In this document: piece after piece, positions 1 to 64,000 of the stretch
Numbering within the stretch: position 1 is the first letter of the stretch
Layout: the number at the start of each line of letters is the position of its first letter
Virus record (IMG/VR): IMGVR_UViG_3300032516_000009
Span: 1-64,000 of that record
Length of the DNA stretch: 64,000 nt
Direction: 5' to 3' (one strand)
DNA from: a virus
Notes under the pieces: generated by a model
Databases searched by the model: none
What the model saw: only the letters and a program-made list of their open reading frames with translations
Told to the model about the DNA's origin: nothing
Position numbers and translations under genes: made by a program

Positions 1-543
1 ACTCAGGGCGTTAACTTTTCCACTTAATATATCTCCAATTAGTAAATTATGCTTCCGATCTGTTGCGACAAGAATATCTACATAAACTGTTTCACCGAGG
101 TCTCGAGCTACCGCATCAACAATAAACCCCTTTGATAATTCTGGTAATTGTATATGTTCTAAATAGTTATGGGCACCAATGAATGTCCTGTATGTCGATA
201 GCAATAAAGGACGGGACCACGCATCACCATTATTATTTATGATTTTATGACATTCTGGCTTAATTCTGATGTCAGGGAATTTGACATCAATTTGAATACC
301 ATTCTGAAGTTTTCTGCCGGTCTTCAACCCCTTTGGGGTGTAGGTATCGACCGATGCTACAATTGTAGCATGACTTAATAAATATTTTCCTGGATCACAT
401 TTACGAAGTAGAGCTTTTGCAATTCTTCCAACGTAATCTTTGGGTACGGCCCCTTCGTGCTGAGCCCGAATTCCATCCATCCATTGATCAAACTGGACTC
501 CGGGTTTAGCAATTAATGCATTAGCGTATCGTTTAAAGGCCAT
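1..543 (-). CDS. Prohead (capsid maturation) protease, N-terminal part; runs off the window
   Basis: Not in the ORF track. ATG at 543 with GGAG SD. Translation MAFKRYANALIAKP...INNNGDAW...FIGAHNYLEH...SKGFIVDA...VDILVATDRKH...ILSGKVNALS resembles the recalled Bxz1-like maturation protease pattern. Lies downstream of the portal. Confidence 0.7.
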   Translation of the reverse strand, partial: MAFKRYANALIAKPGVQFDQWMDGIRAQHEGAVPKDYVGRIAKALLRKCDPGKYLLSHATIVASVDTYTPKGLKTGRKLQNGIQIDVKFPDIRIKPECHKIINNNGDAWSRPLLLSTYRTFIGAHNYLEHIQLPELSKGFIVDAVARDLGETVYVDILVATDRKHNLLIGDILSGKVNALS

Positions 544-576
544 GGGCTCCTAAAATTTGAAAGCATCAAAATTTGA

Positions 577-1335
577 TTATTCAACGACCTCTTGTGGTTC
601 TTGCGATTCCTGTGATATGACCCCAGGATAAATCAAATCTTTGGGTGAAATGGTGAACCCGCAGGATTTACAAAGGAATACTTTCTTTCCCTGCCTGTAA
701 GTCCTGGGTTTAAGGGGCGACTTGCATCTAGGGCAAGTTAACCTACCTATTGATTTTTCTTTATTAGTGACTCTATATTTTCTTTTGTTATCTTTATAAT
801 AAATAGCTAATCTATCGCCCAATCCATATAAATTAGCTATTGTTCGACGAACGGTATCCGTACCAAATCGTTCAGCAAATATTCCAGATAATTTTTGAAA
901 TGTTTCAATTTGGCTCATATTATTATGCCATGCCTTACAGGCGGCACGCCAAATTGGCATTGTTAAAGTTTCATATTTATTTATTATACGAGATGTTATA
1001 TTTGAGGCTAAAGACTTGCGCCATTTAGCATCATCCTTATCTTTCTGCTCACTGCAAGCATAGTATTCACTCTCATATGATGGGTAATATTGATTAGTAA
1101 TCATGGGGGGCACAAAGTCCCCGGATGAATCTAAGACCAATTCAACCGGGGACTCCTGCTCCGCACCCCAGGGCCACTGAACTGTAACTTTTCCAGTTTT
1201 AGTATTCGAATATACTACACGTCCAACATACGGGGATAAGAGAAAGTCACGTAATCCTGTCTTACGTACTACATCACCGGTTTGGAATTCACCGGCAATT
1301 GCCATCTCATCAACGAATGCTGTACGGTCTCTCAT
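577..1335 (-). CDS. Head-module hypothetical protein with C-terminal Zn ribbon
   Basis: 252 aa; CPRC...CKSC motif. Confidence 0.6.
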   Translation of the reverse strand: MRDRTAFVDEMAIAGEFQTGDVVRKTGLRDFLLSPYVGRVVYSNTKTGKVTVQWPWGAEQESPVELVLDSSGDFVPPMITNQYYPSYESEYYACSEQKDKDDAKWRKSLASNITSRIINKYETLTMPIWRAACKAWHNNMSQIETFQKLSGIFAERFGTDTVRRTIANLYGLGDRLAIYYKDNKRKYRVTNKEKSIGRLTCPRCKSPLKPRTYRQGKKVFLCKSCGFTISPKDLIYPGVISQESQEPQEVVE

Positions 1336-1379
1336 AAGCTGCCTGTCAAGGGTTACCTGTCAGAGGACCAGGCTACCTA

Positions 1380-1880
1380 TCAGGGAGCCCAGGTCTTCTC
1401 TTTGGTCGAGCCCTGACGGGTGCTCTTACCGGATGATTTCCCGGGCCAGGACGGCTGGGGCTTAGTTTTATCAGCGTGCTCGCTGAGATCACGAACATCA
1501 TACTCTTTGCGTTCCTCAGAAACCGTGGAAGAACGATCCGAGTCGTATGTCGGGATACTGTCACAATTGAAGGACTTTTCCGTCTTGTGCATGTACGGTT
1601 CGTCCTTCTCAGTTTGAATTGGAGCCTGAATATTCTCAAAGGTCTTCATGTAAGGCTCGTCGGGCTCCTGCTTGATGACCTTAGCCATCTTAGCCCGATA
1701 TGCCGCATGTGCCTTCTCTCCAAAGACAGCAATGTGGAATCTGTCCGAAAAAGCATCGATATCATGGACCAATTCCGATGCCGTTTTAGGATGAATCTTA
1801 CCCTCTTTCTGAAGCTGCTCAATCGAATTGGCAGTCTCTTCCAGCGTGGTAAGAACTTGATTTGCTAACTGCTTATCCAT
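1380..1880 (-). CDS. Hypothetical virion or scaffold-like protein
   Basis: 166 aa, charged, GGAG SD, internal repeat DEPYM x2, in the head module. Confidence 0.55.
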   Translation of the reverse strand: MDKQLANQVLTTLEETANSIEQLQKEGKIHPKTASELVHDIDAFSDRFHIAVFGEKAHAAYRAKMAKVIKQEPDEPYMKTFENIQAPIQTEKDEPYMHKTEKSFNCDSIPTYDSDRSSTVSEERKEYDVRDLSEHADKTKPQPSWPGKSSGKSTRQGSTKEKTWAP

Positions 1881-1926
1881 ACCTGTTTCTCCGGGGTGCC
1901 AATTTGGCTATGGCATAGAAGAACTA

Positions 1927-4416
1927 TCACCAATCACAGTCATCAGATCCTATGTGGACAGATGATTTGGAAGTTTTCTTTGCAGATGACTCTTTCATCC
2001 AAGGGGCCTCCACCTTAACTGCAGACCCCTTGTCAGGAGCCTTCTTTCCCTTACCAAACGGTGGAGCCTTCTTACCACCAAACGGAGGCTTCTTCCCCTT
2101 CGATGGGGCCTTCTTCCCTTTTGGCGGAGTCTTCTTATCCTTTGGCGGAGCTTTCTTGCCCTTACTCTTCTTAGTCTTCTTTAACTTCTTTTTAGCTGCA
2201 GTGATTATTATTGGGAGCAATATTGGACGGGTACCCGGATTCTTAAAAGCCGTCTCGATGAGAGTGGATAACTTAATATGAACATAATCAGTTGGGTCAA
2301 CACTAGCAGTTATGAGTTTAGTGAGATCGTGTAAATAATTAATCAGTGTTGAGACATCCTGCTCTTGATCAACAGCCGAATCGAAACGCTTCTCAACGTT
2401 CTTAACCTGGTCCTTCTTAAGAACTTCGTTTAGTTGCTCATCATCCATATTCTCAATCTTTGAGAGATTATTTTCTAGACCTCTCAAAATTTCTTCAATA
2501 TTTACAGCTTCAGCAGCAGTTTGTCCAGTAGCAAGTCGAGTACTGGCTTGTCTCTTAATTTTCTCTAAAAGACTCTTGAGATCCCTAAATCCATCCCCTT
2601 TACCCTTCTCAATGAATTCTTCGATATCCTTATCTCTTAAATTTGTTCGTACATATTTTTGTATTTCTTTGTCCAGATCCCCCGCATCAGGACTTTTCTT
2701 TTCTGTGGGCTCGTCCTTTGCGGGTTCCTCGACAGCGGCTGCCTGCTCCTGCACTGGTGATGTCTGTATTGGTGATGTTGATATGCCTAAATCAGCTCCG
2801 GTTGAAATTAACGTTCGGAGACTCTGTACCTGAGATCCCATTTTGATTCCCTCTTGCTGCAGATCGCTGGCTACCTTGGAACTTGAAGTTTTACCTTTTT
2901 TGAATGGGAGGATTGTTTCGGAAAACGGATCATACCCCCATTCACTGAGTCTATTCAACAACATATTATAAGTTTCAGCGTCTATTTTATTTTGATATAA
3001 ACTGCTATCGGCTAGATGAATGGCAACATCGAGAGCGGCTCGTATTCGTGAATCTTTAGGAGATCCGGCCCATCCAAATTTAAACCAATCATCTCCCAAT
3101 AATTCATTGGCCGTCTTTATAATCGACTTCCAATTTTCCTCACTAAAGTACCTTTTATCATAAGATTTATATGGAGTATTAGTCGGATCCGTTGGGTTAC
3201 CACTGGTATCCTTAATCCCATGATACGCTGCTAGTTTGATAGCCATATTCCCAAATCCCAAAGCCTTATTAGAGGCTTCTTTGGATTCTCCAGTATCCTT
3301 AGATAATTTTGCCGTTTCCTTTGCTGCTTCTTCCGATATTGCTTTTAATTCTTTCGGAACATCACCATATTTAGTTTCAAAGTCTTTTATTAGTTCATCC
3401 ATAAATATGGTTGGATGAACTATTTTCATTTTCCTTTCTCCGCCTATTCCGAAAAAGGATCTTAAGGAGTGCATGGCCTTTTTAGTATCGAGGCCATGTT
3501 TCGAATCTTCCGTATCAACTTTTTTCATCTCAGACATGGAATCATGAAAAGTATTTATTATATTATTCAAATCCTGTAATTTCATAGATTTATCATAAAT
3601 AGATTTTGATGCCTTATCAACTTCTTCTTTAACTGATTCGATATTCCGAGGATTATTACTAATCTCTCTATATAGAGCTGCCAATCTTGCAAATTTAACG
3701 GCATCCTTCTCATTAAACTTTTTCTTCCCTTTGCTGGATCCTTTAACAATATCTTGAATTAACTTTCGATCCTCTACTATATCGGACGTTCCCGATTTGT
3801 CTAAAGCCCTCTTTATTTCATCCGAGACATTGCTTTTATCTTTAGCCCATTTAACCGCATTTATTAGAGAAGCCCTTATTATCCAATCCCATTCTTTACC
3901 GGACCATTTATCAATAACATAATCTACTGGATTATCTGATTTCAGTATAACATCTCGATGTTCTTTGAATTTCTCTGCTAATTTCCTTCTATCTTCAGCT
4001 ATTTTCTTAATTTTATCTTGAGGCAGTAGCTTCCTATATGATAATCTAGCATATTTATCAAAATCAGCTGAAAGAGATTTCGATATGCTGCCTAATTCCT
4101 TTTTAAATTGTTCAAATTTACTCTGATATTCTGCTTCTTTCGGATCAGGTTTTTCATCTGGCTTTGGTTCAGCCGATGTCCTTGTACTCCCCCCGATATT
4201 CTTATAATTTAATGACATGTCAGGGTCCTGTTCAACCGTGCACCCTTCCATGTCAGGATCTGGCTGCTTAATCTTATTATCTCGATTATCGTGTTTTGGA
4301 CCACGATGTTCCGTATATTTACGGCTTGGCGGTTCACGCTTATGAATTAACTTTTGAGCATCTTTTGTCTCTTGCTCATATGGCTCGAGACTACTATCCG
4401 CCAATAATAATATCAT
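1927..4416 (-). CDS. Large putative internal head protein with a histone-H1-like Lys/Pro tail
   Basis: 829 aa; C-terminal KGKKAP/GGKKAPPF repeats; between portal and protease. Confidence 0.55.
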   Translation of the reverse strand: MILLLADSSLEPYEQETKDAQKLIHKREPPSRKYTEHRGPKHDNRDNKIKQPDPDMEGCTVEQDPDMSLNYKNIGGSTRTSAEPKPDEKPDPKEAEYQSKFEQFKKELGSISKSLSADFDKYARLSYRKLLPQDKIKKIAEDRRKLAEKFKEHRDVILKSDNPVDYVIDKWSGKEWDWIIRASLINAVKWAKDKSNVSDEIKRALDKSGTSDIVEDRKLIQDIVKGSSKGKKKFNEKDAVKFARLAALYREISNNPRNIESVKEEVDKASKSIYDKSMKLQDLNNIINTFHDSMSEMKKVDTEDSKHGLDTKKAMHSLRSFFGIGGERKMKIVHPTIFMDELIKDFETKYGDVPKELKAISEEAAKETAKLSKDTGESKEASNKALGFGNMAIKLAAYHGIKDTSGNPTDPTNTPYKSYDKRYFSEENWKSIIKTANELLGDDWFKFGWAGSPKDSRIRAALDVAIHLADSSLYQNKIDAETYNMLLNRLSEWGYDPFSETILPFKKGKTSSSKVASDLQQEGIKMGSQVQSLRTLISTGADLGISTSPIQTSPVQEQAAAVEEPAKDEPTEKKSPDAGDLDKEIQKYVRTNLRDKDIEEFIEKGKGDGFRDLKSLLEKIKRQASTRLATGQTAAEAVNIEEILRGLENNLSKIENMDDEQLNEVLKKDQVKNVEKRFDSAVDQEQDVSTLINYLHDLTKLITASVDPTDYVHIKLSTLIETAFKNPGTRPILLPIIITAAKKKLKKTKKSKGKKAPPKDKKTPPKGKKAPSKGKKPPFGGKKAPPFGKGKKAPDKGSAVKVEAPWMKESSAKKTSKSSVHIGSDDCDW

Positions 4417-4445
4417 TCAGAACTATTTAGTTATTAAAGGGGTAC

Positions 4446-7400
4446 CTATTTTCCACTCTCACTACCGAATCGATCCCCCTCTTCTTTCAATTCGAGCCCA
4501 AGATCATCAGCGATCTTCTTGGCAATATTTGAATCTGAGCCTAGCTTATCACCAACTGCAGTTAATAACGCCCTCACTAATTCATTATAGGTAGAATCCC
4601 TGGGCGTAAATAAGTCCCGCCGAAGTTCAGCCGATGCATCATGAGGATCCACATTTATAAGCTCATATATATACGATATTGGCAAGGACCCTTTCTGGTA
4701 TAGATTGAACATGAAGTCTTGAAGTTCAGAATTATCACGAAGAGCCAGTCTAGTAAATTTCAGCTTGGGGTAAAGTAACACCTTATTATCAAATTCATCT
4801 ATTTCAAAGAATCCCTTTTTTTCGGCTACAGGAGCAAATAAGTTGTCCTCAACTAACGTCGCCACCGTTTCTCGATATAGTAAATACATTGTATTCATAA
4901 CATCGAGATGGATCCGTTCACCGGAATATGTACTCTCCCCAGTCAACATCGACTCGGTTATTCTCAATCCAATATATAATAACTTGTTAGTTATTTCATA
5001 TTCGGTTGCTAGATCAAGGAGACGATCTCGAGCCCCGATTTCATCCCAATGGACTTCGAAGTTTGTAACAATAGTGAAATCGGGATCAATTAGCGCTTGA
5101 TCAACTTGGTTTCGTAGATCTTCAACATCCATCTCAGACATCTTGTCAGCCCAAACAACTCGTTTGGGTGTCATAGCACGTGATGCTATTGATGTTTGCG
5201 CTTGGCGTAATTTATCCTGATAGATTAACGTCCTTAAACAGTTGTTCAGTAATACTGAACAACTGTAAAATTTATGATCTTCTTCTACATTCAAACTATA
5301 AACAGGCCCACCATACGGTATTAATGTGTTTTTTCGTACTTTAAAGAACAATTTCCCATCATGAACTAAATGTTTGACACCCCACCCAGAATTAAATTCC
5401 AACTCGACATCAATAGCTTTCGCCATGAATCCGGATTCAAATATTTGTCGCACAGATGGTCTATCAGACAAAGCTAACTGATATAACGGTCTGCACTCCA
5501 TAGTAATAGATCCATTTGGCATCTTAGTATTACGCGACTTATGAAAATGACGTGAAACTGGTAACCCTAATGATAACATCAATATTTGTAATTGATCTAC
5601 TAATTGTTTCGTAGACATCGCCAACTGGACAGTTACTACGCCAGTCTTCTTGACAGACACGGCACCATCAGAATCATAAATACCTCTTAATATACCGAAC
5701 AAAAATTCCTTAGGCGCGTTCCAAATCCAAGATGGAAGATGCTTGTCCTCTTTTGTGTGGCCAAAGTTTAAAGCCGACCAACGTGTGAAAATATCATCAT
5801 AACCATAGATATTTCTCATACTACTTGGCACAGTATGTTCAGTTTCCGACCATTTAATCCCGAGTTTATCAAGAATCAATTCTAAATGTTTAGCAGATGC
5901 ACAAGAACGGGCAGATTTAGAGTTATAACAAATTCCGAACTGACCATAATCAGCAGTGTTGCCATTTATTTTTACCCAACCGTCACCTAAGAAATATCCA
6001 ATAAGATACCCTGAATTTCCATCTAGAACCAATTCCTTTTTACAAATTCGTGTAATATTTCGATCCTCATTTACCACTATTTGATCTGGAATAGGGGTAA
6101 AAATAAATATAGTTTCGGACCCTTCTCTCTTAGAAGTAATGATCGCCCCACGATCAGCAAGGTTTGTTCTTATCTTTTTGAAATCAGTTGGGTGGAACTT
6201 AAATTTATCACAAAATTCCTGTCGCGTAATTTGACATTCAACTGGTAACGACAGTATCCAGTCATAAACATTTTGAAGCTTGGCGTAGTATCCAACTTTT
6301 CTAGGATCGGTCTCTTTTTTAGAATATTTAACAACAATATCCGATTCAGTTTCGTCAATTACTTCAACTGACATCGAAACTGCAGCCCCAGTTTTCCTCG
6401 CAATATATTCTTGATCACCTAAATTTTGTATAAAATTCTTCAAGTCAACTAATTTGTACGTCTCCATCAATGGAACACTAACCATCTGGACATAATCACC
6501 AGAAAATATATTTTTGGCCGGCACCTCTAGAATTTCATTACCACGAAGAACAGGGACAATATGATCCTGAGTCATGTTAATCAAATGACCAGTCTTATAA
6601 ACGTTAACAGAACATACTTCTTCGTTTACCGGTCTCGTACCCCAGTCAAACTTTCTCCACTTACCACTTCCGCCCAAAACTTCATCAATTTCAGGATCTA
6701 ATTCTTCAATAGGTATTTGACATATTAAACCATCCCTCTTCGCAATAATTTCTGTTCCAGGTAAATGACATCGCTCGAGTATGGATATGCCGCGATCATC
6801 ATAGGCTGACTTCTTATGCGCCAAATGATGACAGAAAGAGGAACATAAGAAATCATCATACGGACTAGTATTTAATGGTATTGGTTGACCATTCAACAAA
6901 TTCTCTTTAATTTGTTCCGGTATATCTTCTGCTATTCTATCGGCTTCTGGGTCACTCTGTTGTTGAGATCTAAGAACAACTAATCTATCCTTCTCGCTCG
7001 GGATAAGCTGCATGGTTGTTCTGTTAGTATATTGAAATACTTCTAATTTAATTTGTTCAGGAGGCAGAATTTGGATTCTTTGCCATCCCTTGTAGTGCTC
7101 TTGAACGTATTTCTTTATATTTTTGAATGCTTCTTCAATAGGTTTATCATTTTTGGTTATTTCGGTTTTCTTAATGGGGCGACCGGCATAATCAATTTCA
7201 CCGACTTCTTCTTGCTTAACATCAGCAATTATATCTTCCGGAATTTCATGAGTCATGTCATGATCTTCACAGAAGAGAAATGCGTTACCATGGAGCCAAT
7301 ATTCATGTGTTGCATCATAAAGTACCTGAAATAACCTAACCTTCTTGCACATCTGCTCATAAAAATGCAAGATTTGCTTATTTCTCTTGTTATCTGCCCC

Positions 7401-8957
7401 CTTGGGTAAAGATAAATGGATTTTTGACATCGGCACATCGGTGTGGAAATCTATGGCTGCCCCTACGATTGGGTGTGTGTTATGTGTGGCTAAAGAATGA
7501 GCAATATAACTCTTCTGATCACCTTCTCCTTTAACTTCGAAATTAAAAACCGATCCTTCATATTGGATAACATTCAAACTTTCTATCCTATGGAGAAACC
7601 CTTCCTTAGTATGAATTATATACACCCTGGTTGAATCAACAGAGTACTTACCATCCACCCAATTTGCATATTTGGAAAAAACATCAAAATATCTTCCAGG
7701 AAATGAAACATAATGAACGGTCCCTGCGGGAAAAATTCTTCCCCCCGTAACGCGTTCTGGCCGGTAATATTTAGCGTTATAGGCTGGTATTTGAAGCCTA
7801 CGTAACATATGGAAGACTTGTGACGCCAAGTCCTCACTCATAGTATCTGCTGTGTACGAGTTATCCGTAAAACATCCATCACCATTCCAGTATGTCCCAA
7901 GGAATTCTAACATCTGCTCTGGATTTGCATGAATTATATCTTCATGTAATCTCTTTTCATGCGAACCACGACCAACATATTTTTCACAAAATCTAGCAAA
8001 CCCAACCCCGTCACATATGACCCTAGTCGTATTCCTAGATGGATCGGTGTAAATACGAGCTTTCTTCTTGAAGGCTTCTTCATATAGGGAAGAAATCTCG
8101 ATCGCTATCGTCTGGGATTCGTCGATAGATAGGGAAAATTCAACCCCGCGAATGACTCCAGCACTTCTATAAGACAAAGACCCCTCAGAAGCGTAATACC
8201 CGAGAAGTCTCAACTCTGCCCTACTTAAACCACAATCTTTAGTATCCCCAAGCCACGGAGATACAATATAATCCCCAATCTTCAAATCTTTGGCATATAC
8301 ATATTCAGGCGTTCCGAAATTCTGCCCTTCACACTTAGTCCTCTGACAAAGTGAATTTTTACCACGCCTACATGCCCAAGTAGAAGATGGATATTTACAG
8401 TCTACTTTTTCGGCCCGCAGTGTATAAAACGGATGATTTCCAGTCGCTTGTATTTCAGATTGAATTCCTCTAACCCTCATACTAATAATATTATCTTTTA
8501 TGTCATGTTTAAAGGTCTCTACTACTTCCGTAATATTCCCAAATCCATTTGGGATTTTATCTCCGACCCTAACATCTTCAATGGGTACGGTAGTTCCGTC
8601 CCAAGTAACCACTGGTGCTCCTGGCACCCAACATGTGTACCAAAAACGAAAAAGTTCTCTCTTTTCACGTTCGCTCTGCGGTAACTCGAGAAAGTCCGTT
8701 GAAAGTTGGGGACTGTAGAAATTACTATCAGCCGATAATATATTTCCATATCCTGAACCGCCAACACCACCATATCCAGCAGCTGATCCACTGAATATTC
8801 CAGCACATGAAGCCATACGAATAGATTGCGCGGCCTCACGGCGAGCCTGCTTTTCAAGCTTAGTAAGGTTGGTCTTTGCTATCTTCTGATCGTTAACTAC
8901 TTTGATGGGCTGACCAATTCTAGTTTGCCCTTTTTTCCCATCATTCTTCCTAGTCAT
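4446..8957 (-). CDS. Portal protein containing two inteins (mature about 608 aa)
   Basis: Extein motifs HPIVGAAIDFHTDVP, EYWLHGNAF, RGISILER/CLRTLIYQDKLRQAQ; downstream of terL. Confidence 0.8.
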   Translation of the reverse strand: MTRKNDGKKGQTRIGQPIKVVNDQKIAKTNLTKLEKQARREAAQSIRMASCAGIFSGSAAGYGGVGGSGYGNILSADSNFYSPQLSTDFLELPQSEREKRELFRFWYTCWVPGAPVVTWDGTTVPIEDVRVGDKIPNGFGNITEVVETFKHDIKDNIISMRVRGIQSEIQATGNHPFYTLRAEKVDCKYPSSTWACRRGKNSLCQRTKCEGQNFGTPEYVYAKDLKIGDYIVSPWLGDTKDCGLSRAELRLLGYYASEGSLSYRSAGVIRGVEFSLSIDESQTIAIEISSLYEEAFKKKARIYTDPSRNTTRVICDGVGFARFCEKYVGRGSHEKRLHEDIIHANPEQMLEFLGTYWNGDGCFTDNSYTADTMSEDLASQVFHMLRRLQIPAYNAKYYRPERVTGGRIFPAGTVHYVSFPGRYFDVFSKYANWVDGKYSVDSTRVYIIHTKEGFLHRIESLNVIQYEGSVFNFEVKGEGDQKSYIAHSLATHNTHPIVGAAIDFHTDVPMSKIHLSLPKGADNKRNKQILHFYEQMCKKVRLFQVLYDATHEYWLHGNAFLFCEDHDMTHEIPEDIIADVKQEEVGEIDYAGRPIKKTEITKNDKPIEEAFKNIKKYVQEHYKGWQRIQILPPEQIKLEVFQYTNRTTMQLIPSEKDRLVVLRSQQQSDPEADRIAEDIPEQIKENLLNGQPIPLNTSPYDDFLCSSFCHHLAHKKSAYDDRGISILERCHLPGTEIIAKRDGLICQIPIEELDPEIDEVLGGSGKWRKFDWGTRPVNEEVCSVNVYKTGHLINMTQDHIVPVLRGNEILEVPAKNIFSGDYVQMVSVPLMETYKLVDLKNFIQNLGDQEYIARKTGAAVSMSVEVIDETESDIVVKYSKKETDPRKVGYYAKLQNVYDWILSLPVECQITRQEFCDKFKFHPTDFKKIRTNLADRGAIITSKREGSETIFIFTPIPDQIVVNEDRNITRICKKELVLDGNSGYLIGYFLGDGWVKINGNTADYGQFGICYNSKSARSCASAKHLELILDKLGIKWSETEHTVPSSMRNIYGYDDIFTRWSALNFGHTKEDKHLPSWIWNAPKEFLFGILRGIYDSDGAVSVKKTGVVTVQLAMSTKQLVDQLQILMLSLGLPVSRHFHKSRNTKMPNGSITMECRPLYQLALSDRPSVRQIFESGFMAKAIDVELEFNSGWGVKHLVHDGKLFFKVRKNTLIPYGGPVYSLNVEEDHKFYSCSVLLNNCLRTLIYQDKLRQAQTSIASRAMTPKRVVWADKMSEMDVEDLRNQVDQALIDPDFTIVTNFEVHWDEIGARDRLLDLATEYEITNKLLYIGLRITESMLTGESTYSGERIHLDVMNTMYLLYRETVATLVEDNLFAPVAEKKGFFEIDEFDNKVLLYPKLKFTRLALRDNSELQDFMFNLYQKGSLPISYIYELINVDPHDASAELRRDLFTPRDSTYNELVRALLTAVGDKLGSDSNIAKKIADDLGLELKEEGDRFGSESGK
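5241..6770 (-). mobile_element. Intein 2 in portal (510 aa, LAGLIDADG endonuclease)
   Basis: LER|CHLPGT...MTQDH...IGYFLGDG...LRGIYDSDG...VYSLNVEEDH...LLNN|C. Confidence 0.9.
7479..8633 (-). mobile_element. Intein 1 in portal (385 aa, LAGLIDADG endonuclease)
   Basis: WYT|CWVPGA...ATGNHPF...LGYYASEGS...FLGTYWNGDG...VFNFEV...ATHN|T. Confidence 0.9.
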
Positions 8958-8979
8958 GTTTCACCCGAATCTAGAAGTT

Positions 8980-9369
8980 CTATTTAAAAGCTGGCTCCTG
9001 TTCAGTAAATTCAGATATGATGTCTTGTTTTTTATTATCAACCAATTTCATATATTCCGACAATTTCTGTATTTGGCCATAAGCGACCAATAACGTCTGA
9101 GCTATCCATTTGATTCTGAATCTATATTTTAGGTAAGAATCATATTTTATCTTGGTGTCAAAATTAACAGCCATTAACAACACTTCCGATAAAAGCGGAG
9201 CGATGATATTGATTTTAGCATTAATATCACTATATGCTTTTAGAAGTGCTTCGATATCATTCTGTCTGCTCTGCTTCTCTCGTTTTTCTTGTTCCTTCTG
9301 CTCTTCTTGTTTCTTTTGTTTATTCTTATCCTCTATTGGTTTAGATTCAAGTTTTGCATCATTAGCCAC
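8980..9369 (-). CDS. Hypothetical coiled-coil protein
   Basis: 129 aa ORF in the packaging operon. Confidence 0.5.
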   Translation of the reverse strand: MANDAKLESKPIEDKNKQKKQEEQKEQEKREKQSRQNDIEALLKAYSDINAKINIIAPLLSEVLLMAVNFDTKIKYDSYLKYRFRIKWIAQTLLVAYGQIQKLSEYMKLVDNKKQDIISEFTEQEPAFK

Positions 9370-9378
9370 GGGATAACC

Positions 9379-9633
9379 TTACTGATCAGATATTTTTTTG
9401 ACCGATTTGACGCTAATTTTATCTTTGAAGGCCGCTTCCATAGCTATATCTAGAATACCAACTTGATCCATGTCCCCATCCATCAATCTTTTCCAAGATC
9501 CACCTAATTTAGAAAAAAAACCTATGGCTGAGTATATTTCCTCGTCAGATGGAAACTTCGAAAGGTTCCATGAATTGTCCAGGATCTCTTTAATTACGCG
9601 GTATGCCGCAATATTCTTTATTTCAAGATCCAT
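9379..9633 (-). CDS. Hypothetical protein
   Basis: 84 aa; tightly packed, co-oriented. Confidence 0.5.
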   Translation of the reverse strand: MDLEIKNIAAYRVIKEILDNSWNLSKFPSDEEIYSAIGFFSKLGGSWKRLMDGDMDQVGILDIAMEAAFKDKISVKSVKKISDQ

Positions 9634-9657
9634 TACATAACTGTAAATATAATAATC

Positions 9658-12600
9658 TTAATTCCCTCTTCTTAATAAAAGAGGGACTCTTCGTTCTTTG
9701 GGCATCTGTCCATGCATTCTAGCTCTGATCCTCTGAAATTGGTGATACCCAATCGGATTTTGAGCTTGTCTCTGGGAAGTATGGGTAATGATCGTCGCGT
9801 CCAGAGATCCAGGGTTGTTTCTGGTGTATTCAACGGCCAATGATATGCTACGTACTAGTGCGTCAGATACATCATCATGCTTTCCGGCTATACTCGGAGC
9901 TTCAACAACTGTAATATTCTTACCACCGGATCTCGATTGAAGCTCGAGTAACTCACTAATCATGGGAGAATGAAGTTTCCCTTTTGCGTCAAGTAATTTT
10001 GATTCCGGCAATGGATAGTCATATATTCTAAGTTGCCTGGCATACATCAACATTTTCGCCATTTGATATATTTGGGACGATTCATTAACACTAAAATTCT
10101 TCATTTCAAATTGAGTTAACCCGCTCTTATGCAATTTTTGTTCAAATATTGGACCGGCCCATTGATCAAACACACCCTTCAATATAAAGAATCTTCTAGA
10201 CAATGCAACAAACCAATTAATTATTTCATCTATATCTATTCGCTTAGAACCTTGAAGTTCATCGACATACGGAACAATTGAATTAGTTAAATGAGGATTT
10301 GATTCCTTCCAACTTTTGCCAGCATACCACACTTCATGGTATGCCGTTTCTATTTTGCCATTTTTGATATGGGTTAAAGCTATGGCAGTCCCATCTTTTA
10401 CTATTCCAAAATCAACCCCAGCAAAGAACGGTTCCCGCGGTCTGCCGCTAAATATTGGTTTCAGATTGTATGATATACAATCGGTTAGATCACTATGGTT
10501 TTCTATCCAACCTCTAACCCGATCTGAGAAACTTCCGCCATGTTCAGTATCAAAGGACTTTGGATCTTTGGCATATTCAACTGAATAATATTTATTAAAC
10601 AGAGTAGGATTTATTTCCCATGTTGGAGCCTGAATCATCAACATATTAGAAGATGCTTCATCTTTAGTTAAAGATTGCTGATATAAATTATAGAAAAAAC
10701 CCTCACGCGCGTCTGGTGATGAAATAGAAATAATGCGTCCTTCAGGTGGACCTAATGCAACATGTTTATTATTAGGATCCTTGGGAGAAAATTGTCCTAT
10801 ACCAGGCGTGATAGCCTTATATACACGTTGTGCGCTTGAATTATGATTAGTAAATCCTTGAGCCACATATTGACTCCCGTCAGGGATCATAAGATCGGCG
10901 ACCTCAGCTTCGCTCTCATCAATTGATGTTACCTGATCCCAAAAATAGTTGATATGACAAATTTCATCCAACTCGTCAATCGATTGTTTATCTGCACAAA
11001 GTTCTCTACCAAGTTTTACTATGCGTTGTGCAGAATCATAAGATATGCGACTTCTACGGTTGAAATCAGATGAACTAGAACAAAGTCTTATCATCCTGGT
11101 GCGGGCATCATTTCCTTTCGACAAAGTTTCTGCTTTAGGAATAGATTCTAAAATTTTTCTAAGTCTATCGTATTGATGTGGAATTACATTTGACGCATCC
11201 CGCCCACGCGAACACCCAATGTCCAACAAGTTCCCCTTGCGTTCCGTAATAAACCCAATTTCGTTACGGAATGTAATGCGAGAAGTATAACCAATCACAC
11301 GCACAATGTAGTAATACCGACTGTATTTCTTATTCCACTTATGTAATATACTAGAAGTTATTCCAAAATTTAAAAGCAAAAGTTGTATTTCCGATGCTAG
11401 TTTTCTGCTCGCAGTAGATGCTGTTATCGTGTCGCCTTTCCTCTCCAAGCCGCCATCTGTTTCAAAAAAACCCCTAAGAAATGCTGCTACCACATTCTTA
11501 GGGCTCTTGAATATTACCCATGGCACAGATTTAGTTGATTTTGTTACATTAAGCCGGTAGCCTATACGATTAAGAAAAGCCCTGAATAAAATAGAGTTTT
11601 TAGTCACCATCCATGGAGAAACTTCACATGTGTTGTGTCCATGCGGTGATTTATGACGACAAGCGTATGAACTAAAATACCTTGAAAAATGTGCTTTTAC
11701 ATATGACAAAAATTGTTCACAACCACCAGTAACTTGAATAAGACCACGAGTCTTTCCAGATCTCCATGTTCCATCACCAACTAATATTCCAAGAAATTCA
11801 CCTAATCCAACATCAACATTAGTTGGTATCTTTATTGAATCGCAACTACTGTTACTTATGGGTTTAATATCGGAACAGTCATAGTATTCACCTGGCCACA
11901 AATTAGTTGAACGATTTATACCAATAAAATCACCAAGTTTAATGTTGCTAACATATTTCCAAACAATATTACCATCAGGTGACATAACCTTCAAACGATG
12001 TTCTGGCGTAGGTTCGATCGAATAACGTCTCTTTGTCGTTAGTCTCCTAGTTTTTTGATACCCGCCATAATACACATGAGTTGCAAATGCCAGAACACCA
12101 GATTCCTGTATTACCCTTATGGGATCTATACTAGTCCATCCAATTTTAGATCGATCAACGTGATTATTAGACAGTATTTCTTCAAACGTTGTTAACCCAG
12201 TATTCGTTTGAATATTACTAAACACTTGTTCACATTTGCCGTCGTCTACAAAGAATGCAAGCTCGTCTAGTATGACGCATATTGTTCCACGACCGCGAAG
12301 ACCTTTGGCAATCGAACTCTTGAAAGTAGATATGATCGAAGCTCTGCGTCCTGACCCTTCCCCGTATTTCCTTTTATCATAATCGGTTTGAAACTTCATG
12401 TATGTCTGAGTATCATGAGTGATGGACGATTTAAAATAGTCAACTTGATTGATATATCCAGACATCTCTCCATATACGATAGACGCCTGTTCTTTATCAT
12501 TAGCTATGCATAATACACGGATTTCATTTACTGTTGATATACCATAATGTTCTTGAGGACAACCGCGTCTCAATAACTTATACAATTCATATGCGGCAAT

Positions 12601-12999
12601 TAACGCAGCAAGAGTGGACTTCCCACTACGTCGGCCGAGTACCAGAACTAACTCAAATCTTGATTCAGAATCCTGTTCCTTGATATTGCATCTTCCCTGT
12701 TCATATAAATAACTAAGGTACTCTTTTTCTGTGAATTCATATTCAATTTTATCACTAAATGGATCCCTGATTTTTATGACTTTTGCAACATTATCTAATG
12801 GCAATCCATAGTATAGCTTAAGTATGAATTTTTGCGCCGGAAACAACCCATATGGTAATAAATGAAATCTTTCTATGAATTCAATAATCGTGAGAAAATC
12901 TGGGCTACCGTCCTTATTACGCCGAGATGCCTTCTTATCAAGAAGGTTATCTATAACTCCCGTTAGTTTGCTTTTCTCAACTTTTTCTGTACTCGGCAT
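9658..12999 (-). CDS. terL: Terminase large subunit containing an intein (mature about 648 aa)
   Basis: Walker A GRRSGKS, Walker B ILDE, ISS coupling motif, nuclease GVDFG...D and KHDDVSDA. Confidence 0.92.
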   Translation of the reverse strand: MPSTEKVEKSKLTGVIDNLLDKKASRRNKDGSPDFLTIIEFIERFHLLPYGLFPAQKFILKLYYGLPLDNVAKVIKIRDPFSDKIEYEFTEKEYLSYLYEQGRCNIKEQDSESRFELVLVLGRRSGKSTLAALIAAYELYKLLRRGCPQEHYGISTVNEIRVLCIANDKEQASIVYGEMSGYINQVDYFKSSITHDTQTYMKFQTDYDKRKYGEGSGRRASIISTFKSSIAKGLRGRGTICVILDELAFFVDDGKCEQVFSNIQTNTGLTTFEEILSNNHVDRSKIGWTSIDPIRVIQESGVLAFATHVYYGGYQKTRRLTTKRRYSIEPTPEHRLKVMSPDGNIVWKYVSNIKLGDFIGINRSTNLWPGEYYDCSDIKPISNSSCDSIKIPTNVDVGLGEFLGILVGDGTWRSGKTRGLIQVTGGCEQFLSYVKAHFSRYFSSYACRHKSPHGHNTCEVSPWMVTKNSILFRAFLNRIGYRLNVTKSTKSVPWVIFKSPKNVVAAFLRGFFETDGGLERKGDTITASTASRKLASEIQLLLLNFGITSSILHKWNKKYSRYYYIVRVIGYTSRITFRNEIGFITERKGNLLDIGCSRGRDASNVIPHQYDRLRKILESIPKAETLSKGNDARTRMIRLCSSSSDFNRRSRISYDSAQRIVKLGRELCADKQSIDELDEICHINYFWDQVTSIDESEAEVADLMIPDGSQYVAQGFTNHNSSAQRVYKAITPGIGQFSPKDPNNKHVALGPPEGRIISISSPDAREGFFYNLYQQSLTKDEASSNMLMIQAPTWEINPTLFNKYYSVEYAKDPKSFDTEHGGSFSDRVRGWIENHSDLTDCISYNLKPIFSGRPREPFFAGVDFGIVKDGTAIALTHIKNGKIETAYHEVWYAGKSWKESNPHLTNSIVPYVDELQGSKRIDIDEIINWFVALSRRFFILKGVFDQWAGPIFEQKLHKSGLTQFEMKNFSVNESSQIYQMAKMLMYARQLRIYDYPLPESKLLDAKGKLHSPMISELLELQSRSGGKNITVVEAPSIAGKHDDVSDALVRSISLAVEYTRNNPGSLDATIITHTSQRQAQNPIGYHQFQRIRARMHGQMPKERRVPLLLRRGN
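10840..12234 (-). mobile_element. Intein in TerL (465 aa, LAGLIDADG endonuclease)
   Basis: DDGK|CEQV...TPEH...LGILVGDG...LRGFFETDG...VADL...TNHN|S. Confidence 0.9.
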
Positions 13000-13586
13000 T
13001 ATACCGTTTCCATCCTCTTTTCCCAGTCTCTCATGTCAGCTTTCATCTGCTGGAACACCAAATCTATTAAATGATCTGGGATCTGACATTTAACCATAGA
13101 TTCATGAAAAAATTCCATCCAAATTTCAAATATCTTTTGTATTCTGGGAGATCTAAGATCAAGTCTCTCAGCAAGAGCAGCTTCCTTCCGTTTCAATAGA
13201 AGTTCAGCCATACTCCTAAGACTATTGATCCTCGATACCGTGTAATTCGCGGTATTCTTTCCCTCTTTTGCCGCTTTTCTCCGTTCAAATTTTAGATGTG
13301 ATACTTCTTCAGCTATTTCAACAAGTACCGCATCGATAACAGCGGCAGTCGATCCATCCTCTTTAACTACTTTAAGTAACTCTTGTTTCTTGACATATTT
13401 AATACGTTCTTTTACTTCCTCAGCAACTGAAATAGGATCTATTATTTCCGGAGTGGGTACATTACCAACTTGTCCTATTATACTGTCTACCCCTATTTCC
13501 CCAGTATTTATCCTGTCTCCGGATGGAAGTGTTATAATTTTTCCTTCCTTCTTATTTGAAGAGTCTGGATCCTTGGGTATATCCAT
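12999..13586 (-). CDS. Probable terminase small subunit
   Basis: 195 aa, helical; overlaps the terL start by 1 nt. Confidence 0.5.
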   Translation of the reverse strand: MDIPKDPDSSNKKEGKIITLPSGDRINTGEIGVDSIIGQVGNVPTPEIIDPISVAEEVKERIKYVKKQELLKVVKEDGSTAAVIDAVLVEIAEEVSHLKFERRKAAKEGKNTANYTVSRINSLRSMAELLLKRKEAALAERLDLRSPRIQKIFEIWMEFFHESMVKCQIPDHLIDLVFQQMKADMRDWEKRMETV

Positions 13587-13627
13587 ATATGAGAGATCCT
13601 GTCTCTCATAAACAATACTATTTATAG

Positions 13628-15559
13628 TTATTTACGACTATCAATTGTAATATCTGGACCAGCGGCTTTGGCCCCATTCAAATCAATCGGTAGTTCTGAA
13701 GCTAATTCATATTTCACAACAGGGTCCTCGACAGGAGCCCGTTGAATGTTCATCGATGCTTTTCTGAGTTCGATGGCTTGTTCCCTGACTTCGTCAGGTA
13801 TTTGTCTAATCATTCTCTTCGAATATCTATTGCACCAACTTGGTGCTGTTTGGTGAAGGCACCCGGTGCACGCCGATGCTACTAATAGATATTGGGCCCC
13901 CTTCTTCCTAAATTGTTTTGATCCAGCCAGGCATCCTTTGCCATAATCAGAATAAACAGACGGATCAATAAAGAAAATTCCCTGAATACCATCATTTGAA
14001 GCTAATTGATGTCCAACTTCAGGTACTTTTCTCAAATCCTCCCGAGAGTATTTTTGCAATACTGCCATTTGTAAAGCTTTTCCGTATAAGCCGGTATTCA
14101 TTGTCCTTGATATGAATAACCAAACCTCCTCTGGATTAACCTGTGTTGCAGTTGTTTCTCTACCGGGGTCCCCATAATGGATGGACGCTTTGGGGGCTAA
14201 TGGAACTTGAATCGGTTTCTGAGAGACAGCCGGCTTAAATAAATTAACTTGTGCAGTCAATTTCTTCCAATCTGCATCCTGCGGTAGATTCGATATTACT
14301 GATTCAAATTGAGATGCAGAAACCCTTTTTTCATGCACAGCTCGCTTACAAGCTGCGACGAACGCCTCTTTCTCAATCGGGATGATATAATTGACTACCG
14401 GAGCAATCTGAGCTAATTCAGCATACGCGGGTGCATTACCAACAGAGGCTCTGGCTAAGAAATAATTTGGAGATAATTTTCTGTTATTGGTGAAATTTAA
14501 TGCTGCTTTACATCCGCCCAAAGCATCGACATCTATATATGTGTGCCCAATAATTCCAAATTCTTTTGATAATTTCTGAATTTCTGGATCAGAGGATGCA
14601 GATATACTACGATGATCTACCTTCCCTTCCATCATCTTCTTGGCAATCAACAGATATGTAGGACTAGGAAGTTTGTCTGCTTTATTAGCAATGGCATTTC
14701 TAGTCCAATATGAAAGGTATTCTTCCTCACCAATAGTTGGTTTGATTGGAGTGGGATGGTGTTGAATAGTATTCGGTGCGGTCTCCCGAGTCCTTGGTTT
14801 ATTTAGAAAAGATGCTTGTAGAATCTGGCGAATTTCTGATTGATCCCGATCCATGTCGGTTAAAAATTGTGAATCTATTCTTGATTCACTAGCCAGCCTA
14901 GTGGCATAATGAGCAAACATTTTCTTATTATACGGAACTGAATTCACCAGATACTTCTTAAATATGCCACATTTATTCTGCTTATTGTGGATGCATCCAA
15001 CGCAGGCTTGTTTAGCTATAACAAATACAGCATTTTTAGCTGTCTTATCTACAAATTGTTGAATTTTACCACCTTGGGCACATCTGGCGAAGTTCTCTGA
15101 ATTTATGTAGACATTTCCAAGTAACCCTCTTTCATTTAATACTTCATCTACTATGGGTTGAGCAGCAGTAAGAGTCTTGGGATCAAATTCATTCTGCAGA
15201 TTTGCTTGAATTTGTTTCGACGTAAAACCCGACATCACATAGGCAGCGACTCTATCTTTGATTGCAGTTAAAGCAGTTGGTCTAAAAGAGGGGGCATTGC
15301 GCTCCAATGGGTTAGAATTAACGATATTATAGGGCTTCAGTGGTACTAACGAGGGAACTCTCTCATCCCCTTCCTGAGAGAGAGCTGCAGATAATTCTGG
15401 AATACTATCCAAATTTTGCTGGGGAAGTGCCTCCGCTTTCCGATACTCCTCTACATCAACATCGAGCCAAGAATAATCAGAAATCGGTCCTTGATTATGG
15501 AGAATATTCGTAATATCCCCGAGACCGGCCTGTTGCATATCGGGAAGCTGCTTAGCCAT
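13628..15559 (-). CDS. Putative virion protein with three internal repeats and Cys clusters
   Basis: Repeats ERGLLGNVYI / EFGIIGHTYI / NDGIQGIFFI; two CxxC..C clusters. Confidence 0.55.
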   Translation of the reverse strand: MAKQLPDMQQAGLGDITNILHNQGPISDYSWLDVDVEEYRKAEALPQQNLDSIPELSAALSQEGDERVPSLVPLKPYNIVNSNPLERNAPSFRPTALTAIKDRVAAYVMSGFTSKQIQANLQNEFDPKTLTAAQPIVDEVLNERGLLGNVYINSENFARCAQGGKIQQFVDKTAKNAVFVIAKQACVGCIHNKQNKCGIFKKYLVNSVPYNKKMFAHYATRLASESRIDSQFLTDMDRDQSEIRQILQASFLNKPRTRETAPNTIQHHPTPIKPTIGEEEYLSYWTRNAIANKADKLPSPTYLLIAKKMMEGKVDHRSISASSDPEIQKLSKEFGIIGHTYIDVDALGGCKAALNFTNNRKLSPNYFLARASVGNAPAYAELAQIAPVVNYIIPIEKEAFVAACKRAVHEKRVSASQFESVISNLPQDADWKKLTAQVNLFKPAVSQKPIQVPLAPKASIHYGDPGRETTATQVNPEEVWLFISRTMNTGLYGKALQMAVLQKYSREDLRKVPEVGHQLASNDGIQGIFFIDPSVYSDYGKGCLAGSKQFRKKGAQYLLVASACTGCLHQTAPSWCNRYSKRMIRQIPDEVREQAIELRKASMNIQRAPVEDPVVKYELASELPIDLNGAKAAGPDITIDSRK

Positions 15560-16583
15560 TAACCTTCTCCAATTTCCTAATTACCCAAGAAAGACGAGAA
15601 GCGCATCGTCTGAGTACTATAGCCTCGTCGGATTCATAATTACGCTGACAAGCGATGTGAAGAATCCGTTCCTTCGTTTTCTTTAAGTTTGTGTCTGAAG
15701 CTTGTTTAGTAACTGGGAACTGATCTAACACATCAGCAATAGTTATCTTATGACGGAGTTTCAAACAACGGATGATATCCGAAGCCAAATACTGTCTATC
15801 ACCGAGTCCCTCATCCTGAAGGAAAGCTGTGATACAACGTCTAGTTATGTTAGTTTTTCCACATTTCCGTATGAACGCAGAGGTTAATTCGCCAACCAGG
15901 TCAAGATCAACAGCTGTTTGATGCATGTTCCGTCTCCTTATAATACCATCAGACGCCATAGTGTATCCACCATGACCTGGTTCGTTCGTTTTCTTGTAAT
16001 CCGCATTTTCTTTAAAATCTTCAGTCGGAAATCCCGTTGGAACAGATTGATCCTGAATAGTAAATCCAGACCAAAAATTCCCTAGAGCCCCGAGCCAGTC
16101 ATCCATCAAGGCACTATGCGATGGTTGATTTGGTAAAGATTCGCTTGCATACGCTCCAGTGTCCTCATCAGGCCATAAATCATCAAATGATTTTGACTTC
16201 CCCAGCTTCATATCATCATAATAATCAGATCTGGCTGATACATTATCTTCATCGGTTGGTAATTCACTCTTTGCAACGGACGGAACTGGATTAGTTTTAG
16301 TGTCGTCTTCCATACGCCTTCTGGTAGGCGGACGTTCAGGATCTCCAGGGAGTTCAGCAGAGGCGTGTTTTCCTTGCGATGTGTATGACTGAGGGTATCC
16401 TAATAATCTATCCGGCCCGAATGGATCTAATGGACCACCGTTATCCGGCAAACTTTTCCCCGAATTACGTTCTTCGTCGTCCTCGCCATGCAAGTCCGAA
16501 TCACTTTGTCCATCATATGTGCCTATTCCAAAGTCTTTTACCGCTTTGGACTGGGCCGACTCCGTTGGCATGAGAGATGGCAT
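15552..16583 (-). CDS. Acidic putative virion protein
   Basis: 343 aa; translationally coupled to both neighbours. Confidence 0.5.
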   Translation of the reverse strand: MPSLMPTESAQSKAVKDFGIGTYDGQSDSDLHGEDDEERNSGKSLPDNGGPLDPFGPDRLLGYPQSYTSQGKHASAELPGDPERPPTRRRMEDDTKTNPVPSVAKSELPTDEDNVSARSDYYDDMKLGKSKSFDDLWPDEDTGAYASESLPNQPSHSALMDDWLGALGNFWSGFTIQDQSVPTGFPTEDFKENADYKKTNEPGHGGYTMASDGIIRRRNMHQTAVDLDLVGELTSAFIRKCGKTNITRRCITAFLQDEGLGDRQYLASDIIRCLKLRHKITIADVLDQFPVTKQASDTNLKKTKERILHIACQRNYESDEAIVLRRCASRLSWVIRKLEKVNG

Positions 16584-17869
16584 TAGATATCAATCTCCCA
16601 TAACGGATCCATAGTTGGTCGTTTTGGTTTTTCTCTTAACCCATCCGGCAATTCGGGTTTATTATGAGCTTTCATCCATTGAATATCAGCGTCCGATAAT
16701 CCACGAGCATAGTAATCCAGATTCTTTTCATTATTGGACCCTGGGAGCCATGAATAATTATTACTATTGAGATCAGCAACTCTAGCACTCATTTTATGAA
16801 TACTGGACCATTGCTGCTTGTATACTGAGCTGTCCCCCAAATTTGGAGGATATGAATCAGTTACTCCATCCGCATTAGCTTCCTCTCCTTCATATATTCT
16901 ATCGTATTGAGAAAAACCTTCACCTATTGGATCATCAGATGGACGTTCGTTTAACTCTGTCATGTACCCAGGATCTTCCGATCCCTCTCCAGGACCGAGA
17001 TGCTGGACTCTAGGACCAGGAAGTGTATTAGTATCTATCGCCCCAGTAGCAACTCTATTTTTTAGCTTATCCACCGCTCGCTTAATTACACTTGAGTAAC
17101 TACCATGATCAGGAGTCACTGTATGCATAGCCATTTCAGATGGCGTCTTTCCAAAGTAATAATCATTCGCATCAGTTTCTGGCAATTTAGAAGCCGGTTC
17201 CGGGGTTGATACCGGCTCTTCCTCGTATGCTTCAGATGGCTTTTTCTTTTTAAGAGCTGATTGCTTTCCCCATCCAACCCCAATATTATCATCTTCGTCA
17301 GCGTCTTCTTCTTTCCCAGGGGATACCACCTGAGGATTCATTTCTCCGGCGTCAGGATTTATGACTTCACTAAACTCTCCATCTTTCTTAGGAGAAGTTT
17401 TTTCAAATTCTTGCTGTACGTATCCTTCAGGATTTGCTTTGACTTCTTGAGCTTCTTCTACAATTTCCTCGGTATCGGATTTATTCGATACAGTGGCCCA
17501 ATGATCTGCATTTATTTCGTCATGCAATGTGTCAGTAAATGATGAAATGAATTCAACTGCCTGGCTCAAGCCAGTACGCATGTCCTTAATGGTTTGGATG
17601 TATCCTCTACCACCCAATAATCCATCAGGACTGAATTCCGATGACGGCATTTTTGAAAATAATCTCAAAGACGCCATCGCATAACTATGGGCTCGTTCAG
17701 TGGCCCATAGTATTTTAGCTAAATTTGTAAGGGTATTAGGGTCCCACTTAAATTTTGTAACACGTAGATCTCGGCGTGGCGGTCCCGAGTCTTTATGAAA
17801 GGTGATCTCTCCGGCCGTTTTGATTCTACCGGTCTGGATCATACGGGTAGCTATTTTATGTAGATTCAT
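16583..17869 (-). CDS. Putative internal head protein (likely start MNLHKIA)
   Basis: Acidic, disordered C-terminal half; KIA/KTA/RVA motifs. Confidence 0.5.
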   Translation of the reverse strand: MNLHKIATRMIQTGRIKTAGEITFHKDSGPPRRDLRVTKFKWDPNTLTNLAKILWATERAHSYAMASLRLFSKMPSSEFSPDGLLGGRGYIQTIKDMRTGLSQAVEFISSFTDTLHDEINADHWATVSNKSDTEEIVEEAQEVKANPEGYVQQEFEKTSPKKDGEFSEVINPDAGEMNPQVVSPGKEEDADEDDNIGVGWGKQSALKKKKPSEAYEEEPVSTPEPASKLPETDANDYYFGKTPSEMAMHTVTPDHGSYSSVIKRAVDKLKNRVATGAIDTNTLPGPRVQHLGPGEGSEDPGYMTELNERPSDDPIGEGFSQYDRIYEGEEANADGVTDSYPPNLGDSSVYKQQWSSIHKMSARVADLNSNNYSWLPGSNNEKNLDYYARGLSDADIQWMKAHNKPELPDGLREKPKRPTMDPLWEIDI

Positions 17870-17937
17870 GCGGCTTCTTCTCTTCCAAATGTGTGCAAAC
17901 AAATTCCATTGTGAATAAATTTGCTATAGTCACCATT

Positions 17938-18216
17938 TTAACTCTCTCTTATAGGTCCATCATCGTCACATACTAAACGTTCAATGTAATCCCCTTCATC
18001 ATCCCTGCCCAATTTCCAAAAATCTTGTTTTGATAGTCTGACTAGTTGATCATCAGAAATAAATTCAAATCCGGACAATTGATTTAAATCAGCTATTCTT
18101 ATCTTACCACCCGTCCTAAATTTCATGGTACTGGTAGCGATCCGGGATCGAGGATTGAAAAATTCATCGATCGAACTTGAAGAGAAACGAATATCTTCAA
18201 TCTTTAGATCACTCAT
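17938..18216 (-). CDS. Hypothetical virion-module protein
   Basis: 92 aa; strong GAGG/AGGA SD. Confidence 0.55.
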   Translation of the reverse strand: MSDLKIEDIRFSSSSIDEFFNPRSRIATSTMKFRTGGKIRIADLNQLSGFEFISDDQLVRLSKQDFWKLGRDDEGDYIERLVCDDDGPIRES

Positions 18217-18259
18217 ATCCTATCCTCAATTTGATATTTTTAACAACAAGCCTATGATT

Positions 18260-19165
18260 TTACGGCATGACTATCAAAGATATGTCAACATCTACCGGAG
18301 AATTTGAAGCGTTCCTTGAAATAATCCTCAATTTATCTGTATAAGTACCTGGCAACAACCCATTAGCACCCGATGTTACAACAGATAATGTAATTATTTC
18401 AGTTTGGGCTGGAGCTAACGGCCCGCCACTCACAGGAGTCAAAGTAAACCATGGTGAATTATTGACTTTGATTAGAGAAAACTCCAGTGAGGATAGTACC
18501 GGTCCAATGTTGGAAATAGTCAGTTGCTGGGACCCTCCAGGAACCCCTGTAGAAGCCATGAACGATAGAGTGATAGCGGAAGGGGAATAACCAATAATCG
18601 GCCTGGGTAATACCGTGACACTAATCGTAAAGGGCATATTGGTAGGCGGAACTCTATTGTCCTGAAGGTTTACTACCCCGGAATACGGAGAATCAGCGGA
18701 TAATAGGGTTGCAGAAAGCAGAGAGATATCAAAGGTGGCTCTTTCATTCTTACCTATATCTTGGTACGATGATGGGGATACGCCGAGCCACGCGGCCCCA
18801 GGAGTGGCCACAACAGCCATGAAGGAGCCAAATGCCCCACCATTATATACAGATGCCTCCCCGATTTCTGAATTGGGATCCCCCTCAGTTATTACAATAG
18901 AGAAAGAAGTAGACCCCCGGGCCAATATCATATGAGGAGCGAATTGGGCCTGAACATCCACTATGCTAGCTGCCATCGCCGCCACTATATCCCCAGGCAA
19001 CGGGATAGCAGCAACAGTCAGAGGACCATATGGAGTCATCACGTCGATGACCTCATACAGCTGTCCGGCAACCCTCAGATTGTTAGCCCGAACCTTCCAG
19101 GACCAAGTACCTCCTACAGAAGATTGACTAAATTCTATACTGGTTCCGGATATTACTGTAGCCAT
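18260..19165 (-). CDS. Ig-like/BACON-domain virion surface protein
   Basis: Two beta-sandwich repeats (WLGVSPSS, WFTLTPVSG; LTISNIG; GTYTDKLRI; ASNSPVDVDISL). Confidence 0.7.
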   Translation of the reverse strand: MATVISGTSIEFSQSSVGGTWSWKVRANNLRVAGQLYEVIDVMTPYGPLTVAAIPLPGDIVAAMAASIVDVQAQFAPHMILARGSTSFSIVITEGDPNSEIGEASVYNGGAFGSFMAVVATPGAAWLGVSPSSYQDIGKNERATFDISLLSATLLSADSPYSGVVNLQDNRVPPTNMPFTISVTVLPRPIIGYSPSAITLSFMASTGVPGGSQQLTISNIGPVLSSLEFSLIKVNNSPWFTLTPVSGGPLAPAQTEIITLSVVTSGANGLLPGTYTDKLRIISRNASNSPVDVDISLIVMP

Positions 19166-19252
19166 AGCTACAGATGACTAAGTATTAAAGAGGCAAAATC
19201 ATTTGGCAATAAATCGTCCAGTGTTTCACACTAGAAACATCCTGCAAAAACT

Positions 19253-19516
19253 TCAACTTTCTTGGACAGAATATACCGTGCAATCCTCAGAAGAATGTAT
19301 GTAATCGTCCTCATTCCATTGCATTCCACATTCTTTACAATGATATTTGAATACGGGCTCATGCGAGAATGCCTTTCGAGCAATTCCTGTGTAGTCAAGT
19401 TTTCTTATCGGAGCGACCATGGCCTCAGCAAGTTTAATTCTGCTCGCTGAGTTTAAATACTCAGATATTAATTTTCCTTTTAATTTATCATCAATTTCGA
19501 TACCGTTAAACTTCAT
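19253..19516 (-). CDS. Small protein: capsid-N-terminus-like segment plus CxxC-H-C module
   Basis: LISEYLNSASRIKLAEAMVAPIRKLDYTGIARKAF + CKECG..W..H..C; paralogue of 19513. Confidence 0.65.
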   Translation of the reverse strand: MKFNGIEIDDKLKGKLISEYLNSASRIKLAEAMVAPIRKLDYTGIARKAFSHEPVFKYHCKECGMQWNEDDYIHSSEDCTVYSVQES

Positions 19517-19743
19517 ATGTCCATTACAAAGTATACGCTACATTCTTCTGTAGAATGTTTATATCCTTTATCGTTCCATCCCATACCGCATTCTTCGCAA
19601 ATATACCTATACGGGTAATCCACGCGAGGACCACGGATAGGTTGAACCATAGCTTGAGCCAATTTCATTCTACCTTCTTTAGTCTTCAACGCATTCCTTA
19701 TTAATTCAACCTTCTCCTCGTTAGTCATGTCATCATTACCCAA
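19513..19743 (-). CDS. Small protein: capsid-N-terminus-like segment plus CxxC-H-C module (start may be MTNEEK)
   Basis: KVELIRNALKTKEGRMKLAQAMVQPIR..DY + CEECG..W..H..C. Confidence 0.65.
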   Translation of the reverse strand: MGNDDMTNEEKVELIRNALKTKEGRMKLAQAMVQPIRGPRVDYPYRYICEECGMGWNDKGYKHSTEECSVYFVMDI

Positions 19744-20156
19744 TCAACCTTATGTAGATCACAATCTAATTTGGTGTGCACTAAGTGAGAGTCCCAGTTT
19801 GTGTACCCACAATCTGTACAATGGAAACCTATTTTAATGGGTTTCGCAGCAAATAAATCATCAGGTAACAACCAACCTTCCACTGGTAAACAATAACCAA
19901 CAGGAATATATTTGGAAAAGAGGATGCTGATACCGAAAAGGGTCCCGAGCAACCCTATTTGAGTTAACTCTGCATGAGTGTTTATATCAAATGCGTCATG
20001 TATCATGCATATTTGTATTGCATAGGCATCGGCCGGATTGAAATAAATAGCAATGGGCCCCCATTTACCACCATCAGACCTGCGTGAGAAATGTGAGTAT
20101 TTCTCACGCATTTTAATTATAAATTCAGTAATATTTTTGCGAGTTGCTCCGCTCAT
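19725..20156 (-). CDS. Small protein: capsid-C-terminal-like segment plus CxxC-H-C module
   Basis: IYFNPADAYAI...FDINTHAELTQIGLLGTLFGISILFSKYIPVG + CTDCG..W..H..C. Confidence 0.6.
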   Translation of the reverse strand: MSGATRKNITEFIIKMREKYSHFSRRSDGGKWGPIAIYFNPADAYAIQICMIHDAFDINTHAELTQIGLLGTLFGISILFSKYIPVGYCLPVEGWLLPDDLFAAKPIKIGFHCTDCGYTNWDSHLVHTKLDCDLHKVDWVMMT

Positions 20157-20160
20157 AAAT

Positions 20161-20670
20161 TCATTCTGACATTACTGTATTAACAGTAATGTCATTAACT
20201 ATTTGGAAGATTTCTTCTGGAGAAATGCCGAGTTTCATAATAACTCTTATCGTTTGATAAGCATATTTTAATACATGGGATCGCAAAAGAATTGAAACAG
20301 GAAAATGTTTAATTTTGTCCGGAGTCATATCAACTCTGACTTCTCCGGTTGATCTTCTAGTTACAAAACCATTGTGACTCGATATCATATTGTCGATATC
20401 ATTAAGAATGATATCGTCGATATCATTAAGAATGATATGGCGTTGTTCAACGCCAGGGATATGATCGAATATTTTGATCCATTTCCCTGGATAACGCAAG
20501 GCCTGGTTTAAGAAGACCACGGCCATTAAATGAGATCTACCGGCTCCCCTATAGTTGTCGATATTTAATAACCATTCAACTGATGGTAAATGTGTTAATT
20601 GACAATCGCTTAATTTGGATACCTCATTAAAATATAAAGTCAGAGCATCCACCCTAGATTTTACATTCAA
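20161..20670 (-). CDS. Small protein with a terminase-like P-loop fragment and VxxVM C-terminus
   Basis: RGAGRSHLMAVVFLNQALRYPGKWIKI; ends TVNTVMSE. Confidence 0.5.
   Translation of the reverse strand: MNVKSRVDALTLYFNEVSKLSDCQLTHLPSVEWLLNIDNYRGAGRSHLMAVVFLNQALRYPGKWIKIFDHIPGVEQRHIILNDIDDIILNDIDNMISSHNGFVTRRSTGEVRVDMTPDKIKHFPVSILLRSHVLKYAYQTIRVIMKLGISPEEIFQIVNDITVNTVMSE
20392..20438. repeat. Tandem 24-nt duplication; each unit is palindromic
   Basis: gtcgatatcattaagaatgatat x2 (encodes IILNDIDD/IILNDIDN); ATATCATT-aag-AATGATAT inverted repeat. Confidence 0.85.
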
Positions 20671-20709
20671 TCAATAGGCAGTATCTGTGCATCTCCTCTA
20701 ACTCAGATA

Positions 20710-21162
20710 TTATCTTTTGTTTAAATTCTTCACCATTTGTTTTGATAAATAAGATGGATCGCCCCATAATTTTTTAGTCCTCTTAGAAGCTTCTAAACAT
20801 TTACCAGCATCTTGCCAAGCTCTCTTTGAAGCATTGGTAACAGCGGTGCGGAATGTGGGATCTAGCCACTGTTGCTTTGAAATGTTTGAACGATTTTTCC
20901 TGCGGTCTTCCGACCATGCTTCAATAACACCGTTCCGATGAATTCTTTGGTACTCTGGCTCTTGATGTTTAGCCTTCATACCACACGAGATACATCTATA
21001 AAACCCAACTCTCCTAATTGTTCTGACGACGGAAGCTACCTTTAAAGATTGCTCCATCCCGCAAGCACAAATAACTGTTATAACTGAAGAACCGATTAAT
21101 TTACCTTCAATTTTTGACTTAACGATAGACGCAGGGATGCCAAATTGATCAATATTATCCAT
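20710..21162 (-). CDS. Truncated homing-endonuclease-type DNA-binding repeat protein
   Basis: Cys motifs plus W-x-D-P-x-(Y/F) helical repeats, as in the N-terminus of 25034..26722; no nuclease domain. Confidence 0.55.
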   Translation of the reverse strand: MDNIDQFGIPASIVKSKIEGKLIGSSVITVICACGMEQSLKVASVVRTIRRVGFYRCISCGMKAKHQEPEYQRIHRNGVIEAWSEDRRKNRSNISKQQWLDPTFRTAVTNASKRAWQDAGKCLEASKRTKKLWGDPSYLSKQMVKNLNKR

Positions 21163-21194
21163 CGTATAAAATACAATTGATAAACATTTTAATA

Positions 21195-22022
21195 CTAATC
21201 TATAGGAAGGATTTGTGCATCACCGCGGTCCTGAAATTGAGGTAACGAAACTTCGTGGAGAATATTGAAGTGTTTGTCACTTATGGTAAAATACACTGTC
21301 CAATATTTTGCATATTTAGAGTTTTCTATGACTCTTTCTATTTCATCTTTCACAGCCTCCGGAGTCCACCACATGGGATCCCCATCCCCATTTCCCTTCC
21401 GTTTACATTCCATCTGTAGAGATATTTCCTTTTCCCTAGCCTCATCAGCAATTAACTCTCGTATTCGATTTAACGCTCTAAAAAAACGATGACGTACTCT
21501 GCCCTGGGTCAGTTTCATCTGTTTGGCAATTTCCGATTGACATGTAGTCTCATACATTCGCCACAAAATTTCAAGATCTTGAACAGAAAATTTAGGACCC
21601 AATTCCAATTCAAAGGCATCTCTCTCGAGTTCGGGGATAGTGCGTAAAAACTGAATTCTACGTATCCCTCTATGTAATCGATAAGAAACAGCAGCTTGAG
21701 TTATGCCAAATATCTTGGCAATTTGTTCCTGTTTCATTTTATCTCTATGATATAAAATAATTAAATCAGATTCTCTCCTAGGTATCCTAGGAAGAAATTG
21801 TTCTATGGCGCCAAAATTTAATTTTTCCCCATTAGGTCCGATGTCTTCTTCGGACGGGGATAACCCCTGCTCTATAAGTTCATCAATTTCGTAATCAAAA
21901 TCGGATTCATAACTGTCGGGGTCTAATGAACCGAGCTCATACCCAAGACGATTACCATTACTAAATCTAGAAGACAGGTCATACGGATCAGATAAAATTA
22001 CGTGCGACATTTCCCCAGCCAA
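21195..22022 (-). CDS. Protein with two tandem sigma70 region-4-like HTH domains
   Basis: MKQEQIAKIFGITQAAVSYRLHRG and CQSEIAKQMKLTQGRVRHRFFRAL. Confidence 0.7.
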   Translation of the reverse strand: MAGEMSHVILSDPYDLSSRFSNGNRLGYELGSLDPDSYESDFDYEIDELIEQGLSPSEEDIGPNGEKLNFGAIEQFLPRIPRRESDLIILYHRDKMKQEQIAKIFGITQAAVSYRLHRGIRRIQFLRTIPELERDAFELELGPKFSVQDLEILWRMYETTCQSEIAKQMKLTQGRVRHRFFRALNRIRELIADEAREKEISLQMECKRKGNGDGDPMWWTPEAVKDEIERVIENSKYAKYWTVYFTISDKHFNILHEVSLPQFQDRGDAQILPID

Positions 22023-22134
22023 AGCGGAATTCTATTTCCGCGTAATATCTATATAGGTATCATGAACCGACATCTAGTTTGAATATAGTATATGGCCAGA
22101 GACTAATGTCTCCTCTAATACTTTACTAATGAAA

Positions 22135-23145
22135 TTATATATCCTTTAACCATGAATAGTCAGGATCAGTATGAATAGCATCAGAGGTCCTAATTTTAGG
22201 GCCCATCAATGATTGAAAAGCAAATGTGGGGAATGTATGTAATCCTAAGCCACTCTTAATAATGATGTCGGCCTGCTTATGGTCTGACTTAGCCGGTGTT
22301 CTAATCGACTCAATATTTATATTATCTATTAGCTTTATCAATTTAAGATTGAGTTTGATTTTATCCCTTAATGCCAAAATTTTCTCTTTTTCGGCCTTGG
22401 AAGCTCCAGGAATGCCCGATTCTATCATGCAGTCTATTGAATCAAAATTGCATAATCCAGCAGCGACTTTTTTCCGTAAGTATGGGACTCCCAATATTTT
22501 ATCAGAAGCATCCCCAGTCAAACTCTTGAACAATTCAATTTTGTTTAGAGGAACTCTGACTTTATATTTCTTCAATAAATGTTCTTCAGCACGTTCATGA
22601 TCAAAAAATCTATTGCCCTGAATTCCTGGTCTATAAATAACGGTAGTCGGATATTGAACTAATAATGGATAAAAGTCAGTATCTGATGATATTATTATGT
22701 TCAAATCTTTCGGATGAGCTTTAATATAACTGGCGATTAAGTCATCGGCTTCCTCCTCAATATGGTGGAATATATCAATACCGAGTAAAGTCAAAACATG
22801 AGCTATAACCTGACACGAATCGGACGCCTCATGCCCATCAGATAACTTGAATACCTCTTCAGCATTTAGTCTATCGGACAAAGACATCTTAACCGGCCCA
22901 AGACTAACGGTCTTATCCGGTTTTTTGATCTTATATTCTGGATACAAAGCCCTTCGTCTGGTAGGCACACCATCGATGAAAAATGCCATAGATTGGATAT
23001 TATCCATCGATAATATCCAATCAGACAGCATAGTCAATGAACTATGAATTAGACCAACGGACCGATTATTGTACACAATATCATCACATACGGCATTGGC
23101 ACGATGTAATAAATTGTTCCCATCTATCAAGATATTTTTATTCAT
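22135..23145 (-). CDS. 5'-3' exonuclease/flap endonuclease (PolI N-terminal family)
   Basis: LIDGNNLLHRA, EEEADDLIAS, IISSDTDF, LTGDASDKILGVP. Confidence 0.92.
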   Translation of the reverse strand: MNKNILIDGNNLLHRANAVCDDIVYNNRSVGLIHSSLTMLSDWILSMDNIQSMAFFIDGVPTRRRALYPEYKIKKPDKTVSLGPVKMSLSDRLNAEEVFKLSDGHEASDSCQVIAHVLTLLGIDIFHHIEEEADDLIASYIKAHPKDLNIIISSDTDFYPLLVQYPTTVIYRPGIQGNRFFDHERAEEHLLKKYKVRVPLNKIELFKSLTGDASDKILGVPYLRKKVAAGLCNFDSIDCMIESGIPGASKAEKEKILALRDKIKLNLKLIKLIDNINIESIRTPAKSDHKQADIIIKSGLGLHTFPTFAFQSLMGPKIRTSDAIHTDPDYSWLKDI

Positions 23146-23713
23146 ACTTTATTAAATAGGTAGTAGGAAAATCCATAAGTAGCGGTTTGGACGCTAAATC
23201 AGCCGTGATTTGCACACTCTTTTTGTCTTCAAAAATGAAAGTAATCCGCCCTATTAAGTTCTTATAATTTCCTTCAATAACCTTGATCTTATCTCCGATT
23301 TTGAAATTAACTTGTTTAAGATCATTCATACCCTTACGCAATGGCTGCAATTGAAAATCTTCTAATAATGAATATCTCGGATTTTTCACTCCACCAGTAC
23401 ATAAAACGGAACTAAAATACATAGTCTCTTGCAATCTCAGATATGAAACATTTTCTTCATATTTAATGAAGACATATCCATCCATGAAAAACATAGTTTG
23501 AGAATCGTCACGTACGGTCTGTGAAATAGCTGGCACGAATACATCAAGTTTCCTCCTTAAAATCTGATGGACAGATTTAACAATGAGAGGTATTTTCTTT
23601 TCTCGTTCTCCAGCAGGAGTAAGTTGGACTATTACCCATTTAGGCGGAGGGACTTTTACCTTTAACCCTGCCGATGAACTTTTCAATGAATTGTTTTTCC
23701 GTAAGAGGGACAT
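23138..23713 (-). CDS. nusG: NusG-family transcription elongation factor (NGN + KOW)
   Basis: WVIVQL..GERE, VFVP, FMDGYVFI, FKIGDKIKVIEGNYKNLIGRI. Confidence 0.85.
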   Translation of the reverse strand: MSLLRKNNSLKSSSAGLKVKVPPPKWVIVQLTPAGEREKKIPLIVKSVHQILRRKLDVFVPAISQTVRDDSQTMFFMDGYVFIKYEENVSYLRLQETMYFSSVLCTGGVKNPRYSLLEDFQLQPLRKGMNDLKQVNFKIGDKIKVIEGNYKNLIGRITFIFEDKKSVQITADLASKPLLMDFPTTYLIKYE

Positions 23714-25016
23714 GATCTTTGTTCAACTTTACGGAAACAACATCGGTATTCGTTTCAATTTCTGTCATGAGAGCCTGTTTTCCTACAATTTTCGAATCTA
23801 AAGACGTTAAATTCTCATCAGATGAAAATTTAATACCATCAAATTCGATAGTTTTTACCGAATGCTTAGGCTCAGATGTTGGTGCAAATTCAGCTTGTAA
23901 CTTTGGTTGAATTTCCGATTGAGTTTCAGACACAAGAGTTTCAGACATAGATTGATGTTCTCTAATCGGTTCAAATACTCTAGGTTGTGGTATGAATACG
24001 CTAATATCATTTCTAAATGATCGTTTCAATAAAACAGCCTCAATGTCAGAGATTACTGGCCTGTCTATTTTGCCTAGATCTTGTGCTACTTCAATAAGAT
24101 CACAGGGTAAATCGTCTCTAATCTCAATCGGATACGCATACCCAATCTTCATCTTTTGCCGCATGATGGACGAAATCGCTAATACTATGTTATGCCGAAT
24201 CCATGTCGGAGTTTCATTGGCTGCCAGTTTATCGAGCATTTCAAATGCAACAGCCGGCTTGGAGTCTATATTTCGCAATATTTGAAGTATCAAATCATAA
24301 TTATCAAAACCAAAAAGGGTGCGTACAGAATTGCATGTGATTGTTCCTAAATTAGAGAGAGACTCAATACTGATGATACAAGATCGAGGGCAACCACGAT
24401 GAATTTTAATTATTTGATATATAGCATCTTCTTCAACTTTGATTCTTTCTGAACGACATATATCCCTAATCCTATAACAAAGATCATCTTTAGATGGGTA
24501 TTGAATTGAATATTCTTCAACTCGAGATCGTATAGGCTCTCTGATCTTATGTGGTTCAGTAGTACATAATATGACAAATAGTGTACGATCCTCAATCGCT
24601 TTCAAAAGTGCATCTTGCGCAGACGCAGAAAGCCTCTGAGCTTCATCTATAATATAAATATTTGAACCTGGTAATGATTCATATTCAGATTCCTTAACCA
24701 TAGACCGAATTTTGTCTACGGTTCCTTGTGAGGCTGCATCTAATTCTTCAATATTCTGATTGGTCTCATTCAAAGCAGAAATACACGATGGGCATTCTCC
24801 ACAGGGTTCCCCGTCTTTAAGATCGATACAAACAAGTGCCCGCGCCACCAATCTGGCCAAAGTTGTCTTACCACACCCTTTGGGTCCCCCAAAGAGCATG
24901 GATTGTTCACTTAGAGTATGATTACGACTCCGTGTGAGTAAAAGCTTTCTGACTACATCATTACCTAAGACTTGATCGAATTTCCTGGGCCGATACTTTA
25001 GGTCTAATCGTAACAT
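23640..25016 (-). CDS. dnaX: DNA polymerase III clamp-loader gamma/tau subunit (likely start MLRLDLKYRP)
   Basis: KYRP, GPKGCGKTT, C..PCGECPSC Zn module, ELDAAS, IIDEAQ, IRSR. Confidence 0.93.
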   Translation of the reverse strand: MLRLDLKYRPRKFDQVLGNDVVRKLLLTRSRNHTLSEQSMLFGGPKGCGKTTLARLVARALVCIDLKDGEPCGECPSCISALNETNQNIEELDAASQGTVDKIRSMVKESEYESLPGSNIYIIDEAQRLSASAQDALLKAIEDRTLFVILCTTEPHKIREPIRSRVEEYSIQYPSKDDLCYRIRDICRSERIKVEEDAIYQIIKIHRGCPRSCIISIESLSNLGTITCNSVRTLFGFDNYDLILQILRNIDSKPAVAFEMLDKLAANETPTWIRHNIVLAISSIMRQKMKIGYAYPIEIRDDLPCDLIEVAQDLGKIDRPVISDIEAVLLKRSFRNDISVFIPQPRVFEPIREHQSMSETLVSETQSEIQPKLQAEFAPTSEPKHSVKTIEFDGIKFSSDENLTSLDSKIVGKQALMTEIETNTDVVSVKLNKDHVPLTEKQFIEKFIGRVKGKSPSA

Positions 25017-25033
25017 GAACATTAAAATTACAT

Positions 25034-26722
25034 TCACACTGTTTTATATAACACAAATTTTATCTTCTCTTTGCCCAAAACTTTAGTATACCCGAATTCC
25101 TCAGCGTATTCGCGTTCTTTCTTCCCCATTTTCACTGCATGTGTATATAGTGTCTTTTTATGCATCATCCACCCATTCTTATCAATATAATAGTAATCAG
25201 GAGCAATGGTACATATTTGTTTCCAATTACTCGATCTGTATATAGATCCAGTATGTCCATACGTCAAATCAGCAAATGACACCAGAGTTGATATTTTATT
25301 GAATGATTCAAATACCATGTCCGAACATCTAGATACAAACCAAGAAGCAAAATTCTTCTTGTGTCTTCTAGGATGTATACAGAATCTATCTAATTCTAAA
25401 ACTTCAGAAAATTTTTTCGATATTGATGTAGCTACTTCTTTTCTAACTGGTGTTGAAAATTTACAAATAGCTAATAACTCATCACACGCATACGCACCAA
25501 ATATGATCTTGGCAGCTCTACCATATTGTGCATAGTGAAATGAATTTAAAAACTCACGAGATTTATTAATATTTGTTATTTTAATTTTAATATCGTTGAA
25601 GTTAAAATCTACAAGTTTCTCTTCACCACGACCGTATAATTCATTCATTATCTTTTGTTTAACAATAAATGGGTTTAGGAAATCACGTTCGTGTAAATAT
25701 ATAATTCTAGACGATGGACACGATTTTTCCAGGTAAGAAAACTTGGCAGCGTCATTCCTCTTAGCATTTGGAAGAGAATGCCAGTATTCCCCTTGACATT
25801 CTATATATACATCAAATGATGGTATATAGAAATCAAACACATATGGACCGATATTCCTTTGTTCAACGCTGTTAACATTCATAATATCAAGTAATTTTTT
25901 GGTTATAATTTCTATACTAGAACGTTTACCAGATAATAAAAACTGAGAACGCACTTTAGCAAACTGATCACGAAATTCATTATTCTGCCATTGTCTTCTG
26001 GCTGATTCAACTTTCTTCAATTTATATTCTGGATTTGCCCACAACCGTTTTATGGCTTCACTTTGCGTTTGTCTATACTCTGGATCATTCCACAATAAAT
26101 AAGTAATACTTCGTTTATGATCCCTGCTGTTATCTCCTTTGAGTATTCCTCTAAGATGATCACCGAATTCAGATCTCCATCTATTAATCATTATATTGCT
26201 CTGTTTAGACCTTCTTTCCTCATCCCACGATAATTTACTCAACTTCTTCATCTTAGATGAGTATTGAGGATCATCCCATAATTGTTGCATAGCTAATGAA
26301 TATTTACTCGAATAATCCTTCTCTTTATGCATCCTCAGGGCCGTATTTATGATTTTTTCTTTATATCTATCATTCTCCCATAACTGTCTGGATGCAATAC
26401 TCTGTGTATTTCTACGTTCTTCATCCCATACTCTTTTCTCACTATTTATGATATTTGCTCTATACTTATCATCCTCCCACAACTTTTTCATGTTACGAGA
26501 TCTGTTTGATATGATTTCCTCTGATGCAGATCGACATTTACTACACAGACAATCTCCGAATTTTTTGACCGCCAATTTGACACAACGAACACTTGTTTCT
26601 CGCTGTGTAGTACAAATCCGGCAAGTCAAGAGTACTCTTGACTTGCCGGATTTGATCTCCCCAAATTTCTTTATGGTGTCGTTTAGATCTATATGTTGGA
26701 ATACATCATCCATATTTATCAT
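25034..26722 (-). CDS. Fusion: Trp-repeat DNA-binding region + Vsr/DUF559 endonuclease + Mom-like GNAT domain
   Basis: LWxDxxYR repeats; YVFDFYIP..IECQGEYWH; EFLNSFHY, ELDRFC, VSFADLTYGHTGSIYRSSNW. Confidence 0.7.
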   Translation of the reverse strand: MINMDDVFQHIDLNDTIKKFGEIKSGKSRVLLTCRICTTQRETSVRCVKLAVKKFGDCLCSKCRSASEEIISNRSRNMKKLWEDDKYRANIINSEKRVWDEERRNTQSIASRQLWENDRYKEKIINTALRMHKEKDYSSKYSLAMQQLWDDPQYSSKMKKLSKLSWDEERRSKQSNIMINRWRSEFGDHLRGILKGDNSRDHKRSITYLLWNDPEYRQTQSEAIKRLWANPEYKLKKVESARRQWQNNEFRDQFAKVRSQFLLSGKRSSIEIITKKLLDIMNVNSVEQRNIGPYVFDFYIPSFDVYIECQGEYWHSLPNAKRNDAAKFSYLEKSCPSSRIIYLHERDFLNPFIVKQKIMNELYGRGEEKLVDFNFNDIKIKITNINKSREFLNSFHYAQYGRAAKIIFGAYACDELLAICKFSTPVRKEVATSISKKFSEVLELDRFCIHPRRHKKNFASWFVSRCSDMVFESFNKISTLVSFADLTYGHTGSIYRSSNWKQICTIAPDYYYIDKNGWMMHKKTLYTHAVKMGKKEREYAEEFGYTKVLGKEKIKFVLYKTV

Positions 26723-27260
26723 TAGACATTAAACATTTATGCATATCAATCAGTGAGTCATTCCATTGTCCATTGCGCTCTGCTACTTCAGGAAATTCCT
26801 GTAGCGATGGAGCTTGAACACGCCATTTCATCTCCCCATCTTCTTCCTTCTCTTCTCCAATACATCGTGTTAGAAGATGATCAACAATGGCAGTTCGCTG
26901 TGTTTCATTATAATCATTCCATACTTCTAAAGCGATCTCCACCACAAAATCATATCCAGTAAGAAACGCATATTTACCAGACATTTTATATACATTGCCA
27001 GGTATAAGAATCCCAGCTCGCTTAGCCGCTCTATTCCTACAAATATATCTGATTTTGGCATCAGCAAGATGACTGTGGAATTTTGGTATTAACTTTAAAG
27101 CACGCTGTTCAGCGGCTTCAAAATCATCAAACAAGAGCGGAATCGGTTTAACTTTGTTCGGTTTCTCAGGGGCACCGTCACTCATATACCCTCCTACAGA
27201 AATGTCAAAACCTGTTTGTTGAAATAATTGACGAATGTCGTATCTCCGACTCCACGCCAA
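26706..27260 (-). CDS. Phage metallopeptidase-like protein with a degenerate zinc motif
   Basis: HSHLADAKIRY, YDFVVEI...W...QRTAIVDHLLTRC, LQEFPEVAERNGQW. Confidence 0.65.
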   Translation of the reverse strand: MAWSRRYDIRQLFQQTGFDISVGGYMSDGAPEKPNKVKPIPLLFDDFEAAEQRALKLIPKFHSHLADAKIRYICRNRAAKRAGILIPGNVYKMSGKYAFLTGYDFVVEIALEVWNDYNETQRTAIVDHLLTRCIGEEKEEDGEMKWRVQAPSLQEFPEVAERNGQWNDSLIDMHKCLMSNDKYG

Positions 27261-28012
27261 TATTCGTTGAGATCTTTAGTTTCTTTTCCGTTCAGAATGA
27301 CTTTAGGGTATTTGATATCATGTAAATTAATATGAGGCAGTTCACCAAATTTTTCTCGCAATGCTGCCACGCCCTTTCTTCCTCCAAGATCCAAATCCAG
27401 GCATGAATTTACATTCTGGACAAATCTAGAGATAAATTTTAGTTGATTAGCTCCAATGGAACTAGTAGTTAATGCCAATACATTACGCGAAACTAGACGT
27501 TCAAAGGTGAGCTGATCAAAAGCCCCCTCCACCAAGAACACCTCTTTTCTGGCCCATATGATATCGATATTCGGTCCCAATCCGAAGAAATAACCATATG
27601 GATAACGTCTAATTATGAATGTGTCATATCCTTTCGCGACCATTGATCTAATCTGAAAACCGATACATCCACCAGTATAATCAGTTAATGGTAGTACAAT
27701 ACATCCGCGAATTCGTCTTCCAATAAAGCGCTCACGTGTTTCATTGTCCCAAATAGACGACCATGTATTATATCTACAGCTGTCGCACCATAAATGTTTC
27801 TTTTCTCTGTTATTACAAATATCTGATTTATGTCCGGGATCTTTAGATGCGTCCGCACAATAATCATCAGGTATATAACCTATTCTATGTCTAATCCACT
27901 GTTCTTCAGATACGCATCTGCCAGTTAAATATGACTTAGCATCATCATTTTCTAAGAGAGCTGTAGACGCCCAATCTAAAAGATGATCAACAAAAGACAT
28001 CTGACCCCGCAT
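27194..28012 (-). CDS. dnaG: DnaG-type primase catalytic/TOPRIM core (no N-terminal CHC2 finger)
   Basis: YLTGR, IGY, IVLPL..G.CIGFQIR, LVEGAFD, DLD. Confidence 0.85.
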   Translation of the reverse strand: MRGQMSFVDHLLDWASTALLENDDAKSYLTGRCVSEEQWIRHRIGYIPDDYCADASKDPGHKSDICNNREKKHLWCDSCRYNTWSSIWDNETRERFIGRRIRGCIVLPLTDYTGGCIGFQIRSMVAKGYDTFIIRRYPYGYFFGLGPNIDIIWARKEVFLVEGAFDQLTFERLVSRNVLALTTSSIGANQLKFISRFVQNVNSCLDLDLGGRKGVAALREKFGELPHINLHDIKYPKVILNGKETKDLNEYWRGVGDTTFVNYFNKQVLTFL

Positions 28013-28598
28013 CTGGACAAAATGCCAGACCGGATCTTACATTGTGTAATAAAATCCCGGTTCCTCCTCCGAGAAACTGGGTATACATGCCAACCATGTC
28101 TGGTCTGGAACAAAAAGTTGGGACAGAAATTTTTGCCGGAATTATATGGCAGTATTCATCATATTTTCTATTATCAATATTTAATTTGGATTTAAAGAAC
28201 TTTTTAATTTTATTCTGATCCCAAGAATCAGGGATTAGGCATGCATGGGGTTGGGTTTTTACCATCCCACTTCGATCACCAATATAATCCGCTGCTAATT
28301 TAGCAGCATTTGGTCCCATGAACATGTTATCCCATTTTTCAGATTGAGATAACATGATAGCTGCGTTAAACATCTCGGTAATAACATCATCCAACCGGTC
28401 AGAGTCATATTCAAATACCCCAACTCTAATTCGATTTTCACGAGTTAATTTCCTAGAGACTAAAAAACCGCCTCTGCTATTGCTGATGATGGCTGGTACG
28501 AATCCCGGATTAGCTGGGACCTCAATCATATATGGAGAGGCCGATAAACCACGCTTCGGTCTGTGTAAATCATGTTCTAGAATCTTTAATAGAATCAT
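27987..28598 (-). CDS. Hypothetical protein, possibly a truncated capsid-like paralogue
   Basis: 203 aa; C-terminal FCSRPDMVG...GILLHNVRSGLAF. Confidence 0.45.
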   Translation of the reverse strand: MILLKILEHDLHRPKRGLSASPYMIEVPANPGFVPAIISNSRGGFLVSRKLTRENRIRVGVFEYDSDRLDDVITEMFNAAIMLSQSEKWDNMFMGPNAAKLAADYIGDRSGMVKTQPHACLIPDSWDQNKIKKFFKSKLNIDNRKYDEYCHIIPAKISVPTFCSRPDMVGMYTQFLGGGTGILLHNVRSGLAFCPDAGSDVFC

Positions 28599-29178
28599 CA
28601 GTCCACAATTCCTTAGGAAGATCAGATTCCGGTAATTGACATACAGAGGGTTCGGCTTTCATTCGTCTCTTACGCATTTTATCTATTAGTTTATGCATGA
28701 ACGAGGAAATGAACAAAATTATTTTATAAAACCACGATATTTTATATTTATATATCCTATCATTAACCACCCATTGAAGAGCCGCTATATCTGCATATTT
28801 GTCATATACATATTCATCATCTTCCATTAATTTATTAAACTGATCTTCTGCTTCTTCTGCTGAAATCTTTGGAAAGAACCATTTACAAGTTTCTGCTATT
28901 TGATTACGGTCGCATATAATACCAGGCCATGTCTTGGGATTTTGAGCCCCATACATACAATAGTATGCATCTTTCTCTTCCTGGATGAAAACGACCGTCG
29001 AAACTTGACGTGGCGCGAGTTCAATTTCTACAGTATTTCGTGTTTGATTAAATGGTTTTTGTGAATAATTATAAGTACAATTTACATGCGTTCTTTTCTG
29101 AGTGCTATCGATATGCTTCTTGGCATACCTAAAACGTAGTTTTTTAAGTCTCCTCTGAATCTCAGATTGTGATTTCAC
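28570..29178 (-). CDS. Hypothetical protein with Cys motifs and a hydrophobic/amphipathic helix
   Basis: 202 aa; WFYKIILFISSFM. Confidence 0.5.
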   Translation of the reverse strand: MKSQSEIQRRLKKLRFRYAKKHIDSTQKRTHVNCTYNYSQKPFNQTRNTVEIELAPRQVSTVVFIQEEKDAYYCMYGAQNPKTWPGIICDRNQIAETCKWFFPKISAEEAEDQFNKLMEDDEYVYDKYADIAALQWVVNDRIYKYKISWFYKIILFISSFMHKLIDKMRKRRMKAEPSVCQLPESDLPKELWTDDSIKDSRT

Positions 29179-29193
29179 GCTTCACCATACGTG

Positions 29194-29856
29194 TTATTGA
29201 TTCACGACATCGTAGCATACAACTTCTGCAGGAGTAAGAGACACACGCTTATTCAATTTCAAACTGGAATCTTTGTGTCCTTCATATGAAACATGTGCAT
29301 AGTTAACAAATTCATCATTATGGGTAACCATAAGAATGTTGATTCCGGTTTCTTCTGATAATCGTCGCATGAAATCTCCGGCCATCGGTACATAATAATT
29401 AGCCAAAGATGCTAATGACTCATCCAATAACAATAAATTCCCCATTTGCATGCGAGTCATAATAGCTAATCTTAATATGAATGATATAAATGCAACTGCC
29501 CCACCACCAAATGAATCGAGTGGATCACCTTCAATTCCATCGTTATCAATGGAAAATCGCATTGATAATCGATTATATTTTAATTCTTGATTGATTTTAA
29601 AAATCAAATTTTGATCATGGATCACACTCTGAAGTCCACTTGTTATTAATTCAGATATTGAATTAACATTATTTTCTAATAGATCTTCTAGCCATGTTTT
29701 AAAAATTTCAGAACTCTTCTGATTCAATTCCGCAGTATAATGATTTTGATCTATCAAAATTTTCTCAGATTGAATTTGACTTCTGATCAAATCCCTATAC
29801 ATCAATAGCCGTTCCGCTTGTCGTTTGAAATTATCGAATTTCTCATACAAAGTCAT
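29194..29856 (-). CDS. sbcC: SbcC/Rad50 ATPase, C-terminal half
   Basis: ABC signature FGGG, Walker B LLLLDE, H-loop VTH; no Walker A. Confidence 0.8.
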   Translation of the reverse strand: MTLYEKFDNFKRQAERLLMYRDLIRSQIQSEKILIDQNHYTAELNQKSSEIFKTWLEDLLENNVNSISELITSGLQSVIHDQNLIFKINQELKYNRLSMRFSIDNDGIEGDPLDSFGGGAVAFISFILRLAIMTRMQMGNLLLLDESLASLANYYVPMAGDFMRRLSEETGINILMVTHNDEFVNYAHVSYEGHKDSSLKLNKRVSLTPAEVVCYDVVNQ

Positions 29857-30962
29857 TGATGAACCCTCATGCTTTGCAAATAGTGTAATGACTTGACAGC
29901 GGCCCCCTCTCCTTGAGACACTTCAAGAATAGTAGGTGTTTTTTGATGATGGAACCTTAACACCACTATTTTTTCTATAAATCCAATCATATTGACCAAA
30001 ACATTGATTGGAAAATCCGCCTTTATCTCATCTCCTTTTACAAATTTAACCGGAAAATTTGATATTTCATCTTGTCCGAAGAACAATTTCATTTGTCCAT
30101 CCTGAGCATGGATCCCCAGTCGTTGAGTTCCCTCGATCACTAGGGATGCCCATGATAAATTCTTAGCGAATTGTTCTCTGTCAATAAATACTTCGGTTTG
30201 AAAATCTGCCGAGTCCAGGATGGTTAGAGCAGGTTTCGGGGTTGTAATCCTACCGAGGATAAGTGTAGACCCCGTCTCAGGATCAGCCACACATAATTTT
30301 TGCTCATTACAAGACAAATCGATCGTTGAACCTAGACATTTTGCACAAAATGCGCGAATTATTGGAATATCAGAACTAATAATAGATAAATCAAGTTGCA
30401 TTCCATCTAAAAATGCAATAGACCCATAATATCTAGCATTGGAAACCGCACAATTTTGGTCCGAATAGAAATGAATTTGATTTATGCGCATATCCTCTTC
30501 TGTCTTGGTCTCTTTTATCAGAGCGGAACAAGATATTTGGCGCAATAGGTTATCAAATAAATTTTTGTCGATAGATGATTTAGTTGCATCACCCAGACCG
30601 ACACTTGGGTCTGGCATCTTTATTCTAACTATCTTCTTGGGAATTGAGGCCCGTCTGATTTGATCTCCCCCCTGCATTTTTACGGATAAAGTCTTATCGT
30701 TCACGCCAATCGATACTGAATCTAATTCAGTATCGAATAAAGCAATTCTATCTAAACTAACATACGTTTCATTCAATTCAAAATCAGCGGGAGACGATTC
30801 AGCCGGGATTACTACTTTAATATATTTTCGTTTATCTGCAGATGATATGACCATTGATGAATTATCAAATTTGATGTTGAAGTCTCCTATCTCCGGTTTT
30901 ATGATCCTTGCCAGAGATAACCCATCCTTTAATTTTTTCGGATCAAAGATAAATTCGGCCAT
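29853..30962 (-). CDS. dnaN: Probable DNA polymerase III beta sliding clamp
   Basis: 369 aa; three-domain clamp-like beta/alpha periodicity; dnaX, holA and holB in the same region. Confidence 0.6.
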   Translation of the reverse strand: MAEFIFDPKKLKDGLSLARIIKPEIGDFNIKFDNSSMVISSADKRKYIKVVIPAESSPADFELNETYVSLDRIALFDTELDSVSIGVNDKTLSVKMQGGDQIRRASIPKKIVRIKMPDPSVGLGDATKSSIDKNLFDNLLRQISCSALIKETKTEEDMRINQIHFYSDQNCAVSNARYYGSIAFLDGMQLDLSIISSDIPIIRAFCAKCLGSTIDLSCNEQKLCVADPETGSTLILGRITTPKPALTILDSADFQTEVFIDREQFAKNLSWASLVIEGTQRLGIHAQDGQMKLFFGQDEISNFPVKFVKGDEIKADFPINVLVNMIGFIEKIVVLRFHHQKTPTILEVSQGEGAAVKSLHYLQSMRVHQ

Positions 30963-30975
30963 GACTCTTCAACTC

Positions 30976-31269
30976 TCAAGATACTTCTTTTAGCATCGGC
31001 TGGACGATTTTTTCTGCTGCTTCAAGGTCTGCTTGGAAGGTGTCGAGTTTCACTGTCAAAACTTGTTTTAGTCGTCTTATTTCTTCCTTCAAGTTGCTTG
31101 GATCAAATCCAGCATCTTCAGCTAGTTTCATCAAGTTTTTGAGTTCTCTCTTCCTGGAATTTAACTCTGCTTCAACCTGCATTTTATTTTGTTGCAATGC
31201 TTCTCTTCGCTGGTTTAGTGCTTTAAATCTATTCTCTAATTCTTCTACCGATACTTCACGTTCTTCCAT
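30976..31269 (-). CDS. Coiled-coil protein in the recombination operon
   Basis: 97 aa heptad pattern; GGAG SD. Confidence 0.6.
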   Translation of the reverse strand: MEEREVSVEELENRFKALNQRREALQQNKMQVEAELNSRKRELKNLMKLAEDAGFDPSNLKEEIRRLKQVLTVKLDTFQADLEAAEKIVQPMLKEVS

Positions 31270-31277
31270 GAGATCTC

Positions 31278-32108
31278 CTAAATAGTCTCAACGTCTAGCA
31301 CAGAATTTTGAACTCTCCCAGTTTTAATCAATTTTTGTGCTGCAATATAAGATGTGCCCTCCTCACATTGTTGAACATACCCACATAAATTACAATAACT
31401 AGTAGGTTGAGAATCAAATTCTCCTTTGATGATTTGCTTAACTATATTGACTGTCTGTCTCAAATTAACACGAATGGAATCGTCATTATATGAAATCCAT
31501 TGAATAGGATCTTCAGGAAATTTCCAGAATATAAATCCTAATCTTGAAGGGGCAATATGGTATTTCAAAAAGAATTGAGCTGCATACCAAATTAACTGAT
31601 CAGGATCTACATATTTATCCCTCCATTGAGATCCCTTTCCATCTAATATCCATATTCTACCAGCATCGATATGTATAAAATCGGCTCTCCCGCCAATTTT
31701 GATTTCTAAATCATCGAATCGATATAGTGTATCTAATTTTACTTCAGATCTACTATTTGGTGATAATAATTTATTGTCCTTAATAGTTTTTACTCCATAA
31801 GTTACGAAGTATTTTAATTCCGCCAATAACTTTTCTTTAAATTCGTTATCTATTCGAATTTTATCTTTATCAAGAATCTTTTCAAGAGCAATATCTATTG
31901 AATTTAAACTGGCCTGAATGGCGTCAGGCTCAGCCCAAAATCGACGTTCATAAAACCATTCAAATACCTTGCCTATTACTGATCCAAACAGAGCAGATCG
32001 ACGATCAGAGATTTCTGGTTTACTGTCTATGTAGATAAGTTTATATCGTTTTGGACAGGTTAAATATGTTTTTCGTCCAGAATAACTAAGATATGAATTA
32101 TTCATCAC
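31278..32108 (-). CDS. PD-(D/E)XK nuclease (RecB/AddB/Cas4-like)
   Basis: LSYS..TCP..Y, GRADFI, ILDGK, QLIWY, CNLC...C. Confidence 0.85.
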   Translation of the reverse strand: MMNNSYLSYSGRKTYLTCPKRYKLIYIDSKPEISDRRSALFGSVIGKVFEWFYERRFWAEPDAIQASLNSIDIALEKILDKDKIRIDNEFKEKLLAELKYFVTYGVKTIKDNKLLSPNSRSEVKLDTLYRFDDLEIKIGGRADFIHIDAGRIWILDGKGSQWRDKYVDPDQLIWYAAQFFLKYHIAPSRLGFIFWKFPEDPIQWISYNDDSIRVNLRQTVNIVKQIIKGEFDSQPTSYCNLCGYVQQCEEGTSYIAAQKLIKTGRVQNSVLDVETI

Positions 32109-33102
32109 CTTCTGCCCCGGTTTCAGCTAGTTCTAATGTATTTAGAACTAGATTTTTAAGATCATCCGGGTAATCAGAATTCTGGAATTTTTTCACTTTT
32201 TCAGATAAACCGCCATCTTGAGAAAGAGCTAAATCTGAATAGAGCTTAGATATAAATTCGTTTAAATCCTTCCTTTCCTTCTCGAGCTGCTTCTTTCTGT
32301 CGAAATCGAATATTTCTGAAGCATCTCGACATGGAATTTCACAGGATTCAACACTTATGCCTTGTGAATTACATGTAATTAAACCGACTTTAGGTTTACG
32401 CTCGACATTTTCAAAACTTAGAGCGCCACGCGATATGGCTCCCAAATTTACAAATTTAACGCCACAATGTTCAGTTATTCCTTGATCCTTATGATAATGG
32501 CCAAATATATAAACATCTGGACATCCCTGAAAAATCAGATCTCGATAGTCAAATATCCGTTCACAAAAGAAAGACTGAATTCGTTCTTCTGGAGCATAAG
32601 CCGCTAATGCATGTATTACTGCTATAGTATAGCAATCATCTTCTTTCTTCTGTATTAACTCACGAAGTCCATCATAATCGAGATCAACAGTATACCCAAC
32701 TCCTATTACTCTAACCTTTAACGAATCAGCCAGAAACACTTCACTGGTTAATGAATAGAAAATCCCGGATTCAAGAATAACCCCAAGTGGTTGTTTCGGG
32801 ACAGTCTCGAGATTATTATGACTCAAATCATGATTTCCGGGTATCGCATATGTCGGACATGGGTACTGCCTATGAATAGCTGATGCTTGAGCCAATGTGG
32901 ACATCGTTGTCTTATTGGCTGCCTTTACATGGAAAAAATCGCCTCCCCTCAGCACCCCATCGGCTCTAAATTTACGAGCCGATTCGCCTTGCCATTCTAG
33001 TTTAGAAAGGATAGCGGAGCGATAGTCATCCTTCCGAAAACCTGGCGGAATATCGGCCAGATGTTCATCGGATGAAGTCAAAAAACGAATTTCGGACATC
33101 AT
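32098..33102 (-). CDS. sbcD: SbcD/Mre11 metallophosphoesterase nuclease
   Basis: DEH, GGDFFH, GNHD, GHYH motifs. Confidence 0.88.
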   Translation of the reverse strand: MMSEIRFLTSSDEHLADIPPGFRKDDYRSAILSKLEWQGESARKFRADGVLRGGDFFHVKAANKTTMSTLAQASAIHRQYPCPTYAIPGNHDLSHNNLETVPKQPLGVILESGIFYSLTSEVFLADSLKVRVIGVGYTVDLDYDGLRELIQKKEDDCYTIAVIHALAAYAPEERIQSFFCERIFDYRDLIFQGCPDVYIFGHYHKDQGITEHCGVKFVNLGAISRGALSFENVERKPKVGLITCNSQGISVESCEIPCRDASEIFDFDRKKQLEKERKDLNEFISKLYSDLALSQDGGLSEKVKKFQNSDYPDDLKNLVLNTLELAETGAEGDE

Positions 33103-33126
33103 GGAAAATATACAATTACCAAATAC

Positions 33127-33155
33127 TTGACAATATGTAACTCATGTGTTACAAT
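33127..33155 (+). promoter_or_regulatory. Near-consensus sigma70 promoter overlapped by a TGTAAC-N6-GTTACA operator-like palindrome
   Basis: TTGACA (33127-32), 17-nt spacer, TACAAT (33150-55); palindrome at 33136-33153. Confidence 0.8.
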
Positions 33156-33228
33156 CATACCATGCCATTATTTAAACAGGGTGATAAATTCGGAATTTTT
33201 ACTTAGTTTTAACTACTGGAGAACAAAA

Positions 33229-33417
33229 ATGAAAAAGAGTTATGCATTCAACCTTCGTCTACCAACAAACCTTGGGCAGAGACTAGAAAAAATTCAAGAA
33301 AAATTAAGCACACAATCTTTTGGGACAGATATAAATAGATCCAGTGTAATCAGAATGTTATTAGAACGTTCACTGCCATTGATAGAAAAAGAACTGAATA
33401 TTAACAGGAACTTATAA
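33229..33417 (+). CDS. Ribbon-helix-helix (Arc/CopG-like) regulator
   Basis: MKKSYAFNLRLPTNLGQRLEKI...NRSSVIRMLLE; GGAG SD. Confidence 0.75.
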   Translation: MKKSYAFNLRLPTNLGQRLEKIQEKLSTQSFGTDINRSSVIRMLLERSLPLIEKELNINRNL

Positions 33418-33432
33418 ATCTGATTTCAGACA

Positions 33433-36400
33433 TCAGTTCTCCGATTGATCTGTACATTCGCTAATACATTCGCTAATCAGATCTGATAGCGAAGAATTTC
33501 TAACAGTTTCTCTGATGTTGTTGACGGCAAATAGAAAAGCTCGGGAATCCCCAAAAATAAATGCCTTCTTCTTGGCTCTCGTTAGAGCGGTATAAATCAA
33601 ATTGCGATATAACATATATCCATATTGCATAGTCATCGGCAACAAAACAAAATCAAATTCTTGTCCTTGCGTTCTATGCGCAGTGCATGCATATGCAACT
33701 TTCAGAACAGATCTCGCTTCTTCGATATTAAATGTGAAGATTTTATCTATATACCTCGGAGTTCCAGATTCATAATCAAACCAATTGAAAATACGAACTT
33801 CGACTTCATCATCTCTAATTGAAATTCGATGGACTTTCCCAACATCCCCGTTATAGATCATTCTATCGTAATCATTTTTGATGACCATAATACGGTCACC
33901 CTCATAGAGATCACAGGCTCCATGTTTAATCTTAGCTGCTTTATTTGCTGAATATTGAGTGTTTAGAACTTCTCGCAATTTACGATTTAAGTTATTAACT
34001 CCAAGATCCCCGTCATACTTCGGAGCGATAACTTGAAAATTGGATTGATTATTCCGCATGAGAGATGTGATCTTACACATCTCATCTATAACCTTATTTT
34101 TCTCAAAATTCAAGAATACGACTTCAGAATCTTTTTTGAAAGATATGTCAATATCCCGTCCAGAAAGAATAGCGTGAGCTATCTTAATAATGTCTGATTC
34201 TCCCTCCTGTCTGTATATCTGAGTTAGAGAAACATGAGGGATGATCGGATTTAGCATTAAATTATGTAGAACATAACCAGCTCCAACAGATGGTAACTGA
34301 GCCGGATCGCCAACAAAAATTAAAATTGTTTCATGAGAAAGAGATGAGATCAAATGATAAAGCGTATTTCCATCCACCATGGAATTCGATACTAATATAT
34401 TATTAGAAAAATAATTATGATTATCTTTTACCTCTATATCATACACATATTTTGAATACTGATCATTAGGAGTATATGTTGATATAGATTGAACATAATA
34501 AGAGCCAGTATCATTATAAGGTAAAAACTCTGGTATTTTATATCCTACTTTTCCCTGGATTTTATAGGACATGGAGTCAATAATATAAGGACGGATAATA
34601 TCGAAAAATTTAATGGATGACGCACAAGTTAATCGTATATAATAATGACCACGAGAGCCATTCCTATAAACAGAACCGTTCACTGCCCATTTATCTCGTA
34701 ACCAGTCAACTATAATTCGACATTCTATTTTTGAAAACCCTTCAGTATGAAGGTACGCGCAAATAGATGGATTTTTAGATCTTTTAGTCTTAGTTTTTGA
34801 CAACTGCCCATCATCCATATACCAAGCAGCCAAACCTATGGCATCTATTCGATCTAACCATGTTTTAGTTATGGTTTTTCTTCCATTCAAATATAGCAAA
34901 TCTTTAATATCTTCTAGTCCATCGATTTTCAATGTTGTAGAAGTCCATAAAAATTTATTCTTATTGAAACCACCTCTACATTTACGAATGGAAGAATGAA
35001 AAAGATTAGCCTTAAATTTTAAATAATCTTCTTGTAACTGACCATGAACAAATCTAATATTACATGATTGTTTATTTTTTCCATATTTTGAGATTGAAGA
35101 ATCACCCAATAAACTTCCCAATAAAAATGATTCCTGAAATGAATTAAGGAAACGACCATGAATGATAACGCGATCTTCTTTATTAATATCAGAAGCTCTC
35201 TTTAAAAGACCGCTATCCATGTATACTTTATGCTTACCTGTACATCTTAATATTCGAGTTCGATTATGTGATAATGTTTTGGATAACACGATTTTGTATA
35301 ATTCATTCTTTCTTTCGTATTTAAACCAGTTAGTAACTACCTTTGGCTCTATTTTTTTTGTTTTTTTATTATAAGATAATACCTCAACTTGCTCCTTACT
35401 ATTAACTATCGTTCCGATATATTTTTTACTACCATCAGCAAGATTTACAAACTGTTTGTATGGTAAACACATTTCATCGACAATTACAGCATCTACGTGG
35501 TATTTGTTACCTCGATTAAATTCCCATTCGCCCCCATATCCATACCCTAGAGCGCGATGGATGGTAAAAGCTGGGCGACCTGTCATTTGAGACAAACGTT
35601 TAGCCGCTATTCCAGTGGGTGATAATAAAATGTAATTAAGATTGTTCTCTTCAAATAAATGAACGAAAGCGGATATTAATAGCGTCTTACCAGTTCCAGG
35701 ATATCCGGAAACTACGCAAATTCGTGATTTTTCTAATAAGAAAAAAGCATTTCGCTGTTCATCGGAGAGAATAAGATTCCTCGTCGATTCAAATTTCTGG
35801 AGGATCTCATTCAAATTACCAAGAGATTTTGAGCCGCATCTGATAATCTCAGCCATACATTCTGCAGATTCCGATTCGTATATCCAATTATCATATAAAT
35901 ATATCCTATCATTATGGACATGTATATGTCCGGCTTCCTTTAAAAAATTGATAGATGAATATAGATCAGATTGCGATACATATTCACCATGGACGAAAGG
36001 CTCGAGCTTATATCGAGCAAAAATTTTACTTGCGTGTTCAAGTATTTGATCGGAAGTACAATACATATGGCCTTCTGATCGTGCCAAATCATCAATAACG
36101 AATAATATCAACGCATGGACTCTTCGTATGTCATCAGCCTCAATACCGAGTTTGCAGGCAGCAGTATCAGCCGTCTGAAATCCAACGCCAGGACACCCGT
36201 ATAAGTTATATGGATTCTCTTTTACTATTGAAATTGTGGTCCCACCGAATATAGTATACACAGATTTAATCTGGGCTGAGTTTAATCCGAGATCAGCTAA
36301 AAATAAAGCAGCCGTCCTGGTCTCATTAGACTTTTTCCACTCTTCAACTATGATTTTGGATTGAATTGAAGTTAGAAAATCTAATTTAGCTACTTCTTCA

Positions 36401-36750
36401 GGATGTTCATTAAGCATATTAACTAGGTCATCACCGAATGCGTTATAAAGTTTGGCCGCCGTGATTGGTCCAATAGATGGTATATTATTGGCTAAGTACG
36501 TGATAATTCCATTCCTGCCTTTTTCCGGAATTACTTCACATGTCTGAGCATGGAATTGTTGTCCGTATGTTGGGTGCTCCTCAAATTCACCACCGTTAAA
36601 TTTAACTTTCAATCCAATGCTAAGATTGGCCCCGGGAAAAGTCCCTTTAATCACAATATTCTTATCAGCTACCTTGGTTTTTAATATGTAAAACCCAGTA
36701 TGTACGTTCGAGAAGATGATACTATCTATTTTTCCTACTATTTCTTCCAT
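33433..36750 (-). CDS. recD2: RecD2 helicase containing an intein (mature about 743 aa)
   Basis: HhH N-terminus, GYPGTGKT, SPTGIAAKRL, VDEM/SMVD, GDPAQLPSVG, TQGQEF, YTALTRAK. Confidence 0.93.
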   Translation of the reverse strand: MEEIVGKIDSIIFSNVHTGFYILKTKVADKNIVIKGTFPGANLSIGLKVKFNGGEFEEHPTYGQQFHAQTCEVIPEKGRNGIITYLANNIPSIGPITAAKLYNAFGDDLVNMLNEHPEEVAKLDFLTSIQSKIIVEEWKKSNETRTAALFLADLGLNSAQIKSVYTIFGGTTISIVKENPYNLYGCPGVGFQTADTAACKLGIEADDIRRVHALILFVIDDLARSEGHMYCTSDQILEHASKIFARYKLEPFVHGEYVSQSDLYSSINFLKEAGHIHVHNDRIYLYDNWIYESESAECMAEIIRCGSKSLGNLNEILQKFESTRNLILSDEQRNAFFLLEKSRICVVSGYPGTGKTLLISAFVHLFEENNLNYILLSPTGIAAKRLSQMTGRPAFTIHRALGYGYGGEWEFNRGNKYHVDAVIVDEMCLPYKQFVNLADGSKKYIGTIVNSKEQVEVLSYNKKTKKIEPKVVTNWFKYERKNELYKIVLSKTLSHNRTRILRCTGKHKVYMDSGLLKRASDINKEDRVIIHGRFLNSFQESFLLGSLLGDSSISKYGKNKQSCNIRFVHGQLQEDYLKFKANLFHSSIRKCRGGFNKNKFLWTSTTLKIDGLEDIKDLLYLNGRKTITKTWLDRIDAIGLAAWYMDDGQLSKTKTKRSKNPSICAYLHTEGFSKIECRIIVDWLRDKWAVNGSVYRNGSRGHYYIRLTCASSIKFFDIIRPYIIDSMSYKIQGKVGYKIPEFLPYNDTGSYYVQSISTYTPNDQYSKYVYDIEVKDNHNYFSNNILVSNSMVDGNTLYHLISSLSHETILIFVGDPAQLPSVGAGYVLHNLMLNPIIPHVSLTQIYRQEGESDIIKIAHAILSGRDIDISFKKDSEVVFLNFEKNKVIDEMCKITSLMRNNQSNFQVIAPKYDGDLGVNNLNRKLREVLNTQYSANKAAKIKHGACDLYEGDRIMVIKNDYDRMIYNGDVGKVHRISIRDDEVEVRIFNWFDYESGTPRYIDKIFTFNIEEARSVLKVAYACTAHRTQGQEFDFVLLPMTMQYGYMLYRNLIYTALTRAKKKAFIFGDSRAFLFAVNNIRETVRNSSLSDLISECISECTDQSEN
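34384..35469 (-). mobile_element. Intein in RecD2 at the Walker B motif (362 aa, LAGLIDADG endonuclease)
   Basis: DEM|CLPY...CTGKH...GSLLGDS...WYMDDG...VYDIEVKDNHNY...VSN|S. Confidence 0.92.
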
Positions 36751-36772
36751 CGATATATCAACTTACACTAAA

Positions 36773-37558
36773 TCACACTGTAAGTAACTGCATTAATTGT
36801 TCTTCATTTATAATAGGAATATTGAGTTTCCTGGCCTTCTGCATTTTAGACGAATTAGTATTTGAATCATTGGTAACTAGATATGAAGTACTGGCTGAAA
36901 CGGTTCCCTTAGCTGAGCCGCCAGCTTCCATCACCATTTTTTCTATAAATTTCCTGGGTTTGGATAACTCTCCAGTAATGCAAACCGATTTACCCTTGAA
37001 AGAGCTACCAATAGGTTTTGCGATATTTATTACCGTATTAAGATCAATAATTAGATCTCGCTTGTTGCTGATGCCATCAATAATTTGATTAGCTGTAATC
37101 TCTCCAATATTTGGAATATTTAATAAATCCGATAATTGCAACGATAGTATTTTATTTATACTATCGTGTCCAGCCTGAACAATATCAGTGGCAGTGGAAA
37201 TCCCGAGATTTGTAATATTCAAAGCAGATAAGAAAACCTCCATGGGCATCGACTTATTCTTATGTAATATATCATAGCATTTAGTAGCCATTTTCATCCC
37301 AGAACTATAATCAGATAATTGTTCGACAGTTAGTCTATAGAGATCAGCAATACTATTAACTGCTGGATTATCTGGCTTGGTGAGCGAAGCTATTAGGGCG
37401 TCACCCCAATATAATAACCCAAGACGCTCTACCCAAGCGCTAATTGATCCAGATAATTTTGCCGGACAGGTTTTGGACCGACAATATAAAAAATCACCTT
37501 CAATGACTGTATGAGAAGAACAAACAGGACAAAATTCTGGTATCTGGAATGGATCCAT
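36773..37558 (-). CDS. ligA: NAD-dependent DNA ligase, C-terminal half (Zn finger, HhH, BRCT)
   Basis: PEFCPVC..YC...CPA, HhH repeats, GKSVCITGEL..SSKMQKARKLNIPIINE. Confidence 0.9.
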   Translation of the reverse strand: MDPFQIPEFCPVCSSHTVIEGDFLYCRSKTCPAKLSGSISAWVERLGLLYWGDALIASLTKPDNPAVNSIADLYRLTVEQLSDYSSGMKMATKCYDILHKNKSMPMEVFLSALNITNLGISTATDIVQAGHDSINKILSLQLSDLLNIPNIGEITANQIIDGISNKRDLIIDLNTVINIAKPIGSSFKGKSVCITGELSKPRKFIEKMVMEAGGSAKGTVSASTSYLVTNDSNTNSSKMQKARKLNIPIINEEQLMQLLTV

Positions 37559-37580
37559 GCACTAGTTTACACTAGCGCCA

Positions 37581-38183
37581 TTATTCTTCTTTTTCTTTCT
37601 TCGGCTTCTTAGGTGGAGAGGTCTCTTCCTCTTCTTCTCCCTCGGGCGCCCATTCCTCCGGACCGCCCTCTCCTTCTATCACAACCGGGACCTTCTCTCC
37701 TTCCTCTTCCCCGCCTTCTCCGATAGGAGGTGCTTCCTCGAGAGGTTCTTCCTCAGGGGAAGGAGACATGGGCGGCTCCTCAGGAGACTGCGGATTAGGG
37801 GAAGGCTGCCTTCCTTGTCCCTGTCCTCCTTCGAATGTCATCGATTGTACCATCCGAAGGTCGCCTTTGCTAAACTCTCGTGAGAATTTAGACATTTGTT
37901 CGCCAAGGTCGAGAACCTTCTCAGATATTTCATTCAGATTTTCTAATTCTGATCCGCCAAAGTCCCCCTGTAACCGTGCTAGCTTAGCATAAAGCACGTG
38001 CAGATCCTTCAAAGCATCCGCGATATAGCTATGAACTCGTTGCCATTCTGCGTCCCTATCGACAAACGCAATCCTATTTGATAATTCTCGATTGACTACG
38101 GAAGCCGCTTTCGCCAATATAGACCTCGGCTTTAAAGATTGTTCAACGTCTGTGGCTACTTTATTCAAAATAGAATCAGACAT
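37581..38183 (-). CDS. Putative virion protein with a Pro/Glu-rich tail
   Basis: 200 aa; KVA/RIA motifs; late-type upstream motif. Confidence 0.55.
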   Translation of the reverse strand: MSDSILNKVATDVEQSLKPRSILAKAASVVNRELSNRIAFVDRDAEWQRVHSYIADALKDLHVLYAKLARLQGDFGGSELENLNEISEKVLDLGEQMSKFSREFSKGDLRMVQSMTFEGGQGQGRQPSPNPQSPEEPPMSPSPEEEPLEEAPPIGEGGEEEGEKVPVVIEGEGGPEEWAPEGEEEEETSPPKKPKKEKEE

Positions 38184-38228
38184 GTTCCCTCATATCATAC
38201 CAACTACCAAAAGGTTAACTGTCTTGAG

Positions 38229-38460
38229 TTATTTTCCAAACCCATCGTTTTTACCCAAATCCCATATCTTATTATATCCATGAGCCTCACGAATCTGAGT
38301 CTCTGTTAATCCAGAAATCTTTTCGACATTATTTTTCCGAAGAGCGGATTCGATAAGCTGGATCTGAAACTATCCTAATAAGTTCCCATTGAATGGGAAT
38401 CAACATATTCTTTTATACAAAATACAGCAATACATTTTAGATTTTCGATCATTCCGAAAG
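38229..38460 (-). pseudogene. Frameshifted remnant of a Hef-like homing endonuclease
   Basis: Fragments QWELIRIVSDPAY and SALRK...LTETQIREAHGYNKIWDLGK in different frames. Confidence 0.5.
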
Positions 38461-38489
38461 AACCCATCGCCATGGGTGTAAGTTTCTAT

Positions 38490-39608
38490 ATGGATGATAC
38501 CAGAATCAAGGAACTATCCGAAGAAATTAAAGCCGCCAGGTTAGCTTACTATAATCTAAATCCGATCCTAACCGACCAGGCCTATGATGCATTAATAGAT
38601 GAGCTAAAGAAATTAGATCCAAATCATCCGGAGATATTAGCTATTGGGGCTCCGATCACCCAGCATACCATATGGGAAAAAGTTAAACATATTATTCCGA
38701 TGGGGTCTCTAGATAAGGTCAAAACTTCAGATGAATTCAGAAAATGGGCGGAAGATGCCAAAGTTAAAAACTTCTTGATAACCCATAAGATTGATGGCTC
38801 GTCTCTCGAGGTCGTATATAGAGATGGAAAATTAGCGATGGCAGTGAGTCGAGGTGATGGGACCATAGGAGAAAATATTACTGCAAATGCCATCCAAATA
38901 CCGAATCTACCCAAAACTATCGATATAAGAATAGCCGGAACTGACGCAAAAGAGGTAATCATCCGTGGAGAAGTTGTGATGCTGAAAGAGGTGTTCCAAC
39001 GACTCTATGCCTCTGAGTATGCAAACCCAAGGAACACGGCTGCTGGAAAAATACGAGACAAGAAAAATAAAGGGTCCGATTGTGCGAATCTCACATTCAT
39101 AGCATACACAATTATGTGCGATGGAATACCCAAAACTGAATTTTATCGTTTCATATTACTCAAGAATTTGGGGTTTGAAGTTCCAGTATGTCAGGCGGGA
39201 GATATTGACTCGATAATTCAATACCATGAATCAGTCAAGGCAAATCGTGATGCCGTTCCATACGAAATCGATGGCACCGTCATCCGGATAAATGATGTCG
39301 AAACCCAAGAAGCTCTGGGTGATCTCAATATGAGGCCAAGAGGCCAAATCGCATGGAAATTTGACCCCTACATGGGGGTATCAAAAATCGTGAACATTAA
39401 GTGGCAGGTAGGAGCCAGTAACAGTGGAAGGATCACTCCAGTAGCAGTTATCGAGCCAATCAATGTCGGTGGGGTAACAATTACCAATATATCTTTACAC
39501 AATTTGGGAGTATTCAATGAATTAAAATTAAAGAAAGGGGATAAGGTACTCATTAGCAGACGTTCAGATGTGATCCCATACATCGAAGAGAATTTGGACT
39601 CAAAGTAA
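38490..39608 (+). CDS. ligA: NAD-dependent DNA ligase, N-terminal half (Ia, adenylation, OB fold)
   Basis: YY..P.LTDQAYD, MGSLDK, KIDG, SRGDG, RGEV, NPRNTAAG, IDGTV, IAWKF, SDVIPYI. Confidence 0.92.
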   Translation: MDDTRIKELSEEIKAARLAYYNLNPILTDQAYDALIDELKKLDPNHPEILAIGAPITQHTIWEKVKHIIPMGSLDKVKTSDEFRKWAEDAKVKNFLITHKIDGSSLEVVYRDGKLAMAVSRGDGTIGENITANAIQIPNLPKTIDIRIAGTDAKEVIIRGEVVMLKEVFQRLYASEYANPRNTAAGKIRDKKNKGSDCANLTFIAYTIMCDGIPKTEFYRFILLKNLGFEVPVCQAGDIDSIIQYHESVKANRDAVPYEIDGTVIRINDVETQEALGDLNMRPRGQIAWKFDPYMGVSKIVNIKWQVGASNSGRITPVAVIEPINVGGVTITNISLHNLGVFNELKLKKGDKVLISRRSDVIPYIEENLDSK

Positions 39609-39616
39609 CAAAGATA

Positions 39617-40093
39617 TCATTCCATGTCTTCTTTTGACATCGGAATATGCTCCAATACGTCATTCATCCAGTCATCCATAATATTTTCATCCCAAAAGAA
39701 TGGGACCTGAAATTTTTGGCCAGCACCAGATAAAGATACAACCCCACCATCATCATTCGTAAATTTCACGTCCAGCACCTTGATTGGATCTTTCGGGGCT
39801 TCAAAATAACTATGCCTTCTATCATCATCAATGAATCGTTGGAAAAGACTTATTTTATTAAAAATATCATCACCAAACCCTATATTCCCTCTTATGTCAT
39901 CCAAATGTTTGGGATCATCTATGAAATCAGCAAAGGTTTCACCTATTGCACCATAGTCTAAGCAATGCTCACACGAAAGTCTATGCAATATTCGTTTGAT
40001 GTCTCGTGCAACCAATGATTTATCTGGTTTGCGAGACTTTTCAATGCCAGATGCTATACGACGGAGATGATTTATAACCTGACTGGGCTTCAT
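39617..40093 (-). CDS. MKPSQ-leader family protein 1
   Basis: N-terminal ~40 aa shared with 53219 and 60833. Confidence 0.7.
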   Translation of the reverse strand: MKPSQVINHLRRIASGIEKSRKPDKSLVARDIKRILHRLSCEHCLDYGAIGETFADFIDDPKHLDDIRGNIGFGDDIFNKISLFQRFIDDDRRHSYFEAPKDPIKVLDVKFTNDDGGVVSLSGAGQKFQVPFFWDENIMDDWMNDVLEHIPMSKEDME

Positions 40094-40118
40094 ACCATTT
40101 TTATCTTAAAAAAAGAAT

Positions 40119-40352
40119 TTATTGATTAAGCATTTTCTCGATATTCTCCAAAGTTTCAAATGACACCATAGTAAGTCGTATTTTCTTGCCCTCTAGAGTA
40201 GATAAAACTATTTGTGGATCAAAAGCAATCTCATCTTCATCTACTATAATAAACCTTCCCTCGTGACTCACAACTGTCCCTTCAACGATAGTTCCAATGT
40301 CCATCCCATGCTTGTATCTACCCCTATCATTATCGAATTTCATGTCACACAC
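40119..40352 (-). CDS. Small hypothetical protein
   Basis: 77 aa, beta-rich. Confidence 0.5.
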   Translation of the reverse strand: MCDMKFDNDRGRYKHGMDIGTIVEGTVVSHEGRFIIVDEDEIAFDPQIVLSTLEGKKIRLTMVSFETLENIEKMLNQ

Positions 40353-40398
40353 TTAGTGTTGATTTAAAATAATAATAATATACGAAACAAACACCATC

Positions 40399-43176
40399 CT
40401 ACGAACAACCGCTGGATTGTCCGCAAGAGTCGCAAAGGTAACACGCTCCGTTCCTACGCATGATGGAACCACAAACGGCACATGGAGGAGCATCCATGGA
40501 CATGCTCGGTGGTCTAACACTCTGAGACCATTCATGTGATGCATCTTCGACTGATTCTTCTGAATTCACGTTATCAGAAGACCTCTTATTGAGCCCAGTG
40601 ATTTCTCCTCCAAAATACTTAATATCTAACAATTTGAATAAATAATCATATAGACTGTCAGCAAATCTGATCCTAGAATTCTTAGTAAACCCTGATGGGT
40701 CAAATTTAGTATGGGCAAAACTACGAATGAGTTTATCCAATGGTACTCCATATTGGAGAGCAATACTCAATAATTGAGTAAACCCGTCAATGAACCCGTT
40801 CATAGTGGACCCGCTCTTACCAAGCTTAAGGAAAACTTCGCCCAACGCCCCATCAGGATACTCATTCATAATGACGTATCCTTTGCATTCACCGATTTCG
40901 AATCTATGACGGGATCCGTTGCAGTCCTCAGGTAACGGTTTGCGCTGAGTTACGTAAACAGGAGCTATCTCCGTCTTGTTATTTATCTTATCTTGCTTGG
41001 TCTCGAGCGGCTGAGATTTCTTACAGCCATCTCGATAAAGAGCGAGACATTTGATTCCAAGTTTCCACCCCTCCATATAAAGATTCGCTATCTCTTCTGC
41101 TGTGATATTATTAGGGAGATTGATCGTCTTGCTTTGCGCGCAAGTGATCAAAGGCTGGATGGCGGCCATCATTTCCAAATGTGCCATTGGGGATAAATAT
41201 CTCATGGAAGGACCAGTCGGCGCCGCACAATCAAATATTGGGAGATGATCCTGTTGCAGTCCGGGAGCCCCTTCAATATAGCCATTATCTTTAACATATT
41301 CGTATATCGATTCGACTGCATTGTGTGAATATCCAAGCCTGTTTAAAGCATCATGTATGGTGTGATTCACCAAGATTTCCTGTCCACCGCCAACCATTGA
41401 TTTATATGATACTAGCGAATAAGCCGGCTCTATACCAGTGGTATCCATGCCCATCATAAAAGAAGTTGTCCCGAGAGGGGCCTGAAGGGTTGCTTGGGAC
41501 ACGCTGTACCCGAATTTATGTCCCAGTCTTATTACTTCACTCCAGACTTCAGCACTCCTGGAAACTACGTCATCTCCAAGTAAATCTTTATCTATGCCCC
41601 ATCTATCGCATATATTCGCATTGGCTTCCTGATGCATTTTCATAATGCCGAGCATTTCTGATCGATTCTTCTCAAAATCGGGAAATGCACCACGTCTCGC
41701 CGCTAACTTAGACGAAACCAAATATGCATTACCAGTCATCAGACTAGCAAGACGAGCCGCAATTGAGCGGCCTTCATCAGAATCGTACCCATGTCCCAAT
41801 CTCATCAATAGAGCCCCGAGGTTTCCATAATTCAATCCAATAGATCGAAGCTGATGAGTATTCTTAGTAATTGCCTCGGTTGGATATGATGCTTTGTCTA
41901 CAATAATATCCTGAGATACTACGAAGACTCTGATTATGTGCTCGAAATGATCAATCCTCAATTCATCACGATCATTGAAGAATTTAGTTAGATTTATGCC
42001 ACACAAATTGCAAGCTGAATCGTCGATATTTAAAAACTCTGCACATGGATTCGATGATCTAATTTTTCCACTATTAGGCACCGTATGCCAACGATTGATC
42101 GTATCAGTATATTGAATCCCGGGATCTCCACACATCCAGGCTGCCTGAGATATTTCCTTCCATAAGTCCTTGGCCTTATATTTATGGATAACTTCGTTCG
42201 TCAATCTTCCCTTTGTAAACCATTCTTCATCATTTATAACAGCCATCATGAACGAATCAGGTATACTAACTGAATGATTTGCATTCTGATACATCACATT
42301 CTTGTATGCAGAATTTGGATCATCGTATGCTGAACTATATCCTATATTAATTAAATCGTGTGCTCTTTTTTCTTCAACAGCTTTGCATTTAATAAATCCG
42401 GGTCTTCCATCCCTTGTTTCTAGAATATCAGGATGGTCCATATCCAGAACAACTATCTTCGCAGCGTTACGCGTAGCGCCGCCAGATTTCATGGCTCCAG
42501 CAAACTGATCTAAACCACGCATAAATGCAATTGGTCCAGAGGTATACGATCCAGCTGAGATCTTTTCATATGAGGATCTGAGATTCGAAAAATTAGCTCC
42601 GGAACCAGATCCACTCTTAAAGATATTGAGTTCAGTTGATTGGAATGCAATAATTTCATCTAACGAATCACCAACGCTAGAAATAAAGCACGCTGATGCT
42701 ATATGTTTACGTCCTGGTACACCTAAATTAAACCAAACTGGAGAATTGAATGATCCAAATTGATGAAGCATAGCATAAATTAACTCATCTTCATATATTT
42801 CAGCATCAGAATTCGTATCAAAATATCCCTGCTCTTCTCCCCATTCACGTAAACAACTCGCCACCCTGGACAGCATTTGTTTAACTGAATCTTCTCGTAT
42901 TTCATTAATAACTCTAAAATATTTCTCAACGACTATGTTTGTGGTTGTCTGATTCCACCATGATGGAACCTCAACATTCCTTTGTTCAAATTTAATCTCG
43001 CCTTTATCTGATATAATGCGAGCATCAACTCGCTTCCATTCAACAGTATTGAATGGATGCAGTCCTTCTACGGTGAAAAATCTATCCCAATGACCGATGT
43101 TTATCCCTTCGGACAAAGAACTCTCCGGTCGACGTATATTATTCATAATATTAACGATTGCTACGTCGTTTGACAT
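40399..43176 (-). CDS. nrdJ: Class II (B12-dependent) ribonucleotide reductase
   Basis: FNSPVWFN, SACFI, NPCAE, ACNL, APLGT, TTGIEP, SKTINLP, YRDG, C-terminal CAVC..CDSCG.SSGCS. Confidence 0.95.
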   Translation of the reverse strand: MSNDVAIVNIMNNIRRPESSLSEGINIGHWDRFFTVEGLHPFNTVEWKRVDARIISDKGEIKFEQRNVEVPSWWNQTTTNIVVEKYFRVINEIREDSVKQMLSRVASCLREWGEEQGYFDTNSDAEIYEDELIYAMLHQFGSFNSPVWFNLGVPGRKHIASACFISSVGDSLDEIIAFQSTELNIFKSGSGSGANFSNLRSSYEKISAGSYTSGPIAFMRGLDQFAGAMKSGGATRNAAKIVVLDMDHPDILETRDGRPGFIKCKAVEEKRAHDLINIGYSSAYDDPNSAYKNVMYQNANHSVSIPDSFMMAVINDEEWFTKGRLTNEVIHKYKAKDLWKEISQAAWMCGDPGIQYTDTINRWHTVPNSGKIRSSNPCAEFLNIDDSACNLCGINLTKFFNDRDELRIDHFEHIIRVFVVSQDIIVDKASYPTEAITKNTHQLRSIGLNYGNLGALLMRLGHGYDSDEGRSIAARLASLMTGNAYLVSSKLAARRGAFPDFEKNRSEMLGIMKMHQEANANICDRWGIDKDLLGDDVVSRSAEVWSEVIRLGHKFGYSVSQATLQAPLGTTSFMMGMDTTGIEPAYSLVSYKSMVGGGQEILVNHTIHDALNRLGYSHNAVESIYEYVKDNGYIEGAPGLQQDHLPIFDCAAPTGPSMRYLSPMAHLEMMAAIQPLITCAQSKTINLPNNITAEEIANLYMEGWKLGIKCLALYRDGCKKSQPLETKQDKINNKTEIAPVYVTQRKPLPEDCNGSRHRFEIGECKGYVIMNEYPDGALGEVFLKLGKSGSTMNGFIDGFTQLLSIALQYGVPLDKLIRSFAHTKFDPSGFTKNSRIRFADSLYDYLFKLLDIKYFGGEITGLNKRSSDNVNSEESVEDASHEWSQSVRPPSMSMDAPPCAVCGSIMRRNGACYLCDSCGQSSGCS

Positions 43177-44077
43177 TCTTTACTTCCTCCGATAAACGAA
43201 CGATTTCTAATTCTAGTCCGAGATGAGCAGAATCATCTCCACGCTTGTGTGCGATATCTAAGGCGCATATGATATCTAAACTATGGAGTAAAGATTGTCT
43301 ACTCCACAACCCGACACGCGGCAGTATCACATTCTTGTAAACAAATGGGTGCACGCCAACCCTCTCAATGATACTGTTGATCGGCGTCTTTTCGATTATT
43401 AACGCATCGATTCTTATATATTGCAATACATGACGCTGTAGGTATGCTATAATCCACCCGGTTTCGTCCGCTCTCTCCTGGAGCATATCGTAAAAAGCCA
43501 ACGCCCGATCGGTATATCCCTCGCATATTGCGTCCACAATTCCCTTAGGAGACAACTCAGCAGAAAAGCAAATAAGAGCTTTTGCTATTTCCGGTCTGAC
43601 ACTATCCCCAGAGGAGGTGAGAATCGCCAGCTTACGAATCTCGGATGAGATTTTTCGTAGGCTCTTTCCATGGCTCACAAAAAGGGCACCAGCAACTGGA
43701 CTTAGATCTATATTAAGAGATCTACCCTCATCGAGAATCCATTTTATTATTTGGTTATTAGATTCGAATGTCTTGAATTTTGGAAAATTATGTATTCTTC
43801 TAGCTCTATCATCCTTCAATGCTTTCTCTTTAGATACTAAAATTAATATATCAGAATTACCAAAAGGCAATTCCGGGATCTGATCAACGTTCCAAAGAAT
43901 GAATACCCTGGACTCGCCAGAAAGTGGAATGCTTTGTATTTCATCTAAATACTGAGGTAAATTCGATTCACAATCGAATTGGATAATGCTTCTGATTAAC
44001 GAACTGCATGCTTCATCAAAAGCTGCCCGCTCTTTGAGAAATTCTTCCTCCCCATTAATAATGATAAGAGTGGACAA
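43151..44077 (-). CDS. holA: DNA polymerase III delta subunit
   Basis: IINGEEEFL, ISSEIRKL, GVHPFV, D.AHKRG. Confidence 0.8.
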   Translation of the reverse strand: MSTLIIINGEEEFLKERAAFDEACSSLIRSIIQFDCESNLPQYLDEIQSIPLSGESRVFILWNVDQIPELPFGNSDILILVSKEKALKDDRARRIHNFPKFKTFESNNQIIKWILDEGRSLNIDLSPVAGALFVSHGKSLRKISSEIRKLAILTSSGDSVRPEIAKALICFSAELSPKGIVDAICEGYTDRALAFYDMLQERADETGWIIAYLQRHVLQYIRIDALIIEKTPINSIIERVGVHPFVYKNVILPRVGLWSRQSLLHSLDIICALDIAHKRGDDSAHLGLELEIVRLSEEVKNVKRRSNR

Positions 44078-44093
44078 TGTTCTAAATAATACA

Positions 44094-44900
44094 CTAAAAT
44101 GCTAAACAAGCTCTCTGCCAATGAATTTCGGCATTAATTGACGGAATTCTTTTTAGATTTGAAACAAAAGATAATAAATTAATGGCAATATTGCGATCAA
44201 GCTTCTGCCCTAGAGAATCCCTAATAGCCATAGAACAAATACGTGAAACAATATCTATTTCGATACTAGATTTACTCGAAATTTTCTTAATAACATCAGG
44301 GATTGAAACAACCATTGGGTTTACAAGGCCGGTGACTATATTGATCATAAGTTTATATAATTCTTCATATGATTTATCACTGATTATTTCATGATATAAA
44401 CCGGGACGACCATCACATACTTTAATTGCGAATTCATCAATTGATAGAGACTCCGCATTGATGAATTCTTCCATTTCAGATCTAGTCAGAGGATTCCACC
44501 CTATTCTACGTGTAATTCTGGAATGTAGTGGGCTCAGAAGCCAATGATCGTCATTACAAATGAGAAATATCTTCAAATGTTCAAACGGCTCTTCAAACAA
44601 TTTCAGGTATGCATCCTGAGCCGGCTCGCTAAGACGATCAGCACCATTTATGACCAAGGCCTGGAATGGGCTGTATATGGACGAGATCGATAAAGAAGAT
44701 GCAACGTATCGAGCTGCGTCTATTGTGTGATCAACTACGAATATATCAGAATCAGTAAATACAACAGCATGCAACTGCTCCATAATGAAACTATGTTTTC
44801 CAATATTCGATGGACCAACTATTGCGATGACTTCAGATATAGAATTATTCAGAGTTGTCTTTAGAATTTCCTGCTGCCGGGAGTTTCCGAATATTTTCAT
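44094..44900 (-). CDS. holB: DNA polymerase III delta-prime subunit
   Basis: GPSNIGK, ADRLSEPAQDAYLKLFEEP, LLSPLHSR. Confidence 0.85.
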   Translation of the reverse strand: MKIFGNSRQQEILKTTLNNSISEVIAIVGPSNIGKHSFIMEQLHAVVFTDSDIFVVDHTIDAARYVASSLSISSIYSPFQALVINGADRLSEPAQDAYLKLFEEPFEHLKIFLICNDDHWLLSPLHSRITRRIGWNPLTRSEMEEFINAESLSIDEFAIKVCDGRPGLYHEIISDKSYEELYKLMINIVTGLVNPMVVSIPDVIKKISSKSSIEIDIVSRICSMAIRDSLGQKLDRNIAINLLSFVSNLKRIPSINAEIHWQRACLAF

Positions 44901-45069
44901 CCGTGACTCTTTTGATAAGACGCAATTCTATCTTCACTTCATAAATACACTTACACTCCTCACACATAAATTGATTGACCAACCCAATATTTACAAGCGG
45001 GCTAGAGCAATTAATGCAATAAAATGTCACTAAATCCCTTGGAATGTCCCACCAACCATCACAGTCCAA
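44845..45069 (-). CDS. Small Zn-ribbon protein
   Basis: CINC...CEEC. Confidence 0.5.
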   Translation of the reverse strand: MDCDGWWDIPRDLVTFYCINCSSPLVNIGLVNQFMCEECKCIYEVKIELRLIKRVTDENIRKLPAAGNSKDNSE

Positions 45070-45278
45070 CTATAACCGCATTTCTTACATTTATAGCTAA
45101 CATAAGTGGGGGACCCAGTCGGCATTAAATAAGCAGTTTTACTATCACAATGTTGACTTGGCTGATCAGCTGACGACTGGGCGGTTCTTCCCGGATCTGA
45201 AGCAGCATTACGACGACATGCAATCAATACTTCTTTTAGTTCTTCTTGACTCATGTTGGAACTCCTCGACCTGCCCAT
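45030..45278 (-). CDS. Small Zn-ribbon protein
   Basis: C...C...YKCKKCGYSW. Confidence 0.55.
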   Translation of the reverse strand: MGRSRSSNMSQEELKEVLIACRRNAASDPGRTAQSSADQPSQHCDSKTAYLMPTGSPTYVSYKCKKCGYSWTVMVGGTFQGI

Positions 45279-45595
45279 TCCAACTGTACCAATGCAAGTA
45301 TTTTATTTAGTGTCATTTTGTGTGTATCGGCCGGAAACATTGGAATATCAATTCTTCCAGCAATATTCCTACATTTAATAAAATCAGACTCGAGAATTAT
45401 CCATTTGTCTCGTCTATTATTTGGGTCACGTAGTGTAACGACTCGATTTCCACCCAGTATTTTAGTCACTGAAATCTGCAGTTTATTTGTTTTTAGTTTA
45501 TAAATTAGCATCGGAAACTGTTCGCTGGCATACTCTAATGTCGCTAGTCTTAATCTTCTCCCATTAACAAACCTATCGCCAGTAATAGAGTCCAT
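45251..45595 (-). CDS. Hypothetical protein
   Basis: 114 aa; coupled to neighbours. Confidence 0.5.
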   Translation of the reverse strand: MDSITGDRFVNGRRLRLATLEYASEQFPMLIYKLKTNKLQISVTKILGGNRVVTLRDPNNRRDKWIILESDFIKCRNIAGRIDIPMFPADTHKMTLNKILALVQLEWAGRGVPT

Positions 45596-45597
45596 GA

Positions 45598-46701
45598 CTA
45601 AAGAAATGCAATCCTATTGGCCATGGCTACTAACTGAACAACTGACGCCTTCTTTTCTGATTTAAGAGTCTTCGGAAGGACGTCACTATGGAACATATCC
45701 CAGAGTGTGTTGACTTCCCTAGATGTTAAATTATACTCAACATATTGTTCTATTTTATCCAATAACTTTTTCCTGGTGTCTGTAACAAACCCAGACCATC
45801 TTTTACCGTATCTGTCTAATATGGCCTGCGCTCGCGGACTTTCTTTATTTGATGGATCATTTGCTATCTCTGTTAATTTTTCTTTTAAGGCTGTCGATTG
45901 CCCCATGTTTTCCTTAATATCTGATGCAAACGATCCGATACCATCATCAAATATTAACTCAAACATTGACTTTTCAGCAAGATCAAGCCCATCCTTTAAA
46001 TCAGGTATGAATTCATCAATTACGTCTAAAAACTCTTTGATTGCTGTTTTATCATCTAGAGCTTGTCCCAGTGGAGACATCTGTGGGGTCGGCATTCTCT
46101 CTTCGCCTCTAGCACGAGGACCGCCCTCTGTGGGACGTTGTCCAAATGCCTCGTCTAGAGATTTTTCCTTAAGCTTTTGGGCTTCCATCATCACAGGTTC
46201 GCCCTTGGTATCGACAAGAGGTTTGCCCTCCGAATCAAGCTTTTGTACCATCTCTTTGGTAAATTTGGTCCTAGACCTACTAATTCCTCTACGACGTAGA
46301 TTGTTATAAATGGCTCTCAAGGCGTCTTCCCATTTATCAAAGTCCTTCTTAAAATTCCATGGCTCGCCTTTAACAGCCTCTTTCGTTATTTCACCAGTCT
46401 CCTTATCTACAACTTCTCGTGGGGTATCGGTCCCGGTAGTGATATAAGTAAGAAATTCCTGTATCAAATCCATCGCATCTTCTGGACTTCGCTGCAATTC
46501 TCTTTTGGCTATATTGAACATCTTATGCCCGACTTGCGCCGGGTTTATATCAACGGTCTGATCCGGATATTGCTTTTTTAAAATATCAAGTACTGCCCTA
46601 CCAAAATTGGCAACAGTATCGGCGTATTTCTGAATTGCAGCTATGAAGAGCCGTACTCGATTGGCTATACGAATAGTCTGAAGGTTAGTTATAATATCCA
46701 T
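45598..46701 (-). CDS. Divergent sigma-factor-like protein with RIA motifs
   Basis: IAKRELQRSPEDAMDLIQE, AIYNNLRRRGISRSR, KSLDEAFG, LDLAEKSMFEL. Confidence 0.5.
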   Translation of the reverse strand: MDIITNLQTIRIANRVRLFIAAIQKYADTVANFGRAVLDILKKQYPDQTVDINPAQVGHKMFNIAKRELQRSPEDAMDLIQEFLTYITTGTDTPREVVDKETGEITKEAVKGEPWNFKKDFDKWEDALRAIYNNLRRRGISRSRTKFTKEMVQKLDSEGKPLVDTKGEPVMMEAQKLKEKSLDEAFGQRPTEGGPRARGEERMPTPQMSPLGQALDDKTAIKEFLDVIDEFIPDLKDGLDLAEKSMFELIFDDGIGSFASDIKENMGQSTALKEKLTEIANDPSNKESPRAQAILDRYGKRWSGFVTDTRKKLLDKIEQYVEYNLTSREVNTLWDMFHSDVLPKTLKSEKKASVVQLVAMANRIAFL

Positions 46702-46725
46702 TACCAACTAAATCAGACTAAAAGA

Positions 46726-48246
46726 CTATTGATTCATTTCATGCAGACATTGACGATTGATAGCTGCTGTGATTCTGCTTTCCGGGTAGGAAAAATAAAT
46801 AGACATATCTCTAACTGACATCCCGGCATCATATAGAGTGGAGAATAGCTGAGTCCTGGCTACAACCGCCTGCCCCACAACAGACGACCCGAGTAGTTCA
46901 CTATGTGAGCAATCGCACTTTCGACATACAGAATTGATGGTATTCTTAATTTTGTGTTCAGGAATGCTGGCCCCACGAAGTTTACGGAGAGCAAAATTGT
47001 GCAGCCTATGAACCCGTGGTACGCGTATGCCTGATTGTTCCGCATATTGTCGAACAGTCATCTCAAGGATATCTACGGATCGAATAACCTCTAACTCTTC
47101 TGGAGTGAGATTAGCCCCATTAAGTAACCTCTCAACGTCATTTTGGATATCGACAATATCAAATTGCATTCTAGCTTTAGGATCCAACACCACACACTGA
47201 CGTGATCCGTCTTCCTCATCGGATTCCCATCCAACTAATTCAGATTCATCCTCTCCAGATGATACCCCATCATTTAGAATCATCTTCGCGAGATCGTCAT
47301 TGCGAGTCAACGATTTGAAGTTATTTATAACTTCGTGTTGAATGATATAACTTGTATACTTCAACAGCCCGGCATCTATTCCAGGAGTGAGCGGGTATTT
47401 ATTTCCGCATTTATCGCAACAAGCGACGGGCCCGTGAAATTCATCCAATTCTTTGACGATAATATGAGTTTCGGCATTCGCCCGACACTTTGGGCATTTC
47501 TTAGGACAAGGCTCCGCCTGACGCATAATATAAAGAGGAACAGTCGATACAATATTGTCTCTACGCCAATGACGTAAGAATGGTGTTAATTGCGCGTCAT
47601 TCCATCGTAATTTTTTAACATCAGCCTCAACATCAGGATCATCCCATCTATGGGCCAAAGATAATTTCTTGGCCTTCAGAGATGCACGCCCCCTTTTACA
47701 CTCTGGACATTTATCCCCGATGCATGCATGCTCTGTCAGTTCAGCTGGCTTCAATCTCCCCTGTCTATAGAGAGAGGCCAACGACTCATAGGACTTCAAA
47801 GGGTAACCTAATAATCTCAGCACATGATCGCTATCGATAGTGTGCTTTTGAATTGAATAATAATATCGTTCATAATCAAATTTGGCATAATTTAGCAGAT
47901 CGATGACCCGCCATAACGAGTCCGGACTGGACCTCGGGAGGCTATCTTCGACTGGATATAAAGATCCGATATATATAATTGGGGCGCCGCCGAGAATACG
48001 CTCAGCCTGTGTTCTATCAACAAGCTCTTGATCGAGCCTATGTTTAGGGCTGAAAAACCATCGTCCAATAGAATCCTTTGCTAAGAAACGGAGGCGAGCC
48101 CTCTGTACCGTATCATCGATTCTATCCTTATTTCTCTTGAAACTCCTGGATACTTGTAAATGTATCCAAGGGTGCCATTGCACCAGGAAAGACTGATTAC
48201 TCGGAATATCGACACGGCAATACTTCATCATGTCCCCATGCGGCAA
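46726..48246 (-). CDS. Sigma70/ECF-like factor with a Zn-rich insertion and a DnaA domain-IV-like C-terminus
   Basis: Region-2-like DDTVQRARL...LKYTSYIIQHEVINNFK; region 4 LTPEELEVI..MTVRQYAEQSGI..ALRKLR; C-terminal ELLG...VVAR...MSVRDMS.YF...ITAAI. Confidence 0.65.
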   Translation of the reverse strand: MPHGDMMKYCRVDIPSNQSFLVQWHPWIHLQVSRSFKRNKDRIDDTVQRARLRFLAKDSIGRWFFSPKHRLDQELVDRTQAERILGGAPIIYIGSLYPVEDSLPRSSPDSLWRVIDLLNYAKFDYERYYYSIQKHTIDSDHVLRLLGYPLKSYESLASLYRQGRLKPAELTEHACIGDKCPECKRGRASLKAKKLSLAHRWDDPDVEADVKKLRWNDAQLTPFLRHWRRDNIVSTVPLYIMRQAEPCPKKCPKCRANAETHIIVKELDEFHGPVACCDKCGNKYPLTPGIDAGLLKYTSYIIQHEVINNFKSLTRNDDLAKMILNDGVSSGEDESELVGWESDEEDGSRQCVVLDPKARMQFDIVDIQNDVERLLNGANLTPEELEVIRSVDILEMTVRQYAEQSGIRVPRVHRLHNFALRKLRGASIPEHKIKNTINSVCRKCDCSHSELLGSSVVGQAVVARTQLFSTLYDAGMSVRDMSIYFSYPESRITAAINRQCLHEMNQ

Positions 48247-48334
48247 CCACTGTGCCGGCTTCGGAATTTGGTCCCAGAATACTGGAGACCGTCTGGCTCT
48301 ACATCTTACACTCTAACACGGTCGATTTTCGCGT

Positions 48335-49189
48335 TCAAGATTTTGGATGAAGACCTATAACAATTTCGGTTTTAGCAAGCGGGCTCGAGTTTATTATCCC
48401 ACCATGTAGGATATCCATGACTTCCCGATCAGTCAAGGGGGGTTTGTCGTTAGTCAACCAGTCCTGTGCCTTTTTAACTCTATATCGCGAAGGCGCCCAA
48501 TTGACAAGACATTTACCAGCTCCATATACACTAAGCCGATCTTCGATCGGAATTTGTGTACACGAGAAAAAAGATTTCCGAATAAGATTCAACCCTATAC
48601 GGAAACACTTCATACGGTCAGTAACCAATTCATTCCCACCCCACCCTTCATTGGGATCAGATGTCATTTTATAGGCATGCCCATTGAGTAATATGCGAGT
48701 TCTAGTATTACCATCTAGTCCGGGTCTGCCTAATAGCACCTGCATCATGCACCATGATTGGCCGTTATCCCCTCGAGCCAGCGGACCTATTCCTAAATCA
48801 ACGTCTTTGCGAAATCCACTTTCAAAATAAGCCACAGATAGTATTAGAGCTAGTGTTCTGGCACGGCCATATTTGCCAGAAAATATAGGTGGCTCCTCGG
48901 GATCATATATTACAGAAATAAGTGCATTAGCAATCTCTTCATATCTTTGTTTGCCAACTTCAGGAGTCTCTCTGGCATCTTTAACCAGAGATCGTCCCGG
49001 GGGCAACCACGATACCATTCGGTTGACAACCCATTGATGTAGAGAAGTGACGCTAATAGTCTGCGCTTGAATCGCTTGAATGGGGTTAATCAATATTACT
49101 TCATTTTGGTTTTCCTCTTGTGCCTGGGTTGATCCTGTCAGTCCGATCAATCCTAACATCAAAATAACTAAGATCACCTTTTTGAACAT
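48335..49189 (-). CDS. Signal-peptide lysozyme/lytic-transglycosylase-like protein (probable endolysin)
   Basis: Sec signal MFKKVILVILMLGL..TQA; AYFESGF catalytic-Glu motif; GQSWCMMQV. Confidence 0.65.
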   Translation of the reverse strand: MFKKVILVILMLGLIGLTGSTQAQEENQNEVILINPIQAIQAQTISVTSLHQWVVNRMVSWLPPGRSLVKDARETPEVGKQRYEEIANALISVIYDPEEPPIFSGKYGRARTLALILSVAYFESGFRKDVDLGIGPLARGDNGQSWCMMQVLLGRPGLDGNTRTRILLNGHAYKMTSDPNEGWGGNELVTDRMKCFRIGLNLIRKSFFSCTQIPIEDRLSVYGAGKCLVNWAPSRYRVKKAQDWLTNDKPPLTDREVMDILHGGIINSSPLAKTEIVIGLHPKS

Positions 49190-49249
49190 AGCTTTACCTG
49201 TTCTTGTACATGATAGGACTCAATAATTTGATCACAAACCATGACAAGA

Positions 49250-49528
49250 TTATAAAACGCGAATTAACTCGATGTACTGAGTAAGACCGGTTAGCGATGG
49301 CTTATCCGTTCTATATACCAGTTTGCAACGAGTCACTTCGTACGGTCCTTCAACTAATCGAGAATGACTTGTGCGCGGATCTTTTAACGTAAGGTAAAAT
49401 TCCACTACCAATCCTTTCGTTAGTACTGGTAAATCCGGAGCCCTGTATTCATAATGAACTGGGAGGTCCAGAAAAACCAAAAACGTCCTGATGTTCCCAC
49501 CTACGCTAGTCGATCCACCAAAAGTCAC
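49250..49528 (-). CDS. Hypothetical protein
   Basis: 92 aa; GAGGAGG SD before GTG. Confidence 0.55.
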   Translation of the reverse strand: MTFGGSTSVGGNIRTFLVFLDLPVHYEYRAPDLPVLTKGLVVEFYLTLKDPRTSHSRLVEGPYEVTRCKLVYRTDKPSLTGLTQYIELIRVL

Positions 49529-49628
49529 TCCCTCCTCACTTTCTATTTGTTATTCGTCTCCAATTTTAAATTTGATGATCCAATGTTCACTCTACTGTAA
49601 CTGCTGTCTCTACTGCCGTTTCACGTGT

Positions 49629-49880
49629 TCAGACTTCAACATTCAATTTCTTCGAAATTGGAATAACATAGGATAGATCGAAATGAGAAAAAGAAAAAGA
49701 AAACAGTGTTTTCTTTTGAATGAAAGAGGCGACAACGTTCAGTTGGCTGCTTTCATCGAGCAATTTGCTCTGCGTTTTTCTCGAGATCTTCAGAGTGACT
49801 CCCTCCGTCAGTTGAATGAGGTAACCTATGTTTTCCTCACTGAGGTTCCCATGACATTGTATCGTCATGTAGTGCCTCAC
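49629..49880 (-). CDS. Hypothetical protein
   Basis: 83 aa; TGTAGAGT motif upstream. Confidence 0.4.
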   Translation of the reverse strand: MRHYMTIQCHGNLSEENIGYLIQLTEGVTLKISRKTQSKLLDESSQLNVVASFIQKKTLFSFSFSHFDLSYVIPISKKLNVEV

Positions 49881-49929
49881 GGTCCGACCCTATGCGCATC
49901 ACTCTACACTCACAAACAGTCTATTCGTT

Positions 49930-50634
49930 ATGAATAAAGATCGATCAAATATTATTGATCAAATAGATAAATGTCTCAAGAGAATGTCCGGATCTAAGGA
50001 TCGCCCTTATTTCAAACAATTTCTAGAAAGAATTATAATAAATAATATCGTTCCTGTTGAATTATTGGAAACGATCCCAAAATTAGTTACTTCGGCTGGT
50101 AAAACACGGTTTGATCAAATTTATGATGCTGCGCTATATTTAGTCTTCCCTAAATATAGAAGAGAAACACTAAACAAATTACTTGGGCCAGAGTTGAATA
50201 AAAATGATATTAAGATCTGGCGGATAATGCTGCCAGATAAATTCAAAATCAGTCATGTACTAATCAGGGCAGATTCTTGTCAACAAGCCTTTGCCCTTGG
50301 TTGTGACTATGCATGTCGGATGTCGTTAAGAATGTATGGAAGAATCCCGACTGATTTGACCATTCGAGTTCAATTTGTGAGTGAGAAAGCTGTTAGACGA
50401 ATGCTTGATCTCAGATGGGCAAATCGAGTGCATAAAAGGAAACAATTGCAATTAGTCGGTAGAGAGTATTCATCAAAGGAGATAGTTGGGGCTCGTTTAG
50501 CCGCTATCGGCCATCCGATACAGTCCAACTATTCAATAGCTAAATATGCTGAAAACAAGGATCTCAAACGATTGTTATGTAAGAAAGGAATACTGCGCAT
50601 ATCATCAGTTGAAACAGAAATATTTAAAAAGTGA
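49930..50634 (+). CDS. Basic hypothetical protein
   Basis: 234 aa ORF. Confidence 0.6.
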   Translation: MNKDRSNIIDQIDKCLKRMSGSKDRPYFKQFLERIIINNIVPVELLETIPKLVTSAGKTRFDQIYDAALYLVFPKYRRETLNKLLGPELNKNDIKIWRIMLPDKFKISHVLIRADSCQQAFALGCDYACRMSLRMYGRIPTDLTIRVQFVSEKAVRRMLDLRWANRVHKRKQLQLVGREYSSKEIVGARLAAIGHPIQSNYSIAKYAENKDLKRLLCKKGILRISSVETEIFKK

Positions 50635-50639
50635 TCTAT

Positions 50640-51083
50640 TTATAGATATATAACCATGGTTTTTTGGGCATTACACGTAGCAATAACAGGTTTTTCCGAT
50701 TTTGGTCCAATTTGATTTGAAGTATAACCAAATTGTTTTAATGTCTCAATCTCATCTATAGAGTTATGTCCTTTCTTTGAATATGAATTGAAAAATTCTA
50801 TCGGATTTAACTGTTCGCTATTATTTTTCTTCCAATTTGATTTGATCTGATCACATTTTGTACACGCATGTGGAAAACCAGACCTAGATGGTTTTATCAT
50901 TTGACATTTTCGTCTTGAAAATTCTTTTGAACAGAAATCACATCTAAGCACAATCAATTTGATGCTACATCGACTGATGTCTTCAATACGATAACCATAA
51001 ATTTCATGTGTACGGTTTGATAACAACATAGGGAGTACTCCATGCAACAGGGAAAAATTAATTTTATCATCGACCAGGCACAT
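50640..51083 (-). pseudogene. Truncated homing-endonuclease-like Zn/DNA-binding fragment
   Basis: CDFC...CTKC; repeated module truncated at VIATC. Confidence 0.4.
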
Positions 51084-52208
51084 GGGTCAAGTGGAAAAGG
51101 TAAACTATCACCATGGTTGGTTGATCATTTCAATTTTAAAAATGTCAGTTCAAGTAACTTCCCGAATGCTGGCCACTGTCTTAGATATACAGATGAATAT
51201 AAATTCATGGCCAAAGTTATACCAACATCGGCTGCATTAAAGAAATTTCAAAATCGTGACATTGTATGCTGGTTAAGCCCAGGGTCTGGCTTCGATCCTG
51301 AAAGACTAATATTAGAATGGAATGAATCTGGCAGACCACAAATATTTATTCACGAAAGAGCCAGCATAGTAACAAAAGAACATAAATTAAGAGAACAGTC
51401 TGGTATTGATTCAACAAAGCATATTGCATCAACTATGCAAGGATCAGCCACTGCGCTAACAGACAAAATACTCAGAAAAGCCAATTGCGTTCTAGCTAAA
51501 AATGTTGATTGGAATAAATATGTGAATCAAAATGATTTATCAGAATTCATGAAGACAGTGAAAATTATGACTGGACAAGAATTTAGAAACAGAACACATG
51601 ATGAATTAAATAAGATGAACGGATTCTGCCATGAAGTATCCCAAGGATACGCACTTTCAATTGATCATGGATCACATTATCCAATGTGCACGAGTAGAAA
51701 CTGCACACTTCAAGCTGGAATGGATCAAATGGCAATTCCACCAAAAATGGTGGGTGATGTTTATTTGAATATCAGATCAATACCGATTCGCGTTGGCAAC
51801 GTGATTGAAAACGGAGAACAAAAGGGATATTCAGGTGATTTTTATCCGGATAGTATTGAATTAACCTGGGAACAGGTGGCCAAAAATGCTAAGATGCCAG
51901 ATGAAGAAGTTGAAAAATTAAAGAAATCTGAGCTAACATCAGTTACAAAACGTCAGCGCAGATGTGCAACTTTTTCATGGATAAACCTTAAAGATGCCGT
52001 TCGGGTCAATGGGGCTACTAGACTCTGCGTCAATTTCATCCAGTATATTAACTGGAATGACCGTGGGTTAAAAGGCGGAAGAGAAGCTTTTGAGAAGTTA
52101 TCCAGAGAAAGTCGTGGTTTCATTTCTAAGATTGAAGAGGAAGTAAATGTTCCTGTGGTTCTGGTCGGAACCGGTGCTCTCCACGATGAGGTTATCTCTC
52201 TTTTATGA
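51042..52208 (+). CDS. purZ: PurZ-like N6-succino-2-amino-dAMP synthetase (adenylosuccinate synthetase family)
   Basis: GSSGKGK (Ser in place of PurA catalytic Asp), NAGH, EVSQG, YPMCTSR, TSVTKRQRRCATFS, NFIQY in place of TKLD. Confidence 0.8.
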   Translation: MQQGKINFIIDQAHGSSGKGKLSPWLVDHFNFKNVSSSNFPNAGHCLRYTDEYKFMAKVIPTSAALKKFQNRDIVCWLSPGSGFDPERLILEWNESGRPQIFIHERASIVTKEHKLREQSGIDSTKHIASTMQGSATALTDKILRKANCVLAKNVDWNKYVNQNDLSEFMKTVKIMTGQEFRNRTHDELNKMNGFCHEVSQGYALSIDHGSHYPMCTSRNCTLQAGMDQMAIPPKMVGDVYLNIRSIPIRVGNVIENGEQKGYSGDFYPDSIELTWEQVAKNAKMPDEEVEKLKKSELTSVTKRQRRCATFSWINLKDAVRVNGATRLCVNFIQYINWNDRGLKGGREAFEKLSRESRGFISKIEEEVNVPVVLVGTGALHDEVISLL

Positions 52209-52262
52209 GACTATTTGATTAAAGTAGAATTCTAATTTGTTCTTGTGTTGGAGGTACTTCAA

Positions 52263-52541
52263 ATGCTTCGTGTCACTTTCATTCTTTGTGCTCTCGCGCT
52301 CGTAGCCTGTACCGAGGAATCGACTTCGAATGTCGGCGGCTCCGGTGGAACCACTGTAGTTGGAGGATCCGGAGGATCCGGAGGTGCTACTGGCGGCAGT
52401 ACGGCCGGCGGGATGGGCGGAGTTGGCGGAGTTGGCGGAGTCGTTGTTGGAGGGGCCGGTGGATCTGGCGGCGCCGTAGTAGGAGGGAATGGTGGTGAGT
52501 CTCCTACTGGGGGATCTGGCGGAGCAGCTGGCAACGGATAA
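52263..52541 (+). CDS. Gly-rich lipoprotein
   Basis: GGAGG SD; lipobox LALVAC; GGS/GGA repeats; GC-rich. Confidence 0.75.
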   Translation: MLRVTFILCALALVACTEESTSNVGGSGGTTVVGGSGGSGGATGGSTAGGMGGVGGVGGVVVGGAGGSGGAVVGGNGGESPTGGSGGAAGNG

Positions 52542-52602
52542 TATAAATCCGTTGACACCCGACAGGACTTTGGGAATAGGCCATATAACCTATTTCCTCT
52601 CC

Positions 52603-53118
52603 TTACGCGACGGCTGTCACAAAGCCCGTCCACTGTTCAGGGATATCAGTACCCTGAACTCTTAGCGGGCCTACTGGAAGGGCATCCGGACGGCGAGGAA
52701 CGGTATGCAAGCGCATACCGGCTTCTTCCGGAGTCTTGTCTCCTTTACCCATATTACAGGCACGGCAAGCGCATACTACATTCTCCCACGTTGTCTCACC
52801 TCCGCGAGATTTCGGAAAAACGTGGTCAAAAGTTAAACGGGAAATTGGAAACTTCTCCAAGCAGTATTGGCAACGTCCGCCATCTCTGGTTACGACGTTA
52901 AGCTTGGAAAACTTGACCTTGGGCTTGATCACCTTAGTCTTACGATGGATACGGACCACCGCTGGAACCTTCATCGATATGGATGGAGAACGAACTTCCT
53001 CATCATAATCGATGATAGATTCAACCTTCTTCTGATACAGATCCACGATGGCATCACGCCAAGTGATGATCTGTATTGGCATATACCAACTTGTTAGCAC
53101 CAAGGTCCTGCGTTCCAT
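52603..53118 (-). CDS. HNH endonuclease (McrA/HNH_5-like)
   Basis: RDGGRCQYC, TFDHVFPKSRGG, WENVVCAC..CN..KG. Confidence 0.92.
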   Translation of the reverse strand: MERRTLVLTSWYMPIQIITWRDAIVDLYQKKVESIIDYDEEVRSPSISMKVPAVVRIHRKTKVIKPKVKFSKLNVVTRDGGRCQYCLEKFPISRLTFDHVFPKSRGGETTWENVVCACRACNMGKGDKTPEEAGMRLHTVPRRPDALPVGPLRVQGTDIPEQWTGFVTAVA

Positions 53119-53175
53119 AGCTTAAGCCTCCTCCGCTCGTTGCTTCAGTCTCCACATGATTCTTCCCTCTGTCTA

Positions 53176-53193
53176 AGTACACTACAGTGTACT
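53176..53193. promoter_or_regulatory. Perfect 8-bp inverted repeat between divergent genes
   Basis: AGTACACT-ac-AGTGTACT. Confidence 0.5.
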
Positions 53194-53218
53194 AGAGTTT
53201 TAGTGCAATTTACAAGAT

Positions 53219-53383
53219 ATGAAGCCGTCACAAACTGCAGGTAAACTACGTCAAATTGCTACTGCTATTGAGAACTCAAAGCGACCCGACCGTAATCTGG
53301 TTGCAGAAGATCTCAAGAAAATAATTGCAAGTTTAACAGAGCCGGATACTGCCGATAAGCCTGAGGCAGAAAATAAAGAATAA
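53219..53383 (+). CDS. MKPSQ-leader family protein 2 (54 aa; not in the ORF track)
   Basis: MKPSQTAGKLRQIATAIENSKRPDRNLVAEDLKKIIASLTEPDTADKPEAENKE*. Confidence 0.75.
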   Translation: MKPSQTAGKLRQIATAIENSKRPDRNLVAEDLKKIIASLTEPDTADKPEAENKE

Positions 53384-53387
53384 TACG

Positions 53388-53463
53388 TGGTGCGGGCGAT
53401 TGGACTCGGACCAACGACTTCCAGCTTGTCGAGCTGGCGTTCTACCAACTGAACTACGCCCGC
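53388..53463 (-). tRNA. tRNA-Val(GAC), with C33 and a TCCGA T-loop
   Basis: Cloverleaf; CCAGC-TCGACAA-GCTGG; CCA encoded. Confidence 0.85.
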
Positions 53464-53469
53464 GATAAA

Positions 53470-53495
53470 TAGTAGGCTGGGACTTGAACCCACAA
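53470..53495 (-). pseudogene. tRNA 3'-half remnant
   Basis: TGGG-TTCAAGT-CCCA T-arm plus acceptor strand ending ACTA. Confidence 0.5.
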
Positions 53496-53504
53496 GCTAA
53501 GTAG

Positions 53505-53588
53505 TGGGCGCGGAGGGAATCGAACCCTCACATCCTTGCGGATCTCCGGGTTTGAGCCGGAGGCGGCTGCCTGTTACGCCACGCGCCC
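53505..53588 (-). tRNA. tRNA-Leu(CAA)
   Basis: TCCGG-CTCAAAC-CCGGA; long variable arm. Confidence 0.9.
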
Positions 53589-53597
53589 ATAAGATAG

Positions 53598-53682
53598 TGG
53601 GATCGGAGGGACTCGAACCCTCACGCCGATGAACGGCACCAGACTCTGATTCTGGCTTGGCTACCAGTTACAACACGATCCC
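53598..53682 (-). tRNA. tRNA-Leu(CAG), with A32
   Basis: CCAGA-ATCAGAG-TCTGG; long variable arm. Confidence 0.85.
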
Positions 53683-53687
53683 TTGAG

Positions 53688-53771
53688 TGTCTAGGGCGGG
53701 AGTCGAACCCGCAAGCCCTTTCGGGCGCTCGCACCTGAAACGAGAGCGGTTACCTGTTTCGCCACCTAGAC
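53688..53771 (-). tRNA. tRNA-Leu(CAG), second copy
   Basis: CTCGT-TTCAGGT-GCGAG; long variable arm. Confidence 0.88.
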
Positions 53772-53826
53772 AAAAGACTTTTCGAATTGGTACGGTATGG
53801 AAGACGCATAATGAAGGAGGAACTTC

Positions 53827-54612
53827 ATGTCTTCCAAATATACTATTGAGTCGCTAGAACCAATAGTGAAGAATTCCATTAGCATGTACGGAGTCTTGCG
53901 ATCTCTTGGTCTTAGATACGCAGGAGGAAATTGGAAACACATTGCCGATCGTATTAAGTATCTTGGAATAGACACGTCGCATTTCCGCGGGTTGGGATCC
54001 AATCATGGTATTAATCATGTTGGAGGGGTAAAACGAATTGAGTGGCGTGATGTATTGGTCTATAATAGGAAAAACGGTAGACGTGAAACTCAAAGAGTAT
54101 TGCGTCGTGCTTTAATTGAGTCTGGTATCAGTGAGAGATGTGAAATATGTAATCTTGACCCGATATGGCATGATAAACCACTAAGCCTACAGATTGATCA
54201 TAAAAATGGGGATTTTTTAGACAATAGACCGGGCAACCCCCGGTTTTTATGTCCGAATTGCCATACTCAAACAGAAAATTACGGATCTAAAAAATTCAAA
54301 CTACACAAAATGTGTGCATCATGTGTACCAAGAACTAAAACCGTACGAACTTGTCTTAAATGTGGTAAACAAATTAACATTAAGTCAAAATACTGTGTTG
54401 AATGTGCACGAATCGAAATCCCGTCCGCTACCAAAATAACTTGGCCAAATGATGGAGAATTACAGTTATTAGTATGGCAGCGTCCGATGACAACTCTTGC
54501 AAAGGAATTTGGGGTTTCAGATAAAGCAATTCTAAACCGATGCAAAAAACATGGAATTAAAAACCCTCCAACTGGTTATTGGTCGAAAATCAAACACGGA
54601 ATCATGCCTTAG
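53827..54612 (+). CDS. HNH homing endonuclease inserted in the tRNA array
   Basis: CEIC, LQIDHKNGD..DN...NPRFLCPNCH; C-terminal HTH; antisense to the tRNAs. Confidence 0.9.
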   Translation: MSSKYTIESLEPIVKNSISMYGVLRSLGLRYAGGNWKHIADRIKYLGIDTSHFRGLGSNHGINHVGGVKRIEWRDVLVYNRKNGRRETQRVLRRALIESGISERCEICNLDPIWHDKPLSLQIDHKNGDFLDNRPGNPRFLCPNCHTQTENYGSKKFKLHKMCASCVPRTKTVRTCLKCGKQINIKSKYCVECARIEIPSATKITWPNDGELQLLVWQRPMTTLAKEFGVSDKAILNRCKKHGIKNPPTGYWSKIKHGIMP

Positions 54613-54695
54613 TGCGGATGATAGGAATCGAACCTACACGGGATCTCTCCCACTTCCACCTCAAAGAAGCGCGTATTCCATTTCGCCACATCCGC
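54613..54695 (-). tRNA. tRNA-Leu(GAG)
   Basis: CTTCT-TTGAGGT-GGAAG; long variable arm. Confidence 0.9.
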
Positions 54696-54722
54696 ATAAG
54701 CTTTTGTTCAGGTTAATTTAAT

Positions 54723-55052
54723 ATGCAAAATCAATTGCATAAAATTGCAATATTACTAACTACTCCTAAAGAGTATATTGTTATTCATCGGAGTATGGAT
54801 GATGTATATACTATCGTAATCAGTACGGATCAGGTTAGACCAGCGTCTGGAGATTATGCTATCATAAATTTACCCAATGGTGATTCTGTCACCATTGCTA
54901 AAGATTTAGATACTATCAAGGCAAATGAAGATATGACAAACACGGATCTATTGGAAGCATTGCACGAATTTGGAATTATTACGATGGATGATAACGGTAA
55001 TTATGTTGATAAGGACGGCAATCCTGTCGGTCAGGGTAAATCGTCCCCATAA
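54723..55052 (+). CDS. Hypothetical protein (HKIA N-terminus, late-type upstream motif)
   Basis: 109 aa; CTTTTGTT-N14-ATG. Confidence 0.6.
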   Translation: MQNQLHKIAILLTTPKEYIVIHRSMDDVYTIVISTDQVRPASGDYAIINLPNGDSVTIAKDLDTIKANEDMTNTDLLEALHEFGIITMDDNGNYVDKDGNPVGQGKSSP

Positions 55053-55156
55053 TATTTGAGATCCATCTGAATTCCTGATCTCATATCCACCCAAATCTTA
55101 GAATTTGAATGGAAAAATTGAGAAATTCCAAAAATACTTCAGTAACAAAGTGTAAG

Positions 55157-55225
55157 TCGCGGTGAGGGGATCTCGAACCCCTGCGGTCAGACGTATGAAA
55201 TCCGCCGACAACCCTGATCACCGCG
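55157..55225 (-). tRNA. Atypical tRNA-like gene with CAT anticodon and a shortened D-arm
   Basis: Acceptor CGCGGTG/CACCGCG; CGGAT-TTCATAC-GTCTG; T-arm AGGGG-TTCGAGAT-CCCCT; 69 nt. Confidence 0.55.
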
Positions 55226-55260
55226 GATAGTTAATTCTCCATAGCTACACAGCCATGTAG

Positions 55261-55334
55261 TGTCCCCGACGCGAGTCGAACTCACAACCTTCGGCTCCGG
55301 AGGTCGACGCTCTTTCCAATTGAGCTACGAGGAC
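55261..55334 (-). tRNA. tRNA-Arg(CCG)
   Basis: TCGAC-CTCCGGA-GCCGA. Confidence 0.88.
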
Positions 55335-55582
55335 CCGAACAGATTATCCCACAGGCTATGCCACGATTCTGCGTCATGCGTGCCATCGCAGAGAAGAGCC
55401 CCAACGAACTTTCCTGCATCACCACTACACGGCTTGGAGTACTGCAACAGCGCGTCTCGGCGCTTGTCGAAATCTGCTTCATCATACAGGCTCTTCAACC
55501 GCTCCCTAGGAATGCGCCGATAGTTGGTTTCTTCAGATGCGATAACTTGCAGAACGAGGTGACCTGGTACTGGAATCGGCAT
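55325..55582 (-). CDS. Small GC-rich protein downstream of the fibre gene
   Basis: 85 aa; GGAG SD; same composition as the fibre's distal part. Confidence 0.55.
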   Translation of the reverse strand: MPIPVPGHLVLQVIASEETNYRRIPRERLKSLYDEADFDKRRDALLQYSKPCSGDAGKFVGALLCDGTHDAESWHSLWDNLFGSS

Positions 55583-55591
55583 GACGCGCTC

Positions 55592-58500
55592 CTAGACGTA
55601 GTCGAGCTTCAGTGTGCCGAGGAAGGTTCCGACGTATGAGGACCAAGACTTGGTCAGACCAGCCGTTCCACCGCTGTTGATGGCGGTCCACACGAGCGGA
55701 GTGGACTTGTACGCCAACCCAGCTAGAACCAAGCCGGGTCCACACGAACTTGGTGTAACAGTCAGGAACCGTGCATCTACCAAATAGACCTTTCCGGTCC
55801 CACCCGCATCACTGACGTGAACGTAACCACCTCCACCTACGATGTTTGCTGCATTGGCACAGCCCGGGAGAGCCACAGTGGCCAGGAGAGAGCCGGGGGC
55901 AGGAAAGGTCGAGATGTCGAACTTCAGAGCGTTACCACCTACTCCTGTACAGGCCCACAGGTGCCAACCACCCGAGCCATCACTGGCATAGACGAGACCA
56001 CTGATGGTCTCTGAAGCGTGCGTGTAGGTCGAGACGATGGCAAGCGTGCCCAGATTGATCTTGAAGATCTTTTTGCTTGTGCCTCCTGCAACCCAAAGGA
56101 AGCCCCCACCGATGCAACAGTCCACCATCTCAGTACCAGGACCGGGGTTCGTAGTCGTTGCCTCGGCGTTCATCTGGCTCTTGTAGTCTCCCCAGCAGCG
56201 CAAGAGGTCAGACTTGGCAAATCGGCGCACGCTGGAATTGAACGCTTCCGTGGTGCCCGAGCTGACGGCGTAGATCTTGTCACCACTAATGGCAACGCCC
56301 AATACGTTTCCATTCGTGACATACCTTCCGCAGCTCCCATACCCAGCAAGTGTGTAGTATTGACCGTCGAAGCTGCTCTTTCTCACCAAGGTGATCATGC
56401 TGTCGGAGTCATTGGCAATTACGATATGGGTCTCATCATGGGTAACACGACCACCCTTGGTCACCAGCCCGAAAAGCGCCGGGTAGCTCATGTCCACTTT
56501 GTGGACCGAAGTCTCGCCAGAGTAGAGATATAGGATCGATGACGAACTGTCCGTTATGATTAACTTGCCGTGACTAGAATCGTAGTCGACCCCCTTGGGC
56601 GCTGTGGGAATGTCATGAACCACGGTCAAGACTTTACCAACGGCGGCATTGGTCATGTCCGCAACAGGCATCCCCTTGATGCTGCGAAGGACTGGTACTG
56701 GAGCATAGTTGCGTTGGTCTACAGACATATCCCCCTTCGGTGAGCCGAAGTTCATCCAGTCCAGGTTGCCGGGTCTATAGTCCTCAAAGTTATTGACGAC
56801 ATAGGAGCCGGCTCCTGGGTAGGTCGAACACCACGTGGCCTCGCCCGTTTCATCTTGGGCAATCCAGTAGATGTAGTCCCAACTAGGGTCAAAGAGGACT
56901 CCGCGCAGTACTGCGTTCTGCGACCAGAAGTCTCCAAGAGCCATAGTGCCGAATGGAACCGTGATGTTCTGGATCCCCACGTAGTCCATTGTGACCATGA
57001 TCGTGGGCGTGTCGGCCTCGTAGCACAAGTCGTAGGTCGGACCCTGGATCGTGATGCTGTCGATGATAGAAAACGTGGTGGGATCGAACCTACACAGGTT
57101 GGTGCCTCTCTCAGAAACGAAGAAGATGATTCCCTTCTCACAGATAGCCCGCACGCGATTCGACGTTGCGCTTGGGATGGGCAGCGACGTGGAAGAACTC
57201 CACGAGGCCAGGTCGAACTTAAATACATTGGCCGTGCCAAAGAAGAACGCAGCCGAACCGACTACAATGATTCCACGTCCTTCCTCACCCAATACCAAGT
57301 CATGCCGCTTGACCTGATTCGTCTCGGCGTCGATCTCGATGACGATCCCGCTGTCATGCTCAAGAGTCGTCAAGACTCGATTTCCAACAGGGTCCCACGC
57401 TAGACCTTGTCCCCCGTACCTAAAATCAGGGCTCGGGATCGGGATGCCATACTCCAATACGTCCCAGGTGTTCCGGTCGATCTTGACCAAGTTAGGTAAG
57501 TTGGTGAGCACCCACACGTAGTTGGGAGTCATCAGCAACGTGTGAGGACGACTGTCTGCTCCCAGGCCCGTCCGGAGTGGGATGCTGTAGTGCGAGGAAT
57601 CCGTGTCGAGGTCATGTACGAGAATGTCACTCACTCCCTCACGACACATCCACGCATAGGGGCCCTCCCATTTTTGCGCCGAGGGGTTGTAGGTCCGGTC
57701 TAGAAGCATGTGACCACAGACGACCCTACTCTGCCCACGTTCTGCGCCCACAATGGGAACGTAGCCAACTCCCGGCTTGTACTGACCCTGTAGACCTTCC
57801 AGAAGGTCTAAGCGGCCACTCGACGCAACACGCTTCGGCACCGAGCCATAGGCCTGTTCCGTCACATAGCCGACTAACCCCGAGCCCCCATCAGGGTAGT
57901 TAACGTAGTAGATTCCAGTTCTACTGCCCTGAATGCCTGGTAGGAAGCCTCCAATGTACGCAATATTCCCGATGGCCGCTGCGCCCTCGCTGTGGAATTC
58001 ACCAGGCGTGAACGTAGCCTCTACCGTGTTCGTATTCGGGTCGATGACCCACACAAAGGCGGAGTCTTCATCCGTCACATATAGCCGCGTGTTTAGAGTG
58101 CCCGCGCTATCAGGCCCAAGCGCAATCTCACTGGTCGCGCTGGCATTCGGAAGTGTGACAGCCGCGAGCGAAGATAAATCCACCGTGCTTAGTCGCTGGA
58201 CCTGAGTCCCATCCGAAATCCATAAATCACCGAACGCAAGACAAGAGGACAGAGCCGCTGTGGTGCCGTCTGCAACCACTAGCGTCATCGTGCCCGGATC
58301 GACTTTTTGCGTACCCGTGCCGTCGAACATACCCCCCTGCGTGAACCAGATATATCCTCCGCCGTAGCGAATGAAACGTCCTCGCGCATTGTAGCTTGCA
58401 ACCCGCGTGATCGTGCTTGGGGGCTGGCCAAGGCAGGCTACCGTACTGAACTTGGCAATTCCCTTTGGTGTCCCATTGCCGTAGCAGTAAAAATTACCCG

Positions 58501-59506
58501 CCCCATCCGCACAGACGCTCGTGGCCTGCTGACCAGCTCCTAGCCACCCCCAGCCCGCAATCGTCATCGTGGCCTTGTCAATGATGGCCACATTTTCGGA
58601 AGTCCAACATGCAGCGTAAATATACGTACTGTCAACAGCTAAATCACGAACGCGGTCGATTGTAGGGAGCACAGTCCTCAGGTCAACTCGTTTAACCACG
58701 GACAGCGCAGGGCCCCCATTCATCGGCAACATCTTTACGACCAGGCCAGAACCGGCAAGGCTGTTGGAGGTGTCGCTGACGGTTGTTGACTCGGCCGCGT
58801 AGAGATAGGTTCCATCCGACACGAGCGAGCGAGGCGAATACAGACCTGATCCTTTGTCTTGTGGAGCAACAATCAAACCTCTACCCGCAAGTGCTGAGTC
58901 AGGTGATGGAATACGGTTAATTGACGCAACGGTTTGCTCTATACTTGTGCCTGTTAAATCTCCATCGGCTGTAAATCCGCCACCCGTAGGATCTTGTGCG
59001 GTCCATCCAGTTGATATTACTTCTCCTCCTCCCACTGCCCATGTCAGTACTTGCCCTATTCCTGGTGTACAACTTAATGCAGCATTGCCTTGAATACCAA
59101 CTACAGTTTGATTCGTACTGGTGCCACTCAAATCACCACCAGCTGTGAATCCACCAGTAGCGGTTACAGCTGTTATTCCTGCTGGTCCTTTAGGCCCAAT
59201 AAATCCTGGTGGACCTTGGAATTGTCGAGCGAGAGAATCTATTGTGCCTTTCTGGACGTATCGAACTCCAAATTCATATGCAGTTTGTCCAGTAAATGGA
59301 CTTTTAACTTCTAAGAACGATAACTGCGATAAATCATGGGATCCAGAAGTGATGCCCAAACCTGTTAAAACTTGAGAATATATAGTAGAACTCATAAGTG
59401 TCGCATAAGGATTGGATAAAATTTCATCAGTGCTCAGGAGTATGACTCCTTGCACTACATTGAATAGACCTGAAGCAATTTTCTGTACACCTACAGTTGT
59501 AGCCAT
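55592..59506 (-). CDS. Tail fibre/receptor-binding-like protein with beta-propeller domains
   Basis: Collagen-like GPPGFIGPKGPAG; GFTA.GDL.GT repeats; YVTN/YncE-like blades (LYVTD..VWVIDPNTNTVEAT). Confidence 0.7.
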   Translation of the reverse strand: MATTVGVQKIASGLFNVVQGVILLSTDEILSNPYATLMSSTIYSQVLTGLGITSGSHDLSQLSFLEVKSPFTGQTAYEFGVRYVQKGTIDSLARQFQGPPGFIGPKGPAGITAVTATGGFTAGGDLSGTSTNQTVVGIQGNAALSCTPGIGQVLTWAVGGGEVISTGWTAQDPTGGGFTADGDLTGTSIEQTVASINRIPSPDSALAGRGLIVAPQDKGSGLYSPRSLVSDGTYLYAAESTTVSDTSNSLAGSGLVVKMLPMNGGPALSVVKRVDLRTVLPTIDRVRDLAVDSTYIYAACWTSENVAIIDKATMTIAGWGWLGAGQQATSVCADGAGNFYCYGNGTPKGIAKFSTVACLGQPPSTITRVASYNARGRFIRYGGGYIWFTQGGMFDGTGTQKVDPGTMTLVVADGTTAALSSCLAFGDLWISDGTQVQRLSTVDLSSLAAVTLPNASATSEIALGPDSAGTLNTRLYVTDEDSAFVWVIDPNTNTVEATFTPGEFHSEGAAAIGNIAYIGGFLPGIQGSRTGIYYVNYPDGGSGLVGYVTEQAYGSVPKRVASSGRLDLLEGLQGQYKPGVGYVPIVGAERGQSRVVCGHMLLDRTYNPSAQKWEGPYAWMCREGVSDILVHDLDTDSSHYSIPLRTGLGADSRPHTLLMTPNYVWVLTNLPNLVKIDRNTWDVLEYGIPIPSPDFRYGGQGLAWDPVGNRVLTTLEHDSGIVIEIDAETNQVKRHDLVLGEEGRGIIVVGSAAFFFGTANVFKFDLASWSSSTSLPIPSATSNRVRAICEKGIIFFVSERGTNLCRFDPTTFSIIDSITIQGPTYDLCYEADTPTIMVTMDYVGIQNITVPFGTMALGDFWSQNAVLRGVLFDPSWDYIYWIAQDETGEATWCSTYPGAGSYVVNNFEDYRPGNLDWMNFGSPKGDMSVDQRNYAPVPVLRSIKGMPVADMTNAAVGKVLTVVHDIPTAPKGVDYDSSHGKLIITDSSSSILYLYSGETSVHKVDMSYPALFGLVTKGGRVTHDETHIVIANDSDSMITLVRKSSFDGQYYTLAGYGSCGRYVTNGNVLGVAISGDKIYAVSSGTTEAFNSSVRRFAKSDLLRCWGDYKSQMNAEATTTNPGPGTEMVDCCIGGGFLWVAGGTSKKIFKINLGTLAIVSTYTHASETISGLVYASDGSGGWHLWACTGVGGNALKFDISTFPAPGSLLATVALPGCANAANIVGGGGYVHVSDAGGTGKVYLVDARFLTVTPSSCGPGLVLAGLAYKSTPLVWTAINSGGTAGLTKSWSSYVGTFLGTLKLDYV

Positions 59507-59533
59507 AGCATAAATACATCATAGGAAGCGTAT

Positions 59534-59610
59534 TGGTACCCCCGGTGCGAGTCGAACGCACAAACCTCGTGATCCGTAGTCACGCGCTCTATCCATTGAG
59601 CTACGGGGGC
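59534..59610 (-). tRNA. tRNA-Arg(ACG)
   Basis: CGTGA-CTACGGA-TCACG; CCA encoded. Confidence 0.92.
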
Positions 59611-59614
59611 ATAG

Positions 59615-59688
59615 TATCCTCGGCGAGAGTCGAACTCGCAACATTCGGATCCGAAGTCCGACGCTCTTTCCAATTGAGCTACGAGGAC
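59615..59688 (-). tRNA. tRNA-Arg(TCG)
   Basis: TCGGA-CTTCGGA-TCCGA. Confidence 0.9.
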
Positions 59689-59692
59689 ATAG

Positions 59693-59764
59693 TGATCCCA
59701 ACGGGATTCGAACCCGTATTGCCGGCGTGAGGGGCCGGATTCCTGGCCGTTAGAAGATGGGATC
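59693..59764 (-). tRNA. tRNA-Glu(CTC), with C33
   Basis: CCGGC-CCCTCAC-GCCGG. Confidence 0.85.
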
Positions 59765-59767
59765 GAA

Positions 59768-60367
59768 TTACTGATCCATTACATATTCAGTAGCATCATT
59801 ACTATTATCTATGAACATTGATGATATGACACTAGTCATGAATTTTCGATATCTGGGTTGCTGATTATGTTTTCTAGTCGGACTTCTACCAGACATCGGA
59901 TATGAACGAAATGAAAGGACTTTTCGTTTTGAACTTTTTTCAATACCAACTCGTCTATATTCAACTGCTATATAAATGAATTTATGCGGGATGAAAATCC
60001 GCTGACAGTATGGATAAGATGGAGAACGAATTTTTCGCACCTGAATGAACTTTTGAGCAAGAAAATGAATTTCTCCAGTAAATGTTCCTTTATATGAAAA
60101 AGTCATATTGCATCTGAATGTTTTCTCAGATCTCGAAATATTATTTATGTTGACCAAAAATGCGCGCTTGCGGAACAGCACCTTCATTATTGAAGTGAAT
60201 GGCATTACTGCATAAGACGGGATGGTGTCTTGTATTTGATTAAGAAATGGTTGAAATTCATCAAAACTGATAAAAATTGTCTTACCAAACGCTGCCATTG
60301 CAGTAGATATATTAATTTTTTGCAGGCAATCCGTCGCCATTGCAGCTTCACGTACGGAAGTTTCCAT
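59768..60367 (-). CDS. Hypothetical protein ending EYVMDQ
   Basis: 199 aa; TGTAAATT motif 7 nt before ATG. Confidence 0.55.
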   Translation of the reverse strand: METSVREAAMATDCLQKINISTAMAAFGKTIFISFDEFQPFLNQIQDTIPSYAVMPFTSIMKVLFRKRAFLVNINNISRSEKTFRCNMTFSYKGTFTGEIHFLAQKFIQVRKIRSPSYPYCQRIFIPHKFIYIAVEYRRVGIEKSSKRKVLSFRSYPMSGRSPTRKHNQQPRYRKFMTSVISSMFIDNSNDATEYVMDQ

Positions 60368-60560
60368 GCACCAGAATTTACATTTGATGTATAAATGCTG
60401 CTATTGCAATCTAGCAAATTGCTGAACAGGAGAACCGTAACACGGTTTCGAAATCACGTTACGCCATATTGGGCAGTCCATCGTCATCGCAGCTTCACGT
60501 ATGGGTGTATCCAAAAGGCGAGGGCAATCTACATTGACAACGGATTGATCTAATATTTTG

Positions 60561-60633
60561 AGGCGGAGGTGGGTTACGATCCCACGCATGTCGCTTTTGC
60601 AGAGCGATACCTTCCCAACTTGGCTACTCCGCC
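60561..60633 (-). tRNA. tRNA-Cys(GCA)
   Basis: TCGCT-CTGCAAA-AGCGA; U73; ATCG T-loop. Confidence 0.88.
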
Positions 60634-60644
60634 AGATTGAATAG

Positions 60645-60717
60645 AGCTCCCGGTGAGATTTGAACTCACGACCCGCGACTTACGAAATCGCTGCTCTACC
60701 TACTGAGCTACAGGAGC
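60645..60717 (-). tRNA. tRNA-Thr(CGT)
   Basis: GCGAT-TTCGTAA-GTCGC. Confidence 0.92.
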
Positions 60718-60739
60718 AAACAATCTACTTTACAATTAG

Positions 60740-60826
60740 CGGAGAGAGTGGGATTTGAACCCACGGACGGGTTTATTCGTCGCTCGCTTAGCAAGCGAGT
60801 GCCATAGGCCACTCGGCCATCTCTCC
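60740..60826 (-). tRNA. tRNA-Ser(GCT)
   Basis: CTCGC-TTGCTAA-GCGAG; long variable arm. Confidence 0.92.
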
Positions 60827-60832
60827 AAAGTT

Positions 60833-61465
60833 TTATAGTGTTTTATGATACTCTTCGAAAATTTGTTGTACTATTGAGTTATTGTCTAATTCTTCAATAA
60901 ACGCTGGCACCTCTGATTCGTAGATCACATTCGGATCTGGTTCAAATTCGATATAAGGGGCGTCCATATCCATAATAAAATCACTATCTAAATAATGATC
61001 ATAAAAACCGCCTTTTACATGAAATGCATGGAATTTATGAGATGACTTATATTTATGTGATACATCACCAATATCTGTTATAATAATGTTTACTACTGGT
61101 ATTAGAAAACTATTGTGTGTCTTTATTTCCTCTTCTAAATCATCCACTAAATCTGGAGGTAAAGGGCTTGGGTCTGGGTTCCATTGAGCAGACCCGCCCC
61201 GATCATTTTTGGTATTAAAGATAATGTCATGATCTATTGGAATTCCTTTATACATCCCTTTTGCATGAACGGTAAACTCAAATTTTTTGTCATCTCGACG
61301 GAATCTATCAACCGTCAGACCGTCAATTTTGGCCGTAGGATTATGCAACATTATGGCGATGAGCGTTCTAAGATCTTTAGCTACCAAAGTTTTACTTGGT
61401 TTACAAGAATTATCAATCATTTTAGCAATCTGACGTAATCTATTTACAATTTGTGATGGTTGCAT
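60833..61465 (-). CDS. MKPSQ-leader family protein 3 with a duplicated acidic domain
   Basis: MQPSQIVNRLRQIAKMIDNSCKPSKTLVAKDLRTLI; two repeats, each containing KG..Y...PDP. Confidence 0.7.
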   Translation of the reverse strand: MQPSQIVNRLRQIAKMIDNSCKPSKTLVAKDLRTLIAIMLHNPTAKIDGLTVDRFRRDDKKFEFTVHAKGMYKGIPIDHDIIFNTKNDRGGSAQWNPDPSPLPPDLVDDLEEEIKTHNSFLIPVVNIIITDIGDVSHKYKSSHKFHAFHVKGGFYDHYLDSDFIMDMDAPYIEFEPDPNVIYESEVPAFIEELDNNSIVQQIFEEYHKTL

Positions 61466-61549
61466 AACAATTCGATATAATTAAAAATTGATGTAGCTTG
61501 GTATAGTTTGGTTAACCTTGGGAAGCACCCCAAGAAGTATGGAGACCAA

Positions 61550-63886
61550 ATGAAACCCTCATCTTTCAAGGTAGCAGAGTCATTATTCATCGTAAAACAA
61601 ATCGTTAGCAAAAAGGCCCCCGCGAAGCCGGTTGAAATACCGACAAATCACATCGCGGTAATAGACTGTTCCGGGTCAATGTCCTGGGATTTGCCGAAAA
61701 TCCGGGAACAGCTTAAGAAGAAATTACCAAAGATCCTTCGAGAGCAAGATACAATTTCAATAATCTGGTTCTCGGGCAGAAAAGAATTCGGTGTTTTGCT
61801 CGAGGCCGAACCCGTTGCAACATTAGTTGATCTGTCCAACGTCAACAAAGCTATCGACCGTTGGCTCAAACCCAATTGCCTTACAGGATTCAAAGAGCCG
61901 TTGGAAGAAGCCAAGGATCTTGTCGAACGTGTCAGTAAAAAGCGTAAAGGTAGCGTCTGTAACCTATTCTTTATGTCTGATGGTATGGATAACTGTTGGG
62001 GCCGTCCTGAAATACTAAAGGCCGTTGAACAAGCTGCTGGTGGACTGGCATCGGCTACCTTTGTTGAATATGGATACTATGCCGATCGTCCATTACTGAC
62101 GGCAATGGCCGAAAAAGCTGGCGGAACACTTATATTTAGTGAAGACTTCGATAAATACGCTCCATTATTCGAAGCTGCTATGCAGAAGAAGTTATCTGGA
62201 GCACTTCGCATCGAAGTGAAAGTCGACGGCGATCCTATTGGCGGATTCGTTTACGCACTCGTTGGCGGAGACCTCATGACTTTCTCCGTTACCGGAGATA
62301 CCGTGTCAGTTCCGGAGGATATGTCGGCCGTCTTCTATTTGTCTTCGTCCGCAATTGGTGCCGAGACTGAGATCGTATCGGTCTCAAAAAAGAAGGATAA
62401 AGCGGATGACGACGTCATGGCTCCTGCCTATGCAGCGGTGTCATTATTTAGTTTACGTATGAAATCTGACGTCGTCTTCCCGTTACTTAAGGCGCTCGGT
62501 GATATAGACTATATAGATCGCTTTAGTTCATGTTTCGGGAAGCAGCGATATTCAGAATTCATGGACGCGACCAAAGCTGCAGCATTTGATCCATCTAAAC
62601 GATTTACTAAGGGTTGGGATCCCAACAAGGTCCCGCGAGAAGATGCATTCACCATTCTCGAATTATTGCAGCTTTTGTCCAAAGATGACGGGAATCGGGT
62701 TCTACTCGATCATCCAGACTTCAAGTATAGCCGTATTGGACGTGGGCGTGTTGATGCTAGCACACAGTTAACTGAAGCGGAAATCGAGGAAATCCAGAAG
62801 CTCACTCTCCGCATCGCAGCTGAGCGTGACGTCAAGAAATTGAAGATTCTTCAGGAGCAACTCGCTGACATCACGGATAAGAAATCAGACGCGCTCAAAT
62901 TTGAAACTGATCCGGCTCCAGATGGTTATCCAATTTCTTCCCTTACGTTCAATGAAGAGCGGCCCAATGTCAGCTTCCTGGTCAAGAAACCCGGGGTTGT
63001 TGATATTTCGAGCCGAGTCCCGAAAGAATTCAAAGGAAAGATTCCAGAGAAATTCCAGACGTTCATCTACCGTAACTACACGGTGGTAAAGGATGGACTT
63101 GTCAACGTCGAATTCCTTCCGGTTAAAGTTACCGCGGAAACCCTGGATAAATTGGTAGAAGCAGGAGTGATCGACAAGGATCACGTTAAAAATTTCAAGC
63201 TTTGTGATTCCATCACGATTAACCTTAGAGATCTTCCTATCATCAACCGTAAGATGGTGAAGGCTACGAGTGCAAAGACGCTGTTTGAACTCGAGTACGA
63301 GCTTACTAAAGCCCGCGCTGCTCAGAAAGTTTATAATAGCGTCAAAAAAGAGAAGTTCCCGCGTAAAGCCGAAGGCTTCGTTGTCATGTATGGGGACGAC
63401 GCAGCGAAATGGCTCAAAGAGCATGGTTTCACCGACTATTCAGGATTTTCGCCTAAGACCGTCCAGGCGGAAGCTACGGACTTCTATCTTGGAAAATGTC
63501 TAGAAATTTCTCTTAAGGGGTTATCAACTCTCCCATCACTCAAAGATCTGCATGAACAAATTAAAAAGAATAAACTGAATGCATGCGGCCGGCTTATGAA
63601 ACCCCATCTTGATCGTATCGAGTCTTTTTTGGCCAGTGATATTTATAATAAGGCAGCGGATAAAGATGGTGTTTTTGAAGCATGGCTAGACGGAGAAGCC
63701 AAATCGGTAAGACAGCAAACGCAGACGCTTATTTATCAAGTTGCCCAAACCACGTTCTGCTTGATTGTCGGACAGATATGGCCAATAGAATTCTCCAGTT
63801 TGGATGAGAATTCCATGACCATCGATTTCGATGGCCAAAAGATTGTATGTTCGATGAATTTGAAAGAAATTCAAATTAAGATTTAA
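61550..63886 (+). CDS. vWA (MIDAS) domain protein
   Basis: IDCSGSM, T, FMSDG; GGAG SD before MKPSSF. Confidence 0.85.
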   Translation: MKPSSFKVAESLFIVKQIVSKKAPAKPVEIPTNHIAVIDCSGSMSWDLPKIREQLKKKLPKILREQDTISIIWFSGRKEFGVLLEAEPVATLVDLSNVNKAIDRWLKPNCLTGFKEPLEEAKDLVERVSKKRKGSVCNLFFMSDGMDNCWGRPEILKAVEQAAGGLASATFVEYGYYADRPLLTAMAEKAGGTLIFSEDFDKYAPLFEAAMQKKLSGALRIEVKVDGDPIGGFVYALVGGDLMTFSVTGDTVSVPEDMSAVFYLSSSAIGAETEIVSVSKKKDKADDDVMAPAYAAVSLFSLRMKSDVVFPLLKALGDIDYIDRFSSCFGKQRYSEFMDATKAAAFDPSKRFTKGWDPNKVPREDAFTILELLQLLSKDDGNRVLLDHPDFKYSRIGRGRVDASTQLTEAEIEEIQKLTLRIAAERDVKKLKILQEQLADITDKKSDALKFETDPAPDGYPISSLTFNEERPNVSFLVKKPGVVDISSRVPKEFKGKIPEKFQTFIYRNYTVVKDGLVNVEFLPVKVTAETLDKLVEAGVIDKDHVKNFKLCDSITINLRDLPIINRKMVKATSAKTLFELEYELTKARAAQKVYNSVKKEKFPRKAEGFVVMYGDDAAKWLKEHGFTDYSGFSPKTVQAEATDFYLGKCLEISLKGLSTLPSLKDLHEQIKKNKLNACGRLMKPHLDRIESFLASDIYNKAADKDGVFEAWLDGEAKSVRQQTQTLIYQVAQTTFCLIVGQIWPIEFSSLDENSMTIDFDGQKIVCSMNLKEIQIKI

Positions 63887-63934
63887 TTTGATGTGGACAA
63901 TATTCATATAGACCTTTGGACATATTGCAATTAG

Positions 63935-64000
63935 CGGAGGAAGTAGGATTCGAACCCACGGTAGACTTACGCCTACAACGGTTTTCAAAACCGTCGCCTT
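63935..64000 (-). tRNA. tRNA-Ser(TGA); 5' end outside the window
   Basis: ACGGT-TTTGAAA-ACCGT; variable arm; T-arm. Confidence 0.88.

Follow-up and report, generated by a model that had tools for sequence, protein, structure and literature searches.

The major capsid protein (MCP) of Bacillus phage G, gp27 (PDB 6WKK), belongs to a family, phrog_2522, that also includes the MCP of Bxz1-like cluster C mycobacteriophages. In plants and animals, microProteins place an interaction segment of an oligomerising protein in a separate small gene, the product of which acts as a dominant-negative competitor; they are known from eukaryotic transcription-factor networks. Short address peptides common to otherwise unrelated phage proteins are exemplified by the capsid targeting sequence of phage T4 (on IPI-III and Alt), which is N-terminal, found on a handful of proteins and removed by the head protease. 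Short C-terminal helices dock unrelated proteins onto HK97-fold shells in the case of encapsulin cargo-loading peptides and of the 80alpha scaffold and SaPI1 CpmB, and a free C-terminus is read by one hub in the case of AAA+ protease degrons and adaptor tails (ssrA, LAA-COOH; the SspB tail) and of vWA-MoxR systems.

We analysed a 64,000-nucleotide window (the first 64,000 positions of the 110,922-bp record IMGVR_UViG_3300032516_000009) from an uncultured giant phage, a relative of Bacillus phage G, whose genome is put at about 400 kb within the phage-G lineage. Residues 1-53 of gp27, comprising the N-arm and first E-loop strand, align with the products of two small genes in this window (A and B) from their first residues, and an A-domain segment aligns with the product of a third (C). 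In contrast to gp27, each mini-protein has only about 40-50 MCP residues and cannot form an HK97 fold, and the rest consists of a putative zinc finger and a C-terminal tail. Like microProteins, these products are, by sequence, small proteins that stem from a segment through which a larger, oligomeric protein interacts, although dominant-negative action would here be hypothetical. Like the T4 signal, the tail is shared by otherwise unrelated proteins, but it is an extreme C-terminal element, found on about 100 proteins per genome, and lacks a conserved protease-site motif. It bears no sequence likeness to the encapsulin consensus GSLxIGSLKG, and binding of the tail to MCP is likewise hypothetical. 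An ssrA-like ClpXP degron needs a non-polar tripeptide, whereas the consensus tail ends V-M-E-S, with its last two residues polar; a link to MoxR-vWA systems consists of co-occurrence in three genomes. In the literature searched, we found neither a phage capsid microProtein, with or without a shared address tail, nor a description of the overall design (translationally coupled capsid-fragment mini-genes with a finger and a shared tail).

The four mini-genes A to D (positions 19253-20670, minus strand; Table 1) are tightly packed: two of the junctions are ATGA stop/start overlaps and the third leaves 4 nt between the genes. All four frames are intact and translationally coupled. As had been noted in the preliminary description, all four of the encoded proteins end in V-x-x-V-(M/Q)-x-x-stop. 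Mini-gene B is a tandem paralogue of A (E 3e-15 between them) and has an alternative TTG start at 19743 that would give 76 aa; the family representative, P0003, is the 71-aa form. Word-based homologue searches with the 87-, 169- and 143-aa proteins each retrieved only the query itself, and a protein identical to the 143-aa product of gene C is also encoded on a 323-kb contig. A promoter-like motif near 21168 had been proposed as an expression cue for the cluster, but we give this site no weight because the region contains 9 consensus matches compared with 12 in shuffled sequence.

Table 1. Features of the mini-gene cluster and associated genes (positions in the window).
Feature	Coordinates	Strand	Description
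Mini-gene A	19253..19516	-	87 aa; MCP N-arm with first E-loop strand, followed by C2HC finger and tail ...EDCTVYSVQES
MCP N-arm module, gene A	19352..19495	-	residues 8-55
Finger, gene A	19280..19345	-	C-x2-C-x10-H-x4-C; residues 58-79
Tail, gene A	19256..19288	-	11 last residues
Mini-gene B	19513..19728	-	71 aa, ATG at 19728; MCP N-arm without more of MCP, followed by finger and tail ...EECSVYFVMDI
Mini-gene C	19725..20156	-	143 aa; MCP A-domain segment, then finger, then tail ...KVDWVMMT
MCP A-domain segment, gene C	19893..20048	-	residues 37-88
Finger, gene C	19761..19820	-	
Mini-gene D	20161..20670	-	orphan, 169 aa (163 aa with internal start); tail ...TVNTVMSE
Tail, gene D	20164..20196	-	
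Walker-A-like RGAGRS stretch, gene D	20419..20571	-	residues 34-84
First island gene	20710..21162	-	150 aa, without tail; resembles the HNH/Mom-like protein (25034-26722) in the latter's N-terminal repeats
Fifth tail-bearing gene of the window	59768..60367	-	199 aa, ...ATEYVMDQ

The preliminary description had likened the N-termini of A and B to those of Bxz1-like/jumbo-phage MCPs, and profile comparisons bore out homology to MCPs of the Bxz1/phage-G type (phrog_2522, 6WKK). A profile built from the 28-member A/B family matched phage G gp27 over residues 1-53 (E 1e-10) and also the MCP N-termini of LR745208.1, phage G, Tunturi_5 and the relatives G002-G005 (E 1e-9 to 1e-17). Among 1.8 billion proteins searched, a profile of A and B retrieved 223 at E<=1e-3, about 30 of which are full-length proteins of 65-95 aa with the same architecture and most of the remainder phrog_2522 MCP N-termini. 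In the reverse direction, a six-sequence MCP HMM run against the 176 gene calls of the record matched genes A (E 1.5e-10, hmm 7-56), B (E 5e-11, hmm 5-43) and C (E 8.8e-6, hmm 179-229) and no others, the next best match being at 0.5. The earlier suggestion that the 143-aa protein is a capsid segment thus also stood, the matched A-domain piece belonging to the C-terminal half of MCP (E 9e-6); phmmer aligned it with residues 187-237 of the LR745208.1 MCP (E 3e-4), and phage capsid families account for 9 of its 10 nearest Atlas structures.

Each mini-protein covers either positions 5-56 or positions 179-229 of the 295-position MCP HMM, and the complete HK97 fold (N-arm, E-loop, P-domain with spine helix, and A-domain; about 280-330 aa) is absent from A, B and C. 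By sequence, then, these are MCP fragments, not capsid proteins. The phage's own MCP gene, which had been expected to the left of the window, probably lies just past the left end of the contig. The N-arm module of gene A is 44% identical to the N-terminus of the LR745208.1 MCP, and across 37 columns the mini N-arms are 17-39% identical to the MCP of their own clade compared with 37-58% to distant MCPs. These identities fit an old, independent family but would not be expected if the phage had faithfully copied its own MCP. An AF2 model of the gene A product, made from a 28-row alignment, reached pLDDT 80, and a predicted complex of MCP P0066 (residues 30-330) with the mini-protein family received a score of 0.15 and a mark of 0.32, values that count neither for nor against binding.

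The CxxCG..W..H....C module noted earlier in three of the genes is present in exactly A, B and C and in no other ORF of the record. It reads Y-x-C-x2-C-G-x-x-W...H-x4-C, agreeing with the C2H2-like (C2HC) ligand pattern C-x2-C-x9-12-H-x3-5-[HC] with an aromatic residue before the first cysteine. The three cysteines are invariant in 28 of 28 family members and the histidine is retained in most; the A/B family keeps both modules, and its proteins always end exactly two residues past the [MHLQ] position of the tail. The best Pfam match to the finger was zf-C2H2_3 (15.4 bits, under the cut-off of 27). In the AF2 model of gene A this region has a beta-beta-alpha shape, with two short strands and a helix (residues 76-86) at pLDDT above 90 in which the tail sits, and Foldseek searches with the model gave weak matches (E above 4), nearly all of them C2H2 fingers. 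A scan of IMG/VR with the finger pattern matched nothing but a zinc ribbon in a terminase of lambda type (L006), and multi-stretch finger matches (P0011 and others) were dropped as repetitive proteins of no clear family.

To place the shared ending in context, we compared its frequency at gene ends with its internal rate. VxxV[MQ]xx-stop terminates 8 of the 176 gene calls of the record against 0.05 expected (P 5e-16) and none of 470 non-gene ORFs, and so is far commoner than chance. A looser ending, [VIL]xx[VI][MQH]xx, was found in 16 of 176 gene calls (0.44 expected, P 3e-20), and inclusion of shorter ORFs added two further copies, so that the tail ends about 20 of 178 proteins of the record. 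The full pattern spans 11 residues, [DE][DE]xxVxx[VI][MQH]xx-COOH. In the complete 436-kb relative G002 the tail is carried by 105 of 659 proteins (P 1e-155; consensus [IV]VxxVMES) and in G003 by 63 of 577; LR745208.1, a phage less closely related, has it on 0-1 of 667. The shared tag is real and genome-wide, but, contrary to what the preliminary description had implied, it is not special to capsid or terminase fragments: it marks 11-16% of the proteins of the whole clade. Because most of the tagged proteins are not detectable fragments of anything recognisable, the function of the tail need not relate to mimicry.

The tail is conserved at the protein level and not at the DNA level, because the codons at its conserved V, I and M positions vary (GTA/GTT/GTG/GTC); a DNA-level role as promoter, terminator or coupling signal was dropped for the same reason. 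Across seven tagged orthologue pairs of G002 and G003, identity is 29% over the protein bodies and 57% over the final seven residues. Neither isoelectric point nor size of the tagged proteins was informative about the tail. An origin by intein or intron read-through was rejected, as no intein block motifs were present and TerL and ribonucleotide reductase are intact elsewhere in the record, and a clamp-binding tail was rejected since both the ligase and the sigma-like protein lack it. Two weak matches were also set aside, one of the tagged protein at 88326-88787 to the ribonucleotide reductase barrel (Pfam, E 8e-4) and one by phmmer to the Walker-A region of the LR745208.1 TerL (E 0.029); BLASTP to the phage's own reductase, the lineage TerL HMM and the PDB gave nothing.

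Tagged capsid pieces recur beyond this locus. Those of G002 cover MCP HMM positions 7-41, 9-64, 86-120, 175-231, 227-250 and 261-286, and two unrelated contigs join MCP pieces to other tags, N-terminal WxADDPW (L007) and C-terminal RYYY[IL]Y[GA] (L009), without any finger. Lineage-specific tags suggest fast turnover and, if our reading is right, the presence of three unrelated tags in three lineages argues that the arrangement is a strategy general among large phages and not peculiar to a single genome. The mini-genes occupy a variable island, in a slot between a sigma-like gene and a 301-aa gene that is empty in the relatives L046 and L070, contains one orthologous 85-aa mini-gene in the relative L066, and contains four mini-genes here. 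None were found in phage G, Tunturi_5 or LR745208.1, which have the same MCP type. Phage G, which grows on a Lysinibacillus host, is the sole relative in culture.

From these data we tentatively favour, at a little short of an even chance, the view that the capsid-derived genes encode accessory mini-proteins, each a mimic of one MCP interface with an address tail common to the clade, and that their most likely role is in conflict with the host or with competing phages. The three genes are old, selected chimeras, each displaying one segment of an HK97-fold MCP (two have the N-arm, one of them together with the first E-loop strand, and the third has the A-domain segment) on a single predicted C2HC beta-beta-alpha zinc finger whose helix continues into the tail. 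By keeping one MCP binding surface, each mini-protein may compete for the binders of that surface in the manner of a microprotein, and the tail, as a portable and exactly C-terminal label, would pass all tagged proteins to one common putative reader. The conflict would be directed at host proteins able to recognise MCP, or at the assembly of competing phages. Because relatives with the same capsid lack the genes and the island is variable, we infer a conflict role rather than one in the phage's own basic head assembly.

The capsid proteins of phages trigger the bacterial sensors CapRel and Lit, and the mini-proteins might be immune decoys in a narrower sense: MCP pieces made early that occupy CapRel-, Lit- or Avs-type sensors without activating them, while the tail routes the complex to a protease or retains it. 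Accessory genes in a variable island, a G002 fragment set that tiles MCP, and the turnover suggested by lineage-specific tags are what such decoys would predict. However, the mini N-arms do not track the MCP sequence of their own clade, the clade yielded no fragments of terminase or portal, and neither a phage-encoded ClpP nor an S41 protease was found, so we consider this reading doubtful, if plausible. The N-arm is the part of HK97-fold proteins that usually binds scaffold, and the cluster adjoins genes syntenic with the head-gene region of LR745208.1; both points, together with the C-terminal position of encapsulin cargo peptides and scaffold helices, are consistent with MCP pieces that dock on MCP or scaffold as minor or internal procapsid proteins, or that chaperone sticky interfaces in a very large capsid, with the tail as a head-loading signal. 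We judge such a role in the phage's own head unlikely, given that the genes are missing from relatives whose MCP is of the same type, that about 100 tagged proteins per genome far exceed the cargo known for any head, that the tail is absent from all gene products between portal and contig end, and that the tagged genes concentrate in small-gene arrays away from the structural module.

The finger could instead mean nucleic-acid binding. It resembles DNA-binding C2H2 fingers, its modelled helix runs on into the tail, and the cluster comes after a sigma-like gene, all of which would suit regulators in which the N-arm was exapted as a plain helical domain without mimicry, the tail being a timing degron or the mere end of a small helical fold. 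Against this, many proteins without a finger share the tail in the same register to the stop codon, several MCP segments are used and not the N-arm alone, and other lineages have MCP pieces without a finger; we think it improbable that the mini-proteins are regulators of this kind. Functionless debris of capsid genes, left by illegitimate recombination or homing-endonuclease traffic, would accord with the homing-endonuclease-like gene that heads the island and with the many such inserts in this phage. Yet the intact, coupled frames, the family of about 30 in unrelated metagenomes with conserved zinc ligands and a fixed C-terminus, the L066 orthologue at the same site and the recurrence of the design with three different tags make this explanation highly improbable, and the evidence for purifying selection is already strong.

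A more elaborate form of the favoured reading, to which we give little probability, would make the VMES-type tail the address of a phage protein-handling system. Tag-positive G002 and G003 have a MoxR-like AAA_5 ATPase gene beside one for a DUF2201 vWA/metallopeptidase protein (in G002 at 25877-27001 and 29900-31387, respectively), and tag-negative LR745208.1 lacks this pair; such an ATPase and its partner might be the reader, docking on about 100 small, fast-evolving proteins at their free C-termini. The capsid mini-proteins would then be a decoy arm, an MCP-tiling library that blunts capsid-sensing immunity or poisons rival heads. If the proposals made here are true, giant phages have their own system for addressing proteins, in which at least a tenth of the proteome bears a single short C-terminal label, and keep under selection small genes that each show a single piece of the capsid protein, neither of which we found described in the literature searched. 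As the tail is an 11-residue peptide and the fragments map to a solved capsid structure (6WKK), both ideas are directly testable.

Gene D, the remaining member of the cluster, had been interpreted as a terminase Walker-A fragment. Its stretch RGAGRS has Arg for Lys and does not fit the Walker A pattern GxxxxGK[ST], and we obtained no significant profile or sequence match to TerL: gene D matched nothing in Pfam, PHROGs or the lineage TerL HMM, and BLASTP against the phage's own TerL gave only E above 3. The best PDB matches, to the phi29 gp16 packaging ATPase, were sub-threshold (E 0.33-0.4); a further terminase hint is its Atlas feature score, 0.85. No relatives of gene D were found in G002 or G003, the phage's own TerL retrieved nothing from IMG/VR, and an AF2 model made with no alignment was unusable (pLDDT 41). 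On profile evidence, three of the four homology assignments made at the outset are correct and the terminase assignment is unsupported.

In L066, the position of the first gene of the island (Table 1) is taken by a version of 615 aa. Inserts resembling inteins or homing endonucleases are abundant in the phage studied here.

The preliminary description reported four adjacent small genes, here A to D and all on the minus strand, with shared endings and a Cys/His module common to A, B and C, and these features are as stated. The genes are coupled through two ATGA overlaps and one 4-nt gap. A scan of the 110,922-bp record placed the frequency of the ending VxxV[MQ]xx-stop (the tail) far above chance: where 0.05 would be expected, it terminates 8 of the 176 gene calls, and it is absent from the ends of all 470 non-gene ORFs. 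A looser form, [VIL]xx[VI][MQH]xx, ends 16 of the 176 (P 3e-20), and the tail copies rise to about 20 when shorter ORFs are included. As synonymous codons at the tail differ, the constraint acts on the protein; the motif inside proteins occurs at background frequency, so a free C-terminal position is part of the signal. The analysis thus shows intact, coupled genes under selection, and a genuine tail that is likewise selected and specific to its position. The C-terminal module (the finger) has the ligand pattern Y-x-C-x2-C-G...H-x4-C, and an AF2 model of it consists of two short strands and a helix reaching the last residue (pLDDT above 90), whose structural neighbours are weak and nearly all C2H2 fingers.

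The tail is clade-wide. An IMG/VR scan with the neighbouring sigma-like protein identified 37 related loci, complete genomes included. In one of these (G002, 436 kb), 105 of 659 gene calls carry the looser ending against 1.5 expected (P 1e-155), with the sharp consensus [IV]-V-x-x-V-M-E-S, in many cases directly after a pair of acidic residues. A second complete genome (G003, 393 kb) has the tail on 63 of 577 gene calls, whereas the more distant phage LR745208.1, our negative control, has it on only 0-1 of 667. With a median length of 102 aa, the tagged proteins are small; they are grouped in small-gene arrays and turn over fast, as only 11 of the 105 in G002 have any homologue in G003. Seven orthologue pairs are tagged, and in these the final seven positions are 57% conserved, twice the 29% of the bodies.

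Positions of the features discussed
Feature	Sequence	Coordinates
Portal (1503 aa)	Window	4446-8957
Large terminase (TerL), probably intein-bearing	Window	9658-12999
Gene A	Window	19253-19516
Gene B	Window	19513-19728/19743
Gene C	Window	19725-20156
Gene D	Window	20161-20670
IILNDID duplication in gene D	Window	about 20392-20436
Island-opening protein (150 aa)	Window	20710-21162
HNH/Mom-like protein (562 aa)	Window	25034-26722
RecD/Dda-like helicase	Window	33433-36750
GC-rich stretch	Window	53388-60826
Tagged 153-aa protein	Record	88326-88787 (L036 4326-4787)
Proteins with a common N-terminus	Record	39617-40093, 60833-61465, 79723-80154, 102491-103327, 105635-106063
Finger-plus-tail array	G002	268-272 kb
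AAA_5 ATPase and DUF2201 protein	G002 (loci L102)	25877-27001 and 29900-31387
AAA_5 ATPase and DUF2201 protein	G003	about 346.4-349.6 kb
W-x-[AS]-D-D-P-W array	L007 (Ga0209287_10000003)	about 230-18000
R-Y-Y-Y-[IL]-Y-[GA] array	L009 (Ga0172381_10012130)	5129-8154

Genes A and B, a tandem pair of paralogues (E 3e-15), encode 87 and 71/76 aa, and a two-sequence HMMER profile of them returned 223 matches from 1.84 billion representative proteins. About 30 of these are whole 65-95 aa proteins of the same architecture, originating on short contigs from unrelated metagenomes; most of the others are matched in their N-terminal half only. Nine of ten longer matches checked match phrog_2522, the major capsid protein (MCP) family common to LR745208.1, Tunturiibacter phage Tunturi_5, Bacillus phage G and the Bxz1-like mycobacteriophages, with a solved structure in phage G gp27 (PDB 6WKK). 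One, P0066, spans nearly the whole phrog_2522 model (E 1.8e-48) and the other eight only its N-terminal part. A 28-member family profile aligned with gp27 over residues 1-53 of both (E 1e-10), and it recovers the N-terminus of the MCP in each of the related genomes that were searched. A six-sequence MCP HMM, applied to every one of the 176 gene calls, matched B at E 5e-11, A at E 1.5e-10 and C at E 8.8e-6 (HMM positions 179-229), and no other call fell below E 0.5. In line with this placement of C, phmmer aligned it directly to residues 187-237 of the LR745208.1 MCP, and capsid families supplied 9 of the 10 nearest models in an Atlas structure search. At the level of sequence homology, this shows that A, B and C correspond to defined MCP segments, upholding the earlier reading of A and B as MCP N-termini and of C as a capsid segment. 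The first E-loop strand, 12 residues long, is what distinguishes A from B, and both long (A-like) and short (B-like) forms are present across the family.

The reading of gene D (169 aa) as a terminase region did not fare as well. Gene D is an orphan with no Pfam or PHROG match; it does not resemble the TerL of this phage, gave no match to a lineage TerL HMM and has no relatives in G002 or G003. Its only PDB matches lie around the Walker A box and are to the phi29 packaging ATPase (E 0.33-0.4), and its nearest named Atlas cluster is that same family (score 0.85). As these resemblances are leads rather than findings, the terminase reading is unproven. Gene D also contains an in-frame tandem duplication (IILNDID twice). 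Elsewhere in the record, a tagged 153-aa protein has weak matches, neither of them confirmed, to the LR745208.1 TerL Walker-A region (E 0.029) and, in Pfam, to the RNR barrel (E 8e-4).

Among the tagged proteins, capsid fragments form a subset that recurs. Six tagged proteins and one untagged protein of G002, which also carries an array of finger-plus-tail mini-genes, match different MCP HMM stretches (7-41, 9-64, 86-120, 160-232, 175-231, 227-250 and 261-286). Most tagged proteins matched nothing else within their own genome, and a search for TerL fragments found none. Two unrelated metagenome contigs follow the same idea with other tags. On L007, an array of small ORFs opens with W-x-A-D-D-P-W, and three run on into MCP segments (E 1e-15, 8e-12 and 4e-8); as this motif is the MCP's own L-P-A-D-D-P strand, the tag of that lineage may itself derive from the MCP. 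The degenerate form W-x-[AS]-D-D-P-W lies near the N-terminus of about 15 small ORFs there. On L009, R-Y-Y-Y-[IL]-Y-[GA] is the ending of eight small frames, with MCP segments in four. Within the record, five otherwise different proteins have their first 36-40 residues in common (44-72% identity), which may be a second, N-terminal shared module.

CheckV estimates the record as 26% complete, so the whole phage genome would measure roughly 400 kb. The window, which covers the record's first 64 kb, also encodes clamp loaders, RNR, ligase, helicase and 12 tRNA genes, the latter in a GC-rich stretch (about 50% versus 38% elsewhere). Its TerL is closest to those of LR745208.1 (485 kb, uncultured; 43% identity) and Tunturi_5. 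In TerL (1113 aa), residues ~270-715 form an insert of some 450 aa matching phage helicase-like proteins, the portal has a 68-aa stretch in common with this insert (E 1e-5), and a LAGLIDADG endonuclease segment lies within the RecD/Dda-like helicase; these three core genes probably carry inteins. No full-length MCP was found in the record. As the order of genes from portal to clamp loader is collinear with LR745208.1, the MCP of this phage is expected about 5 kb past the left contig end, consistent with its earlier placement left of the window.

The slot between the sigma-like gene and a 301-aa gene varies in content. Two related loci (L046 and L070) have nothing there, and L066 has three genes: one homing-endonuclease-like (615 aa), one of 184 aa, and an N-arm-plus-finger gene of 85 aa ending VVLVHET. 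In this phage the slot is occupied by the four mini-genes together with a 150-aa gene related to the endonuclease-like one of L066. The island may travel with a homing-endonuclease-like gene. The 150-aa protein also resembles the N-terminal repeats of the HNH/Mom-like protein (E 2e-10). Phage G, Tunturi_5 and LR745208.1 make a capsid of this type and have no such mini-genes, which shows that the mini-genes are dispensable for making it. In a small sample over 37 aligned columns, identity of the mini N-arms is 17-39% to MCPs of their own clade and 37-58% to those of phage G and P0066, so they look like an old separate lineage that retains the consensus residues of the family, rather than recent copies.

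We propose that each mini-protein would retain one MCP binding surface and compete for its partners, and that the tail would hand all tagged proteins to one putative reader. As the mini-genes are accessory and lie among fast-evolving small genes, a role in conflict is favoured. Host capsid sensors are our first guess as targets and rival phages our second, and we favour both over a role in the phage's own head. In the literature searched we found no published description of tagged capsid-fragment mini-genes or of the tail. Neither a ClpP nor an S41 protease is encoded. In tag-rich regions of G002 and G003, a MoxR-like AAA_5 ATPase lies near a DUF2201 vWA/metallopeptidase protein; the pair is conserved between these tag-positive genomes, and homologues were not found in tag-negative LR745208.1. 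This is a co-occurrence in three genomes only, and we regard the pair as the one lead to the putative reader.

What the first reader, a model, noticed from the sequence alone, without database searches (positions are those of the whole stretch)
51042..52208. PurZ-type synthetase in a large phage with a Pol III-type replisome: possible 2-aminoadenine (Z) genome in an unusual lineage
Seen: GSSGKG where PurA has GDEGKG, RRCATFS where PurA has RRCGWFD, and NFIQY where PurA has TKLD. These are the substitutions that distinguish PurZ (dGMP/ATP) from PurA (IMP/GTP). Established: characterised Z-phages use PurZ with MazZ/DatZ and a family-A DpoZ or PrimPol. Here the visible replication genes are dnaX, holA, holB, dnaN and dnaG, implying a C-family replicase. 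No mazZ or datZ is recognisable in the window. Z would also stabilise and protect an AT-rich genome.
Basis: partly seen in the sequence, partly recalled or inferred. Interest (0 to 1): 0.82.

Follow-up and report, generated by a model that had tools for sequence, protein, structure and literature searches.

The report
PurZ-type synthetase in a huge phage

Summary
The ORF at 51042-52208 (+, 388 aa) is real and intact, and the three quoted motifs are present.

**Identity.** It belongs to the PurZ clade:
- It has Ser where PurA has the catalytic Asp13.
- It has the Phe/Tyr pair that binds ATP.
- It carries 7 of the 8 published residues that separate PurZ from PurA.
- Its best structure matches are the phiVC8 and S-2L PurZ proteins.
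- In a tree it sits on the PurZ side, after PurZ0 splits off.

**Context.** The window lies on a 110,922-bp virus contig estimated to be 26% complete. More than 500 homologues exist, many on 300-445-kb contigs.

**Replication genes.** Pol III-type accessory genes are confirmed in the window (dnaX, holA, holB and dnaG-like; dnaN-like only weakly). The inferred C-family replicase is not supported:
- Five of five complete close relatives lack DnaE.
- All five carry a PolA of about 950-1000 aa that is not a DpoZ.
- All five carry a YfbR-like HD gene, and all seven close relatives examined have a MazG-like gene next to it.
- Two of the five also encode PurB.

The contig itself holds none of these genes, which is uninformative for a 26% fragment.

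**Verdict.** PurZ activity is likely (about 0.8). Z in the virion DNA is plausible (about 0.6) but has no chemical evidence. This is a new member of a known kind, in a new genomic setting.

The parts
51042..52208 (+). PurZ-clade synthetase gene (388 aa); predicted N6-succino-2-amino-2'-deoxyadenylate synthase
   Evidence: ORF; PF00709 3e-27; best NCBIfam model is PurZ NF038379 at 169.5 bits, below the 300 cut-off; PHROG 1211 1e-45; PDB PurZ 6FM1/7ODX; tree; residues
49930..50634 (+). Conserved 234-aa protein of unknown function, always just upstream of purZ in this clade
   Evidence: Next to purZ in 20 of 20 close-clade loci and absent within 3 kb in more distant clades. More than 150 homologues, none with a Pfam domain. 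AF2 model pLDDT 75, with no convincing fold match
50640..51083 (-). Antisense Cys-rich 147-aa ORF inside a ~400-bp insert between the neighbour gene and purZ; probably a small mobile or orphan ORF, not part of the pathway
   Evidence: No family hit. No homologue in G001, where the intergenic gap is 20 nt
44094..44900 (-). Pol III delta'-like (holB-like) clamp-loader subunit
   Evidence: PF13177 3.6e-10
43151..44077 (-). Pol III delta-like (holA-like) clamp-loader subunit
   Evidence: PF21694 6.2e-10
23640..25037 (-). Clamp-loader ATPase (dnaX-like)
   Evidence: phrog_5846 1.5e-49, 'clamp loader of DNA polymerase'
29853..30962 (-). Probable beta-clamp (dnaN-like); weak match
   Evidence: PF02768 E=0.0024, below cut-off; conserved in G001
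27194..28012 (-). DnaG-like primase (Toprim)
   Evidence: PF13155 2.1e-7, PF08275 1.5e-4
40399..43176 (-). Class II (B12-dependent) ribonucleotide reductase, which supplies deoxynucleotides
   Evidence: PF02867 1e-118, PF08471

Best explanation
The gene encodes a PurZ-clade enzyme. Shown: its sequence family, its diagnostic residues and its tree position. [quoted passage not shown] Adenylosuccinate lyase then converts dSMP to dZMP; the host supplies this enzyme, or the phage does in some relatives. Host kinases raise dZMP to dZTP, and the phage polymerase inserts Z opposite T. Complete close relatives of this ~400-kb phage also carry a YfbR-like HD phosphohydrolase directly followed by a MazG-like pyrophosphohydrolase. 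These are the likely functional counterparts of DatZ and MazZ (removing dA nucleotides and producing dGMP), but their specificity is only inferred. Those relatives also carry a ~950-1000-aa family-A polymerase outside the DpoZ families, alongside a sliding clamp and clamp loader. The most likely outcome is substantial or complete replacement of A by Z in virion DNA, giving resistance to host nucleases. The replicase of this lineage is most likely the family-A enzyme, not DnaE.
For: Residues (numbered as in bioRxiv 10.1101/2025.10.22.683976 section 4): window Ser16 = S14; Pro248 = P233; Tyr268 = Y244; Trp276 = W252; Thr299 = T262; Phe332 = F295; Tyr335 = Y298. All are in the dZ-associated state.
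Relatives: every one of the 150 best cluster representatives with a readable P-loop has Ser at this site, and none has GDEGKG.
Tree: PurA outgroup 100*, PurZ0 splits first 100*, and the window protein is nested in the 138-row PurZ side (95*), in a clade with the phiVC8 and Acinetobacter-phage PurZ.
Profiles: the best NCBIfam model is PurZ, and the best PDB matches are the two solved PurZ proteins.
Conservation: more than 500 homologues, at least 120 of them 55-87% identical, on contigs up to 445 kb. All 46 IMG/VR loci checked keep the signature. Inteins sit inside some homologues, as is usual for important genes.
Companion genes in complete close relatives: YfbR-like HD 5/5. A MazG-like gene with intact ExxE...ExxD motifs abuts it in 7/7 relatives examined, and its profile matches iMazG and DCTPP1. 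The HD profile matches YfbR at 3e-12 and S-2L DatZ at 1e-4. PolA 5/5. purB is above the TIGR00928 cut-off in G007 and G011.
Literature: purZ, datZ and mazZ alone convert E. coli DNA, so an unspecialised polymerase suffices (PMC8342488).
Against: There is no chemical or kinetic evidence for Z.
The contig itself (26% of the genome) holds none of the companion genes.
The HD protein is closer to the dNMP nucleotidase YfbR than to DatZ. The MazG-like Pfam hit is below cut-off (24.9 vs 27 bits). No MazG PF03819 or DUF550 PF04447 was found in the five genomes searched for them (G001-G005 and G000-G004 respectively), including complete G001 and 72%-complete G002.
These genes lie about 200 kb from purZ rather than in a Z-cluster.
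The PolA scores far below both DpoZ models: 47.5/500 and 29/350 bits.
The PurZ NCBIfam score is below its cut-off: 169.5/300 bits.
The residue equivalent to phiVC8 F12 is His.
Palindrome statistics are ambiguous. In G001, GC-only 6-mers are more avoided than A/T-containing ones (O/E 0.70 vs 0.95), but AGTACT is also strongly avoided.
Confidence: 0.6

Rival explanations
1. The enzyme is an active PurZ, but the phage substitutes Z only partially or transiently, or uses dZTP/dSMP production mainly to disturb host nucleotide pools. Packaged DNA would then be mostly canonical.
For: No recognisable DatZ- or DpoZ-family member was found. The HD protein is YfbR-like. The PolA resembles ordinary Pol I. 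A ~400-kb genome needs a large dZTP flux. More distant PurZ-bearing huge phages lack the HD and MazG-like genes altogether. AGTACT is avoided in G001.
Against: In every characterised case, PurZ goes with full A-to-Z replacement (PMC12884076). The conserved HD plus MazG-like pair, and purB in some relatives, fit a complete pathway.
Confidence: 0.22
2. It is a PurZ-clade protein with a different substrate, for example GMP or another 6-oxopurine nucleotide. It would then feed a different modified purine or a non-DNA product.
For: The protein is only 29-34% identical to characterised PurZ. It is below the NCBIfam PurZ cut-off. It has His at the F12-equivalent position lining the base pocket. A clade-specific unknown partner gene lies upstream.
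Against: [quoted passage not shown] Position 12 varies across the whole PurZ side (W/F/A/H).
Confidence: 0.1
3. It is an ordinary auxiliary adenylosuccinate synthetase (PurA function, IMP to AMP) that boosts adenylate supply for a very large genome.
For: Some huge phages do carry a canonical PurA, for example the 735-kb LR756501 with GDEGKG. Two relatives also carry purB.
Against: The catalytic Asp13 is replaced by Ser, and the GTP-specifying K/D motif by F..Y. The protein falls outside the PurA clade with 100* support. PurA profiles score lower than the PurZ profile.
Confidence: 0.04

Closest known systems
PurZ of Vibrio phage phiVC8 (PDB 6FM1/6FKO) and cyanophage S-2L (PDB 7ODX)
   Same: Same fold family (PF00709). 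Ser in place of PurA Asp13. Same TxVT and NF..Y motifs. Same side of the PurZ/PurZ0 split in the tree.
   Different: Only about 31% identical. It is 388 aa against 343 aa, with extra segments. It has His at the F12 position. It is not next to datZ, mazZ or dpoZ. The host genome is about 10 times larger.
Z-cluster (purZ-datZ-mazZ, with or without dpoZ) of sipho- and podoviruses
   Same: Complete relatives have a PurZ, an HD phosphohydrolase of the YfbR/DatZ superfamily, an all-alpha MazG-like pyrophosphohydrolase and a family-A polymerase.
   Different: The genes are dispersed: purZ lies about 200 kb from the HD/MazG-like pair in G001. The HD protein is nearer YfbR than DatZ. The MazG-like protein matches neither PF03819 nor PF04447. 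The PolA is not DpoZ-1 or DpoZ-2. Sliding clamp and clamp loader are present. purB is phage-encoded in some relatives.
PurZ0 of Arthrobacter phage Wayne and Gordonia phages (PDB 7VF6)
   Same: Also has Ser at the Asp13 position and is also viral.
   Different: PurZ0 splits off before the clade holding the window protein (100*). It lacks the F..Y pair (N/F and A/Q at those columns). PDB 7VF6 matches only at 7e-8. No dutZ-type dUTPase was found in G001.
Canonical PurA (E. coli; also the 735-kb huge phage LR756501)
   Same: Same superfamily and P-loop scaffold.
   Different: PurA has GDEGKG and the K..D guanine motif. It forms the outgroup clade with 100* support.
Flavobacterium phage MaF61 (167.8 kb, cultured) 'putative adenosuccinate synthetase'
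   Same: It has the GSSGKG signature and forms the sister group to the 50-row clade that holds the window protein.
   Different: Only 28.6% identical by tblastn, and 447 aa long. No PolA or DnaE Pfam hit in its genome. Its paper does not mention the gene.

Membership tests
PurZ (succino-amino-deoxyadenylate synthase) clade | Ser replaces the catalytic Asp13 of PurA in the P-loop (GSxGKG) | tested here: met
   Window Ser16 aligns with phiVC8 S14 and E. coli D14. 136 of 138 rows on the PurZ side have Ser.
PurZ (succino-amino-deoxyadenylate synthase) clade | Phe295/Tyr298 (phiVC8 numbering), which stack on the ATP adenine, replace the PurA guanine-specific K..D motif | tested here: met
   Window Phe332 and Tyr335 in NFIQY. 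Residue roles are taken from bioRxiv 10.1101/2025.10.22.683976.
PurZ (succino-amino-deoxyadenylate synthase) clade | Thr262, plus the differential residues P233, Y244 and W252 | tested here: met
   Window T299, P248, Y268 and W276.
PurZ (succino-amino-deoxyadenylate synthase) clade | Aromatic residue at phiVC8 F12 lining the 2-amino pocket | tested here: inconclusive
   The window has His14. The column varies across the PurZ side (W 66, F 36, A 22, H 4).
PurZ (succino-amino-deoxyadenylate synthase) clade | Groups with characterised PurZ, apart from PurA and PurZ0, in a phylogeny | tested here: met
   IQ-TREE quick, LG+G4, 143 rows: PurA 100*, PurZ0 100*, PurZ side 95*. No archaeal PurA was included.
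PurZ (succino-amino-deoxyadenylate synthase) clade | Score above the curated cut-off of NCBIfam NF038379 | tested here: not met
   169.5 bits against a cut-off of 300. It is still the top model. G001's homologue scores 193 bits. The model is a narrow 'exception' HMM, so this shows divergence from the seed phages rather than exclusion from the clade.
PurZ (succino-amino-deoxyadenylate synthase) clade | Catalyses dGMP + Asp + ATP -> dSMP and rejects IMP | not testable with these tools
   Needs an enzyme assay.
Z-genome system (ZTGC DNA) | dATP-removing DatZ-type HD enzyme | tested here: inconclusive
   None in the contig. A YfbR-like HD is present in 5/5 complete close relatives. Its profile matches YfbR at 3.4e-12 and DatZ 6ZPA at only 1.2e-4.
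Z-genome system (ZTGC DNA) | dGTP/dATP pyrophosphohydrolase (MazZ, DUF550 or DutZ) | tested here: inconclusive
   PF03819 and PF04447 were absent from the five genomes each searched; PF00692 (dUTPase) matched only in G002. A MazG-like (PF12643) protein, below cut-off but with intact metal motifs, follows the HD gene in 7/7 relatives.
Z-genome system (ZTGC DNA) | DpoZ-family polymerase | tested here: not met
   G001's PolA scores 47.5 bits on DpoZ_1 (cut-off 500), 29 bits on DpoZ_2 (cut-off 350) and 258 bits on generic Pol I. DpoZ is not obligatory: S-2L lacks it (PMC8342488).
Z-genome system (ZTGC DNA) | 2-aminoadenine present in virion DNA | not testable with these tools
   Needs LC-MS or polymerase-kinetics sequencing.
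Phage with a C-family (DnaE) replicase | DnaE catalytic core (PF07733) encoded by the phage | tested here: not met
   None in the contig. 0/5 complete close relatives have it. phmmer with the G002 DnaE-like ORF finds nothing in G000 or G001. The rest of this phage's own genome could not be reached.

The most novel reading that the evidence does not exclude
Whole clades of 350-440-kb huge phages have ZTGC genomes. If so, they built the pathway independently of the known small Z-phages: a PurZ with a clade-specific partner protein, a YfbR-like HD plus MazG-like pair, phage-encoded PurB in some, and a clamp-assisted non-DpoZ family-A polymerase. Sister lineages that carry PurZ with DnaE-type polymerases would then be the first C-family replicases copying Z-DNA.
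Probability: 0.45. Interest if true: 0.8.

Novelty: new member of a known kind. Interest (0 to 1): 0.6.

Why it matters
Z-DNA genomes have so far been shown chemically only in phages of about 40-60 kb, all siphoviruses or podoviruses. The papers held here describe seven groups of isolate phages and mention no huge phages.

If these 350-440-kb phages are Z-substituted, three things follow:
- The largest known non-canonical genomes would grow about tenfold.
- Z-DNA replication would be shown to work with sliding-clamp replisomes.
- New, independently recruited enzymes for dA exclusion and dGMP supply would become available for synthetic biology.

It would also affect metagenomics, because Z-DNA resists many restriction and tagmentation steps. 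One caveat: PurZ homology surveys already predict more than 2000 Z-viruses (PMC13128860), so the gene family itself is not new.

Tried and rejected
1. Reaching the rest of this phage's own genome. An exact 41-mer scan of metagenome contigs found nothing. The companion-gene question could therefore be answered only in relatives.

2. Function of the conserved 234-aa upstream neighbour. No Pfam or NCBIfam hit. The AF2 model has pLDDT 75. Foldseek against PDB gave nothing at E<=0.001. VIA-align wide gave a best Z of 5.8 over about 55 residues, which is a common small motif. It stays unexplained, and its link to purZ may be only clade-level synteny.

3. Palindrome-avoidance test for Z protection. 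In G001, GC-only 6-mers are more depleted (O/E 0.70; GCCGGC 0 seen vs 36 expected) than A/T-containing ones (0.95). However, AGTACT is also depleted, and G000 shows no signal. I judged this too ambiguous to count as evidence.

4. NDT/DmtZ (PF05014), dUTPase and guanylate kinase searches were negative in G001.

5. The 'Mom-like' PHROG hit of ORF 25034-26722 overlaps HNH and homing-endonuclease hits, and the ORF is absent from G001. I treated it as a mobile endonuclease, not an adenine-modification gene.

6. Tong et al. 2023 (PurZ0 paper) is not held in the library, so I could not check whether its IMG/VR survey lists these contigs.

7. No archaeal PurA could be obtained by reference for the tree.

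Full report
**Observation.** One search lists a single intact ORF at 51042..52208 (+), 388 aa. Its translation contains HGSSGKGK, KRQRRCATFSW and VNFIQYINW, so the three quoted motifs are real. The protein matches:
- Pfam Adenylsucc_synt at 3.2e-27.
- PHROG 1211, the PurZ group, at 1.2e-45.
- NCBIfam: the top model is PurZ NF038379 at 169.5 bits. That is ahead of archaeal-type PurA at 149.9 bits and bacterial purA at 101.4 bits, but all three are below their curated cut-offs.
- PDB: phiVC8 PurZ (6FM1, 2.5e-27) and S-2L PurZ (7ODX, 1.2e-26) lead. Pyrococcus PurA follows at 2.9e-19 and PurZ0 7VF6 at 7e-8.

**What the window is.** The window is the first 64 kb of a 110,922-bp IMG/VR virus contig. 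The contig is linear, 41.5% GC, and CheckV rates it 26% complete, which implies a genome of about 400 kb. It encodes:
- a terminase, a portal and a RecD2 helicase, each interrupted by inteins;
- a class II ribonucleotide reductase;
- a two-gene NAD-dependent ligase, a 5'-3' exonuclease and 12 tRNAs.

| Gene | Coordinates | Note |
|---|---|---|
| dnaX-like | 23640-25037 | |
| holA-like | 43151-44077 | |
| holB-like | 44094-44900 | |
| DnaG-like | 27194-28012 | |
| dnaN-like | 29853-30962 | weak match only |

**Is it PurZ or PurA?** Three independent lines agree that it is PurZ.

1. Residues. [quoted passage not shown] In my alignment the window protein has S16, T299, F332, Y335, P248, Y268 and W276, all in the PurZ state. 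Only the F12 position differs (His14), and that column varies across the family (W/F/A/H).

2. Relatives. An exhaustive HMMER search of 1.84 billion cluster representatives found 1577 relatives. Every one of the best 150 with a readable P-loop has GS[STCEG]GKG, and none has GDEGKG.

3. Phylogeny. I built a 143-row maximum-likelihood tree (IQ-TREE quick search, LG+G4). The outgroup was E. coli PurA, an Acinetobacter PurA and the GDEGKG PurA of the 735-kb phage LR756501. PurZ0 of Arthrobacter phage Wayne and Gordonia phage Frizzle splits off first (100*). The window protein then sits inside the remaining 138-row group (95*), in a 78-row clade that also holds phiVC8 PurZ and an Acinetobacter-phage PurZ. 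Its own clade has supports of 96*, 99* and 99* at 7, 9 and 42 rows.

This matches the published picture of a single PurZ group in which Ser is invariant in phage sequences (PMC12884076). There are two limits. No archaeal PurA could be included. The search was the quick mode, not the careful mixture model.

**Distribution.** The protein has more than 500 homologues at E<=1e-3. At least 120 are 55-87% identical, on contigs up to 444,958 bp, and the identical protein is recorded on a 323,057-bp contig. Two IMG/VR scans returned 50 loci, many on 300-436-kb contigs and several with direct terminal repeats and 100% completeness. Every locus checked keeps the GSxGKG, TxVT and NF..Y signature. Window positions 577-52208 are collinear with 251,958-296,851 of the complete 393,220-bp genome G001 (IMGVR_UViG_3300012980_000004). 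That region includes purZ (60.5% identical) and the 234-aa gene just upstream of it.

**The rest of the pathway.** The contig has no MazG, DUF550, HD_3, dUTPase, NDT, PolA or DnaE domain. For a 26% fragment, this absence says little. I therefore examined complete close relatives, meaning those whose PurZ is 54-62% identical to the window's. The five complete genomes are G001, G007, G009, G010 and G011.

| Feature | Result in close relatives |
|---|---|
| YfbR-like HD (PF12917, 1e-18 to 3e-25) | 5 of 5 complete genomes |
| MazG-like gene abutting the HD gene | 7 of 7 relatives examined (the five plus partial G002 and G014) |
| Family-A polymerase, 945-998 aa (about 1e-66) | 5 of 5 complete genomes |
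| DnaE core (PF07733) | 0 of 5 complete genomes |
| purB above the TIGR00928 cut-off (474 and 418 bits) | G007 and G011 |

- The gene next to the HD gene encodes a conserved ~165-aa core. Its GEAGE...ELPDV motifs are the ExxE/ExxD metal ligands of all-alpha NTP pyrophosphohydrolases.
- Its Pfam MazG-like score is below threshold (24.9 bits against 27). A profile of the seven sequences matches integron MazG (2Q5Z, 0.002) and DCTPP1.
- The HD profile matches E. coli YfbR best (3.4e-12) and S-2L DatZ weakly (6ZPA, 1.2e-4).
- The PolA resembles ordinary Pol I (Klenow, 2.6e-36). It scores far below both DpoZ models.
- Only the partial genomes G002 and G014 carry a ~570-aa DnaE-like ORF. It has palm and finger domains and no PHP domain. 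It has no counterpart in G000 or G001.

So the lineage has plausible functional counterparts of DatZ, MazZ and a polymerase. They belong to different sub-families from those of the known Z-phages, and they lie about 200 kb from purZ.

**Other huge-phage lineages.** More distant lineages have a PurZ only 38-42% identical but with the signature intact (G017, G018, G019, G021, G026). These do encode DnaE and lack the HD and MazG-like genes.

**Mechanism.** Shown: family, residues, clade, conservation and the gene content of relatives. Inferred from characterised PurZ enzymes (PMC12884076; PMC8342488):
1. dGMP + Asp + ATP gives dSMP.
2. PurB converts dSMP to dZMP.
3. Host kinases give dZTP.
4. dA nucleotides are removed by the HD enzyme, and dGMP is supplied by the MazG-like enzyme or by nuclease action.
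5. The PolA inserts Z opposite T.

Czernecki et al. showed that purZ, datZ and mazZ alone convert E. coli DNA, so a Z-specific polymerase is not required. I put PurZ-type activity at about 0.8 and substantial Z in virion DNA at about 0.6.

**Weak points.**
- There is no chemistry.
- The specificities of the HD and MazG-like enzymes are unknown.
- The PurZ NCBIfam score is below its cut-off.
- The palindrome test was ambiguous.
- The conserved 234-aa upstream gene is unexplained. It has no family hit, and fold searches gave at best Z 5.8. It is next to purZ in 20 of 20 close-clade loci but not in more distant ones.

**Novelty.** The searchable papers describe Z-phages as seven groups of isolate phages (sipho- and podoviruses per PMC8599892). 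'PurZ' with 'jumbo' returned only one phage paper, which mentions PurZ once, and '2-aminoadenine' with 'jumbo phage' returned one unrelated paper. Neither of the two main PurZ papers mentions metagenomes, huge or jumbo phages, Pol III or clamps. One paper notes that homology surveys predict more than 2000 PurZ viruses, so these contigs may already sit unnoticed in such lists. The key survey paper is not held. My verdict is a new member of a known kind in a notable new setting, with interest 0.6.

Noticed in passing
window 4446-8957(-), 9658-12999(-), 33433-36750(-): The portal, large terminase and RecD2 helicase genes are each interrupted by inteins carrying LAGLIDADG endonucleases. The G001 homologues are 596, 645 and 760 aa, without the inserts.
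   Followed up: partly
P0241 (786 aa), P0243 (1197 aa); L004 8740-10001: PurZ homologues in related phages carry one or two inteins with LAGLIDADG domains. In G004, purZ is interrupted after codon 46 by about 1.26 kb.
   Followed up: partly
window 38472-39608(+) and 36773-37558(-): The NAD-dependent DNA ligase appears split into two genes on opposite strands: adenylation plus OB domains in one, HhH plus BRCT in the other. The split is conserved in G001.
   Followed up: no
window 52245-60826: A GC-rich island (50-55% GC against about 38% in the flanks) holds 12 tRNA genes, two HNH-type ORFs, a Gly-rich 98-aa ORF and a 1304-aa ORF (55592-59506, -) with no Pfam or PHROG hit. This region breaks the synteny with G001.
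   Followed up: no
window 61508-63886(+): A 792-aa protein matches phrog_2426 (unknown function, 577 bits) and is about 34% identical to proteins of Ackermannviridae and other 150-170-kb phages. It has no homologue in G001.
   Followed up: partly
window 25034-26722(-): A 562-aa HNH/homing-endonuclease ORF (it also hits a 'Mom-like' PHROG) is inserted next to the clamp-loader gene. It is absent from G001.
   Followed up: no
window 50640-51083(-): A Cys-rich 147-aa antisense ORF lies in a ~400-bp insert between the 234-aa neighbour gene and purZ and overlaps the purZ start by 42 nt. G001 has only 20 nt at this position.
   Followed up: no
G001 93584-94908; L043, L095-L099: A YfbR-like HD gene and a MazG-like gene form a conserved pair in all seven close relatives examined, usually with overlapping stop and start codons. 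In G001 the MazG-like protein has an extra C-terminal multiubiquitin domain.
   Followed up: yes
G007 82045-83466 (L100 3046-4467); G011 351119-352570 (L101 2620-4071): Two complete close relatives encode a bona fide adenylosuccinate lyase (purB; TIGR00928 at 474 and 418 bits). They therefore carry both steps from dGMP to dZMP themselves.
   Followed up: yes
G017, G018, G019, G021, G026 (loci L070, L074, L078, L082, L089): More distant huge-phage lineages combine a PurZ-signature gene with DnaE-type polymerase genes (often split). They lack the YfbR-like and MazG-like genes.
   Followed up: partly
L037 (LR756501.1 345350-346267): The 735-kb uncultured phage carries a canonical GDEGKG PurA, so huge phages include both PurA and PurZ carriers.
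   Followed up: partly
G001 whole genome: GCCGGC occurs 0 times against 36 expected. GGGCCC, GGCGCC, AGGCCT and AGTACT are also strongly avoided. GC-only 6-mer palindromes have O/E 0.70, against 0.95 for those containing A/T.
   Followed up: partly
G001 296854-297420 and 298872-300275: A NADAR-domain gene and a ThyX gene lie directly downstream of purZ in G001. In the window this position is taken by the tRNA/GC-rich island.
   Followed up: no
L007 1456-3156 (G002 249796-251496): A DnaE-like ORF of only 566 aa has palm and finger domains but no PHP or beta-binding region. It is present in the partial relatives G002 and G014 and absent from the five complete ones.
   Followed up: partly
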